A stretch of 64,000 nt of DNA from assembly GCA_051294375.1 (NCBI GenBank), contig CM119270.1:16690824-16754823 (forward strand). The letters run 5' to 3'. Below are positions 1-64,000 of this stretch, one piece after another. Each line of letters begins with the position of its first letter. Position 1 is the stretch's first letter. The position numbers and the translations under genes are program-made. This DNA is from Paraspadella gotoi (Eukaryota > Animalia > Chaetognatha). A model generated the notes under the pieces. That model saw only the letters and a list, made by a program, of their open reading frames with translations, did no database searches and had not been told where the DNA came from.

Positions 1-128
1 CGGAGCTTCTTGATCTCGGCGATTTCCATGATGGCGCCGATGTCGCCGACCGCGAGACCGAGGAGGAGATTCATGATGATTATGGGCATCACGACGAGGA
101 AGACCAAAAAGTAGAACGTGGTGAGAAC
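1..128 (-). CDS. TRPA-A exon: S6 and start of TRP-like helix
   Basis: Not in the ORF track. After acceptor cacag it reads VLTTFYFLVFLVVMPIIIMNLLLGLAVGDIGAIMEIAEIKKL. Confidence 0.93.
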
Positions 129-3100
129 CTGTGAAGAGTGAAGGTATTGAAGTGAATCAGAGCGACGTTACGGCAGTTGGACACAAACAGTAAGATCAAT
201 AAATTAACTGTTACAACGGAATTATATACTATAGGTTCTTAACTACCCTGCCCTCGTGCGCTATATATTTCAAAAGTGCCCATTTATAGCTTAAATTTAG
301 AATAAAGTAAGTTTTTAAGTTTAAATATTAGGTTATGGGTTAGGGATTAAGGGATTAAAGTAAGGAATGGGTTAAAACTATATTTGGTAAAATATTCGGG
401 TTAAATATTTTAGTAGAAATTAAGTTCAGGGATTAGCAACAGAAATTGGGCGCTTTTAGAAAACCGTGCCGTACCTGATCCGTCGTCTGTTGTTCTTTGA
501 AAGCAGCGAAAATGTGTCCATAGTCCAATTCGCCGACGGTCATGACGACGGTCTTCATCAATGAACCAACGGGATCGTCAAAAGACTCCAAAGATCTCTT
601 GCCTCTCAGCATGGAGTTGAAGGTAAAAGCGAAGCTGACAAAGAAGGGAATCAAGACGATGAAGATCTTGCAGAAGGTCTTCAGCACATGGACGAACATG
701 GAGACAAAGACTCCGACAAAGGAAAAATCACGCAGTTTCATGGTGACTTTGATCCAAGTGCTGAGAAGGCAGACGCTTCCAATTTGCCATTGCCACGGGC
801 AGACGAGGTGCTGTTTATGAAAAGTACAGTTTCGATCGAATTTTAAATATAAAAAAAAGCATTATTATTACTTTACCAACCGTTATATGAAATTGGTACA
901 AGCAATATAAAAATCATCCATTCGTTTAATAAATAAGCTATCTTGCCCTTGACTTTGACAGGCCTTTTGCGTTGGTTTAAGTCCTCATCACTCTTACAAG
1001 ATTAATGACATAGCAGCAGTCTCCTGCAAGCTTTCAATCAAGACTCTCTCACGGTCGAGTTTATTCACTCCAGAGTACCTGGCTTCCCTATCATGAAGTG
1101 GTATAATATTCAAAGAATGTTTCAATTGTATGAAAAGACCACTCCCTTAAGTATTAGATCGGGGAATACTTATTATTGTACTCCGCGCACTAGCATCAAA
1201 AATACAAGGAGCTGAATTTTATGAAATTGGTACAACCAATATAAAAATTATCCATTCATTTAATAAATCAACGCTATCTTGCCCCTGACTTTGGACAGGC
1301 TTTAGTTTATTGGTTTTAAGCTAATTTCGCATGAATATATGTACTCACCATCCCTGGACAATCTTCATTGTTGACCACAAAAAGGATGCTCAACAATGGC
1401 GTGACAACATCGAAAAGATTCTTCAATTCGAAATACTTGAATCGTCGCGTTAGTAACTGCGCCATTTCAATCAGCAGATGAACCCAAGCCAGCGCGAATA
1501 CCGCCCACTGCAGAAGCTCGGGAGAGACGCTTGTAGGGTAGCTCGCTTCGTATTCTCCGCGACACGACCCATTGGGAGCAAAGTAGGGGCAGAGTTCGGT
1601 GCAGTCGGTATAGTTGGTCAGATAAAAATCCCGCAAGCATCCGTAGTCGTGTATGGGCTTCGTGTAGGCAATAAGCAGCGTGATGGTCACCGCATAAGCG
1701 AAACCCACATAAAGGTTTAAAACATACATAAAGCGAAGCACGTTCCACTTGAGATCGAGGAGTGTCGTGACGAGCGGATGTTGGAGCAGCTCGTCACGAT
1801 TCAAATCTACGATCATCATCAAAGGATCGCGGGACTTTTTCAACCAACCCAAGCGCTTGGGAGGTGCAGCAGTGGTGGGTCGGGTGCCCCTCCCACCGAC
1901 GTCCTGATAAATGAAAACAATTTGCAGTCTTAAGATAAGAATTTTTTTAAATAGTTTTTAGTCCATTTTAATAAAGAAAATAAAACTAAATAAGAGCAAC
2001 ATCCCCCCAACAACTGTACTCCTCATCAACACAAACCTCTAAATCTACAAAAGCATCTTCTATCAGCTCATAGTTAAAGATAATGCTGTAGTCAATGTCC
2101 TAAGTGCCGTACATGCTTGTAAAATTCAAACACATTTGTTCATACGGCGGAGCGATCCTTCTTCCGTATCTTTTCAATATTTTTGTATTTTTTATTTTCT
2201 TTCTCTCTACTCCCATATCTTTTTTCTTTTTTTTTTATTTTTTATTTTTTTGCTTTATTTTCCTTTTTTCTTTTTTCCTTTAATTATCTTCTCCGATAGG
2301 CATATTCACCGCTCTTCCTATCGCAATAAATACCTGAGACCTTATGTGTCCCGACTCGTCCACCAAATCCCTCATACCTAGCTACTTCATCCATTCTCTC
2401 TCTCTCTCTTCTCTTCTCTCTCCTCTCTCTCTCTCTCCTCTCGTCTCTTACTTCTCATCGTCTCTCTCTCTCCTCCCCACTCTCCCGTCTTTCCCTCCCC
2501 CGACTCCCTCTCCTATCCCGCAACACAAAAGTTTTTGAATCAGGCTTAACGAAAATTGAATTTAAAAATAATTTCTTTCCATTAAAAATTTGTCTCTAAA
2601 AAATTTCGCTCCGCGCCGTTCTGCCATATTCTTTTTTTTTATCTTTCGAAGAGTGCGCGGGGAACCGAAGGCGCGAGTAGACCTTCGACTTCTCATAGTT
2701 TTTACAGTCTTTTTAACGTCTTTTCGTTTTCCCTTTACCTCTCAAAATTCGGGCCAGAAGTACCGCATTTTTTTATGTGGCGCGGTGGATGGCGACAGGT
2801 CTGGGGACTCAGATTTGCGCAGGCCGATTTTTGCTTTGCCGTCACCGTGCTCAGCGCTCCAGCTGCGAACGGAGTATGTCAGAGGCAAATGTTTATTGAA
2901 CTCTCGTTCTACTTGTTTACCCTTTCGATAATAGATTTCAATACATGCTTGGACCCAATATGGCTACCGACGCGCAACTCCGTTCACCGCCTTTCGTCAT
3001 CTTAATCCTGCCGTGCGTCGTCTAGTTATGAGTATTGCACGGGCCGCTAATCGTGTCAATCAAGATAAAATAAGTTGATTACCTACGTTTCAGCAACCTC

Positions 3101-6100
3101 GGGTTCGATCACTGAACGGCGAGGTTTAAGCGGATACGACATTGTTGCACAATCCCTCGCGTGGGAGAATAAGACATTTGAGTCCAACAAAAGTTATGTA
3201 GCGTTTAATAATAAACGAGAGTGAGTTAGTATCGGGAAAAGTGTCCGTCTATCTAATATATATAGTTAGAATTAGTTAAATTAGTTTAAATTTAGGTATA
3301 CCACCGCACTGCCGTTTAAAAAACTTTAAGCGCAATTTCCAAAATTTCCCTTTTTTTCGCTTTTATTGATGTCTTGCACAGGCGTAATTTTTGTTCGTTT
3401 AAACTTCTCTTATATAATTTTTCTCCCTTGTCTCGTCCGCTCCCATTCCTTGTCTTTTCCTAATTTTTTCCTTTTATCGCAATAGTCGCCCTGCGTTCCT
3501 CCGTATTTCTACCCGTGCTGTCTCCTTCCATCTTTTCCCTCCCCGCATCTTTATCTCCGCTCCCATTACAACACTGCCTCCGGCTTACATTCCCTCCTCT
3601 TTCTCTTCTCGTAGCATCTTAATCTCTAATCTCTCCCTTTCCTACATATAACTCCGCGAACCTCAATCCCTCTCATAATATTCTATAAACATAACGTCTC
3701 ATATGCACTAGCTGGGCTATGTACGTGCGTGTACTCTTTACTTTTATTTTCTATTTTGGAAAAATAAGTTTATACTTTTTTAAAAAATAATTAGTCCAAT
3801 TCTCTTAAAACTTTTTGTAAGGCTACTATAGCAATTATGTAGTTTCTATGTTTCTATCAGCCTACAACGATGGCTCTTCGAATCTTAAAAATGGGCACAA
3901 CTCTGTCGCTAAGTACCAGACCTTCATACATTACTCTCTCGGCCCAACGCCGACCGCCCGCCACGTTCGGCCGCTCCTCTAAGCCCAAAACATCTTGCCA
4001 CCTGGCGGCGGGTAAATCCTAGGCAATTCTGGAACCTCTCGAAACCAAAGCGTCTCTTGGTCTGCTGGCATTGATCTCCATCTGCTCTTTGGAGTACTGT
4101 GCATATTGACTAAATACGAAAACGCCCCTGTAACCGCGCGTCGGACCGACAGTTTCGCATTGAACGTCGCCCGACATTTCTGTTGGACATTGCGCTGCGT
4201 GATACTACGCTAGCCGTGTTATGATCATGATCGGCGAATCAGCATCATTGCATCGGTGGCCCGGCTCGCGTGGGGCGTAGTTTCACCGTGCTAACAGATG
4301 ATTTGGGACCGTGCTATCCGCCGGACAACTCTCCCCTTCCGTCATGAAAACAATGCCGCCTCGCATCATCATACACTTCCCATCGCAAACAAACGACCAA
4401 CTTTCCATGGCATCTCGTCCTCTTCATCCCATCGTCACACGCTTGTAGGCTTATCACCGCGACCGTAACAAGCTGAACAATCCGCCACCGCAATGAACAC
4501 GCTTGCGGATGTGAATGCATTGACTTGCCCTCATCTCAAGCCTCGCGCCTCACTATGTGGCACCTCCCTTGCACTCACAAGTTCTGCACGAAATGATCGC
4601 ATTCACGCGACCGCTTGCACTGCTCTGGCGGCGTTGGTTTTGCGCCGCTATGATTATTGTTCAGTTGCCTTTGTCGTCTCATGCGACGACCGATGCTTTA
4701 TGCGATATCGCCTATCCCTGGCCATATGTGGTGACCTCGCGCGCATCCTTACCCTTTGTCCACATACAGACAGCTCTCTCTACGCATTTCACTGTGGGAC
4801 TCATTCCCAATTTTTTTCTGATAGTCGAAAAAACGGTTCGCTTCCTCGATTCCATGGCGCGTCAGCGCAAATCTTTGACCTCTCAGCCTACTGCTCGCGC
4901 ACCACCCTACATGCCGATTTCTCACGCTTGCAGCAGAAGGATAACGTCATAAGACGTGCCAATTGCTAATTTCCAAGCTAGAAGATATGGGCCAAAGCAT
5001 CACGATACTGGCAGTGACCTAATCTCTTTGTAACTTGCTCGAGATAAGAGGCGATTTCGCGTTTGCTCAAATTCTTTTCTTTTCTCTTAATTCACCTCAA
5101 TCTTTAGTATAATTTAACCCACTCTCTCTTTAAAACCACGTTACCCTATCTTAACGCCCTTCTCCCCTTCTGGCCTCTTGTTGAAATGCTCCTCGGGCAC
5201 ATTGACCACATCTCTGTGCTCTGATCACATTATTGCTCTCCACCAGAACAGCTAGATGCGACATCAACGGCGCAGAGAAGTCCTCGAAAGAACGTGACTT
5301 CAGATGGAACGCATATATGTTCGTCTGTTGGATATGCGCGTTGGAGAACAGTGCTAATTCACCACGGCACGTACAGTGAAGTGGCTTAGAACAGTATACT
5401 TCGCTAATCCTTTAAATTCATACTTAACACCACATTATTCGTTATTATATTTTTTAAACATACTAGCCTATATGTAAACTATTGACCTTATCCTTTTCCC
5501 TGCATTCCAGGATCATTCTCTGGTGCCAGTGGTGCAGTTCTGATCTGCCTATGATACTACCTAGCTTAGACTCTCTCCTCTCTGGTTGGCCACGCCCATG
5601 GCGCCATCTTAAATCATGCCCCAAATTCCGGATCTCGCGCTTTTCAAGTCCGGTTACTATGTCAATATGCTCTGTCCGTGGAATCTCAAAGCCCTCCGTA
5701 CGACTTAGCGACGGACATTGTACATACAGTTCTCAATNNNNNNNNNNNNNNNNNNNNNNNNNGGGCTTTGGATTCCACGCAGCATTTGTTAAAGACTTGA
5801 AGCGCGAGATCCGGAAATTTGGTGATAAGATGGCGCATGGGCGTGCCACCGGAAGAGTCTACTGTGTACATAGCAGTCTGCCACTCCGTGTCCTGATGCA
5901 AAGTAAGGTCAATTAGTTTACATATAGCTAGATTTAAAAATATAAACGATAAGGTGTTAAAAGTAGATACCTTTACGAGTAATTCCACGACGTCGTGGTG
6001 ATTGTTCTCCAACGNNNNNNNNNNTTCGTCCATAGACACAAGGCACTGAACAATATCTAGGCGGCCAAACCACGCCGCCCAGTGCAGCGGCGTGAAGCCT

Positions 6101-7242
6101 TCGTGCATCTTGGTGCAGCCATTGGCGCCAGCCTTGATGAGCAAGTCCATCATCTCCGGCGTTCCTTCCGCGGCGACAAAGTGCAATGAAGAACAACCAA
6201 AGTTGTTTTGATGATTAACCATTGTTTTCAGACGGTCCGGCGGGATACGGTCCAAAATCATCTTTAGCACGGTGAAACAACGCCCCACGGCGGCCACCAT
6301 CAATATGCTATTGCCGATCATATCAACGGCAGCTATATCCGCACCAATGTCCAACAGAAATGTCGCGACTTCAATGCGACTGTGTCCGACGGCGGTTCCA
6401 AGGGGCGTTCGTTTTATCATATCTCCAGACTCCAAAGCAGATGGGTAATCAGCGACCAAGCGCTTGGTTAATTCCAGATTGCCGATTTCCGCCGCCAGGT
6501 GCAAGATGTTTTGCTTTAGAGAGCCGAACGTGCGGGCGATCGGGTTGGGCGAGAGACGTTGTATGAATCTGTCTTGCTGCAGAGTTGTGCCAGTTTTAAA
6601 GATTCGAAGAGCCTCGTTGTAGCTGATAGAACATAGAAACTACATAATTCTATGTACCTTCAAGAAAGTTTTAAGAGAATTCGACTAATTATTTTTAAAA
6701 AGTATAAACTTATTTTTCAAAATAGAAAATAAAGAAAGATCACGCGTCTCTAGCCAAGCTAAGTAGATGAACTTGTAATCTAAATTTTAAGAGAGACAAA
6801 AATAATTACAATTTATTTAAAATTAATCTCCGAAAAGATATAAACCTTGTATGCGGAATAAGATCAATGCCCGACCTAGTATCTTAGACCCATAATCTTA
6901 TGATACTCACCCCGCTTCACACGAATTCTCCTCCACGATCATATGGGCCCGCCTCAAATCCACGGCCTTCGTCGGCGGCGGACTGGGGGCGACGGAGATC
7001 AACGACCGCTGGCTGCTCCGCTGCGACTGGCCGCATCTCCCGTTTTTGCTGTCGACGTTTCTGTCCGGGCATTCGCCGCAAAAAGTTCTCTTTCTGATGC
7101 AATCGATAAATTCCAAGACAATTGCGAGGCAGACAATTGCGATGGAGGCCGAAACGGCGTCTTCGTATGTAGGGGACCGCATGTGTTCCACGAAGGATGA
7201 TTTTCGTGTGATGTTTTGAGCGGTTGTGAACGGTTGCGACAT
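1..7242 (-). CDS. TrpA: TRPA-family ankyrin-repeat cation channel, paralog A (multi-exon, 3' end runs off the window, interrupted by a chimeric block at ~2000-5737)
   Basis: Exons joined by GT-AG sites: 7242-6911, 6622-5971 (10-N gap), 5892-5763, 1903-1349, 810-475, 128-1. They encode ankyrin repeats (LHLAAEIGN, TPLHWAAWFG), pre-S1 (ELLQHPLVTTLLDLKW), S5/pore (MTVGELDYG) and S6/TRP-like helix (MPIIIMNLLLGLAVGDI), all TRPA hallmarks. Confidence 0.93.
475..810 (-). CDS. TRPA-A exon: S4, S5, pore helix and filter
   Basis: aaacag|HLVCPWQWQIGSVCLLSTWIKVTMKLRDFSFVGVFVSMF...MTVGELDYG...TDQ|gtac. Confidence 0.92.
887..1130 (+). repeat. Dispersed short repeat family (SINE/MITE-like), copy 1
   Basis: Core aattggtacaaccaatataaaaattatccattcatttaataaataagctatcttgcccctgactttggacagg also at 1218-1318(+), 9660-9800(-), 15978-16095(+), 34250-34430(-), 39914-40140(+), 49975-50190(-), 55140-55320(+). 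Confidence 0.85.
1349..1903 (-). CDS. TRPA-A exon: pre-S1 to S3
   Basis: tatcag|DVGGRG...RDPLMMIVDLNRDELLQHPLVTTLLDLKW...NNEDCPGM|gtgagt; three hydrophobic segments. Confidence 0.92.
2095..3660 (+). repeat. Insertion-rich noisy copy of the 24.4-27.4 kb (reverse) / 28.2-29 kb (forward) segment, lying inside a TRPA-A intron
   Basis: 2521-2610 matches 28226-28300; 3001-3190 matches 28571-28710; 2281-2400 matches the reverse complement of 27140-27240. Confidence 0.8.
3665..5737 (+). other. Noisy inverted duplicate of the TRPA-A ankyrin exons (5763-6790); probable raw long-read or fold-back artefact
   Basis: 3761-3900 is the reverse complement of ~6575-6725, and 5461-5695 of 5763-5930, with dense single-base insertions that destroy the frame. 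Confidence 0.85.
5763..5892 (-). CDS. TRPA-A exon: linker after the ankyrin domain
   Basis: catcag|DTEWQTAMYTVDSSGGTPMRHLITKFPDLALQVFNKCCVESK, preceded by a 78-nt intron at 5970-5893. Confidence 0.88.
5971..6622 (-). CDS. TRPA-A ankyrin-repeat exon(s); the N gap at 6015-6024 hides about 3 further repeats
   Basis: tatcag|YNEALRIFK...NILHLAAEIGNLELTKRLV...TPLGTAVGHSR...SSLHFVAAEG...TPLHWAAWFGRLDIV...LENNHHDVVELLVK|gtatct. Confidence 0.92.
6911..7242 (-). CDS. TRPA-A N-terminal exon with hydrophobic segment (frame stays open to ~7354, so the true start may be upstream)
   Basis: Ends in donor G|GTGAGT; SLISVAPSPPPTKAVDL aligns with paralog B SLVSVTPSPTPPTGPIDL. Confidence 0.8.
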
Positions 7243-8533
7243 ATTGTGAGCGGTTTCGAGCTGTTTAAGATCAGTTATAGGCCGTGATAATTTGTTGTAA
7301 GCAGACGCGAACTGTTTTTGAGCTTCTCTGATTATTTTTGAGAACTGGTAATGATTTATACTAGCATTTTTTTTTTTTTTTTTTTTTTGGAGAAGAAATC
7401 CTTTCGCGGTTTCTTCTTATGCCACTTTAAATATCGAATGACGATTTCGATCTGAAGTTTTCGATCTCAAATTCTAATCTTCGGAAGGAGATCAAACGTT
7501 AACCCATGACTCATGACTCAATGACTCCTCATCGTTTCTCTTTCTTCATTAATTCTTTCCTCGTCGCACGATTATCGGTTTTTAGTTCTCGAGTTTAAAA
7601 ATAAATATTGATTTTTTTTNNNNNNNNNNNNNNNNNNNNNNNNNNNNNNNNNNNNNNNNNNNNNNNNNNNNNNNNNNNNNNNNNNNNNNNNNNNNNNNNN
7701 NNNNNNNNNNNNNNNNNNNNNNNNNNNNNNNNNNNNNNNNNNNNNNNNNNNNNNNNNNNNNNNNNNNNNNNNNNNNNNNNNNNNNNNNNNNNNNNNNNNN
7801 NNNNNNNNNNNNNNNNNNNNNNNNNNNNNNNNNNNNTAACGTGGAGCTCCATTAGAGTTAAGTTTAACAAATAAATTATTTTTACTAAAAACGTCATTGT
7901 TTTTTCATAAAAAAAAATTCAAATCGTTCAAGTAACTTTTATTTGGCTAACTAAGCTTTAAAACGGAATTTAGATGTTTTATTATTGATACATGATCACT
8001 GATCATTGAACCGTATTGGCGGAAGATTGGATCGGATTGGATTGCTCAAAATTTCCCTGTCAAAATCTGACAACATTATCCTTTTCTGTTCTCTTATTTC
8101 ATCGGATGATAATCTAACCCAAAATCGTAAAAAACTTAATTAAAACTACAGAAACAAATAAACCAAAAGGTTATACATCAAAAAAATGATGTATTTTCAT
8201 CTTGGCAGGTTTATTGCGCGGGAAAAACACGAAAGACGACAAGAGAAAGTATTTACGGAACAGAAAAAAGAAACATCTAAAACATGTAAAAGTTTAAAAA
8301 TTGAGACNNNNNNNNNNNNNNNNNNNNNNNNNNNNNNNNNNNNNNNNNNNNNNNNNNNNNNNNNNNNNNNNNNNNNNNNNNNNNNNNNNNNNNNNNNNNN
8401 NNNNNNNNNNNNNNNNNNNNNNNNNNNNNNNNNNNNNNNNNNNNNNNNNNNNNNNNNNNNNNNNNNNNNNNNNNNNNNNNNNNNNNNNNNNNNNNNNNNN
8501 NNNNNNNNNNNNNNNNNNNNNNNNNNNNNNNNN

Positions 8534-8776
8534 GCGCACATGACCATGTTCAACTTCTTCTGCATGACGGCCACAGATTCGTGCACCTGATTTATTTGCT
8601 CTTGCGTCGCGATTATCTGCACCTCCTTTTCGTTTTGCGTGATTCGTTCGGCGCCGCCGGCAACGGCGTTCAGTTTGGCGCTGAGTTTCCGCGCGGCGCC
8701 GGATTGGATGCTGAGGCCCATGCGGAGTCTGGGTTGGAAGAGGGGATCGACATACTGATAGACAGACAGAAAGATT
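8534..8776 (-). CDS. TRPA-B C-terminal coiled-coil exon
   Basis: gacag|RIFLSVYQYVDPLFQ...EKEVQIIATQEQINQVHESVAVMQKKLNMVMC; heptad pattern; phase matches the upstream donor. Confidence 0.75.
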
Positions 8777-11700
8777 CTGTCAGACAGACAGATTAACAAC
8801 CAGACTGAAAGAAAGACAGATAAATAGATAGAAAATTAAAAAACAGATAGACATAAAACAAACTTGAAAGAAAGACAGACAGTTATAGTGCCAGAAAGAT
8901 ATCAGCTCAACTCATTCTCAAACGTTTGATTAGCCGAGAGCTCCAATCAACAATCTGGCCTCCCAATCAGTCTTACCCCAACCTCACCCCAATCTCACCT
9001 CAACTCATTCTCAATCGTTCAATTGGGCTTGAGCTCGTGCTGTCCACCAAACAATCTGGCCCCCCACTCAGCCTTACCCCAACCTCACCCCAATTTCACC
9101 TCAACTCATTCTCAAACGTTCGATTGGGCTTGAGCTCGTAGTGCCCGCCCAACACTCCGCCCTCGCAATCGTCACAGTCGATGTTCCACAGCTTGAAGTA
9201 GAGCCATTCCTGCANNNNNNNNNNNNNNNNNNNNNNNNNNNNNNNNNNNNNNNNNNNNNNNNNNNNNNNNNNNNNNNNNNNNNNNNNNNNNNNNNNNNNN
9301 NNNNNNNNNNNNNNNNNNNNNNNNNNNNNNNNNNNNNNNNNNNNNNNNNNNNNNNNNNNNNNNNNNNNNNNNNNNNNNNNNNNNNNNNNNNNNNNNNNNN
9401 NNNNNNNNNNNNNNNNNNNNNNNNNNNNNNNNNNNNNNNNNNNNNNNNNNNNNNNNNNNNNNNNNNNNNNNNNNNNNNNNNNNNNNNNNNNNNNNNNNNN
9501 NNNNGAATTAGTAATGGATAGAAAGAGATAGAATAGTAGATAGAAGATAGATAGGTAGTAGATAGAATAGAATAAGAGATAGAAAGAGAGAACAGAAAGA
9601 AAATGAAACAAATATGAGCTCAAAGAATAACAAACAAAACAAAATTAAAAATAATATATAAGCTTGCAGGGACCTGCTATGTCATTATCTTGTAAGAGAG
9701 AAGGAGGCCTTAAACCACCAAAGCTGGTCCAAAGTTAGAAGCAAGATAGCTTAGTTATTAAATGAATGGATAATTTTTATATTGGTTGTACCAAATTTCC
9801 TACATCAAATCAATCAATCACCTCTTACCTCTGCCACCTCCTCTCCCATGCCGCATACCTTATCGGACAACTGCTGCTGCTTGAGCGCGTTGAAGAGATT
9901 CCCGTAGTCCAACTCCCCCAGCGTCATGACGATGGTCTTCATGACGGCGTCGATGGGTTCGTCGAAGGCGCGGACGAACTCGTTGCCCCGCAGCATCGCG
10001 TGGAAGGTGAAGGCGAAGCTGACGAAGAACGGGACGAGGATGATGATGATCTTGGAAAAGGTCTTCAAGACGTGGACGAACATGGAGACGAAGACGCCGA
10101 CGTAGGAAAAGTCGCGGAGCTTCATCGTTACCTGGGTTGGGGAGTGAATGATTGATTTNNNNNNNNNNNNNNNNNNNNNNNNNAGATCGACGTGGGGGTG
10201 AACATGTTGATTTGGATTATTGGACTTTGATTGGTTGATTCCGGCTTTTACTTCATATACTCTATTACATTTGATACTCGCGATAGCATAGAAATGTCTG
10301 CAATATGCGACCAGTTGTTACTGTTCTATTTGATTGGATCTTGATCTCATCTAACCTTGCATTCATTCTATTAGTTATTCAGCTCACTCAATTCCTTCTG
10401 TTGCTTTATTTTTCATTTTGACTCTGTTGTTTTATTCTTGCTTTATTTCTCAAGACGAGCAGCGATGATCTAATCCAAACATTTAATTTACCGTTGATAC
10501 CCATCACGCAATGCAACTATACGGCACCAGACACTGATCTGTACCCAGTGCCGGTTACTGACCAAGGGCACATGATCATATATTATCCGAACAAAACTTC
10601 CATGTGCTGTGAAAAGGGAGCCGCTGGGATGCAAAGGAAGCTCGGAAACCAAGACAGTCGACACAGGTTCGGAAAATTTTAATATATATTAACGCCTCGT
10701 TAAAGTTTGTAATTTATTTGTCGATTAGATTACCCTAAGGTCCAGGTAACCTGGTAACATGACATCATGCCACATACATCGGATAAATTATTGGTATTCA
10801 GTTCAGCATCACTCTAACTTTCATCTATATTTCATTCCAGAAAGTTCATTCTAAGTCTGTCTCTACGGCATTTAATACACTTTTGCTCTACTTGTTGTAA
10901 TGAATTTTATACTCTGATGGCCGTACGAACCTATACAGCCCGAATACTTCGAAACACCCTCGGTTAACAACACGTGGACGGCCAACCTCGTGACGACCGA
11001 ATGTGATCAGACGCCAACGGCGGAACCAACGCTGGGAAGCGTGCTGGCCACTGGGCAGCAGCTTATCGACTATGGAGAGCGCGGGCACTCGGGCCAAAGG
11101 CCTCCATGAAGTCCGGCCCGTCAGTGCTACGAGCCAATTGGTCGCGAACGCGGGCCAAACTGGTCGGAGCAGGGCTGGAAAGTTGCCGCCGATCGCGTAG
11201 AGGCTCGAGGCGAAAGAGTAGTTGTAGATACAGGTTTCGACGGAAGAGCCAACCATCCACTAGGGTGAGTGATCATGAGCGCTTAGGGAATCCGCCGCCA
11301 GGTTGAGCAGTAGCTCAGAAAGGGTTGCGAGAGGCGGAAGTCCACTTGCGATTTAGCGAGTGAGAGTCGTATGACCGAGTAGGATTGCCGCCTTGCAACA
11401 GCTCGTCGGCGCTAGTTCCAGGGTCGACGAGATGAGCTTGGAGTGGATCCCGTCTTCTTGCCAACCTACGCGGGGTTTCTCTGGGCCGCATTGGGACATG
11501 TCCCTGAGACTTTGCGAGACGACTTACCATATGATAGCTTAATATTTACTTAGTTCGATAATTACTAGATTTGTGTAATATGATTGCACTGTAACTTTGT
11601 TGTCATTTCGGAATTAAATGTATTTTCGGTAAAATACATGCTCGACCTTATGCTGAGGCTATCAGTATACGATTTACCCACTCTTATACCTCAATCTACT

Positions 11701-14700
11701 GCCACTACTAGAGGAGTCGGATTCGATATGCACCTTATACTAATTAATTCGATATCTCTCAATGTGATGATATGCTCCATCCCTGTCTCGGGTATGATTC
11801 CTTATCTGAATCTGTAAGTTTTCCATTTTCATTCTGCGACAACCAAACGAACGCTTGTCCAAGCACGCGAAAGTATTCTGGCTCCTAACTGACAGATTCA
11901 TAACACATTTGTTTAAAAGAATTTTCATTCGCGATTCTGGCATTGGTGGAAAATTTGTATTCCCTGTGACATCAATACTTCTTAGTCTTTCAGTTTTATT
12001 TTACTACTTATAATCACAGGTTTGTTCTCTCCAGACGTTAAGCCCTAACTGGGCAGTCTGATCGTGTTGAACCAGCACGCTGCATATTACATTGGAATTT
12101 CACTGAACATTATCAAAGAGAAGACTAGCAAGGGTCTGAAAAGAATAACAAGCCCACACTGCGCGTAACAAAGTTAAAGCCGACAACAACTCGACGCTTG
12201 CCTTTCACTTCTTTCTTCTCCTCCCTCTCATCTTCTCTCCTTTCTGACAGTATATTCTATCTAACGTTGGTCCGCCATCAGACAAAATGAGTGTTACTAT
12301 CAAACATACGTTATGTGGTTAATGAGAGAAAACTAGTCAAACATAAAACAGGCGCTTAGAAACTCGTAGAAACGAAATTTCAGACCTGACGATCTGATCG
12401 GTCCATAAACAATGAAACGTTCTTTGGATTTAAAACAGTCGATTCAAACTCAGCGAAAAGTTTCTATAAATGAAAATCTTCCCCAGATCTGTACTAAGAT
12501 TTTAAATAAAATACATTATTTTCGACTGAATGGGACCTGTGAAGGATTAATACTCTCTTAAATCCTTTCTAATAATTCAGTTATGAAACATCCATTTCTG
12601 TAGATGTTCTGTAGAGTATTTCTGTACAGGAGATTCGACTGTTAGGTCTATCGTAGGTCTAGCTAATTAGACCAGTGATTCGATCATGAGACTCGAGCAA
12701 TCCACATCAACGCGACGGACCGGTGTAGACGACGCGAATAGTTCTGCAGTTCTCTTCTCTCTCTTTCTCCTCCCCTCATCATCTTCTCACGGGACTTCGG
12801 CGGTCGCGGTTCAAGTTGTAGGTCCCAGTCCATTTGCGTCCTGTGGGTCTTCGAGATCTTTGCTGCTCTCCATTTTTGAAAATTTATAACTACATTTTCG
12901 ATATAAGTATAGTCCCAATTGTCAATACTACAATTTTATTCTCTCCCCATTCCCTTTCCGTTTTGCGTAAGCACGTCAGGACCAGTAGGCTTAGCAGTTC
13001 CTTTTCACGTTAGAGACCAAGAGCTAGTTATTGATCTAGAAAATACGACAGTACAACAGACGGTGGCAATCAAATACAATTTTCGGCTCGCATTTAACAT
13101 AGTGCATCGGATCGGAGAGGTAAGGGCAGACTATAAATCCTGGCTGGATTGGAACGCATCCTTTCATCATTGGGCTGGTGCATTTGTCTCCTGGCTAATA
13201 GTTAGTGGCATTCTGCTACTCGGGGGGGAATACTCGAGTCGTCGATCCGGTTTGTTTGAGTTTTGAGCTTCTTGCGTAAGACATTAATTTTTTCACTTGA
13301 GCAGAACATAAAAAATTGTAAAGTTTTCAGGGAATATTACCTTTTTTTTCTTTTGTGAAGGTGTACGATGAAGTCCTTGTGGATGCGTGTTTGATACGGT
13401 GTCGTAAAAGTCATATCGTCCATATAAAGAGTTCCACAGTCGCATAATCGGAGCCTTTCCGGATATGCGTCCAACGCTCAATATGTCCCTGACACAAGGC
13501 GATCGTAGCAGAGTCCTTCTATCTTGACGCCGGGTCCATTTTTTTTATCTCGAGGGTTCTACGGGAAGTCGAGAGGAGATTGTTCTTGGTCTGTCAAAGT
13601 TGAATTCGTATTTTTTCGCTGACTCACTCAGGAATCCGGTCCCATGGAGCGGCATGATGACAAGATCCGGCCAAAGGACAATGAGTGTTTGACGTCGGCG
13701 ACTGATCGAGCGCTTGAGAAGTTGGCCGATTTGAACGTTGAGCTTTTGAAGGCAAGTCAACTTGGATTGGGCGACCGATGTTGCAATGTAGCGACGATGG
13801 ACGATGAAGCAGATGGCAAAGGGACTGATGGCGATACCATCGATGTAGTGATCAGCCGCACGCTAACTGAAGCAACCTTTTCCTGAAGACTTTTCGTATT
13901 TCTTGGCGTGATTACAGATTCTCTTCGAGGACAGAATAACCCCTACCTCCCTCATATTATGTCACAATCATCAAATCCTCCCTCAACCACCCTCANNNNN
14001 NNNNNNNNNNNNNNNNNNNNNNNNNNNNNNNNNNNNNNNNNNNNNNNNNNNNNNNNNNNNNNNNNNNNNNNNNNNNNNNNNNNNNNNNNNNNNNNNNNNN
14101 NNNNNNNNNNNNNNNNNNNNNNNNNNNNNNNNNNNNNNNNNNNNNNNNNNNNNNNNNNNNNNNNNNNNNNNNNNNNNNNNNNNNNNNTCGACTCCTGGCA
14201 GCACTTGCCGAAGACCAGCAGGGCCAGCTCGGGGAACTTGGTGATCAGCTGACGCATCGGGCTGCAGCTGCACCGGTCCGAGGTGTACATGGCCGATTGC
14301 CATTCGTCGTCCTNNNNNNNNNNTCGTACTTATAAAATAAATAAATAAATTATTTTTTTTTAGAATATATTTTAGTAATAAAAAAATCGTTGATTAAAAT
14401 AGTAAATCAAACCTTATAGCAAACTATCAATCGGAAAATCAAGCAATCAAATACTAATCATTTAATCAAAATGAATCGATTAACCAATTATTTAATCGTT
14501 ATTCCAATCAATCCTATTCAGAGACATTACTATATCAATTGATGAATGAATCAAATAGATAAATGAAAGAATGGATAAATGTCGAATTTCCCAACTCGCC
14601 TTAACAATGATCTCCACCACATCCCTGTGATTATTCTCTAAAGCGAGAACGAGGCAATTCCTTCCTTGAGCGTCTCTCTCTTTAAAGATCTCTTTGTCTT

Positions 14701-17217
14701 TGCGCATCTTGACTGTGGAGAGGAGAATCTCCACGATGTGGTCGTGTCCGGACTCGCAGGCTAAGAAGAGGGCTTTGGTGGGGACTGGAAACGATTGTGG
14801 ATTGAGGTAAATATTAATGTAGGAAAGATACCGTTCGAATCTCCCTCGCGCTAACCCCAACATTCTAAAATAAGTCTCTTCATTGATAAATGTAACGTTG
14901 AAGTAGCATTTGGAAAACAAATGAGCAGAAAACTTAAGTAAATGACCTTCTTTAGTGACATTTTGTACGCTTTTAGTTTTANNNNNNNNNNNNNNNNNNN
15001 NNNNNNNNNNNNNNNNNNNNNNNNNNNNNNNNNNNNNNNNNNNNNNNNNNNNNNNNNNNNNNNNNNNNNNNNNNNNNNNNNNNNNNNNNNNNNNNNNNNN
15101 NNNNNNNNNNNNNNNNNNNNNNNNNNNNNNNNNNNNNNNNNNNNNNNNNNNNNNNNNNNNNNNNNNNNNNNNNNNNNNNNNNNNNNNNNNNNNNNNNNNN
15201 NNNNNNNNNNNNNNNNNNNNNNNNNNNNNNNNNNNNNNNNNNNNNNNNNNNNNNNNNNNNNNNNNNNNNNNNNNNNNNNNNNNNNNNNNNNNNNNNNNNN
15301 NNNNNNNNNNNNNNNNNNNNNNNNNNNNCCGGAAGTAACTTGCAGGTGGCGCGCGAGTCGAGGACGTAACACTTTTGCGCCAAAAAGAAACCGACGACGC
15401 CGACTTGGTCGTAAAAGGCCGCGGTGTGGAACGGAGTGTCGCCGGCGTCGTTTACCACTTCCATCAGGCTANNNNNNNNNNNNNNNNNNNNNNNNNNNNN
15501 NNNNNTAAAAGGCCGCGGTGTGGAATGGAGTGTCGCCGGCGTCGTTCACCACTTCCATCAGGCTGAGCGGGGTGAGTTTAGGTAAGGTTAAGATATGAGN
15601 NNNNNNNNNTATCATGCCTTTCGCATCTTTTCTCCTCCAAACCTCTTCTCCCGATCCACGAGGCGTTTGACGATGTCCAGGCGACCGTTCCACGCGGCCC
15701 AGTGGAGAGGGGTGTGCCCGTCCAACTTCTTGGTCCACCCGTCGGCGCCGGAGTCAAGCAGCAGCTGCAGCATCTCGGGCGAACCCTCTGCAGCGGCGAA
15801 GTGCAGGGAGGTGCAGCCGAAGTTGTTCTGGTGATTGACCAGCTCGGGCAAAACGGCGACGTCGGCGTGGTTCAACACCTTCTTCAAGACTCCGTAGCAT
15901 CTGGGAAAGCGGAGGAAGATATTTATAATAAATAATATATTATTTACAATAATTTTCAAGTGAAAGGGCACATGACTTTTTATGAAATTGGTACAACCAA
16001 TATAAAAATTATCCATTCATTTAATAAATAAGCTATCTTGCCCCTGACTTTGGACAGGCTTTGGTGGTTTAAGTCCTCCATCATGTTATTTACAATATGA
16101 TTTACCATTTACTCGATACAAAATAATTTAGTATTCAATTGACTCGCGACTACAACTTAACTGAAATGCATCAATTCATTGTTTAAAATAATCAATATGG
16201 AAGGCCATCAGAAGAGTTACATTCTAATTTGCTTCCGTATCTATGACAACGTGAAGGTATTAACCAGTCACAAATCAGCCATCAGACTTTTGTTTCTGAT
16301 TATACAAAAAATTGATAATTCTATAGAAATTCCATAACAAAAAAATTCGACAATAGAGATTAATCTCTTCAATATGCAAATAAGATTAAAACATTTTTAA
16401 ATCAACTTTGTCACCTGGCAACGGCACCGATCATCAAGACGCTGTTTCCAATATCGTCTTGTGACGCTATATTGGAGCCGGCCGCCAATAACGCCTTCAC
16501 CACCGCGGGTCGACTGTGGGCCACCGCTACGCTGAGTGGCGTGTCGCCACATCTGTCCCGAACCTAACGAACATAATAACTAACGGTTCCTTTTTAAATC
16601 AAATGATTAAATTAAAAGGTTATTAGCCTACTTTAGTTCATACTATAATCTCATCTTAAATACTTATCCCGCTCTGGAGTAATCCCAAACCCTTCAGCAC
16701 CTTGACCAATGGTCATCGTGCCAAGTGCTCACCTCCAACTGATTCGGGCATTCCCTGATCAATCTCTTCGTCAACTCGAGATTCCCGACTTCGGCCGCCA
16801 CGTGAAAGATCGTGGATCGATCCGGTCCGAAGGTCTTGGCGCAGACGTCGGGGGCGAGGCTGTCGAGGAGAGCCGTGTGATCCTCCGAGGATTGTGACTT
16901 GGCCAGACGGAGGATCTTCCTGTGCTCCTCCCTCTTATCGTCATCCTTTGACATCGCGACGCCGCACGTCAAGTCTATTGGACCGGTTGGCGGCGTCGGA
17001 CTCGGCGTCACGCTCACCAGCGAGGATTTCGTGCTGGAGCTGGAGAGGCTGTGGACTCCGGAGAAGACTCGACCGCCGCCGCTGGAATCGACGCCGCCGT
17101 CGCCGTAGTGAACGTCGCTGCAGCTGCTCCGCCGCGGCCGTAGGCGACGTCCGCCGCGGACGCAGCGGAAGACGTGGAAGGCGACGCTGACGACGAAGAG
17201 AACGGCGACGGCGATGG
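8534..17217 (-). CDS. TrpA: TRPA-family channel, paralog B (multi-exon; start, S1-S4, S6 and stop are in gaps or missing)
   Basis: Exons 17217-16733, 16563-16415, 15900-15643, ~15469-15329, 14784-14600, 14311-14188, 10131-9859, 9213-9100, 8776-8534. Colinear with and homologous to paralog A (e.g. MKLRDFSYVGVFVSMFVHVLKTF; MTLGELDYG). Confidence 0.92.
8907..9140 (-). repeat. ~95-100 bp tandem repeat (2.4 copies) made from an exon 3' end plus its splice donor
   Basis: ctcaactcattctcaa recurs at 8906, 8999 and 9100; acaatctggc..ttaccccaacctcaccccaat recurs twice. Confidence 0.85.
9100..9213 (-). CDS. TRPA-B exon after the TRP-like helix
   Basis: EWLYFKLWNIDCDDCEGGVLGGHYELKPNRTFENEL|gtgaa; the KPN resembles the TRPA 'YPN' motif. 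Confidence 0.7.
9859..10131 (-). CDS. TRPA-B exon: S5 and pore
   Basis: cccag|VTMKLRDFSYVG...MTLGELDYGNLFNALKQQQLSDK|gtatgc; highly similar to 475-747. Confidence 0.92.
14188..14311 (-). CDS. TRPA-B linker exon
   Basis: ag|DDEWQSAMYTSDRCSCSPMRQLITKFPELALLVFGKCCQES. Confidence 0.88.
14600..14784 (-). CDS. TRPA-B exon with the last two ankyrin repeats (GC donor)
   Basis: ttccag|PTKALFLACESGHDHIVEILL...QGRNCLVLALENNHRDVVEIIVK|gcgagt. Confidence 0.88.
15329..15562 (-). CDS. TRPA-B ankyrin exon (its start appears twice across a gap)
   Basis: LMEVVNDAGDTPFHTAAFYDQVGVVGFFLAQKCYVLDSRATCKLL. Confidence 0.85.
15643..15900 (-). CDS. TRPA-B ankyrin exon
   Basis: cccag|CYGVLKK...NHQNNFGCTSLHFAAAEG...GHTPLHWAAWNGRLDIVKRLVDREK|gtttg. 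Confidence 0.9.
15978..16095 (+). repeat. Dispersed short repeat family copy in a TRPA-B intron
   Basis: Near-identical to 1218-1318. Confidence 0.85.
16415..16563 (-). CDS. TRPA-B ankyrin exon (not in the ORF track)
   Basis: gttag|VRDRCGDTPLSVAVAHSRPAVVKALLAAGSNIASQDDIGNSVLMIGAVA|gtgac; 149 nt, phases fit both neighbouring exons. Confidence 0.9.
16733..17217 (-). CDS. TRPA-B N-terminal exon: hydrophobic helix, Ser/Pro linker, first ankyrin repeat
   Basis: Open frame from the gap: IAVAVLFVVSVAFHVFRCVRGGRR...SLVSVTPSP...STIFHVAAEVGNLELTKRLIRECPNQLE|gtgagc. Confidence 0.87.
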
Positions 17218-17992
17218 NNNNNNNNNNNNNNNNNNNNNNNNNNNNNNNNNNNNNNNNNNNNNNNNNNNNNNNNNNNNNNNNNNNNNNNNNNNNNNNNNNN
17301 NNNNNNNNNNNNNNNNNNNNNNNNNNNNNNNNNNNNNNNNNNNNNNNNNNNNNNNNNNNNNNNNNNNNNNNNNNNNNNNNNNNNNNNNNNNNNNNNNNNN
17401 NNNNNNNNNNNNNNNNNNNNNNNNNNNNNNNNNNNNNNNNNNNNNNNNNNNNNNNNNNNNNNNNNNNNNNNNNNNNTTTTTGCTTTGTGTTTGAAATGCT
17501 ACATTACTGGATTTTTTTGAAGAACGATAAAACTGATTTTGATAAAAATGAAGCATTGGATATAATATGAATTGAGAAAACATTATGTCATTAGTAAAAT
17601 ATTATTCTTAATAATAATGTTAATAATAATATTTTAAGTATGACATTAAAAACGATAACGACTTAAAGCCTTAAAAAGCTAATTTTTCAGTCGGGAATTG
17701 AAATCTNNNNNNNNNNNNNNNNNNNNNNNNNNNNNNNNNNNNNNNNNNNNNNNNNNNNNNNNNNNNNNNNNNNNNNNNNNNNNNNNNNNNNNNNNNNNNN
17801 NNNNNNNNNNNNNNNNNNNNNNNNNNNNNNNNNNNNNNNNNNNNNNNNNNNNNNNNNNNNNNNNNNNNNNNNNNNNNNTGTCGATACTTGCGTTGTAATT
17901 GATATTGTTGTACAATGTACATAGTTTCAAAATAATATAAATAATTTGAGGTTGCTTAAAGGATGANNNNNNNNNNNNNNNNNNNNNNNNNA

Positions 17993-18024
<32 letters not shown>

Positions 18025-19294
18025 GAGAAAATAGAGGCCTGTCCCTTTTAAAAAACCAAAAACCTTAAACTAGAAAAGAGTAAAAGAAATTTCCCGAAGG
18101 TTGGAAAAAAAAAAAGTAAATCTGAACTTAAAAAATTAATTTTGGTCACGTCTTCCTTTCGTCAACGCGAATCGGGTTGGAGGAAAACCGAAGAAAAATT
18201 CATTACCAAGTTTTAGTTAATATTTTTTAAAAATCCAAATTATAAAAACCATGTATGTCGCCCTCGGAGTTTTTCTGCTTCGTTAGAAAATGAGAGAAAA
18301 AAAATGAAATAATTGTATTCAAATCGTAAATGATGAGAATTCGTTTTTTTTTTCTTTCATCTTCGTCTTCTTCTTCGTCTTCGTCGTCGTCGTCGTCGTC
18401 TTCATCTTCGTCGTCGTCGTCGTCGTTGTCGTCCTCATCGATCGAAAATCCTTTTAATCGAAACCCAAATAATAAAAAAAATTAATGAGTTTCGCACGAA
18501 ATTTAATATTTGGATCGAAAGTGCGGAATTCCGTCATGAGAGGCCAAGAGTTCCGAAAGTTGTTGTTGTTGTTGTTGTTGTTGTCGTTCTTCTTTTAGCT
18601 TTTCATTTAAAAATTAGAAAAAGTCATCCTCGTATCTCAATCTCGCAATATCCATAACTCTCTGTCTCTTTCTGACTCTCTCTCTCTCTCCAACTTTCTT
18701 TTTCTCCGTCTAGCAAACGTCGGAAAACGAAAATGGCTTCTCTTCTGAATAACGAGAAAAATGACAAAAAGACAAAAGAAAAGAGGAAAGCAATTTTTAA
18801 CCAAAATCTGAAAATTAAACAAATAATAGTTTTTATATTTTTACCTACTTATGAAGAATTTTTTAAAATGGGATATATACTTTCTTATTCAACTTTTTGT
18901 AGAAGTTCAAATCCGGTTTTTTAAAATTTTAAATTTTTATTTTTTCACTTTAGTTATTTTTTTATTATTTATTAGTAAATATAGCTAAAAAACTATTTAA
19001 TAAATATTAAAATTTGTAAATAAACTTCCAAATTTATTTATTATGGGTCTTTATTTTGATTTATGGGAAGTTCAATATGGCTTTTATAATCTATAGATTT
19101 GAGTTTTCTTATACTTACAATGTTTTGCTCCATTTTAATGACCTTTATTATGCTCGCAAAATCGCCATTTCCGACAATGAAGATGAGACCTATACAAAAA
19201 ATGGTTATCATCAATCGAATTCTACAGGACTATTACACTAAAATAGCTAATGTACCTCACTTGATTTTCTATTTCGTTATTTTTCAACGCCCTA

Positions 19295-19327
19295 GTGTGT
19301 GATCTGTGTGTGTCGCTAATGATCAGT

Positions 19328-19358
<31 letters not shown>

Positions 19359-20001
19359 TCATCTCTCTCTCTTCTCTCTCTCTTCTCTCTCTCTCTTTCT
19401 CTTTCTCTAAGAAAAGGTGCTCTGCAGATTATCGTTTTTGGCCATCATGTTACGTTCGGCGCTCGGTGAATATAATTTACTGAACAAATACCATCTATCA
19501 TGTCGCGCTCATACTTTTTCCTATATTACGAGTACTTAAAATTTGTTCTGAAGTCCGTTACTAAAAAGAAACTACTACGCTATACCGCATAGATTTATCG
19601 CTAGATCACCCTCCGGCCACGCCTACCAAGCCGATGTTCTTTGTGCCAATCAGCATCGATCGTTTCGAGTTATTTTTTCCCCTCGATGAGAAAGCGAGAT
19701 TTCGATTGAACGTCACGGAATCCAAAGTTTTTCAAAACGCTTGAGCCATTTTTTCTCTACGAAAGAAATTCTCTCTATCTTTTTCTTGTCTTCTGCGGAA
19801 GAATGGATTGATTTGTTCATGCAAGTCGACATCCTACCCTCGGCCTTGTCTCGTCGTCCGTCGTCGTCGTGTGTAGTCGTCGGTTTTTTTACGTCTTTTC
19901 TAAAAAAATAAACGCTATTTTCTCGACCCACTATTTCTTTTTTGACAGTTTTCTCTTCTGGCAGAAGAAAAAAATGATCACCCTCGGGGGCCCTACCCTT
20001 T

Positions 20002-20032
<31 letters not shown>

Positions 20033-22272
20033 AGTGAAGAAAAAACAGTTCGCATGCGCTTTGATGTCATAATTGTGTTTTGGCAGATGAGGAAGAGAGA
20101 GAGGAAAGGAGAGCGAGAAGAGAGAGGTGAGAGAGAGAGGAAGAGGAGAGAGGAAGGAGAGATAGGAGAGGAGGAGAGAGGACGAGAGGAGAGTAGAGAT
20201 AGAGAGAGAGGAGGAGGAGAGAGAGAGAGAGATAAGTTAAGAACGAGGACCATAGAGGACAAAAAAGAATAAATGATTAACGGACTTTTGGGAATTAAGA
20301 GTCGGTGTGAAAGAGGTTCAGCATGAAAGAGGAAGATAGCAAAAGAGGAAGAAGAAGAAGCAGCGTTTAAAAAAGATCCATTTGTTCCCACGGATCAAAG
20401 AATCGCGTCGCTGGGAGATCAATCGCCCCAACCGGAAATGGAAGTTGACCTTGGATCAGGTGGGAGGAGTGGGAAGAGAGGGAGAGAGGAGAAGTGAGGA
20501 GGAAGGAGAGAGAGGGAAGGAGAGGGGTGTTAAAATTTTATCATATAGAGAATAACTGGAGAGAAAATAGCGTGATGAGATCTTTGCGAAAGGGAGGAAA
20601 TGCTGAGAAAAAGAACCGGGAGAGTGATTTAGAAGAAAATAGAATTGAAGGCAAAAGGAAGAAAAAATGAGAAAAAGAAAGAAAAATAGGAAAGAGGAAG
20701 GAAAAACATAAAAAAGAAAGAAGAAAGTGGAGAACGCGGTAGGAAGAAATATACGGGAAGGGGGAAAGTTTAAAAGAAAGGATGGAAACAAGAAGAAAAA
20801 GAAAAAAAAGAAAGGAAGAAAGAAACCAAAAGGGGAACGAGGAAAGAAAAGGAGGAAGAAAAGATTAAAAGGAAGAGAAAAAGCGGAGGGAGGAAAGGAA
20901 AAAGGAAAATGGAGAATTAAAAGAATAAAGAAAGAGGAAAGCGGCGGAGGAAAGTATATAGAAATTGGAAGAAGAAAAGAATAAAAAGAAAAGAGGAGAG
21001 CGGACGAAGGAAAAAAAAAGGGAAAATGGAGGAAAAAAAGAATAAAAGGAAAGAGGGGAAACAAGACGAGGAAAAGCAAAGGAAATGGAGGTAAGAAAAG
21101 AAGAGGCGGAAAGAGGAAGCGGACGGAGGAACGGAGAAGAAAATGGAGGTTAAGAAAAGAAGTAGGGGGGAAAAGAGGAAGCGGACGGAGGAAAGGAAAG
21201 GAAAATTGGCAGAAGAAAAGAAGTGAATGCAGGAAAGCGGAGACGGCGGGCAAGGAAAAGGAAAATGGAGGAAGAAAAGAATAAAGGAAAAGAGGAAGCG
21301 GTCACGGAGGAAAGGAGAAGGAAATGGGAAGAAAGAAATAAAGTAAAGAGGAAAGCGGACGGAGGAAAGGAAAAGGAAAATGGAGGAAGAAAATGGAGAG
21401 GATGAATAGAGGAAAGCGGACAGAGGAAAGGAGAAGGAAAATGGCAGAGGAAGAAAAAGAATTAAAAGGAAAAGGGGAAAGCAGACGGGAGGAAAGGAGA
21501 AGGAAATGGAGTTGACCCCTTCGTAGGGTGAATCTCGTTTCATCATTTCCTTGGACGACGGGAGGACGAGCGGATCACGTGACTCGACCGCAAAAAACGC
21601 TGGTTCCGTTGACGGACCGAAGTTGAGAAGCGGAACGAGGGGGAATCGGGAATAGGCGGAGCGGGAAGTTGAGAGCGGTAGGAAGGGAAGCGGAGGAGAA
21701 AGAAGGTGAGGGGACGTTGGGGGGAGCGGAAAGAAGGGGGGTGATGAGATAAGAGAAGAGGGAGTTGGGGGGGGGCTGGGGGCGGTGCAGGGAGTTTTCA
21801 TTTAGTAAACAAATATTTTACCATAGTAGTTGCGGTTTCATAGTGGTATTGTACTGGTATTAGTAATAATAAAGGATTAGTATCATTATGGTAAAAATAA
21901 ATGTTGTTATATCCTTCAAATCATCATTTGTATGTGTTATTTAGAAGCTTTAATGTCATAGTCTGACGTCGTCGTCGTTCGTCGTCAGTCCTCGTTGTCC
22001 TTGTTTCGTCGTAGTCTACTGTTCCCAGTCATTTATCTCTTCACCCATCGTTAATGACGATTTCGCTTTTGTGCTCCACGCCAGAGAGGAGAGAGAGGAG
22101 AAGATGAGAAAGAGAGAGGGAGAGAGTTGTTGAAGCGAAGGCCGCCCGTGTAAAAAGTATTCTCTCTTCTCTCTCCCTCTCTCAAACCGGATTATGTTTC
22201 TCATCTTTTTAGTCGTTTTTTCTGTCATCATTAACATCATAAACATATACGTTATATTGTTCATGTTCATTA
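19295..22272 (+). repeat. ~3 kb segment duplicated directly at 40635-44183 and inverted at 46614-49196
   Basis: Shared unique text, e.g. gaaaagtggctgctgcag...actgacaaataccatc; gatccatttgttcccacggatcaa; cagtcattt..cacccatcgttaatgacgatttcgctttt. Confidence 0.9.
20480..21510 (+). repeat. Degenerate polypurine minisatellite (~58 bp unit); copy at 42420-43420
   Basis: Recurring ggaaaagaggaagcggacggaggaaaggagaaggaaaatggaggaagaaaagaataaa; almost all A/G. Confidence 0.85.
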
Positions 22273-22779
22273 TAACATGTATCGCCATATTACATTTAAC
22301 GACGGTCAATTTACATATATTTCTCATTTACCTGTCGGAATTCCTTTTATTCTCTAACGCCTTTATCGCATTTCCAACGAAACAAATACTTAACGCGCGA
22401 TGCGTCACACAGTTAACCACTTTTCGTTTCTTACCTGTAATTCTAACCCAACACTTACTACTTTCCAATTTGTGGTCTCGGTGGAAACCCACTTTTACCC
22501 GATTCACACCACCCTCACCAGTTCTCCACCCCACCTCTTCACCGCTCACAATTCGCCACCCCCTCGCGCCTTTCCGGTGATTCACAGTCGGGAGTCTCAG
22601 TCTCACGAGCAATTCCGCCTCGTGAACAAATTGCCACGTCGTCGTCGTCGTGTCGTCCGTCTCGTCTTTTCCACGCACGCACCATTGAAAACCAATCGCC
22701 ATTTGAAAACTACACCAATGAAGGACTCGGCCGCTGTAATTGCGTCCAACGATGGAGGGTTTTTCGCTCGCTCGCTGTG

Positions 22780-23220
22780 AGATGAAGGGGATTCAGGGGA
22801 TATTATGGGGACTTATTGCGTCGGCGGGGGATAAAAAGGGATGAAGGGGATAAATGGGGATTTTTCGTTTGAGTGGGAAAAGGAAAGGGATGAGGGAATA
22901 AATGGGGATATTTCGTGACTGAAGAGAGGAACAGGGCATAGAGGGATAAATGGGGGTATTTCGTCTGCGGACGGGATAAAAAGAGAATGAGGGGATTTAA
23001 ATGGGGATTTTCGTTGGAGGGGAAGGAACAGGATGAGGGAATAAATGGGGATACTTCGTTGACTGGAGAGGAAGGGATGAGGGGATAATCATGTGGATAT
23101 TCGTCGGCGGGGAGATAAAAAGAGAGAGGGATAATGGGGATTTCCGGTTGGATGGGGGAAAAAAAAGAAGAAGGGGAAAAAAAAAAGGGGTGATGAGGGA
23201 TAAATGGGATATGTTCGCGT
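22780..23220 (+). repeat. GGGA-rich minisatellite (~40 bp unit)
   Basis: About 10 copies of gatgaggggataaatggggatatttcgt. Confidence 0.85.
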
Positions 23221-23823
23221 AGATTGAGACGACGGGGACGGTGGGGGTCGATTTTGCCTTGGGGATTTTATCGTATTGGTGTATTTTAAAACGAAGGGCG
23301 AGATTAAATGGTTTTTAACTAAGTTTCTTTGTAAAAAGATTGAGATAGAATTTTGGGAAAAGGAAGAAAGGAAAAGGACAAAAAAAAGGAAAAATACGGA
23401 GAAAGAGCGGAACGAAGAAGAACAGAAAGGAGAGAGTTGAAAGAGATAGAGAGATAGTTTTTAGTATGAAAAAATATCGTTCTTCGTACAGAAGATATTT
23501 TTCATTTTTTTTTTTAAATTGAAAACAATGAATCTCGTTTTTTTTAAAATTTTTAAATTTTTTTTTTTTACCCTTAGTGGCTTGTGTTGGTATCAATGAA
23601 TGAAACCTCTGTTGATTCGAATAAAGCACGGCGACATAGATTAGGAAAAAAAAAAAAGGACAAGAAAAAAAATGCAATAACGACTCACGAGATGACAACA
23701 AAAACAACAATAATAATTGAATAATTGATATCTTATTCAACAAAACAGACACAACAACCGTAAAAGTAACTAGCAAATCTTGAGTCGCTTTTCAGCGTGA
23801 GGTTTCTTAATCTCTATGGGAGC

Positions 23824-23857
<34 letters not shown>

Positions 23858-25037
23858 ATGATGAGAAGCTTTGTTGTCCGTCGGTTTCGGATGCTAAACT
23901 CGTGAAAAAGGAGGTTCGGAATAAAGGACTGTATATGTATGACGAATAATGATCGAGGGTAAGAGGAGCTAGGAGCGAGCAGCAGGGAGGAGAGGGAGGA
24001 ATATTAATTCTGCGAGGAGAGGAATCAGGGATGGAAGTTACGGAATAGTTAAAAAGAGTATTTTAAATATTAGGTACAACTACTTACGGTGAATATATGT
24101 TGAAAAAAATTGCGAAGGTTACACACTAAATGAAAAATTAATAATAATTAAGAATAGATTGGATATTCAAAAGCCGGTGGAGTAAATGATTAGATAGCGA
24201 TTAAAGAGAATGCTCGATGCGCTGAAGCAGCTTGAGAAAAAAGGGGAGGGCAGAGTGAAAGAAGGAAAGAAGTAAGGAAACAGCTAGTGGAAAAGGAGAA
24301 GAGGAAAAGGAGGAGATAAATCTGAAAAGGAGTCAGTTAATACGCGTCATACGCGGGTGTATCAGGCTTCGAAGGAGGAAAGGGGGAAGAACAGGGGGAG
24401 GAAATAGGGAGTAAGAGGAGGAAAGATTGGAGGAAAGGGGGAGGAAAGGGGGGGAAAGGAGGGAGGAAAGAGGAGGAAAGCAGAGGGAAAGAGGGAGGTA
24501 AGAGAGGGGAGAGGAGGGGAGGAAATAGTGGGGACAAGGGTTGAGGAAAGGAATGGGAGGAAAGAGAGGAAGGGGGAGAACACGGGGGAGGAAAAGAGGG
24601 AGGAAAGGAGAGGAAGGAGAAAAGAAGAGGAGGAGAGGAGGGAAAGGGAAGGAAAGAGGAGGAAAGGAGGTAGGAAACGGGAGGGAGAAGAGGGGACCGG
24701 CTTATTCGGCGGGTAAAAAGGGAAAAAAAAAAAAATAGGGAAAAGAAAGGAAAATTGGGGGACCGAGATGACAACAGGGAGAAAAATATAAAAAGAAGAA
24801 GAAAAATTTAAACAAACAAAATACGCTGCAGTGCTCAAATTAGGAGGAAAAAAGGGAAAATGGGGGACATTCCTTAAGTATAAAAACGCAGTCGGGGAAC
24901 TAATTAAACTTAATTTTAACCAATTTAAACTAATTTTTAAAACTAAAACACTTATTACCCAAAATTTGGTTAGAAAAAATGCTTTCTCGAGGGGTTGTTC
25001 AACATCACCGCTTAAAAACCTCGGCGTTTCAGTTTAA

Positions 25038-26505
25038 AGGCCCTGGGATCAACGGCCAAAAAGTTATAATTTAAGGGATTAAATAAAAAGCTTGGTATTC
25101 GAAAGTTAGGAGGTCCAGGGTTGGATTTCTGAAGAAATGTAATTTCAACTTTTATTCTTTCTCTCAATCCATTGCTGTTTTTTCGGAATTTATATTAACT
25201 ATATTAAAAATTAAAAGGAAACCTTTCGAAAAAAGAGTTGCGGCGCCCCCCCGCACAACGGGTGCTTAAGCGGGATTTTCCATGGGAATTTTACATAAAA
25301 ATTTATTTACCTTGAGGGAACAAGGGGTTTCCAATTTTTCTTATTGAGGGAGTGATTTTCAAATTCACTTATATTCTTTATAAGAAAAAAAAAGAATAAG
25401 AAATTTTGGCATTAAATTCTTTTTATATCTGGTGAAAAAAAAATAGTAAAACATTTTCCAAAATTCCCTCTCATAGGAATTTTCCCACCCCTTATCCACT
25501 TTAAATAATTTAGGTTTATTTTTATTTTTCCAAACGGTTTTTTTAACTCCAACTTCTTTTTTTGTTTATTTTATTTTATTATTTTTCTGGTTTTCTAGAT
25601 ATTTAACAGAAACTGAAGTCGAAAGCAAAGAAACTTTAAAATCGATACGCTTTTCCGAAATCATTTATTTTCTAGTTTAAATGATGGCTGGGGCTTTTAA
25701 CCGATCTTTAAGTTTTATTCCAAATTTTGTACCAATTTTTTTAAAATAAACAATGGTGGTGGCTGGGGAAAGCAGTCAGGTAAAACCAAGGGAGGAATGC
25801 TTGCAAAAGTGATTTTTATTTTTTTCAGGTTTCTGTTTTTGAACCAGCTTTGGAAAAACCTGGGGACACGGAAATTTTAGAAATGTTGCAACAATCGCAG
25901 GAGGGCATGAGGGTTGGTATTTGTCTGTGGAAATCTGTGGGCAGTCGAGGGGCATCATTGAGGGTGTTATCCAAAAGTGGACCCAACTTCCAGGATTGCC
26001 AGGACGAATTCTTTTGAATATTTTAAATTTTACAAATTTTAATTCATTCTTTTTTTGTAAATAAAAGATGATAATAAACCATCCTTCATATAAAGGCCTT
26101 TTCTTGCCTCCCTCTCTCTACATAAGACGTTTATGTTTTCATCATTAATTGATTTCTAATAACCATAAATTGGAATGTGGACCTTGGTCTTTAAGTTTGT
26201 TAGTTAGTATTACCCACTTGAGGTAGGTGCTGTTAAATTGAAAAAAAAAAAAATTAAAAATTTGCGGTTTTAAAAGATGGACTTACCGTGGGTTGGATGA
26301 ATTTTTAAGGGTTCTTGATAAAAAGCCCCAAAAAATGCCCCGATTTAGTATGCCCTCTTGAAGCTTTTAAACCTTAATCAAATTTAAGAGTTTTTTTTTT
26401 GGAAACATGGGAGGGGAATTTACCCTTTTTTCTTTGACTCATAAATTAATAATTGTAACAAAGGGCTTTATGCATTTGTCTTGTTTTGAATTGATCCCAG
26501 GCCTT
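25038..26505. mobile_element. Non-autonomous TIR DNA transposon with TTAA TSD (Kolobok-like termini)
   Basis: TTAA|AGGCCCTGGGATCAA ... TTGATCCCAGGCCTT|TTAA; the paralogous site at ~28650 is empty with a single TTAA. Confidence 0.8.
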
Positions 26506-28732
26506 TTAAAGACGGAGGTTTTTGGGGAAACGAGGAAAAACTTAGTTTTGACTTTTGGACACGTTAGGGCCGTCATACAACCTGAGACCGGCAAGATTTA
26601 AGGTATGAACAAGGGGCGGGACGGTGGCCGGGGGGATATTTGGTTTCCAAAATTTTTTGAAAATTATTCGAAAAGGTAAACAAGGTTAAACCGGAACCGA
26701 AAGAGTCAATAAAACCTGGCCTCTGGTTCCGGGATCCCGATGCAGGGGGCAGGAGGACGGGCCCCAAAGGCAACGGCTCCCCCCTTGTCCCCCCCCGCGC
26801 CTCCCCCCCAAAATGAATAAAATCGGTTCCAATTTTGGGGAAAGAAAAACGAAAGGACGTAACTTTAAAATTTGGAGAATCAGCGCCGGCTTCGTCCCCC
26901 CACCATTCTTCAAAGAAAAAAAAAAAATTTGGAGGAACACCAAATTTTTTACAATTTTTAATGGAAAGAATATTTTAAAATTCGAAATTTTTCCGAAAGC
27001 TATTTCAGATTTTTGTGTGCGGGGAAGGGAAGGGGAAAGGATCGGAGGGGAAAGGAATAGGGGGAAGGAGAGAGAGAGAGAAGAAGAGAGAGGAAAAGAG
27101 ACGAGAGAGAGAGAGAGAAGAGAGAGAGAAAAGGAGAGAGAGAAGATGAAGTTGCAGGGATGAGGGGTTGAGATCCGGGTCCCGTAAGGTCTCCGGGTTA
27201 ATTTGAAAAAGGAAATTTGGTCTACGGAAAAGAAGAGAGGGAAAAAAAAAGAAAAAAAAAGGAAAGAAAAGGCAAAAAAAAAAAGGGAAAGGGGGCCGGA
27301 TGGGAGGAGACGAGAAAAAAATTGGAAAGGGGCCCATAAAATTGTGTTGAATTTAAAACATTAGGACGGTTTGTTTGGGTTGTTATTTTAAATGATTTTT
27401 ATTCATTTAAAGAAAATTGGAAAAATATGAACTTCAAGTTGAGGGTCATAAAGGAATTAAATTACTTTTTTTCAAAGGCTTTTCTTTTTTTTTTAATTAC
27501 ACCCGTCTTGGGGATGACTAAAAAATTTTCTCTCTGTTTGTCTCTTCCTTCCTCTCTCTCTCTTCCTCTTCTTCTCTTCTTTCTCTTCTCTCTCGGGTTC
27601 TCTCTCTCCTTGCTTTCTCTGTTCTTGCTTCTCCTCATTCTCTCTTCTCCTCTCTGCTCTCTTCTCTCTCTCTCCTCTTTTCTTCTTCTGCCTGGAGCAA
27701 ATCCCAAGCTTGTTCTACTTTCATTATGTTTCTTCACAGAGTGCACTTTGGTTTTTTTTACGACAACCACAAATACTTTCCTTCTCCAAACCCTATTTTT
27801 TGCCTTTCTGTCTCTTCTCTCTCTTCTTCTCTCTTCTTTCTTCTTCTCGGTCTCTGCCTTCTCCTCTCCTCTTCTTTCTTCTCTCTCTGCTCGTCTCTCT
27901 GTCTCTCTCTCTCTCTCTAACTTCCAATCTACAATAATTGAATCTCGAGTGGTTGTTTCTCTTTGTTTGGTTCTCTTTCGCTTGTCTTCTTTTCGGCTTC
28001 GCGTTGTTTCCTCGAATTTTCTGCTCCTCGTTCCCAAAAGGGAGACTGCGCGGTTCTTTTACTTTCTTTCTTCTCTTTCTCTTCCTCTGCTCTTCTTCTC
28101 TCTCCTACTCTTTCTCTTTCTCCTCTCTCTCTCCTTTCTCTTTCTCTCTCTCTCTCCCCTTTTTCCCAGGACGGGCCGGCTGGCTTATCCTCNNNNNNNN
28201 NNNNNNNNNNNNNNNNNTCCTTCCCGCACACAAAATTTGAATTAGCTTCGAAAATTGAATTTAAAAATATTCTTTCCATTAAAATTTGTCAAAAAATTTG
28301 TGTTCCCAATTTTTTTTTTTCTTGAAGAGTGGGGACGAAGCGGCTGATCTCAATTTTAAGTTTAACGTCTTTCGTTTTCTTCCCAAAATTGGAAACCGAT
28401 TTTTTTTGGGGGGGAGGCGAGGGGGGGACAGGGGCAGCGTTGCTTTGGGCGTCACCTGCAGCGTCGGAACGGATCAGAGGCAAAGTTTATTGACTCCGTT
28501 CGGTTTACTTGTTTACCTTTCGATAAAATTTCAAAATTTGGACCAATATGCGGCAACGTACCGCCTTGTCATCTTAATCCTTGCCGGTCTCAGTTGAATG
28601 ACGGGCTAACGTGTCAATCAAACTAAGTTTTCCTCGTTTTCAAACTCGTTTTAACTGACGCGAGTTTAGCGGTGATGTTGACAACCCCTCGAGAAACATT
28701 TTCCAACAAAGTTTGGTAATACGTGTTAGTTT

Positions 28733-28776
28733 TAAATTAGTTAAATTAGTTAAATTAGTTAAATTAGTTAAATTAG
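28733..28776 (+). repeat. (TTAAATTAG)5 minisatellite
   Basis: Direct observation. Confidence 0.9.
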
Positions 28777-30636
28777 TCCGACTGCGTTTAAACTTTAAGG
28801 AATGTCCAAATTTTCCCTTTTTTTTCCTTCTATTGAGCTGCAGCGTAATTTTGTTGTTAAATTTCTTCTTCTTATTATTTTTTCTCCCTTTGTCTCTCGT
28901 CCCATTTCCTTTCTTTTCCTATTTTTTTCCTTTTACGCAAAGTCGCCCTCGTTCCTCCGTTTTCTACCCTCTTTCCTTCCTCTTTCCCCTCCTTTCCTCC
29001 CCTCTTCCTCCCTCTTTCCNNNNNNNNNNNNNNNNNNNNNNNNNNNNNNNNNNNNNNNNNNNNNNNNNNNNNNNNNNNNNNNNNNNNNNNNNNNNNNNNN
29101 NNNNNNNNNNNNNNNNNNNNNNNNNNNNNNNNNNNNNNNNNNNNNNNNNNNNNNNNNTCTCCTTTTCCTCTGTTTTCTTACTTCTTTCCTTCTTTCACTC
29201 TGCCTCCTTTTTCTCAGCTGCTTCAGCGCATCGAGCATTTTTTAATCGCTATCAATCATTACTTCCCACGGCTTTTGATAATCAATCATTCTTAATTATT
29301 ATTAATTTTTCATTTAGTGTGTATCCTTCAATTTTTCACAATATCATCCGTAAGTAGTTGTACCTAATTTAATATCTTTACTATTTCCTAACTTCCTCCC
29401 TGATTCCTCTCCTCGCAGATTAATATTCCCTCCCTCTCCTCCTCCTCCTCCTCCTCCTCCTCCTCTTCCCTCTCACTTATCTTCATACATATCAGTCTTT
29501 ATTTCTCGAACCTCCTTTTCACGAGTTCACATCCGAACCGACGACAACAAAGCTTCTCATCTTCCTCTTCCTCCTCTTCCTCCTCCTCCTCCTCTTCCTG
29601 CTCCCATAGAGATTAGAGAACATCACGCTGAAAGCGACTCAGATTTGCAAGTTACTTTTACGTTGTTGTTGTTCTTGTTTTTGTTGATAATGATATCATT
29701 ATCATTATTATTGTTGTTTTTGTTGTCATCTCGGTGAGTCGTTATTGCATTTTTTTTCCTTGTCCTTTTTTTTTTCCTAATCTATTCGCGCTTTTATTCG
29801 AATGCAACAAGGTTCATTCATTATTACCAAACACAATGCCACTAAGACTAAAAAAAATTTTAAAATGTTAAATAAAAACAATTCATTGTTTTCATTTAAA
29901 AAAAAATATGAAAAATATATCTTACGAGAACGATATTTTTCATACTAAAAACTCTCTCTCTATCTCTTTCACTCTCTCCTTTCTTTCTCTTCGTTTCCGC
30001 TCTTTCTTCGTATTTTCCTTTTTTTTTTCCTTTTCCTTTCTATCCTTTTCCCAAAATTTCTATCTCATCTTTTACAAAGAAACTTAGTTAAAACCATTTC
30101 TCGCCCTTCGTTTAAAATACCCAATCGATAAAATCCCCAAGGCAAATCCCCCCACCGTCCCGTCGTCTCAATACGCGAACATATCCCCATTTATCCCCTC
30201 ATCCCTTTCCTCTCCCNNNNNNNNNNNNNNNNNNNNNNNNNNNNNNNNNNNNNNNNNNNNNNNNNNNNNNNNNNNNNNNNNNNNNNNNNNNNNNNNNNNN
30301 NNNNNNNNNNNNNNNNNNNNNNNNNNNNNNNNNNNNNNNNNNNNNNNNNNNNNNNNNNNNNNNNNNNNNNNNNNNNNNNNNNNNNNNNNNNNNNNNNNNN
30401 NNNNNNNNNNNNNNNNNNNNNNNNNNNNNNNNNNNNNNNNNNNNNNNNNNNNNNNNNNNNNNNNNNNNNNNNNNNNNNNNNNNNNCCCCGCCGACGAATA
30501 AGTCCCCATTATATCCCCTGATCCCCTTTTCATCTCCCGCCGCGAGCGAAAAACCTCCTCGTTGGACGCATTACGAGCGCCGAGTCTTCATGGTGTAGTT
30601 TTCAATGGCGATTGTTTCATGGTGCGTGCGTGGAAA

Positions 30637-30637
<1 letters not shown>

Positions 30638-30678
<41 letters not shown>
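30638..30678 (+). repeat. (GAC)n microsatellite
   Basis: Direct observation. Confidence 0.95.
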
Positions 30679-30679
<1 letters not shown>

Positions 30680-33095
30680 TGGCAATTTGTTCACGAGGCG
30701 GAATTGATCGTGAGACTGAGACTCCCGACTGTGAATCACCGAAAGGCGCGGAGGGGGTGGAATTGTGAGCGGTGAGAGGTGGGGTGGAGACTGGTGAGGG
30801 TGTGTGAATCGTGAAAGGGGGTTCACGAGGCCACAAGGAGTAGGTACAAGGTAGTGTTGTGTTAGAATTACAGGTAAGAAACGAAAAGTGGGTTAATGTG
30901 TTGACGCATGCGCGTTAGTATTTTTCGTTGGAATGCGGAAGGCGTTAGAGAATAAAGGAAGTTCGACAGGTATGGAAATAGTTGTAAATTGACCGTCGTT
31001 AAATGTAATATTGGGATAATGTTATCCGTCGCGTCAAGAAACCTTGACGGCCGGTTGGTTATCGTCACGCATTTTGAACTTCAACGGAAAACATTACGCG
31101 TTGGTGATGGAACCGTCTTAAGTGTTTAAGTTGGAACTGATGAGAAGTGAGTAAGATTGAAGGGACGACGGACGACAAAAACACGACGATGACGGACGAA
31201 ATCTCTTCCGGTATGCGCGACTAATCTTTTCACTTTACCCCCTACCCCCTCTCTCTCCCCCCAAAAAAAACCTGAGTTTCTCCTTTTGAAAAAAAACTTT
31301 TTCTTGATTTCGACGACGAAGAAGGAGAAATATTTGGTTTCGCCTTTACACAAAAAAGAAAAAAAAAATAGAATAAAACTTCTGGTTTTTATGCAAAGAT
31401 AACTAACAAGTTTGAGGAGAAAGATAAACAAGAGAAAACTAAATAAAAACAGGAAAAGAAATCGTGGAGACGAGAAAGGGATGCGGGGGAAGACGAGTTT
31501 TAAAAATATCATGCTACTAAAGTTAAAGGAATGTTTATTCACTTTTTAAAACATCGCTGGCAGTTTTATTGTTATGTCCATTCATTCATCGGGAAGCTAT
31601 TTCGCACATTACCGTATTGAATAACGCTCTTAATCATACATTCGTAAAAAAAAACAACCGAATTGCCTCAACCGACTGACCGACAGAGAAAAAAAAATTT
31701 ACGAAACACGCTGAGCTGCATCATAAAGATTTTTCGACTTAAGCCCCAAAGAGAGAGAAACAAAAAACCTTTTTCACAAAAAGATTCGAAAAGAGAAGGG
31801 GCAGAGAAAAATGCAAAGTGTGTGTGTGACACATGACGTTACAAACCGCCGTCTCTTCTCCCCCCTCCGCCCTCCCCCCCTTTCTTCGCCCCCCCTTAAC
31901 CCCCTTAACCCCCGGAACGAGATGCAATAAAGAAGAAAGAGGACCTTTGCGCAAAGTTGCGAAGTGGTCGGATGAGCGAGGGGGAGAGACCGAAGGGAGT
32001 AGAGAAGGGGAGGAAAGGAGAATGAAGTGGGTGGAGGAAAGAGGAGGAAAATGTGTGGGAAGGGGAAGAAGGGAAGGAAAGGAGAGGAAAGAGGAAAGAA
32101 AGTCGGAGATAGGAGAAGGAAGGAAGGAGAGAAAGTAAGAAGAAAGATAAGTGAGAAAGAAGCGAAGACAGGAAAGGAGAGGAAAGAATCGAGGAAATGT
32201 AGGAAGGAAATGGAGACAGGAAGATACAGGAGAGGAAAGGAGGAAGCGCGACGACGCGAACAGGGAGAAACAAGAAATGGGAGGATAAGGGGAGGGGAAA
32301 AGTGAAGAGAGAGAAGGAAAGGAATAGGAAAGAAGAAGGAAGTGGGGAGAAGGAAGGAAGAGAAGGAAAGAGGGGGAAAGTTAGAAGGAAGGGAGGAATG
32401 GGAGGAAAGAACAGAGCAAGATTAGAAAGATAAAAGGGATGAAGAGGAGAAAGGGCAGGAGAGTTGGAGAGAGCAAAGGGAGGAGATTGGAGAGAATAGC
32501 GGAGAAATTAGAGATGAAGAGAGGAAGGGAAGAAAGGAGGGAGAGAAGAGAGGGATAGGAGGAAATAAATGAAGAGTGGATAAAGAAGAGAGGAGGGACT
32601 GAGAGAGAGAAAGACAGAGAGAAGAAGACGAAGAAGAAACGAGGAGGTTGGAATTCATCGAAGGGAGAACAATTGAATATATTGTCTTATTACTCTGATC
32701 AGTTCTTCAGCAACAATTAAAGACAGCGGAGCAAGAGAGAGAGAGAAATGAGAGAGAAGACGAGAGAGAGAGAACGTCAGAGGAGAGAGAAACCGAGAGA
32801 GACTGAGAGAGAGAGAGAGAAAGAAAGGAGGAAAACATTTCGACCTCCGTGCGAAAACCAAAATCCAGGGCGAGTCCTCGGGCCGCGCGAAGGAGCCGAT
32901 GAGAAGTAAGTGAAAGAGACTGAGAGAGAAAAGGAAGAAAAGACAGAAAAGAGAAGAGTCGACGGATCTCGCTTGTCGGTCCGTTTACCATCATTGGTCA
33001 TGCAGTCATTCGCTCGCGTCGACTATAACATCCCTCTCTTCTCTCTCTCTCTCTCTCCTCTCTCTCTCTTCTCTCTCTCTCTCTCTCTCCGTCTG

Positions 33096-33126
<31 letters not shown>

Positions 33127-33354
33127 TCTTTTCTCCACCCCTCACCCGCAACCTCCATTCACTTTCTTTTTTACGATTTTAAATCATATTTCCAGAGAGA
33201 TCTGTTTATATCTCTTTTTTTAAATCATCTAACGTATTTCAATACAAATAACTATTAAGCTTTCCTAATTCAATCCCTCAATAAATATTTACATCTTTTT
33301 AGTGTACCATTCATAAATATCTTGTCGTTTGCTAGTTGATAACCTTTTCCTTTT

Positions 33355-33535
33355 CCTTTCTTTCTTTCTTTCTTTCTTTCTTCTTTCTTTCTTGTCTTTC
33401 TTCTCTTTCTTTCTTTCTTTTTTTCTTTCTTTTTTTCTTTCTTTCTTTCTTTCTTTCGTTCTCTTTCTTTCTTATTCATTCATTCATTCATTCATTCATT
33501 CATTCATTCATTCATTCATTCATTCATTCATTCAT
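33355..33535 (+). repeat. (TTTC)n followed by (ATTC)n microsatellites
   Basis: Direct observation; mirrored at 56017-56335. Confidence 0.95.
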
Positions 33536-36500
33536 CTTTTTTTCATTTCCTTCCATCTTTCCCCTATTTTTCTCCATTAGATTCCCGACCTTCTCTCGGT
33601 CATCTCGCTCTCTCGCCTCTCGTCGCTCTCTCGCTCTCTAGCTCTCTTTTTTTTCGCTCGTCTATTTTCTTTGAAGACATTCAAAGAGAGGAACTCAAAG
33701 GAACGCTGAGAGAAAAAAGAAAGTTTAAAAAAAGGAAAAGAAAAAAGAGAAGAAAACACATCCAGGAGTTTTTTTTTGACCTTTCGCTTCTCGAAGTCAC
33801 TCACGTTGCTGAGTCGCGGTGTGAAACGAATGATTGGTGATGATGATGATGGGGAGAGGAGGAGGAGGAGAGGAAGAAGAAGATTAGATTCCAGAAGACA
33901 TTGACAAACGACTATCAAGAAAATAAACGCTTGTATCGAACATTAATTTCGGTTTCGCTACTAACTTAAAGTTCTTCTCCGTCCTGTCTAAACGGAACGA
34001 CGTTCGTTACAATTTATATACTAAAATTAACATTTATACACATAATATACATCATATATAGATTTTTTTAAAAAAATTTTTACCCTTTAATAAGGGAGTT
34101 AAACTTTAAAATTTGTGACATTCTGTTTATCATTACCTAATACTCTTTATTTAGGTTTTTCATTAATCTCGGCTATGTGTTAAAGTTTAGCTCAAACATG
34201 TAATTTTTAAAGAATTTTTCAAGATTCGTTTTTTATAAATTATATAATGTTCATGCTCTCTTGCGGGTTAATACTCTAGACTGTGATAAAGAGGTTTATT
34301 AAGAGCTTGAAGTGTTCATCTATTGAGGCTTTAATTTACTGTTGCTGTCCAAAGTCACGAGCAATATAGCTTAATCATTGTAATAATAGATAATTGTTAT
34401 ATTGGCTTTACCAAATTGATAAACAATATACGATTTTCATCTCCATCTACTTCCATATCTTGTATTTAACATCCATCTGCACCTCCCATCTACACCTCCC
34501 GTCTTACACCTCCCGATCGCATCTCAGCCTCTGTTGACCATTCTCCATCATTCAGAAATTCCGTCCATACGCTGCTGTCAGACTGCGAAAGAAAAAAAGT
34601 TGGCTGACTTGGCTTTGAAACAAAATTTAGAGATAATGATGGAGAAGAAACGAAGCAGAAAAAGCAAAAAAAAACGCATTGGTTCTATTCTAATGGAATA
34701 AGCAATAGTGCGTAAAAAAAGCAATAATTTCTGCATAAGGAAAATGAATTCCATAGTGCAACGTTTGCAAAGAAAGTAAATATAGCGAGGCATCGAACAA
34801 TATAAGTTAATATGTACGTTTATCAAAAATAAATCGTTAGTTGAAACAAATGTGTTCAAACTTTTTCTAGGACTATATCAAATTAATTTATTTGCTCAAG
34901 GTTCACCCGATTTCTTTTCTCGTTCCACATCTTGTTGCCTCTCCTAGAAATGCGCAGTCGAGTCATATACTTGGGGTCAACGTTTACTCACAACAACAAC
35001 GACGACGACGACGACGACAAGGGACGGAATAAGTCGAGCCAGTCTCTAGAGAAAAGTAAAATGTATCGACCAAAGGATATGTAAAAATGGAACGAGAATC
35101 TGAAACGTCACAACGGACAACAACCAATCAGCGGCACAATGACATTGTAGCAACGAGAAAGATTCTACGTTCGGTCCAGAAATTTATTATTGTTGTTCCA
35201 TTTACTTGCGATCTCATTAAATAAATTGCATAAAAGAATAGGAAGAATTCCGATATTAACCAACAAATCTACTCGATCGTGTTTAACAGAGTGCAACAAC
35301 GGACACCGAACAACAAACAACGAACGACAAAGAGGCAAAGAGGCCGCTTGAAGCTGGAAAAAAGACGAGAGCGCTAAAAAAAATTCCGCGATTTTTGTTT
35401 GTTCGTGGTCATATTTGGCGGCCATATTTTGTCGGGGGCCACATTTCGAGAGCTGAGTCCGTATAAACTCGGTCGCCAGGATTCGGAGTTTGTGGCCGCC
35501 GTTTTTTTTTCTCCAATATCTGCGGCAAACGTGTGAGAGGGGTAGGAAACGGATGTAAACGGTCGGTAACGGAGAGGTAAGTCGAATCGGATTCTGTCCT
35601 GGTAAGGGATTCAAGCAGAGATTAAAGAGATGAAAACGAGGCTGGCAAAGAGATTCTTCATCCTTAAAATTCGCATCAGTATCCGTTGTTGTCTATCTGT
35701 CGTTGTTCACGTTATCCGAGCTATTGTTACTTGTCTTTGATTGGTCATCATTTTTCTTGTTCATTGGCATTTTGTCGTCCGTCTTGCTAGTTTATATGCA
35801 TCGTCTGTCTTTGTCGTACAATGTTCGTTGGTTTTTTTTATCGTTGTCATCGCTATGTTGTCTTTGTCGTCAATTGTCGTTGTCTTCGAAGTTGTCTTTG
35901 TCGTGGTGTTCTTGTTCGTGGTCTTCGTGGGTCAAATGCACAGCTGATTGCAAAAAAAATCTGCATCCGCCAAAATAAAAAAGAGGCTTACACTGTCATG
36001 AAGCCGCTTCCACGTGGGCCTCCACTCCAATAAGCGCGCTTCTTCCACAGCAGCGCCAGTTTTAGTCCGACCGCCCACGCCCCCGTCGCCGGAAGCGCGA
36101 GCCGGCTGGCTCGTCTTTGACCGGTCGAATGAAGGAGCGGAAAATCTCAGACGAGAAAAAAAAAAACTTTGTTGCGGTGTTTTTGCCGCCGCTTCAGAGT
36201 CGACGAAGGCTGACAAAATGTAGCTTTCGAGTTCAAACAAAAAAAGTCAAAAATTTAGTCAGATATTTTTATTCTTTTATCTTCGCTGAAGATGGCTTCT
36301 GGAATACTCAACCTAATAATTCTTAAATTATTCAAAATAATTAATTAAAAAAATATTTTTTCGTAAGCTCAGAATATCGATAAGAAAAACGATCTCTTTG
36401 TTAGAATCTATCATTGATTAAACAATAAGAAAACAATTGATCATTAATTATTATTTATCCCACCCTGGTTCGAGAAGCCCTCGACTCCCACCGTGTTGGA

Positions 36501-36849
36501 CCGCCGGTTTACTTTCAAAGCGTGCACGGGTTGCATTAACTAAGTTTGTTCTTGAATTCCTTCTTTTATTATTTGCGAACCTGAAACGCGTCGGGAAATA
36601 AATCGATGAAGCCTAAAGGAAAGATAAATTGCTTTGTTTTACTTGGAATCAATACCTGACCGCGTTTGATTCATTTCCCTTTTTTTTGGATGGCGTACGG
36701 GGGGGCAGTCCTCAGTTTCGTCGTCTTTATCTCCGAAAGGTCATTCTTAAGAATTGGGAGAAAGACGCCTCAAAAATTAATATATCAATAACTTTAGAGA
36801 AAATATTTTGACATCGTGGAATTTCCTTTCGTCTTCGTGTGATTTGAAT

Positions 36850-37025
36850 TAGTAGAAGAAGTTTGGAATTTTGTTTACAACAACGATTTTATTGGTACAT
36901 AGGGCACGTACATGTTTCGGCTTTAATTTACAAGCCTTCTTCAGCGCCATAGAAAAACATGTCGTACGGTTCCCTATGTTGTACAATAAAATCGCTTGTA
37001 TGTAAACAAGTTCAAACTTCTTCAC
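36850..37025 (-). ncRNA. Minimal type-I hammerhead ribozyme motif (36900-36950) inside an inverted Penelope-like pLTR fragment
   Basis: Minus strand: ggcg CUGAAGA a GGCUU-guaaauua-AAGCC GAAAC au GUA cgug, followed by AATAAA; the flanks 36853-36917 and 36955-37023 are inverted repeats. Confidence 0.7.
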
Positions 37026-37213
37026 TTGAGAAATAATACTTCTATAATAGAATTTCAAAGCTAAAATTTATATTCAAAAAAATTTTACTGCTGGATTGAA
37101 CGGCAATTCGTTAAAAAATTCCAACCAAGTATTACTCCTAAAAAAGATCAGGCAGAGAAACAAAGTATAAACCTTTTACGAATTGCAAATCACTTCCACG
37201 ATTGAGCCCGAGA

Positions 37214-39354
37214 ATGGTAACCTCCAACCTTCGGGTCAACTTCTGGACGGGGAATTCTGTCAGTGCCAACCGAACCCTTCGCGCTCGTCTTCAGAACCTT
37301 GGTACTGAGGAGATTCCAAGCCGGCGACATCCTTCCCAATTCAGAGCCGTCGACACCATCCAGGCTGCGTTTCATTATCGTCACTATGAGAAACCTCCTT
37401 GGAAGGATTCTTCCCAAGTGTTCCCCGTAAAACATACGGTCCGTCGATAGCGCAATTTGTCAACATTTTCTCTTCAAATGTGAATTTACTTATCGAGAAA
37501 GATTAATAGTGACAAAAGACTGTCTCATTTTCAGGTTCACAGGTTCACCACTACGCGGTCCATTGGGGGCGACCAACCAGGAGCATCGACCGGGATGATA
37601 TATGGAAAGTCGTCGCCGAACTCTTCGACATGACCTCAACGAGTTTGCCGATGATACAAGAATGCCGTAACTCCCCTACGAATGGACAAAGTTTGACGTC
37701 TTTGTCAATTGCGTCGTCCTAAGCCATCGCATGTCTAAGCCTTTCAGCGATTTGGCGGCCGTTCTTCCTCAAGACCCTCTCGTGGGAGTGCGTGGCCTGA
37801 CGTCTCGTTCACTTCACTCGTCGTCTCTTTCTTGGCGACCGATTCTTCGACGTATGGATCGACGAGCACGCCCCACTGGCAAGGTCTTCAACTCCTGGGT
37901 GCATGACCCTTCTACCGGTCTCTTGTCTATTATTTCTCCGAAGAGGCATCGTCGGATTCGCTCGCCCTCAGATTTTTTGGACTTCTTTGGAGATTTTTCG
38001 TCGTTCATCTTCGCGACGCTTTTTTTCCGCCGGGCGTCATTTCCAACAGTTGTCCTCACGAGCCAACCCTGCAGCATTCTCTGGAGGATTTTCTCGAAGT
38101 TCCAGACCAAAAGGTTCGCCTGGCATCCGTTTTTCGACCCAAACATGTTCGTAGAGCCGCCAGGAGGCAACCTGGAGCGATCTGCACGAGGGCCAAAAGC
38201 GCTGGAGGATAATCGATTTGGGAACACGTTCGAAAATCTTGATGAGTATTTTTGGAAAACCATCCTCGCATTGGGCGATTTTTTGAGTTTGACAGCTAAC
38301 AAGATTCCATTGTTCAACGTTCGACAGTGTGTAGTTGGAGGTGAGCCTTATCATGAAAATTAAGGAAAGCCGAATTATAACTTTTGGAAATCTTTTGGCG
38401 AATCCTAAATTCGCCTCCCGTATAGCTTTGGTGAAACTCAGATCGTCCCCATTGGCCTGACAGAATAAAGTACTGCGATTGGTACGCTGGGTTTAATTGT
38501 GATGCTCGGTCGACATAAACACGCTAGTGACATGGGGTGTTCCCTGCAGTCCAAAAACCCTATAGTTGTCCGCTGGCGGGCAGATGCCTCACACCCATTG
38601 GCATCAACATGCACCCCCTTGCCATAATGTATAGTTTTTTGTTTGGCCTATTAATTTGTCATATTTCATGGATTAAAATAGCGTTATTAAAAAGAAACAA
38701 TGATAATACGACGATAAGGAAGTCCCATGATACTATGGAAATTATGCTTTAGGCGTGAGCGAGTCTCGATTGAAAGCCCGTTAGTTGGTTTTTTTAAGTT
38801 AAATATTATGTTAAATGAGGAGGCCTCTCATAGCGATAGCCATTCTCCAATTCAAGCAGGCGATGTACGTTGACCATTTCTGCGACTGAATGAATAATTT
38901 TAGATGTTCCAAGTTTTATAAACACCACGTACACAATTGCACTTCACTGCACGTGCGACTGCAACAATTGCACATGTGCATTGTGCTATGTGCCAATAAA
39001 CTCCACGATTTCTCCCCTCACAGGTTCGTCGAGGACGCCTCGAATCGTTTGGGGCAAAGCTTCCGATTCACCCGGATGCAACTGGGCTTTTACTCCGCCG
39101 CCTACTCTCCATCTCCGACCGATCATGGACGGACGCGTCCTGTAGCCGAAGAAAGAAATCATCAGAGCAGGACCTTCTGGAAAAAATGCAAGAATCGACG
39201 CAAGTCTTTCTGCCGATGGGCTGGTCGCTGAATTGGCGGGAGTGACGCTGATTGGGGTCCCTGATGGCCAATGGCTGATCGCGTTGCTTCAGGAGGAAGG
39301 ACGGCCGGCACGCCGTCAAACGAAAGAGAAGCGGGACCGAGGAGTACCGGCTGA
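37214..39354 (+). pseudogene. Divergent ionotropic receptor copy with many frameshifts (probably read errors rather than true decay)
   Basis: Reverse-complement copy of 50782-52588. It supplies the S2 sequence, the donor at 38341 (gag|gtgag) and the acceptor at 39023 (cacag|gttc). Confidence 0.8.
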
Positions 39355-39913
39355 AAAACGAGTTTGTGATAATTAGATACCACCTAAGCGACTATTGCGC
39401 GGAATGGCCGTGCATTATCAATCAAGATTAAAAACAATTAATGGCAATAGCAGTAATAATTAATAGCCACCACTTTGCGTTCCCGTTTATAGCGTATTAG
39501 TAGGAGTACAGTGAAAATTTTCATAAAATGGCGTATTATTTATCTTTGTTAAAATAAATGAGAATGAATATTCCGAAGTTGTTAAATTACAATTTTCTGG
39601 AGAAAAACGAAATTTGTATTAATCAAACTGGTTTTGGCATTTCCCCGACGATGGCGCTCAAACCGCAACTCTGCTAAACGTGTAATCACTTCATTAAAAT
39701 TCGCATTCAACAACGCCAAACTCAGAAGGCAAAGCCGTTTTGAAGGAAAAGCTGAAAAGATGCGGAAAACTGCGAGAATCCATTTTATGCAAAAACTCCG
39801 ACTTCTTCTCTGGTTCGTTTTCACATCCAATCTGTATGCGCTTTTTTTCAACACATTCCTTTCTATTCTTTTCCTATTACCTCTCTTATCTAAATACTAA
39901 CCCCTGAGAGTCG

Positions 39914-40140
39914 GGTACAACCAATTTTTGATAAATTATCCATTCATGTCAATAAATACGCTATCTTGCGCTTGACTTTGGACAGGGCTCAATCACTACT
40001 AACAAGATATAATAACATAGCAGGACTCTGCAAGGTCTTCATCAAGAACTCTCTCACGTTCTCGTTTTATTTCCACTCGCAGAAGATTTGGCTTTGCCTA
40101 TCAATGAAGAGCGTATAATGTTTCAATTAATTTCAATTGT
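39914..40140 (+). repeat. Dispersed short repeat family copy
   Basis: Matches 893-1130 along its length. Confidence 0.8.
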
Positions 40141-40692
40141 ATGTTTGTGTATATTTTGTTCACATTACTATACTCCCTTTTAACGTTTTATGATCCTACG
40201 CTATTTACTCTGTCTTCTAACTTTTATTTTCTCCATGCTCTCTACAAAACTTCTCCGGACCTATCGTCCCTTCTCTTTCTTTTATGCCTCTCCCTCCCCT
40301 CCTCCCAGCTCCTCCCAATTCCTCCCCCAATCATCCCACTGTCCTCCCCTCTCTCCTCCCTCTCTCCCCGCCCCCCCCTCTCCTTCCCCTTTTCCTCTTT
40401 CTGCCGGTTTTTCGACGTCGGCGCTAACGCTTGGCCGTTTCGCGTGCTCGATGCGCCTGCGCGTTTGCGCGCAGAGGTGTCGGACGCTTGGCCCGGTCGG
40501 TTGGCCTTGTCGCCTGCTCGGCCTTGGGCCGTCGCGCGCATCGGCAGAGGCGCGTCGGAAGAATGGGCGAATACGGCGCGAGCGAATGGATCGACCCTTT
40601 TGTTTTGTGTTTTTTGCGTGTTGTGTGGGGTTTGTGTGTGTGTGTGGTTGTGTGTCAATGTCAGTCTATCTCTTCTCTCTCTCTTCTCTCTC

Positions 40693-40751
<59 letters not shown>

Positions 40752-40959
40752 TTCTCTCTCTCACTCTCTCTCTCTCTTCTCTTTCTCTAAGAAAAGTGGC
40801 TGCTGCAGCTTATCTTTTTGGCCACATGTTACGTGTTCGGCGCTCGTGGAACTAAATTTTACTGACAAATACCATCTACTACATGTGCGCTCATCTTTCT
40901 GCTTAGATTACGAGTACTAAAAAATTTGTATCTGAAGTCGTAACTAAAAAAGAAACTTA

Positions 40960-41582
40960 CTATCTAGAAAAAAGTTAGAAACATTTTTAATTGAGGATAT
41001 CTACTCGAAAACTTGCTCGATTTTTTAAAAAATCAGGGATATTTCAGATTCTACACTAAATTGCCTTTCAGTGTGCTTCCTTCCATTTTTTCGTAGATCC
41101 AACCGTATAGAAGTAGAGGCGAAAATAAGATTGCTTACCTCAGTGAAAAATGGCGGAAAAAATCGCCTTTAGTTTTCCACAATTCTTGTATTGAGTTATT
41201 TGTTTCTATTTCAAATTGAGTTAGTTATTTTTTTCATTTTTTAAATTTGGTGTATGCCGAATAGACAGCCCCTCTCTTTTGGTCATAAAGGCAGATTTGA
41301 GCTCTGAGGAAAAGAGGGAAAGAGCAACCATTCATCACAAAGTAACTTGGAATCCTCGTTCCACCATTGCAATTTTTTACAGCGATAACAACAATATCAA
41401 AACATTGGATTTCATGTGTCAGCCTTTACGAGAGCAGCCCAGACGAATGCAGCAGTGGTCGATGCCGAGATGAGGGACATACCAAATATTGATTAATGTA
41501 TTTACCCATGTTTTGTATATTTTTTATTGAATAAATAACTTTTAAAAAAAAAATGTTTTCTAACTTTTTTTTCCTAGCATAG
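40960..41582. mobile_element. ~620 bp MITE with ~30 bp TIRs and TA TSD (Tc1/mariner-type)
   Basis: TA|CTATCTAGAAAAAAGTTAGAAACATTTTT ... AAAAATGTTTTCTAACTTTTTTTTCCTAGCATAG|TA; empty sites at ~19573 and ~49080. Confidence 0.82.
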
Positions 41583-44181
41583 TAACCCACGCTTATACGC
41601 ATAATATAGTCGCTATATCACCCACCGCCAGCGCCTACCAAAGGTCTGAGAGTTGCTCGGCCAGATCAGCATCTGAATTCGAGTATTTTCCACGAAATGA
41701 GAAGCGAGAATTTTCCCGCATGACGGCACCGAATTCAAAGTTCCAAACGCGGAGCCATTTTTCTTCTACGAAAAGAAATTCTCATCTATCTTTTTCTTGT
41801 CTTCTAGGAAGAATGATTGATTTGTCAGGCAAAATGACATCCTACCTCGGCCTTTCGTCAGTCGTCGTCGTCGTCGTTTGTAGTCGTCGTTTTCGTCTTT
41901 TCCTCATAAAAATAAAACGCTATCCTCGACCCACATTTCTTTTTTTTAGACAAGTTTTCTCTTTGCGCAGAAGAAAAAAAATGATCACCCTCGGCCTTCA
42001 ACCCTTTCGTCGTCGTTGTCGTCGTCGTCGTCGTGTCGTCCGTCGAAAGTGAGAAAAAAACAGTGATGCGCTCTTGTGTCATAATCTGCTTTTTGCGCAA
42101 GAATGAGGAAAGAGAGAGAGAGAGAAGAGCTGAGAGAGACGAGACGAAGATGAGAGAGAGGAGAGAGAGAGATTAGAGAGAGAGAGATAAAGTTTTAAGA
42201 AACGACAGATCATAGAGACAAAAAGAATAAATGATAATCGACTTGAGTTAAGATTCCGGTCAAATGTGAAAGAGTTCAGATTGAAAGAGGAAGAGCAAAA
42301 AAGAGGAAAGAAGAAGAAGCAGGTTTATAAAAGATCCATATTTGGTTCCCACGGATCAATAGGACTCGCGTCGCTGGAAGAACAATCGCCAAACGGAAAT
42401 GGTAGTTGACCCTTGGAATCAGTCGGGGAAGAGAGGCGAGAGAGAGGGAAGAGAGGGAGAGAAGGAGAGAGAGGGAGAGAAGGAGGAGAGAAGGGAGAGA
42501 GAGGAGGAGACGTTAAATTTTATCATTATAGAGATAACTTGAGAGAAAATGCGGATGAGATCTTTGGAAAGGACGGAAATGCTGAAAAGAACGGGAGATG
42601 ATTTAGAGAAGATAGAAATTGCAGGCAAAAGGAGAAAAAGAGAAAAGAAAAAAGAAGGAAAAATAGAGAGGAAGGAAAAATAAAAAAGAAAGAAAGAAAG
42701 ATGGAAGGTAGGAAGAAATATAAGGGAAAGGGAAAGGGTAAAAGAAAAGGAGGAAACAAGAAGGAAAGAAAAAAAAGAAAGGAGAAAGCAACCAAAAGGG
42801 AACGAGGGAAAAGAAAAGGAGGAAGAAAAGAATAAAAGTAAAAGGAAAGCTGCGAGTGGAGGAAAGGAAAAGGAAAATGGAAGGAAAGAAAAGAAAAAGA
42901 AAGAGGAAGCGACGGAGGAAGTTAATAGAAAAATGGCATAGAAGAAAAGAATAAAAAGAAAAGAGTGCAGAGGCAGAACGAAGGAAAAAAAGGAAAATGA
43001 GGAAGAAAAGAATAAAGGAAAAGAGGAAAGCGGACGGAGGAAAAGAAAAGGAAAATATAGAGGAGAAAAGTAAGAGGAGAAAAAACGTAGGAAAAGTGGA
43101 CGGTGGAAAGGGAGAAAGAAAAATGGAGGAAGAAAAGAAGGAGGAAAAGAGGAAGGTCGAGGAAAGAAAAGAAAATGAGGAAGAAAAGAGAGGATGAAGT
43201 AGAGGAAAGCGGGACGGAGGGAAAGAGAAGGAAAATGGAGGTAAGAAAAAAATAAAAGGAAAAGAGGAAAGCAGACGGAGAAAGCGGAAAAGGAAAATGG
43301 AGGAAGAAAAGAAAAGGATGAATAGAGGAAGCGGTACGGAGAAAGGAGAAGGAAAAATGGAGGAAGAAAAGAATAAAAGGAAAAGAGGGAAGCAGACGAG
43401 GAAAGGAGAAGGAAAATGGAGGTTGACCCCTTTCGCAGCCGTGAATCTCGTTCATCATTTCCCGGACGACGAGACTGAGCGCGATCACCGTGACTTCGAC
43501 GCAAAAACGCGGTTCCGTGACGACCCGGAGTGAGAAGCGGACGAAGGGGAAGCGGAAGAGGCGGGGGGAAGTTGAGCAGCGGACGAAGGGAAGCGGAGGG
43601 GAGAGGTGATGGGACGTGCGGGCTGAGCGGAAGAAGGGGGTGATGAGATAGAGAAAGAGGGGAGTTGGGGGGGGGGCTGGGGCGGTGAGGAGTTTTATGA
43701 GTAAAAATATTACCAATAGTAGTGGCCGGTTTCATAGTGGTATTCAGTACTAGTAGTAGTAATAATAAAAAGGATAGTATCATATGGTAAAAAAAATGAA
43801 ATGTTCTCTATTATCTCAAAAAATCATTCCATTTTGTGATGATGTATTTAAGAAAGGCTATTAATGTCATAATTGACGGTCGTCGTCGTCGTTCGTCGTC
43901 CAATCGTTGTTCCTTGTTCGTCGTAGTCTATGTCCCAGTCATTTCTCCTCACCCAATCGTTAATGGACGATTTCGCTTTTGGCTCCCACGCCAGAGAGAG
44001 GAAGAGGGATGAGAGAGAGAGAAAGGAGAGAGGGAGAGAGTTTGTTTGAAGCGAAAGGCCGTAAAAAGTATCTCACTTCTCTCCCTCTCTCAAAACCCGG
44101 ATTTGTTTTCCATCTTTTAGTGCGTTTTGTCCATCATAAACCATTCAAAACATTATACCGTATATATGGTTCAATGTTCAA

Positions 44182-46552
44182 TATGACACAATGAAAAATG
44201 GTCGTTAACTTACTGTTCGTGCATAAAAAAAATTCACTGTTTCAATTATTATTATATTTCTTTTTATTTTTTTTGAAACGTTATAGTTTCATATGTTGAT
44301 AATCAAAATATCAATGCAAAATTCTTTTTTTGTTTTTAGATATGACTTGAATAATAGGGTGAAAGATAATAAATTTTTGTAAAAAGTTACTTATTCATAT
44401 TTATTCATAGAATTGTAATAGAAAAAAAATAAAAAAAATAATAGTACTAATATTAATGTTATGTCTCAATAGACTGGAAAAAAAAACCTGTCATTTAAAA
44501 ATTCGATCGGGAAGTGGGGTAACTAGGCTTACCAATGGCATCCTTCCACGCCGATTGTTCTCTCAAATAATTTTTTTATTTAATACGATTTGAAAGGGAA
44601 AAAAAGAAAATTTGGAATGCAAAAGGTTTGCAGAAAGGGTACAGATAATCTTGGACTTATTGACTGATAACCATGACCTTTATATCTTGTGAAATGGGGG
44701 CAGTCTAAATAAATTCTGCAAAAAATTTCATCATTAAGTCAGCTCAATGAACCCTCATGGCTATTACGAGAAATACTTTTGTCTTAATTAAAATGGATGA
44801 TAAATATAGAATTAATTTCTTGCTATATTTAAAAGAAAATTATCAATTACAATTTAACCAATGATGTTGCTTTGTCAAATATGTTACCAGCTATATAATT
44901 TTATAACTTTATTATTGATAACAAGCATGTGTCAAGCTTTATAGTTTGCAGTTTAAAGATAATGAAAAATGACGATTTTTTTTTCGCAGACAAGAAGGTA
45001 GATGTCCAGACTGTTTTTATATTCAACGCTGAAAACATTTTTGTACTTATTCATTTTTAATATTTAAAAATACATTTTATCCAGGCTTACAAACATAATA
45101 TTTTTGCTTGTTTTTTTACATTTAACTGAAAAATAAAGCCAATTTTATGGTAATAAAAAAAATTTAATAATAAACAAAAGTAATTCAGTTTTCCTTTTTC
45201 AAATTACAAAAGAAAAAGAAAAATTTCATATGCCTTCATGAAAATTTTTTAAAGCAAAAAGCTGTTATACTTTTTATACTCTGATGTTAAACAAAACGCT
45301 GTGTAAAGATTTATAGATTTAATTTATAACTCTTTAGAAGGTTTTCCCATGATTAGGGCTTTAATTGATAACACATCACCTTGCTACCTTTTTTCTTTCA
45401 AAAGTTATTTAAAAAAAATAATTTTTTTTAAATGTACGCAGTACAATCTTGTTAAATAAAAATTTCGACAAAGCGGGAGTATCTCACTTATTTCTATGGC
45501 TACAATATTTAAATTTTTAAAATAAAACTTGAAGAAATTTTTTTGTCATTTAGAGACATATCTCTTTTAGATGTAACCATCGCTATAATAATTAGTTTGA
45601 GTTGTATGTTCCCCGAAGAGAAGAAGGCCTATTAAAAAAGGTTAGAAGATTTGCTTGCAGAATGGTTGGGGAAAAAATTTCATGGTGTCTGGACCTAGAT
45701 GCTCAGTTGAGAGATAATGGTTTTGCATAGAAGAATCAAAATATCAAAAAATAAAAATCAGCCTCTAGAAAAATCAAAGGCTAGAAGCTGATTTTTTTAG
45801 AATTGCAAAATTTTTTCCTGGACTCATAATGCCATTTTCTCAAGTGTTCAAAATATTTGTTTGGTCAAAGATCATTCAATCAATTTTTTTTATTGAATTT
45901 AAGAATTTTTTATTATTGTTGGTGTGTGGTTGGGAAAGGATGTGGGAAAAGAGAAGTGGGAAAATATAGGTAATTATATAAAGTTTTTGAAAATAACCTT
46001 TAAAATATTAAATAATTAGACACAAGGGGAGTAAGCAGAGAAAACTTCCGCGTTCGATAGAAGAAATTGAGAAATGAAATTGTGTGCGTACTGTAGTTAG
46101 AGTAGATGAGCTAGATGTAGTAAAGCGAGATGATTCATAGAATTGAGGGAAATGATGGCGGTAAAAATTATTCTTCTTGGGTTCTCGCGTTAACTTATTA
46201 GGTTATCATTAACAAGTTTTGTTTTAATGGAAGGTGATTAATATGTTTTTTGCAGGTTATTAAAAGCAATGTTCTAAGAATTGTGTAAGGCGTTTCGGAA
46301 GCTAAGGTTGGCTTGCATCGTGTTTGGAGCTATTTTTGATCTCGTTAGCTTTTTTGGTTGATGGGGTCAAGGGCTTGGGGCAGAGTACAGTAATGTGGCC
46401 GAGTAAAAAGTGATGTTTGAATAAATCGGGCCCACCAAATAGATACAAAAGAAGTGATCAGATTATGTTGGCTCCAGGAAACAATGTTTTGAAAGGCGAC
46501 AGAGAGAGTGCGAGGACGAACATTTCGCCACGTTATTTTTCATTGTGTCATA
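44182..46552. mobile_element. ~2.4 kb AT-rich element bounded by TIRs, at the centre of the large palindrome
   Basis: Perfect 18-bp inverted match TATGACACAATGAAAAAT (44182) / ATTTTTCATTGTGTCATA (46552); homology with the 22.27 kb copy stops exactly at the left TIR. Confidence 0.65.
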
Positions 46553-49500
46553 ATAACAGGGTGGGGTAGTGGCGCGGAGATGATGTAGNNNNNNNNNNNN
46601 NNNNNNNNNNNNNCTCCCTCTCTCTTTCTCTCTCTCTCCCTCTCTCTCTCTCTGGCGTGGAGCCAAAAGCGAAATCGTCATTAAACGATGGGTGAGGAGA
46701 AAATGACTGGGACATAGACTACGACGACAAGGACAACGATGACGACGACGACGTCAATTATGACATTAAAGCTTCTTAAATAACATCATACAAATGATNN
46801 NNNNNNNNNNNNNNNNNNNNNNNNNNNNNNNNNNNNNNNNNNNNNNNNNNNNNNNNNNNNNNNNNNNNNNNNNNNNNNNNNNNNNNNNNNNNNNNNNNNN
46901 NNNNNNNNNNNNNNNNNNNNNNNNNNNNNNNNNNNNNNNNNNNNNNNNNNNNNNNNNNNNNNNNNNNNNNNNNNNNNNNNNNNNNNNNNNNNNNNNNNNN
47001 NNNNNNNNNNNNNNNNNNNNNNNNNNNNNNNNNNNNNNNNNNNNNNNNNNNNNNNNNNNNNNNNNNNNNNNNNNNNNNNNNNNNNNNNNNNNNNNNNNNN
47101 NNNNNNNNNNNNNNNNNNNNNNNNNNNNNNNNNNNNNNNNNNNNNNNNNNNNNNNNNNNNNNNNNNNNNNNNNNNNNNNNNNNNNNNNNNNNNNNNNNNN
47201 NNNNNNNNNNNNNNNNNNNNNNNNNNNNNNNNNNNNNNNNNNNNNNNNNNNNNNNNNNNNNNNNNNNNNNNNNNNNNNNNNNNNNNNNNNNNNNNNNNNN
47301 NNNNNNNNNNNNNNNNNNNNNNNNNNNNNNNNNNNNNNNNNNNNNNNNNNNNNNNNNNNNNNNNNNNNNNNNNNNNNNNNNNNNNNNNNNNNNNNNNNNN
47401 NNNNNNNNNNNNNNNNNNNNNNNNNNNNNNNNNNNNNNNNNNNNNNNNNNNNNNNNNNNNNNNNNNNNNNNNNNNNNNNNNNNNNNNNNNNNNNNNNNNN
47501 NNNNNNNNNNNNNNNNNNNNNNNNNNNNNNNNNNNNNNNNNNNNNNNNNNNNCCTCCGCTTTTCTCTTTTCCTTTTATTCTTTTCTTCCTCCTTTTCTTT
47601 TCCTCGTTCCCCTTTTGGTTTCTTTCTCCTTTCTTTTTTTTCTTTTTCTTCTTGTTTCCTCCTTTTCTTTTACCCTTTCCCTTTCCCTTATATTTCTTCC
47701 TACCTTCCCATCTTTCTTTCTTTCTTTTTTATTTTTCCTTCCTCTTTCATATTTTTTCCTCTCTTTTTCTCTTTTTCTCCTTTTGCCTTCAATTTCTATC
47801 TTCTTCTAAATCATCTCCCGTTCTTTTCCAGCATTTCCTCCCTTTCGCAAAGATCTCATCCGCTATTTTCTCTCAGTTATCTCTATATGATAAAATTTTA
47901 ACTCCCTCTCCCTCTCTCTCCCTCTCTCTCCCTCTCTCTCTCCCTCTCTCTCCCTCTCTCCCCCACTGATTCCAAGGGTCAACTCCATTTCCGGTTTGGC
48001 GATTGTCTTCCAGCGACGCGATTCTTTGATCCGTGGAACCAAATATGGATCTTTTTATAAACCTGCTTCTTCTTCTTCCTCTTTTTGCTCTTCCTCTTTC
48101 ATCTGAACTCTTTCACACCGACTCTTAATTCCAAGTCGATTATCATTTATTCTTTTTGTCTCTATGTCTGTCGTTCTTAACTTTATCTCTCTCTCTCTCT
48201 CTCTCTCTCTNNNNNNNNNNNNNNNNNNNNNNNNNTCTCTTCTCTTTGTCAATCTCGTCGTGATGATCGCATACTACAAGCAACTTCTAGGGCAGTCATG
48301 TACTCTTCTCTGTGTCTCATCTCTCGTCTTAGCCATAATGACTCTCCTCCACTCCCTCTAGCTCTTCTCTCTCATTACTCTCTGCTCTCCCAAATCGTCA
48401 ATCTCTTATTCTCAAAATTTATTTCCCCCAGCTCGATTGCCCTAAACAAACTCGGCGATGTAAATGACAAATTTATGAAAGATGGCGAAGCGCATTCAAC
48501 TAGACAACTGTTTTTTTCTTACGTGTCGGAACGACGGCGATAAAGATGAAACCGATGTACGCGTCCATGGACCGACGCGACAAATAAACGAGGCATGTCA
48601 CCGACGAATAAGGGTGAGGCCGAGGCGTAGATCATATTTTTTTTTTTATTTTTTTCTGTTTTTTTTTTTTTTTTTGTTTTTTTTCCTTTCATTTCCTTGT
48701 TTTTTTCTTCTGCCAAAGAGAAAACTTGTCAAAAAGAAATGTGGGTCGAGATAGCGTTTATTTTTTTGAGGAAAAGACGAAAACGACGACTACAACGACG
48801 ACGACGACGACGACAAGGCCGAGGGTAGGATGTCGACTTTTGCCTGACAAATCAACTCATTCTTCCGCAGAAGACAAGAAAAAGATAGATGAGAATTTCT
48901 TTTCGTAGAGAAAAATGGCTCCGCGTTTGAACTTTGATTCGGTGACGTCATCGGAAATTCTCGCTTCTCATTCGTGGAAAAAATACTCGATAATCGATGC
49001 TGATTGGCCGAAAGAACATTCGGCTTTGGTAGGCGTGGCGGTGGGTGATCTAGCGATAAATCTATGCGGTATAGCGTAGTAGTTTCTTTTTTAGTACTTC
49101 AGATACAATTTTTAGTACTCGTAATCTAAGAGAAAAGATGAGCGCACATGTAGTAGATGGTATTTGTCAGTAAAATTATATTCACGAGCGCCGAACNNNN
49201 NNNNNNNNNNNNNNNNNNNNNNNNNNNNNNNNNNNNNNNNNNNNNNNNNNNNNNNNNNNNNNNNNNNNNNNNNNNNNNNNNNNNNNNNNNNNNNNNNNNN
49301 NNNNNNNNNNNNNNNNNNNNNNNNNNNNNNNNNNNNNNNNNNNNNNNNNNNNNNNNNNNNNNNNNNNNNNNNNNNNNNNNNNNNNNNNNNNNNNNNNNNN
49401 NNNNNNNNNNNNNNNNNNNNNNNNNNNNNNNNNNNNNNNNNNNNNNNNNNNNNNNNNNNNNNNNNNNNNNNNNNNNNNNNNNNNNNNNNNNNNNNNNNNN

Positions 49501-50781
49501 NNNNNNNNNNNNNNNNNNNNNNNNNNNNNNNNNNNNNNNNNNNNNNNNNNNNNNNNNNNNNNNNNNNNNNNNNNNNNNNNNNNNNNNNNNNNNNNNNNNN
49601 NNNNNNNNNNNNNNNNNNNNNNNNNNNNNNNNNNNNNNNNNNNNNNNNNNNNNNNNNNNNNNNNNNNNNNNNNNNNNNNNNNNNNNNNNNNNNNNNNNNN
49701 NNNNNNNNNNNNNNNNNNNNNNNNNNNNNNNNNNNNNNNNNNNNNNNNNNNNNNNNNNNNNNNNNNNNNNNNNNNNNNNNNNNNNNNNNNNNNNNNNNNN
49801 NNNNNNNNNNNNNNNNNNNNNNNNNNNNNNNNNNNNNNNNNNNNNNNNNNNNNNNNNNNNNNNNNNNNNNNNNNNNNNNNNNNNNNNNNNNNNNNNNNNN
49901 NNNNNNNNTAAAATAGCGTAGGATCATAAAACGTTAAAGGGAGTATAGTAATGTGAACAAAATATACACAACATACAATTGAAACATTATTTGAAACATT
50001 ATACCTCTTCATTGATAGGAAAGCCAAATATTCTGCGAGTGAATAAACGAGAACGTGAGAGAGTCTTGATTGAAACCTTGCAGAGTCCTGCTATGTTATA
50101 ATCTTGTTAGTGTGATTGAGCCTGTCCAAAGTCAAGCGCAAGATAGCTTATTTATTGAATGAATGGATAATTTTCAAATTGGTTGTACCGATCTCACGGG
50201 GTTAGTATTTAGATAAGAGAGGTAATAGGTAGTATTAGAGTGGAAAAGAATAGAAAGTAATGGGTTGAAAAAAAGACATAGATTGAGATGTGAAAAAAAC
50301 CAGAGAAGAAGTCGGAGTTTCCATAGAATGGATTCGCGCAGTTTTCGATCTTTTCAGCTTTTCCTTCAAACCTGGAGATGATTTTTGCAGTTTGCGTTGG
50401 TTGATGTGAATTTCAATGAAGTGATTACAGATTAGAGAGTAGCAGTTTTCACTTTTTGCTAGTTTTCTTGGATGAGCGCCATCGTCGGGGAAATGCCAAA
50501 ACCAGTTGATTAATACAAATTTCGTTTTTCTTCAAAAAATTGTAATTTAACAACTTCGGAATATTCAATCTCATTTATTTTAACAAAAATAAATAATACG
50601 AAAATTTAACAATGTACTCACTACTCATACGCTTATAAACGGGAACGCAAAGTGGTGCTATTATCGACTACAGGTTATAGTGCAACTACTACTATTGCCA
50701 TTAATTGTTTTTAATCTTATTGATAAATCACGCCATTCGCCAATTAGTCGCTTAGTGGTATCGGATTATCCAAACTGTTTT

Positions 50782-52588
50782 TCAGCGGTACTCCTCGGTC
50801 CCGCTTCTCTTTCGTTTGACGGCGGCCGTCTTCCTCCCGAAGCAACCGATCGCCATTGCCATCAGGGACCCAATCAGCGTCACTCCCGCCAATTCAGCGA
50901 CCACGCCCATCGGCAGAAAGACTTGGCGTCGATTCTTNNNNNNNNNNCAGAAGGTCTCTTCCTTTGATGATTTCTTCGGTCAACAGGACGCGTCCGTCCN
51001 NNNNNNNNNTTATTCATTCAGTCCAAGAATGGTCAACGTACATCGCCTCTTGAATTGGAGATGGCTATCGCTATGAGAGGCCTCCTCATTTAACATAATA
51101 TTTAACTTAAAAAAAACAACTAACGGGCTTTCAATCGAGACTCGCTCACGGCCTAAAGCATTAAGTTCCATAGTATCTGACTTCCTTATCGTCGTATTAT
51201 CATTGTTTCTTTTTATACCGCTATTTTAATCCATGAAAATGACAAATTAATAGGCCAAACAAAAAACTATACATTATGGCAAAGGGGGTGCATGTGTGAT
51301 GCAATGGGTGTGAGGCATCTCCCGCCAGCGGACACTCATGGTTTTGGACCTGCAGGGAACACCCCATGTCACTAGCGTGTTTATGTCGACCGCATCACAC
51401 TTTAACCAGCGTGACCAACGAGTACTTATCTGTCCAGGCCAATGGGACGATCTGAGTNNNNNNNNNNNNNNNNNNNNNNNNNNNNNNNNNNNNNNNNNNN
51501 NNNNNNNNNNNNNNNNNNNNNNNNNNNNNNNNNNNNNNNNNNNNNNNNNNNNNNNNNNNNNNNNNNNNNNNNNNNNNNNNNNNNNNNNNNNNNNNNNNNN
51601 NNNNNNNNNNNNNNNNNNNNNNNNNNNNNNNNNNNNNNNNNNNNNNNNNNNNNNNNNNNNNNNNNNNNNNNNNNNNNNNNNNNGGCTCACGAACATGTTG
51701 TCGAAAAACGGATGCCAGGCGAACCTTTGGTCTGGAACTTCGAGAAAATCCTCCAGAGAATTGAGGGTTGGCTCCGTGAGGACAATGTTGGAAATGACGC
51801 CGGCGGAAAAAAGCGTCGCGAAGATGAAGACGAAAAATCTCCAAAGAAGTCCCAAAATCTTGAGGGCGAGCGAATCCGGACGATCCTCTTCGGGGAATAA
51901 TAGACAGAGACGGTAGAGGGTCATGCACCAGGAGTTGAAGACCTTGCCAGTGGGCGTGGCTCGTCGATCCATACGTCGAAGAATCGTCGCCAAGAAAGAG
52001 ACGACGAGTGAAGTGACGAGAAGCGTCAGCCACGCCTCCCACGAGAGGGTCTTGAGGAAGACGGCCGCCAATCCGCTGAAGGCTTCGGAATTGCGATGGC
52101 TTAGGACGACCAAATTGGACAAAGACGTCAACTTTGTCCATCGTAGGGAGTTACGCATTCCTTGTATCATCGGAAACTCGTTGAGGGTCATGTCGAAGGT
52201 TCCGGCGACGACTTCCAATATCATCCCGGTCGATGCTCCTGGTTCGTCGCCCCATGGACCCGCGTAGTGGTGAACCTGTGAATGAAATTGAGAAGAACAG
52301 TCTTTGTCACTTTAATCTCTCTTGATAATTTCACATTTGAAGAGAAAATGTTGACAAATTGCGCTATCGACGGACCGTATGTTTGACGGGACACTTGGCG
52401 AAGAACTCCTTCAAGAGGTTCTCATAGTGACGATTAAATGAAACGAGCTGGATGGTGTCGACGGTCTGATTGGGAAGGATGTCGCCGGCTTGGATCTCCT
52501 CAGACCAAGGTTTGAAGACGAGGCGAAGGGTTCGGTTGGAACGACAGAATTCCCCGTCCAGAAGTTGACCGAAGGTTGGAGGTTCCAT
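50782..52588 (-). CDS. Divergent ionotropic receptor (IR, iGluR superfamily), 3 visible exons, with gaps
   Basis: Exon 52588-52376: NRTLRLVFKPW..ENLLKEF. 100-nt intron. Exon from 52275: PWGDEPGASTGMILEVVAGTFDMTL (S1), LSWEAWLTLLV (M1), PDSLALKILGLLWRFFVFIFATLFSAGVISNI (M3), LNSLEDF (S2). Last exon to the TGA at 50782: LPMGVVAELAGVTLIGSLMAMAIGCFGRK (M4). Confidence 0.85.
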
Positions 52589-55500
52589 TTCGGCTCAAGT
52601 CGTGGAAGTGATTTGCAATTCAGTAAAAGTTTATACTTTGTTTTTGCCTGATTTTTTAGNNNNNNNNNNNNNNNNNNNNNNNNNNNNNNNNNNNNNNNNN
52701 NNNNNNNNNNNNNNNNNNNNNNNNNNNNNNNNNNNNNNNNNNNNNNNNNNNNNNNNNNNNNNNNNNNNNNNNNNNNNNNNNNNNNNNNNNNNNNNNNNNN
52801 NNNNNNNNNNNNNNNNNNNNNNNNNNNNNNNNNNNNNNNNNNNNNNNNNNNNNNNNNNNNNNNNNNNNNNNNNNNNNNNNNNNNNNNNNNNNNNNNNNNN
52901 NNNNNNNNNNNNNNNNNNNNNNNNNNNNNNNNNNNNNNNNNNNNNNNNNNNNNNNNNNNNNNNNNNNNNNNNNNNNNNNNNNNNNNNNNNNNNNNNNNNN
53001 NNNNNNNNNNNNNNNNNNNNNNNNNNNNNNNNNNNNNNNNNNNNNNNNNNNNNNNNNNNNNNNNNNNNNNNNNNNNNNNNNNNNNNNNNNNNNNNNNNNN
53101 NNNNNNNNNNNNNNNNNNNNNNNNNNNNNNNNNNNNNNNNNNNNNNNNNNNNNNNNNNNNNNNNNNNNNNNNNNNNNNNNNNNNNNNTGCACCGTAGCAC
53201 CGCTTGAAGTAACCGGCGTCCACACGGCGGAGTCGAGGGTTCTCGACCAGGAGAGATAAATATTAATTAATGATCAATATTTTATTTATTGTTAATCAAT
53301 GAGTAGATTACTAGTACCCCCGACAAGAGTCGTTTTCTTATCGATATTCTGTTTCCAAAAGTATTTGTTGGCGGTTATTCTATAATTAAACGTCAATGAA
53401 ATCCCCTCAGCCCTTCGACTTGAGCTACGAAAAATATTTTTTTAATTAATTATTTTTGAATAATTTAAGAATTAATTAGGTTGTATTCCAAACATTCAGC
53501 GAAGATAAAAGATAAAATATCTGACTAAATTTTGACTTTTTGTTGACTCGAAAGCTACATTTTGTCAGCCTTTCGTCGACNNNNNNNNNNNNNNNNNNNN
53601 NNNNNNNNNNNNNNNNNNNNNNNNNNNNNNNNNNNNNNNNNNNNNNNNNNNNNNNNNNNNNNNNNNNNNNNNNNNNNNNNNNNNNNNNNNNNNNNNNNNN
53701 NNNNNNNNNNNNNNNNNNNNNNNNNNNNNNNNNNNNNNNNNNNNNNNNNNNNNNNNNNNNNNNNNNNNNNNNNNNNNNNNNNNNNNNNNNNNNNNNNNNN
53801 NNNNNNNNNNNNNNNNNNNNNNNNAAACTGGCGCTGCTGTGGAAGAATGCGCGCTTAGTGGAGTGGAGGCCACGTGGAAGCGGCTCCATGACAGTGTAAG
53901 CCTCTTTTATTTTGCGGATGCAGATTTTTTGGCATCAGCTGTGCATTTGACCCACGAAGACAACGACAAACACCACGACAAAGACAACTTCGAAGACAAC
54001 GACATTGACGACAAAGACAACAGCGATGACAACGATAAAAAAAACAACGAACTTGACGACAAAGACGACGATGCATATGAATACAAAGACGACGACAAAA
54101 TGCAATGACAAAAATGATGACATCAAAGACAGTAACAATACTGATAACGTGAACAACGACAAAGACAACAACGATACTGATGACGAATTTTAGGATGAAG
54201 AATCTCTTTGCCAGCCTCGTTTTCATNNNNNNNNNNTTTTTTTAGCTCTCGTCTCTTTTCGCTTCAAGCGGCCTCTTTGCCTCTTGGTCGTTGTTGTTGT
54301 TGTTGGTGTCGTTGTTGCTCTTGTTAAAACGAATCGAGTAGTTTGTTGGTTAATAATGGAATTCTTCCTTTCTTTATGCATTTATTTAATGAGATCGCAG
54401 TAAATGAAAACAATAATAAATTTCTGGAACCGAACGTAGAATCTTTCTCGTTGCTTCATCATTGGTCGCTGTTGTTGTTGTTGTCGTTGTCGTTTCAGTT
54501 CTCGTTCCATCTTTTACTCCTTTGGTCGATACATTTTCTTTTCTCTAGAGACTTCGACTTATCCGTCCCTTGTCGTCGTCGTCGTCGTCGTTGTTGTTGT
54601 CGGAGTAACGTTGACCCCAAGTTTTATGACTCGACTGCCGCCATTTTAGGAGAGGGAACAAGTTGGAACGAGAAAAGAAATCGGGTGAACCTTGAGCAAA
54701 AATTATTTGATATAGTCCTAGAAAAAGTTTGAAAATTTGTTTCAACAACGATTTATTTTTGATAAACGTACATATTAACTTATATTGTCGATGCCTCGCT
54801 ATATTTACTTTCCTTTCAAACTTGATATGAATTCATTTTCTTATCAGAAATTATTGCTATTTTTTACACTTTGCTTATTCCCATTAGAATAGAACCAATG
54901 CTTTTTTTTTTTGCTTTTTCTGCTTCGTTTCTTCTCATCATTTCTCTACAATTTTTGTTTCAAGCAAAGTCAGCAACTTTTTTTTTCTTTTCGCAGTCTT
55001 GAGCAGCTTGGAGGAATTTCTGATGATGGAGATGATCAGCAGAGCTGAGATGCAGATGGGAGGTGTAGATGGGAGGTGTAGATGGGAGGTGCAGATGGAT
55101 GTTAAATACAAGATATGGAAGTAGATGGAGATGAAAATCGTAATTTGTTTATCAAATTGGTAAAGCCAATATAACAATTATCTATTATTACAATGATTAA
55201 GCTATATTGCTCGTGACTTTGGACAGGCAACAGTAAATTAAGCCCTCCAATAGATGAACACTTCAAGCTCTTAATCAAAACTCTATCACAGTCTAGAGTA
55301 TTAACTCCAAGAGAGCATGAATTATATAATTTATTAAAAAAACACGAATCTTGAAAAAGTCTTAAAAATTACATGTTGAGATTTAACACATAGCGAGATA
55401 ATGGAAAAACCTAAATAAAGAGTATTAGGTAATAGATAAACAGAATGTCACAAAATTTAAAGTTACTCATTATTAAAGGGGTAAAAAATTTAAAAAAAAA

Positions 55501-58397
55501 TTATATATGTATGTATATTATTGTATAAATGTATTTTATGTATATAAATTGTAACGAACGTCGTTCCGTTTAGACAAGGACGGAGAAGAATTAAGTTGAG
55601 TAGCGAAACCGAAATAATTGTTCGATACAAGGTTGTATTTTCTTGATCGTCGTTGTCAATGTCTTCTGGAATCTATCTTCTTCTTCCTCCTCCTCCTCCT
55701 CCTCCTCCCCATCATCATCATCACCATCATCGTTCACACTCACGACTCACAACGTGAGTGACTCGAGAAGCGAAAAGGTCAAAAAACTCCTGGATGTGTT
55801 TTCTTCTCTTTTTCTTTTCCTTTTTTTTAAACTTTTCTTTTTCTCTCCCGCGTTCCCTTTGAGTTCCTCTCTTGAATGTCTTCAAAGAAAATAGACGAAG
55901 CGAAAAAGAGAGCTAGAGAGCGAGAGAGCGAGAGAGCGAGAGAGCGAGATGACCGAGAGAGGTCGAGGAATCTAATGGGAGAAAATGGGGGAAAGATGGA
56001 AGGAAATGAAAAAAACGAATGAATGAATGAATGAATGAATGAATGAATGAANNNNNNNNNNNNNNNNNNNNNNNNNNNNNNNNNNNNNNNNNNNNNNNNN
56101 NNNNNNNNNNNNNNNNNNNNNNNNNNNNNNNNNNNNNNNNNNNNNNNNNNNNNNNNNNNNNNNNNNNNNNNNNNNNNNNNNNNNNNNNNNNNNNNNNNNN
56201 NNNNNNNNNNNNNNNNNNNNNNNNNNNNNNNNNNNNNNNNNNNNNNNNNNNNNNNNNNNNNNNNNNNNNNNNNNNNNNNNNNNNNNNNNNNNNNNNNNNN
56301 NNNNNNNAAGAAAGAAAGAAAGAAAGAAAGAAAGGAAAAGGAAAAGGTTATAAACTAGCAAACGACAAGATATTTAATGAATGTCACTAAAAAGATGTAA
56401 ATATTTATTGAGTGGATTGAATTAGGACTTAATACTATTTGTATTGATACGTTAGATGATTAAAAAAGAGATATAAACAGAAATCTCTCTGGAAATATGA
56501 TTTAAATCGTAAAAAAGAAAGTGAATGGAGGTTGGGTGAGTGAGGTGGAGAGAANNNNNNNNNNNNNNNNNNNNNNNNNNNNNNNNNNNNNNNNNNNNNN
56601 NNNNNNNNNNNNNNNNNNNNNNNNNNNNNNNNNNNNNNNNNNNNNNNNNNNNNNNNNNNNNNNNNNNNNNNNNNNNNNNNNNNNNNNNNNNNNNNNNNNN
56701 NNNNNNNNNNNNNNNNNNNNNNNNNNNNNNNNNNNNNNNNNNNNNNNNNNNNNNNNNNNNNNNNNNNNNNNNNNNNNNNNNNNNNNNNNNNNNNNNNNNN
56801 NNNNNNNNNNNNNNNNNNNNNNNNNNNNNNNNNNNNNNNNNNNNNNNNNNNNNNNNNNNNNNNNNNNNNNNNNNNNTCGCTGTCTTTAATTGTTGCTTGA
56901 TGAATGATCAAGTAATAAGACAATATATTAATTTTCTCCTTCATTGAATTCCAACCTCCTCGTTTCTCTCTCCTCTCTCTTTCTTTATCCACTCCTTCCT
57001 TTATTTCCTCCCTATCCCTCCTCTTTTCTCTCCCTCCTTTCTTACCCTTCCTCTCTATCCTCTCTAATTTCCTCCGCTTTCCTCTCATTCCTCCCTTTGC
57101 TCTCCACTCTCCTCCCTTTCCTTCCTCTTCATCCTTTTCCTTTCTAATCTTCTCTTCTTTCCTCCCATTCCTCCCCTTCCTTCTAACTTTCCCCCTCTTT
57201 CCTCTCCTTTCCTTCCTTCCTCCCCACTTCCTTCTTCTTTCCTTTCCTTTCCTTCCTTCCTCTCTTCCCTCTTTCCTCCTCTTTCCTCCCATTTCTTGTT
57301 TCTCCCTTTCCGTCTCGCTTTCCTCCTTTTTCCTCTCCTTTCCTTCCTTCTCCATTTTCTTCCTACTTTCCTCTTCTTTCCTCTCCTTTCCTGTCTTCCT
57401 TCTTTCTCACTTTCTTCTTCTTTTCTCTCCTTTCCTTCCTTCCTCCCTTCTCACTTTCTTCCTCTTTCCTCTCCTTTCCTTCCCTTCTTCCCCTTCCCNN
57501 NNNNNNNNNNNNNNNNNNNNNNNNNNNNNNNNNNNNNNNNNNNNNNNNNNNNNNNNNNNNNNNNNNNNNNNNNNNNNNNNNNNNNNNNNNNNNNNNNNNN
57601 NNNNNNNNNNNNNNNNNNNNNNNNNNNNNNNNNNNNNNNNNNNNNNNNNNNNNNNNNNNNNNNNNNNNNNNNNNNNNNNNNNNNNNNNNNNNNNGAAGCA
57701 AGAGGCGGTTGTAACGTCATTTTCACACTTTGCATTTTTCTTCTCCTTCCTCTTTTCGAATCTTTTGTGAAAAGTTTTTTTTTTCTCTCTCTCTTTATGA
57801 TGCAGCTCAGCGTTTTCGTAAATTTGTTTTTTCTCCGTCGGTCAGTCGGTTGAGCAATCGGTTGTTTTTTTTTGTTTTTTTTTTACGAATATATGATTAA
57901 GAGCGTTATTAATACGGGTAATGTGCGAAATAGCTTCCACGATTAATGAATGGACATAACAATAAAACTGCCAGCGCTTTTATTAAAAAAAAGTGCATAA
58001 ACATTCTTTAACTTTACGTACATATATTTTTAAAAACTCGTCTCCGCATCTTTCTCGTCTCCACGATTTCTGTTTTATTTAGTTTTCTCTTTTTATTTTC
58101 TACTCAAATCTGTTTAGTTATCTGCATAAAAACCAGAATTTTATTTCTTTTTTTTTTTTCTCTTTTTNNNNNNNNNNNNNNNNNNNNNNNNNGAAAAGGT
58201 AGTTTGGAAACAAAGAAAGGAGTCCATATACTCAGCTATCCCGGACGCAGGCGTCCACTGCGCGAGCAGCGCGCGCCGGCGTCCGACCGACTCACTTCTC
58301 CTTCCGGGCCTTTCTTCCGCTCGCCGATCGGGGAGATTTTTCTCTCTCGATCGTGTAGTCGGGCTTCTTCCGTCGAGTCCGAGCGATCGGGGCCGGA

Positions 58398-58433
<36 letters not shown>

Positions 58434-58832
58434 ACTCTCTCTTGCTCTCTCTTTGCTGTCTATTTCTATCTTTAGCAATTATTTAGCAATTACTTATCAG
58501 TTATTTTTTTCAAACCTATTATCTTTAAAATGAAAAATACAATTTTTTTTTATTTAAGCAATATTTACAGCGTGCAAGCTCGATTTTTTATTCTTACTTG
58601 ATTTAAAATTGTTGCTACTATTTACTCTTCATACGTTCCTCGCGTTAACAAAAATTGCAAATTATATATATATCTTATTTGCGTTCATTTTTATCTTTAT
58701 CATATTTTCAATTCAGTTTTTCAGCCATATTTAATCATTATTGGTTTAGATTATATCTTTTTTCAGCTAATATTATTATTTTCTAGCTCTGTGATTAAAC
58801 TTTCTTTCTGTTGCTGTTTTTAGGTAATGAAC

Positions 58833-59014
58833 AATGAAGACAAAGTCTTGTTACAGCATACGATTTTATTTTAACTGTCAGAACCAAGTTTCGGCTCATT
58901 CAAGCCTTCATCAGTGCTTTTTAAAAGCACTGATGAAGGCTTGGAATGAAAGCCGAAACTTGTCTGTAGCATTAAAATAAAATCGTGTGCTGTAAAAAAG
59001 ACTTGTCTTCCATT
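58833..59014. ncRNA. Palindromic pair of minimal hammerhead ribozyme motifs (Penelope-like inverted pLTR)
   Basis: Plus strand: gca CUGAUGA a GGCUU-ggaauga-AAGCC GAAAC uu GUC ugu ... AATAAA (58927-58982); mirror copy on the minus strand at 58863-58917; ~90 bp arms. Confidence 0.75.
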
Positions 59015-60773
59015 TTTCAATTATTTTTAGCTCAAATTTTTTAAAATTTAAAAAAGGAACAAATATAGCAAATTTTCACTCGTTATTTAATTTTTCTGTT
59101 AAATATCTCCTCATAATTTCTTCCCCCGGTTTCTCTATACTTTCCTTTATTTATTTTTTGTTCATTGGTTTATTTTTGTTTTCAATTTATGTAATAAAAA
59201 AAAATTTTTTTCATTTTCTTTTTCTTGCTTCTTTCTTTCTTTTTTTCTTCTTCTTTTTTCAAAAAAGACTCCCGGATCCGCGCGAACCCATAATCGATCC
59301 CGCGCTCGGAGGCAGCAGAGAAGAGCACGGTGACCGCGTGACGGAGGGTAAGAGAGAGAGAAAAGCAGGTAAGTTCGCCGCTGCCAGGCTCGATCGGCAT
59401 CGACCTTTGCATGCGTCGCCGGTATCCGGTAGATCAAGGAGAAGGCAAGAGGAAGAGGAGTAATGCAAGATGCGAGCGCAAGTTAAGTCGAAGGCAGCGG
59501 AGCAGCCGCCTCTGCCGCGCCGCGCCGGCTGCCTCCCGGAGCTGCCGCTGATACGCGAGGCTTCTGAGTTATAGTCCATGAAGGAAGAAAAAGAGAGCAG
59601 AGAGGGGGAGACAGAGAGAGACGAGAGAGAGAAGCAGTCTGAGGAGCATGACGAGTGAGAGTAGAGAGCAGAGATTGAGAGAGAGAGAGATGGACGAGAC
59701 ATGGCTTATACTCAGAAGCTTCGACAACAGCGCAGCCTCCGGGGGCAGCCGCGCGGCCTGCCGATCGCGCTTCTCCCTGCCTTCGACTTTTTGCGCTCGA
59801 GCTATTCTTACTCCTCTTCCTTCTTCCTTTCTCCTTTATTCTCCGCCGATCCGCGCCGGCTGCCAAAGGTCGCACTCCGACTCGTAGCTGGGCCAGGCGG
59901 CGGACTTACTCTCTTTCTCTCTCTCTTCACCCTCCGTCACCGCCGCAGCTCTTCCTCTCTCCTCTCGAGCGGCATCGATCATAGGTTCGCGCGGATCGTG
60001 AGTCTACTTTTAAAGATGATAAGGCCTTTTTGAAAAGTATTACATTATTGTAGGGTCATTTCACGATGTTCAAAAAAAAGAAAGAAAAAAAAGGAAGATC
60101 AGAAAGAACGAGAAAGAGAAAAGATAAGAAAAAGAAGGGAAAAAAAATAAAAAATTTAGTCAACAAATTTTTTAATATAACGATTTTGAGCTTAATAATA
60201 ATATAATATTAATAAAAAAGATATACATCTAAACAATAATGACTTAAATATGCCTTGAAAACAAATTGAAAATATGCCATATAAGATAAAAATTGATCGC
60301 AAAATGAGATGATTATTATATTATTTGCATTTTTGTTACGCAACGTATGAAGAGTAAAGAGTTAGTAAAATTTTAGAATTCAAGTAGAATAAAAATTCCG
60401 AGCATCCAGCTGTGAATATTTTTTTAAATAATTTTTTTTTATTTTTCAATTTTCGCATAGCCCCCATATTTAAAACATTGTAAATGTCAAAAATTTCTTA
60501 AAAAAATATTCTCTTTTCTTACTTTTAAAAGCAGATTTAAATTTCTCCTAATTACATTTAAATTTAACTTCGATTGACTACAGTATCAAATTTTTCCCAA
60601 AAAAAAATCTAGCCACAGCTTTTTTTTAAGCGATTGTCTTTTTGTCTCAGAATAGCTCCCCTTAGAATTGCCGACTGTTTGATCGAGGCTCGCCTTAGCG
60701 CTTATACCAGGGAGTGTAGCAAAGTTGAAACAAAAAGCCCGCTGCAAAACATTTTGTCTGGAATCCTAAGTTA

Positions 60774-60775
<2 letters not shown>

Positions 60776-60810
<35 letters not shown>
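60776..60810 (+). repeat. (CTA)n microsatellite
   Basis: Direct observation. Confidence 0.95.
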
Positions 60811-60812
<2 letters not shown>

Positions 60813-61927
60813 CTACTTTATTACATTAATTCAAACCATTTATATCTACTAGTTTAATAAACTACAGTTCTATAATTTTTCTTGTTTTGTAATTTCCTGT
60901 AATTAAGGTGAGATATCTCTGAGTACCTTTACCATAGAGACTTAAATTGTGGCTTCATTTTGTAACCCGACATGCTGCATATCTATGACATCATTTTACT
61001 CAATTCGAAATGTCTTTCAGTCATTTATCTTCTCGGCCCAATTGAGGTCTTTGAATTCTTCTGAGCATTCAACTTATGCATTTCTTTACCTTTTACATTA
61101 TTTCACAAATTCACAATCATATTTTAAAACTTAGGTAATTTTAAAAAAAAAAACACAGTATGCAAATTTTAGCCTCATTGTTCAGCTCTACAAAGTGGTA
61201 TAGACTTCATATTTTTTAATTCCTAGTTACTTTTTAACTTCTGAAATTAATAAAAAGCTTCTTTTAACAAATGTCAAGAAATTTTGTTTTTTTTGAAAAC
61301 ATTTTTTTTAATTAGAATATATTGTTGTATTGGATTCAGCTTGGAATTTATTTGTTTTTCTCCTGTTTGTTTTCACTGGTGATTATTTCCAAGAAGCCTT
61401 ATTTTTTACTCCAAATTCATTTATTATTTTTCGGCCTATAGAGATAAAAAAAATTCCTGTTAAAATACCTTGAATACTGCTAATCCTTAAAAGAGATTGT
61501 CGCTTTACTTAAAGTAGTTATGGCTTCTTCAAATTAGTTATTTAAAAAATAAAATATTTCAAGTTTAAATCATAAGTAAATTTGATGAGAAATTAAGAGA
61601 GAGGAATGACAAAATAAACATTAAAAGAATAAAAAAAGATAGAAAGAGAAGGAGAGACGGCAAAGAGCCAGAGAGAGTGATCGAAGAGAGATAGATTGAA
61701 GATGAGCAGAGAGAGAGAGACGAGAGAGAACAGAGAGAGATATCCGGCCCCGATCGCTCGGACTTCAACCGGAAGAAGCCCGCGAGAGAGAGAAAATCTC
61801 CCCGATCCGAGCGCGCAAGAAGCCCCGCGAAGGAGAAGTGAGTCGATCGCAGGCCGCGCGCCGCCGCCTCCGGTCTACGGCGCTGCGTTCGGCCGAGAGC
61901 TTGAGTTATATGACTCGAGAGCAGCAT

Positions 61928-61968
<41 letters not shown>

Positions 61969-62424
61969 GAATCGAGGAAATTTTCCAAAGTAAATCGCGC
62001 GAAAAATTCGGAAAAAGTTTTCGGCGCCGAATTTTTTTTTCTTCGGTCGTCGTCGACGGGCGGCACCGTCGCCGTCCGAAGGCGGCGCTCCGTGGATGAC
62101 GCCGGTTTAAAGAGAAAAAGACGCCGACCGTTCGCCGACTACGCCACTACGCAGGCGAAGAGCTTCAAGCGAACCGGAGATTATGACGCCGCTCTCTTGT
62201 ATTTCCGTAAGCGGCGTCGCTCGAAGCGAAAGCGGCGCCTGCAGAGAACACCGCCTGAGGAAAGCGCCGCCAAGAGAAAGGCGCCGGGAAAAACTTTGCC
62301 GATTTTCCCGCCGAGAAAATTCGGCGAAGTAGAAATTTTTTTTCCTTTTTTTTCTTTTTTTGGGTAAAAAGTTTCGAAGATTTTTTGTTCGTCGCCGTCC
62401 ATTCGTGATTCCAGGAAGAACGTG

Positions 62425-62508
<84 letters not shown>
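62425..62508 (+). repeat. (GA)n microsatellite
   Basis: Direct observation; similar tracts at 19327-19425, 33030-33130, 40670-40780 and 61930-61965. Confidence 0.95.
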
Positions 62509-62512
<4 letters not shown>

Positions 62513-64000
62513 TTCGTGAATCGCAAGGTCGCCGCCAGGAGCGTCGTCATCGTCGTCATCATCCTCATTCGAGCGGAAATCCAAATATCACCGACTTTTT
62601 CAAAAACTTTTTTTTTTAAATTCTCTTTCGTTTTCTTTTCCGCCATTTTTTCTTTCTTTCCTTTTTTTTCTTCTTTCTTTTCTCTTTATTTCCAATTTTC
62701 TTTCCATTTCTCGTCGTCTTTCTTTCCTTCTTTCCGTCTAAACGCACGGTGAGGTTGTTTCACCGATTTTTGCGGATCTTTAATGGAACGGAAACCAAAC
62801 GCTTTTTTGAAGAGCGGTTTTTGGAGAAAGAGTTCTCGGAATCGTTTTGTTTTCAAAGGAGCTCTCGACGAAACAACTCGTTTTGCTAAGTGAGGGTTTT
62901 GAAGAATTTCCAAAAAAATGTTAAGAATTGTGGCATTTTTTAGAATCTGAGTGGAAAAAAAAAATCAATAGTTTTTAATCGGATTTAAACAAACAAAGAA
63001 GGAAGATGGAGATAAAGAAAATTTGTATCTCTAAAAATCCAAGTAAATTTTCGTTAGAACATAAAAACAGTAAAACACAACAAATTTTAAAAAGTTATAA
63101 TAATATTTTTTAAAAATTCAAAAAGTTGAAGAGAGAAAAAAAAGAAGAGGAGAAAGAAAAAAGCAAAAATGTGGATATTTCGAATCAGTTTTTTTTTTTC
63201 ACTACTACTTCTCCAAACTGAAGGACTTTTAGATTTTAAATAAGACGCGCGCGCCTTTCACTCTTTCACTTTTTTTCACTTTTTTCCTTCGCCGACACAA
63301 ACGAATTCACTTCGACTAACCTCGTCTTCACAAAAAAAAAACCCTTTAAGATTTGCATTCTCAAATTGGTTTCGTAAACTTTTTTCTTTTTCACAAAAAA
63401 AAAAAAAAACGAGAAGCGAAAAAGTTGGGCCACCCAGACGATCTTTCTGCCCGACTCCGCCCGGGGTTTAAGCTCTTTAGGATAATCGTTTCAATCCTCC
63501 TTTAGAATCACTCCTNNNNNNNNNNTTCACTCTACACTCTTCACTCGCAGAGCTTTGCTCTTCACTCCCGTTTACATTTCGAATCACTCTTTACTATTCA
63601 CACCCGTTAAGTTTAATTTAATATAAACTCCTTCTCTCTGAGTGAAGTTTTAACTTTTCAGTTCTGTTTTTATTTCAATAATCCCATCCTGAAAAAAATA
63701 AATATAAATAAGTAAATATAAAGAATCATTGGTTGGTAGGTATAAAATGTTTTCAATTTTAATTTAATAATCACAGTCATTTAATTTTACATCGGTGTTG
63801 ATTCTTTTTATCCATAACATTAGACCGATTATTCAACGACTTTATCTGGACAATAATCACCCAACGATTTTCGTCCCATCCCTCGGGCCCGATTGTTTCT
63901 AAATTTACCCTCTTCTATTCTATGAACCCACTTTTTTTCATCGGGACCTTTAGACTCATAACTCCACGGCCAGACTCCTAACTACATCCCTTTCACCATC

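What the first reader, a model, noticed from the sequence alone, without database searches (positions are those of the whole stretch)
17140..17217. Both TRPA paralogs carry a conserved extra transmembrane-like helix N-terminal to the ankyrin domain (putative 7-TM 'S0' TRPA)
Seen: extending the paralog B ankyrin frame 66 codons upstream of the listed ORF gives IAVAVLFVVSVAFHVFRCVRGGRR. Paralog A has AVSASIAIVCLAIVLEFIDCIRKR (~7090-7160) at the same position. Both are hydrophobic stretches ending in C-[IV]-R plus basic residues, followed by a shared VDS..GR motif and an SL.SV.PSP linker, although the surrounding sequence is otherwise poorly conserved. Established: characterised TRPA channels have 6 TM helices and a fully cytosolic N-terminus. 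Inference: basic residues on the C-terminal side predict an N-out anchor that would tether the distal end of the ankyrin stack to the membrane, which could matter for mechano- or thermo-gating; the juxtamembrane Cys could be palmitoylated. I do not know of a described TRPA with this architecture, but I cannot search.
Basis: partly seen in the sequence, partly recalled or inferred. Interest (0 to 1): 0.8.

Follow-up and report, generated by a model that had tools for sequence, protein, structure and literature searches.

The report
TRPA channels with seventh membrane helix
Two neighbouring genes of an unidentified animal encode TRPA1-type sensory ion channels in which a shortened ankyrin arm is preceded by an extra water-repelling helix that is predicted to cross the membrane and would tie the normally free end of that arm to the membrane, a layout absent from the other TRPA proteins examined here.

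Summary
Observation confirmed; interpretation partly supported. Two tandem, expressed, divergent TRPA1-type genes (A, B; minus strand) each carry a hydrophobic segment 64-80 residues ahead of the ankyrin stack. The segment is very likely translated. In B it shares a reading frame and an RNA contig with the first ankyrin repeat. In A a GT-AG intron joins it in frame, gap-free with B over 222 residues. The linker between segment and ankyrins is conserved as protein (0 of 5000 shuffles).

Hydrophobicity (KD19 2.27 and 2.39) equals that of S5. Of 68 TRPA-like proteins, one reaches 1.8, and it is a fused gene model. A's short N-tail carries an N-glycosylation sequon; Cys and basic residues follow the helix. 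The ankyrin stack is shortened, starting near human TRPA1 residue 304.

Limits: the two helices share properties rather than significant sequence similarity. A's pure hydrophobic core is only 15 residues. B's start codon lies in an assembly gap. No RNA joint links A exon 1 to exon 2. No relative with an intact N-terminus was found. The linker is disordered, so a stiff gating spring is not supported.

Best reading: an N-out 'S0' anchor acting as a soft leash (0.6). New variant of a known kind.

The parts
17156..17215 (-). Paralog B hydrophobic segment (candidate S0), ending C-V-R; its start is cut by the N gap
   Evidence: KD19 2.39; helix 2-24 at pLDDT 80-86; GC3 0.95 like B's S5 exon 0.93; RNA contig covers it from 17200 down
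17120..17155 (-). B polybasic cluster and second Cys (Cys32)
   Evidence: 7 K/R and 0 D/E in the 19 residues after the core; Cys aligned with a Cys of A
16925..17119 (-). B Ser/Pro-rich disordered linker with VDS..GR, SL.SV.PSP and an internal Met at 16954
   Evidence: pLDDT under 50 over most of residues 23-86; homologous to A's linker
16733..16924 (-). B cap helices and first ankyrin repeat, same exon as S0
   Evidence: RNA contig 16750-17200
17218..17476 (.). Assembly gap (259 N) hiding B's start codon and N-tail
14189..16563 (-). B further ankyrin and pre-S1 exons (16415-16563, about 15643-15900, 15341-15470, 14601-14791, 14189-14311), interrupted by N gaps
   Evidence: GT-AG ends of introns 1 and 2; Pfam Ank
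8534..10131 (-). B S5-pore exon (9859-10131) and C-terminal exons (9101-9214, 8534-8728)
   Evidence: spliced RNA joint 8728-9100
7159..7242 (-). Paralog A start ATG (7242) and 28-residue N-tail with the sequon N10-I-T12
   Evidence: first ATG inside the RNA-covered part; sequon; the RNA allele changes T12 to S and keeps the sequon
7087..7158 (-). Paralog A hydrophobic segment (candidate S0) with C-I-R-K-R
   Evidence: KD19 2.27; helix 26-50, pLDDT 94 over residues 31-40; RNA contig 6951-7322
6911..7086 (-). A linker with an internal Met at 6942; exon 1 ends at 6911
6623..6910 (-). A intron 1, 288 nt, GT-AG, phase 2
   Evidence: in-frame join, gap-free with B; no RNA joint seen
5763..6622 (-). 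A ankyrin exons (gap at 6015-6024; intron 5893-5970)
   Evidence: Pfam Ank; best stretch maps to human TRPA1 304-466; spliced RNA joint 5891-5970
1..2099 (-). A channel exons: 2037-2099, S1-S3 1349-1903, S4-S5-pore 475-822, S6 1-128; the gene runs off the window
   Evidence: RNA contigs 473-786 and 1349-1735

Best explanation
Both genes encode TRPA1-type channels whose N-terminal half of the ankyrin stack is replaced by a hydrophobic helix and a flexible linker, and that helix likely crosses the membrane as a seventh, N-out 'S0' segment that would leash the free end of the ankyrin arm to the bilayer. Inferred steps: (1) S0 is read as a reverse (type III) signal anchor, so the roughly 28-residue N-tail goes outside and can be glycosylated at N10. 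(2) The Cys-basic-Cys stretch fixes the cytosolic exit and may be palmitoylated. (3) The 64-80-residue disordered linker runs to the cap of about eight ankyrin repeats. (4) S1-S6 insert as in any TRPA. With both ends attached to one membrane, the linker would act as a soft leash that restrains the ankyrin arm and helps place the channel. A stiff force-transmitting spring is less likely.
For: Shown: TRPA1 identity of S4-pore (all 9 PDB hits are TRPA1) and of the ankyrins. S0 and the first ankyrin of B are in one frame and one RNA contig. A's intron 1 is GT-AG and in frame, giving a 231-residue alignment with B that has a single 1-residue gap and 113 identities. The linker upstream of the internal Met is conserved as protein: 13 of 21 aligned residues identical, 7 of those 13 by different codons. 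Of 5 RNA-versus-genome differences in A's exon-1 coding part, 3 are silent and 2 conservative (T to S keeps the sequon, S to A lies in the helix). KD19 is 2.27 and 2.39, against S1 1.95, S5 2.24 and S6 2.78 of the same protein; A's core is not amphipathic (moment 0.13). 1 of 68 TRPA-like proteins with 40 or more residues before the first detected ankyrin reaches KD 1.8, and that one is a 3636-aa fused model; the next best is 1.55. Predicted: a single isolated helix followed by disorder in both models. Weak: language-model neighbours of A exon 1 are small single-pass membrane proteins (influenza M2 and NB, TMIE, SMIM5-like; scores 0.86-0.91, recognition 1937, below the 2300 mark). That M2 and NB are N-out signal anchors is recalled.
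Against: A's pure hydrophobic core is 15 residues and is followed by Glu and Asp (His and Arg in B). A's C-flank is net neutral over 15 residues (3 K/R, 3 D/E). The two helices show no significant sequence similarity (1351 of 5000 shuffles). B's N-terminus is in a gap. No RNA joint links A exon 1 to exon 2. One RNA contig carries 127 nt of B intron 1, so unspliced RNA, DNA or a downstream start is present in that run. All RNA evidence comes from one run of one study. The nearest relatives are fragments without N-termini, so conservation beyond this genome is untested. Predictors over-call helices in TRPs: crayfish TRPC and NompC were scored at 8 (PMC13483504 Table 1).
Confidence: 0.6

Rival explanations
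1. The helix is translated and binds the membrane but does not cross it. It lies in or dips into the inner leaflet as a short hydrophobic plus amphipathic, probably palmitoylated anchor, and the N-terminus stays cytosolic (six TM plus a monotopic anchor).
For: Short core (15 residues in A); polar or charged residues at i and i+3 right after it; high hydrophobic moment of the C-terminal turns (1.37 and 1.35); two aligned Cys around a basic cluster.
Against: A's core has a low moment (0.13) and S5-like hydrophobicity. The sequon sits 19 residues before the core and survives an allele change, though this is one paralog and one substitution.
Confidence: 0.17
2. The main protein is an ordinary six-TM short TRPA that starts at the internal Met just before the ankyrin cap (A 6942, B 16954) or from a downstream start site. 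The S0 form is a minor or tissue-specific long isoform.
For: Both paralogs have a Met within one residue of the same place. An RNA contig runs into B intron 1. N-terminal isoforms of different length are known for Drosophila Painless (PMC3266251, abstract).
Against: The linker upstream of that Met is conserved at protein level with synonymous divergence. In A the only in-frame ATGs upstream of the linker also lie upstream of the helix. RNA contigs run unbroken through helix and linker in both genes.
Confidence: 0.11
3. The hydrophobic runs are incidental: low-complexity, fast-evolving N-terminal sequence that happens to be hydrophobic and has no anchoring role.
For: 44 of 403 stop-free stretches in the window reach the same hydrophobicity, and helix similarity is not significant. 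B's codons are rich in GTC, a common repeat unit in this DNA.
Against: Both paralogs have it in register, with only 27 of 60 nucleotides shared and different codons. It is absent from 67 of 68 TRPA-like N-termini. An exposed segment this hydrophobic would be expected to engage SRP anyway (general knowledge).
Confidence: 0.07
4. The segment is a cleaved signal peptide or processing site, or exon 1 of A belongs to a separate small membrane-protein gene.
For: No RNA joint for A intron 1. Small stand-alone single-pass proteins are the nearest language-model neighbours of A exon 1.
Against: In B the segment and the first ankyrin are one exon. A's join is in frame and colinear with B. Basic residues follow rather than precede the core. 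A cleaved signal would send the ankyrins to the lumen, against TRPA topology (general knowledge).
Confidence: 0.05

Closest known systems
TRPA1 (human, PDB 6V9V/6PQQ/9MOE; Drosophila, PDB 7YKR)
   Same: S4-S5-pore region matches only TRPA1 chains in the PDB (9 of 9 hits). The ankyrin exon's best stretch maps to human residues 304-466. S1-S6 are present in A.
   Different: The stack starts near human residue 304, so about the first half is missing. In its place are a hydrophobic helix, a Cys/basic stretch and a disordered linker. Identity to named TRPA1s is about 30% over the channel domain.
Unnamed ENA TRPA1-like fragments (P0001, P0002, P0005, P0006, P0024, P0085 and cluster mates)
   Same: They form one clade with A and B (11 rows, SH-like support 99, FastTree) and are the best BLAST hits (33-34% for the top three).
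   Different: All lack the ankyrin region and N-terminus, so whether they have S0 is unknown. Branches are long, and no member carries a name.
BK (Slo1) potassium channel S0 helix (recalled, not tested)
   Same: An extra N-terminal N-out helix ahead of a six-helix channel core.
   Different: BK's S0 lies a short loop before S1 and packs on the voltage-sensor domain. Here several hundred cytosolic residues, including the ankyrin stack, lie between S0 and S1. No homology is claimed.
Small N-out single-pass proteins (influenza M2 and NB, TMIE)
   Same: Short N-tail, one helix, juxtamembrane Cys and basic residues; nearest by language-model features (weak).
   Different: They are stand-alone proteins; here the module is fused to a channel. 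No sequence homology was found.
NOMPC/TRPN tethered ankyrin spring (recalled)
   Same: The idea of an ankyrin stack fixed at its distal end.
   Different: NOMPC has about 29 repeats and tethers to microtubules with no extra helix. Here there are about eight repeats, and the tether would be to the membrane through a slack linker.

Membership tests
TRPA family (TRPA1-type) | S1-S6 channel domain most similar to TRPA1 | tested here: met
   Ion_trans; 9 of 9 PDB hits are TRPA1; most named homologs looked up are annotated TRPA1 homologs. B's S1-S4 exons are missing from the assembly.
TRPA family (TRPA1-type) | N-terminal ankyrin repeats | tested here: met
   Pfam Ank and Ank_2; 7 local-profile matches in the B model, 2 of them very weak, with gaps in the assembly
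TRPA family (TRPA1-type) | Placement within a named TRPA subclade | tested here: inconclusive
   FastTree of 104 rows groups A and B only with unnamed fragments; no non-TRPA outgroup; midpoint root; long branches
TRPA family (TRPA1-type) | Tetrameric cation-channel activity; electrophile-sensing cysteines | not testable with these tools
   The pre-S1 exon alone gave no PDB hit to align the cysteines
Canonical six-TM TRPA1 architecture | No membrane segment ahead of the ankyrins (cytosolic N-terminus) | tested here: not met
   By hydropathy and fold prediction only; topology not measured
Canonical six-TM TRPA1 architecture | Long stack (about 14-17 repeats) | tested here: not met
   The first repeat maps near human residue 304; many full-length hits show 12-15 detected repeats
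Type III (N-out) signal anchor | Hydrophobic core near the N-terminus with a short N-tail | tested here: met
   A: 28-residue tail, KD19 2.27. B: core present, tail hidden in the gap.
Type III (N-out) signal anchor | Positive charge on the C-terminal side | tested here: inconclusive
   Clear in B (7 K/R, 0 D/E). In A the C-flank is 3+/3- and the N-flank 2+/3-.
Type III (N-out) signal anchor | Not cleaved; N-tail outside and glycosylated | not testable with these tools
   Sequon at N10 in A only; no signal-peptide or topology predictor available
BK-type S0 | S0 packs on the S1-S4 domain | not testable with these tools
   See Tried and rejected

The most novel reading that the evidence does not exclude
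A, B and their unnamed relatives define an unrecognised seven-helix TRPA1 clade in which the distal half of the ankyrin stack was exchanged for a built-in, TMIE-like membrane anchor. The ankyrin arm becomes a membrane-to-membrane spring that couples bilayer deformation to the gate, possibly for vibration sensing in an arrow worm.
Probability: 0.15. Interest if true: 0.85.

Novelty: new variant of a known kind. Interest (0 to 1): 0.6.

Why it matters
Group 1 TRP channels are described as six-helix subunits with both ends in the cytosol (passages of PMC12980990, PMC13483504 and 10.64898/2026.06.15.732245). A natural TRPA with an extra N-out helix would be an exception. It would also offer a direct test of a long-argued question: whether fixing the free end of a TRPA ankyrin stack changes thermal or mechanical gating. 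Delete or swap the helix, vary the linker length, and record. Surveys that filter on predicted topology could discard such proteins, so more may be hidden. At present it rests on two paralogs in one genome.

Tried and rejected
No whole genome is held, so further paralogs could not be sought.

Homolog searches: the S1-S3 exon found 0 of 533 candidates and the S4-pore exon 1 of 36. The ankyrin profile returned 457 of 7997 scored candidates; the 120 listed were generic ankyrin proteins, and none matched the pre-ankyrin part. The metagenome scan gave 7 loci, all distant and none with an informative N-terminus. Pfam and PDB know nothing like A exon 1. The Atlas search with B exon 1 saw only ankyrin features.

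Complex prediction of A's S0 with A's S1-S3 exon gave 'no answer' (score 0.00; alignments not used; partner fold uncertain); it is not counted either way. The first tree run did not finish and was replaced by FastTree. One in-script join of B exon 3 was one base off and was corrected. Runs X2 and X3 gave only short chance matches, and no RNA cover was found over A intron 1's junction or beyond 17200; blanks prove nothing.

Literature: ten searches listed no paper whose title, abstract start or read passages describe a TRPA with a pre-ankyrin helix. One search listed 20 of 9,300 papers and none contained 'chaetognath', so it says little. Supplements were not read (for example abalone Table S2 and the choanoflagellate domain tables), and most subscription papers are not in the library.

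Rejected: that the helix is an ankyrin cap (a separate cap helix pair exists and the helix is predicted apart from it); that it is the pre-S1 elbow that inflates TM counts in TRPC and TRPN (it lies before the ankyrins; that the elbow lies after them is recalled).
Full report
Setting. The window is repeat-rich animal DNA with many N gaps; no whole genome is held. Two genes lie in tandem on the minus strand, B (17217 to about 8534) and A (7242 to beyond position 1). The S4-pore exon of A matches only TRPA1 chains in the PDB (9 of 9 hits). The ankyrin exons match Pfam Ank families. In a FastTree of 104 rows, A and B are sisters (support 96) inside an 11-row clade (support 99) that otherwise holds only unnamed ENA fragments.

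The observation. The regions before the ankyrins are homologous (score 69, 0 of 5000 shuffles). That signal comes from the linker (64, 0 of 5000), not from the helix plus basic stretch (20, 1351 of 5000). Anchored on C-[IV]-R, the two segments share 27 of 60 nucleotides and 3 of 20 residues (an Ala, the Cys and the Arg), yet both stay hydrophobic, with polar residues at the same two positions. A second Cys after the basic cluster also aligns.

Is it translated with the channel? In B the segment, linker, cap helices and first ankyrin repeat form one stop-free exon, and one contig of run X1 covers 16750-17200 without a difference. X1 is RNA by inference: it holds GT-AG joints in both genes (8728-9100 and 5891-5970). 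In A the segment lies in a separate exon. Its 288-nt GT-AG intron joins in frame and gives a 231-residue alignment to B with a single one-residue gap and 113 identities, with no gap at the junction. No RNA joint over that intron was seen at this low depth. Both genes have a Met just before the cap helix, so a short form is possible. However, the linker upstream of that Met is conserved as protein (13 of 21 residues identical, 7 of them by different codons), and in A the only in-frame ATGs before the linker also precede the helix. The RNA copy of A exon 1 differs at 6 places: 1 lies before the ATG, 3 are silent and 2 are conservative. Against a clean reading, one X1 contig includes 127 nt of B intron 1, and all RNA evidence is one run.

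Is it a membrane helix? The best 19-residue Kyte-Doolittle means are 2.27 (A) and 2.39 (B), against 1.95, 1.68, 1.49, 0.88, 2.24 and 2.78 for S1-S6 of A and 1.86 for the most hydrophobic ankyrin stretch. A rough insertion-energy sum with a recalled scale ranks both as favourable as S5; it is not the published predictor. AlphaFold2 gives one long helix (A 26-50, pLDDT 94 at its centre; B 2-24, pLDDT 80-86) followed by a disordered linker, then the cap and ankyrin helices; overall confidence is low (pTM 0.30 and 0.40). B has 7 basic and no acidic residues after the core; A is weaker (3 and 3) but has an acidic N-flank. A's 28-residue N-tail holds its only pre-ankyrin sequon, and the RNA allele (T12 to S) keeps it. 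Language-model neighbours of A exon 1 are small single-pass membrane proteins, below the tool's recognition mark and so weak. The main doubt is length: 15 purely hydrophobic residues in A, then an amphipathic turn (moment about 1.35 in both). That fits a short TM continued along the interface, but also a helix that only dips into the inner leaflet.

Is it common? Of 189 TRPA-like proteins held, 88 had detectable ankyrins and 68 had 40 or more residues before the first one. One of the 68 reached KD 1.8: a 3636-residue fused model whose hit is a channel helix of an upstream unit. The next best was 1.55. These 68 are not independent (several shrimp isoforms), some may be truncated, and they are only the best 150 of 574 hits plus cluster mates. 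The closest relatives lack N-termini, and no search recovered one. In print, 16 of 17 crayfish TRPAs were scored six TM and one four (PMC13483504, section 16 read). All abalone TRPs except TRPP1 were scored six (PMC12980990, passages). Passages of the choanoflagellate preprint, the cephalopod survey and the TRPA5 paper give the six-helix plan. Ten searches listed no description of a pre-ankyrin helix; supplements were not read.

An addition. The ankyrin stack is short. Its first repeat maps near human TRPA1 residue 304 (best stretch 304-466), and seven repeats are detected in the gapped B model, two of them very weakly; about eight is my estimate. So the helix and linker stand where roughly the first half of the canonical stack would be. 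Ankyrin position by best stretch is approximate, because the repeats resemble one another.

How it likely works. Shown: gene structure, expression, frame, hydrophobicity, rarity. Inferred: S0 inserts as a reverse signal anchor, the N-tail is outside and glycosylated, the Cys-basic-Cys stretch grips the inner leaflet, and S1-S6 insert normally, so the ankyrin arm is attached to the same membrane at both ends. The linker from the anchor Cys to the cap is 64 residues in A and 80 in B. By a hand estimate from recalled polymer scaling this is 24-30 nm fully stretched and about 5-6 nm relaxed. It can reach the tip of the arm but would pull only weakly. I therefore favour a soft leash that restrains the arm and helps target the channel over a stiff gating spring. 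The ankyrin domain is not always needed for gating: the abstract of PMC3266251 reports a nearly ankyrin-less Painless that rescues mechanical nociception, and the search listing of PMC9576766 reports gating of human TRPA1 without its ankyrin domain. A gating role therefore cannot be assumed.

Verdict. The feature is real and probably a seventh helix (0.6). The nearest rival is a non-spanning anchor (0.17), which would still be unusual, so some kind of membrane anchor ahead of the ankyrins has about 0.75. It is a new variant of TRPA1-type channels, so far seen in two paralogs of one genome. Interest 0.6.

Noticed in passing
window 7520-8062, + strand: An X1 contig (depth 4.65) is spliced on the + strand (GT-AG, 7857-7973) and points away from A's start. 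It may be a divergent non-coding RNA from A's promoter, which would make the ATG at 7242 the true start. Low depth, one contig.
   Followed up: partly
window 3670-5694: An inverted, indel-rich copy (71-80% identity) of A's 5763-6795 region lies inside A's large intron. It is likely a noisy long-read gap fill or fold-back, possibly a decayed inverted duplicate; it stops short of exon 1.
   Followed up: partly
window 10184-14187: B's S1-S4 exons are not in the assembly. An X1 contig of 1624 nt maps 277 nt to B's S5 exon and continues 5', so the exons are probably lost in gaps rather than deleted.
   Followed up: partly
window 6623-6910 versus 16564-16732 and 15901-16414: The paralogs have different introns in the N-terminal region: A has one before the cap helix that B lacks; B has two inside the ankyrins that A lacks.
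   Followed up: partly
window 16415-16690: An X1 contig carries 127 nt of B intron 1 with 3 substitutions and 10 gap letters: retained intron, DNA, or an alternative start that would skip S0 and the first ankyrin.
   Followed up: no
window 15410-15565: The start of one B ankyrin exon appears twice around a 34-N gap, probably an assembly duplication.
   Followed up: no
window 35165-54732, - strand: Several fragments of divergent ligand-gated-channel (ionotropic-receptor-like) genes appear in tandem; 1 of 4 pieces tested hit Pfam Lig_chan, at 51695-52311 (E 1.7e-6).
   Followed up: partly
window 890-1300, 9660-9800, 15980-16080, 49960-50200: A short dispersed repeat sits in introns of both genes and is very abundant in run X1 (depth in the thousands), likely a SINE- or MITE-type element.
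   Followed up: no
L005:16-3892: A metagenome contig encodes a very divergent TRPA-like protein with a long N-terminal region of degenerate repeats and a frameshift near S5.
   Followed up: no
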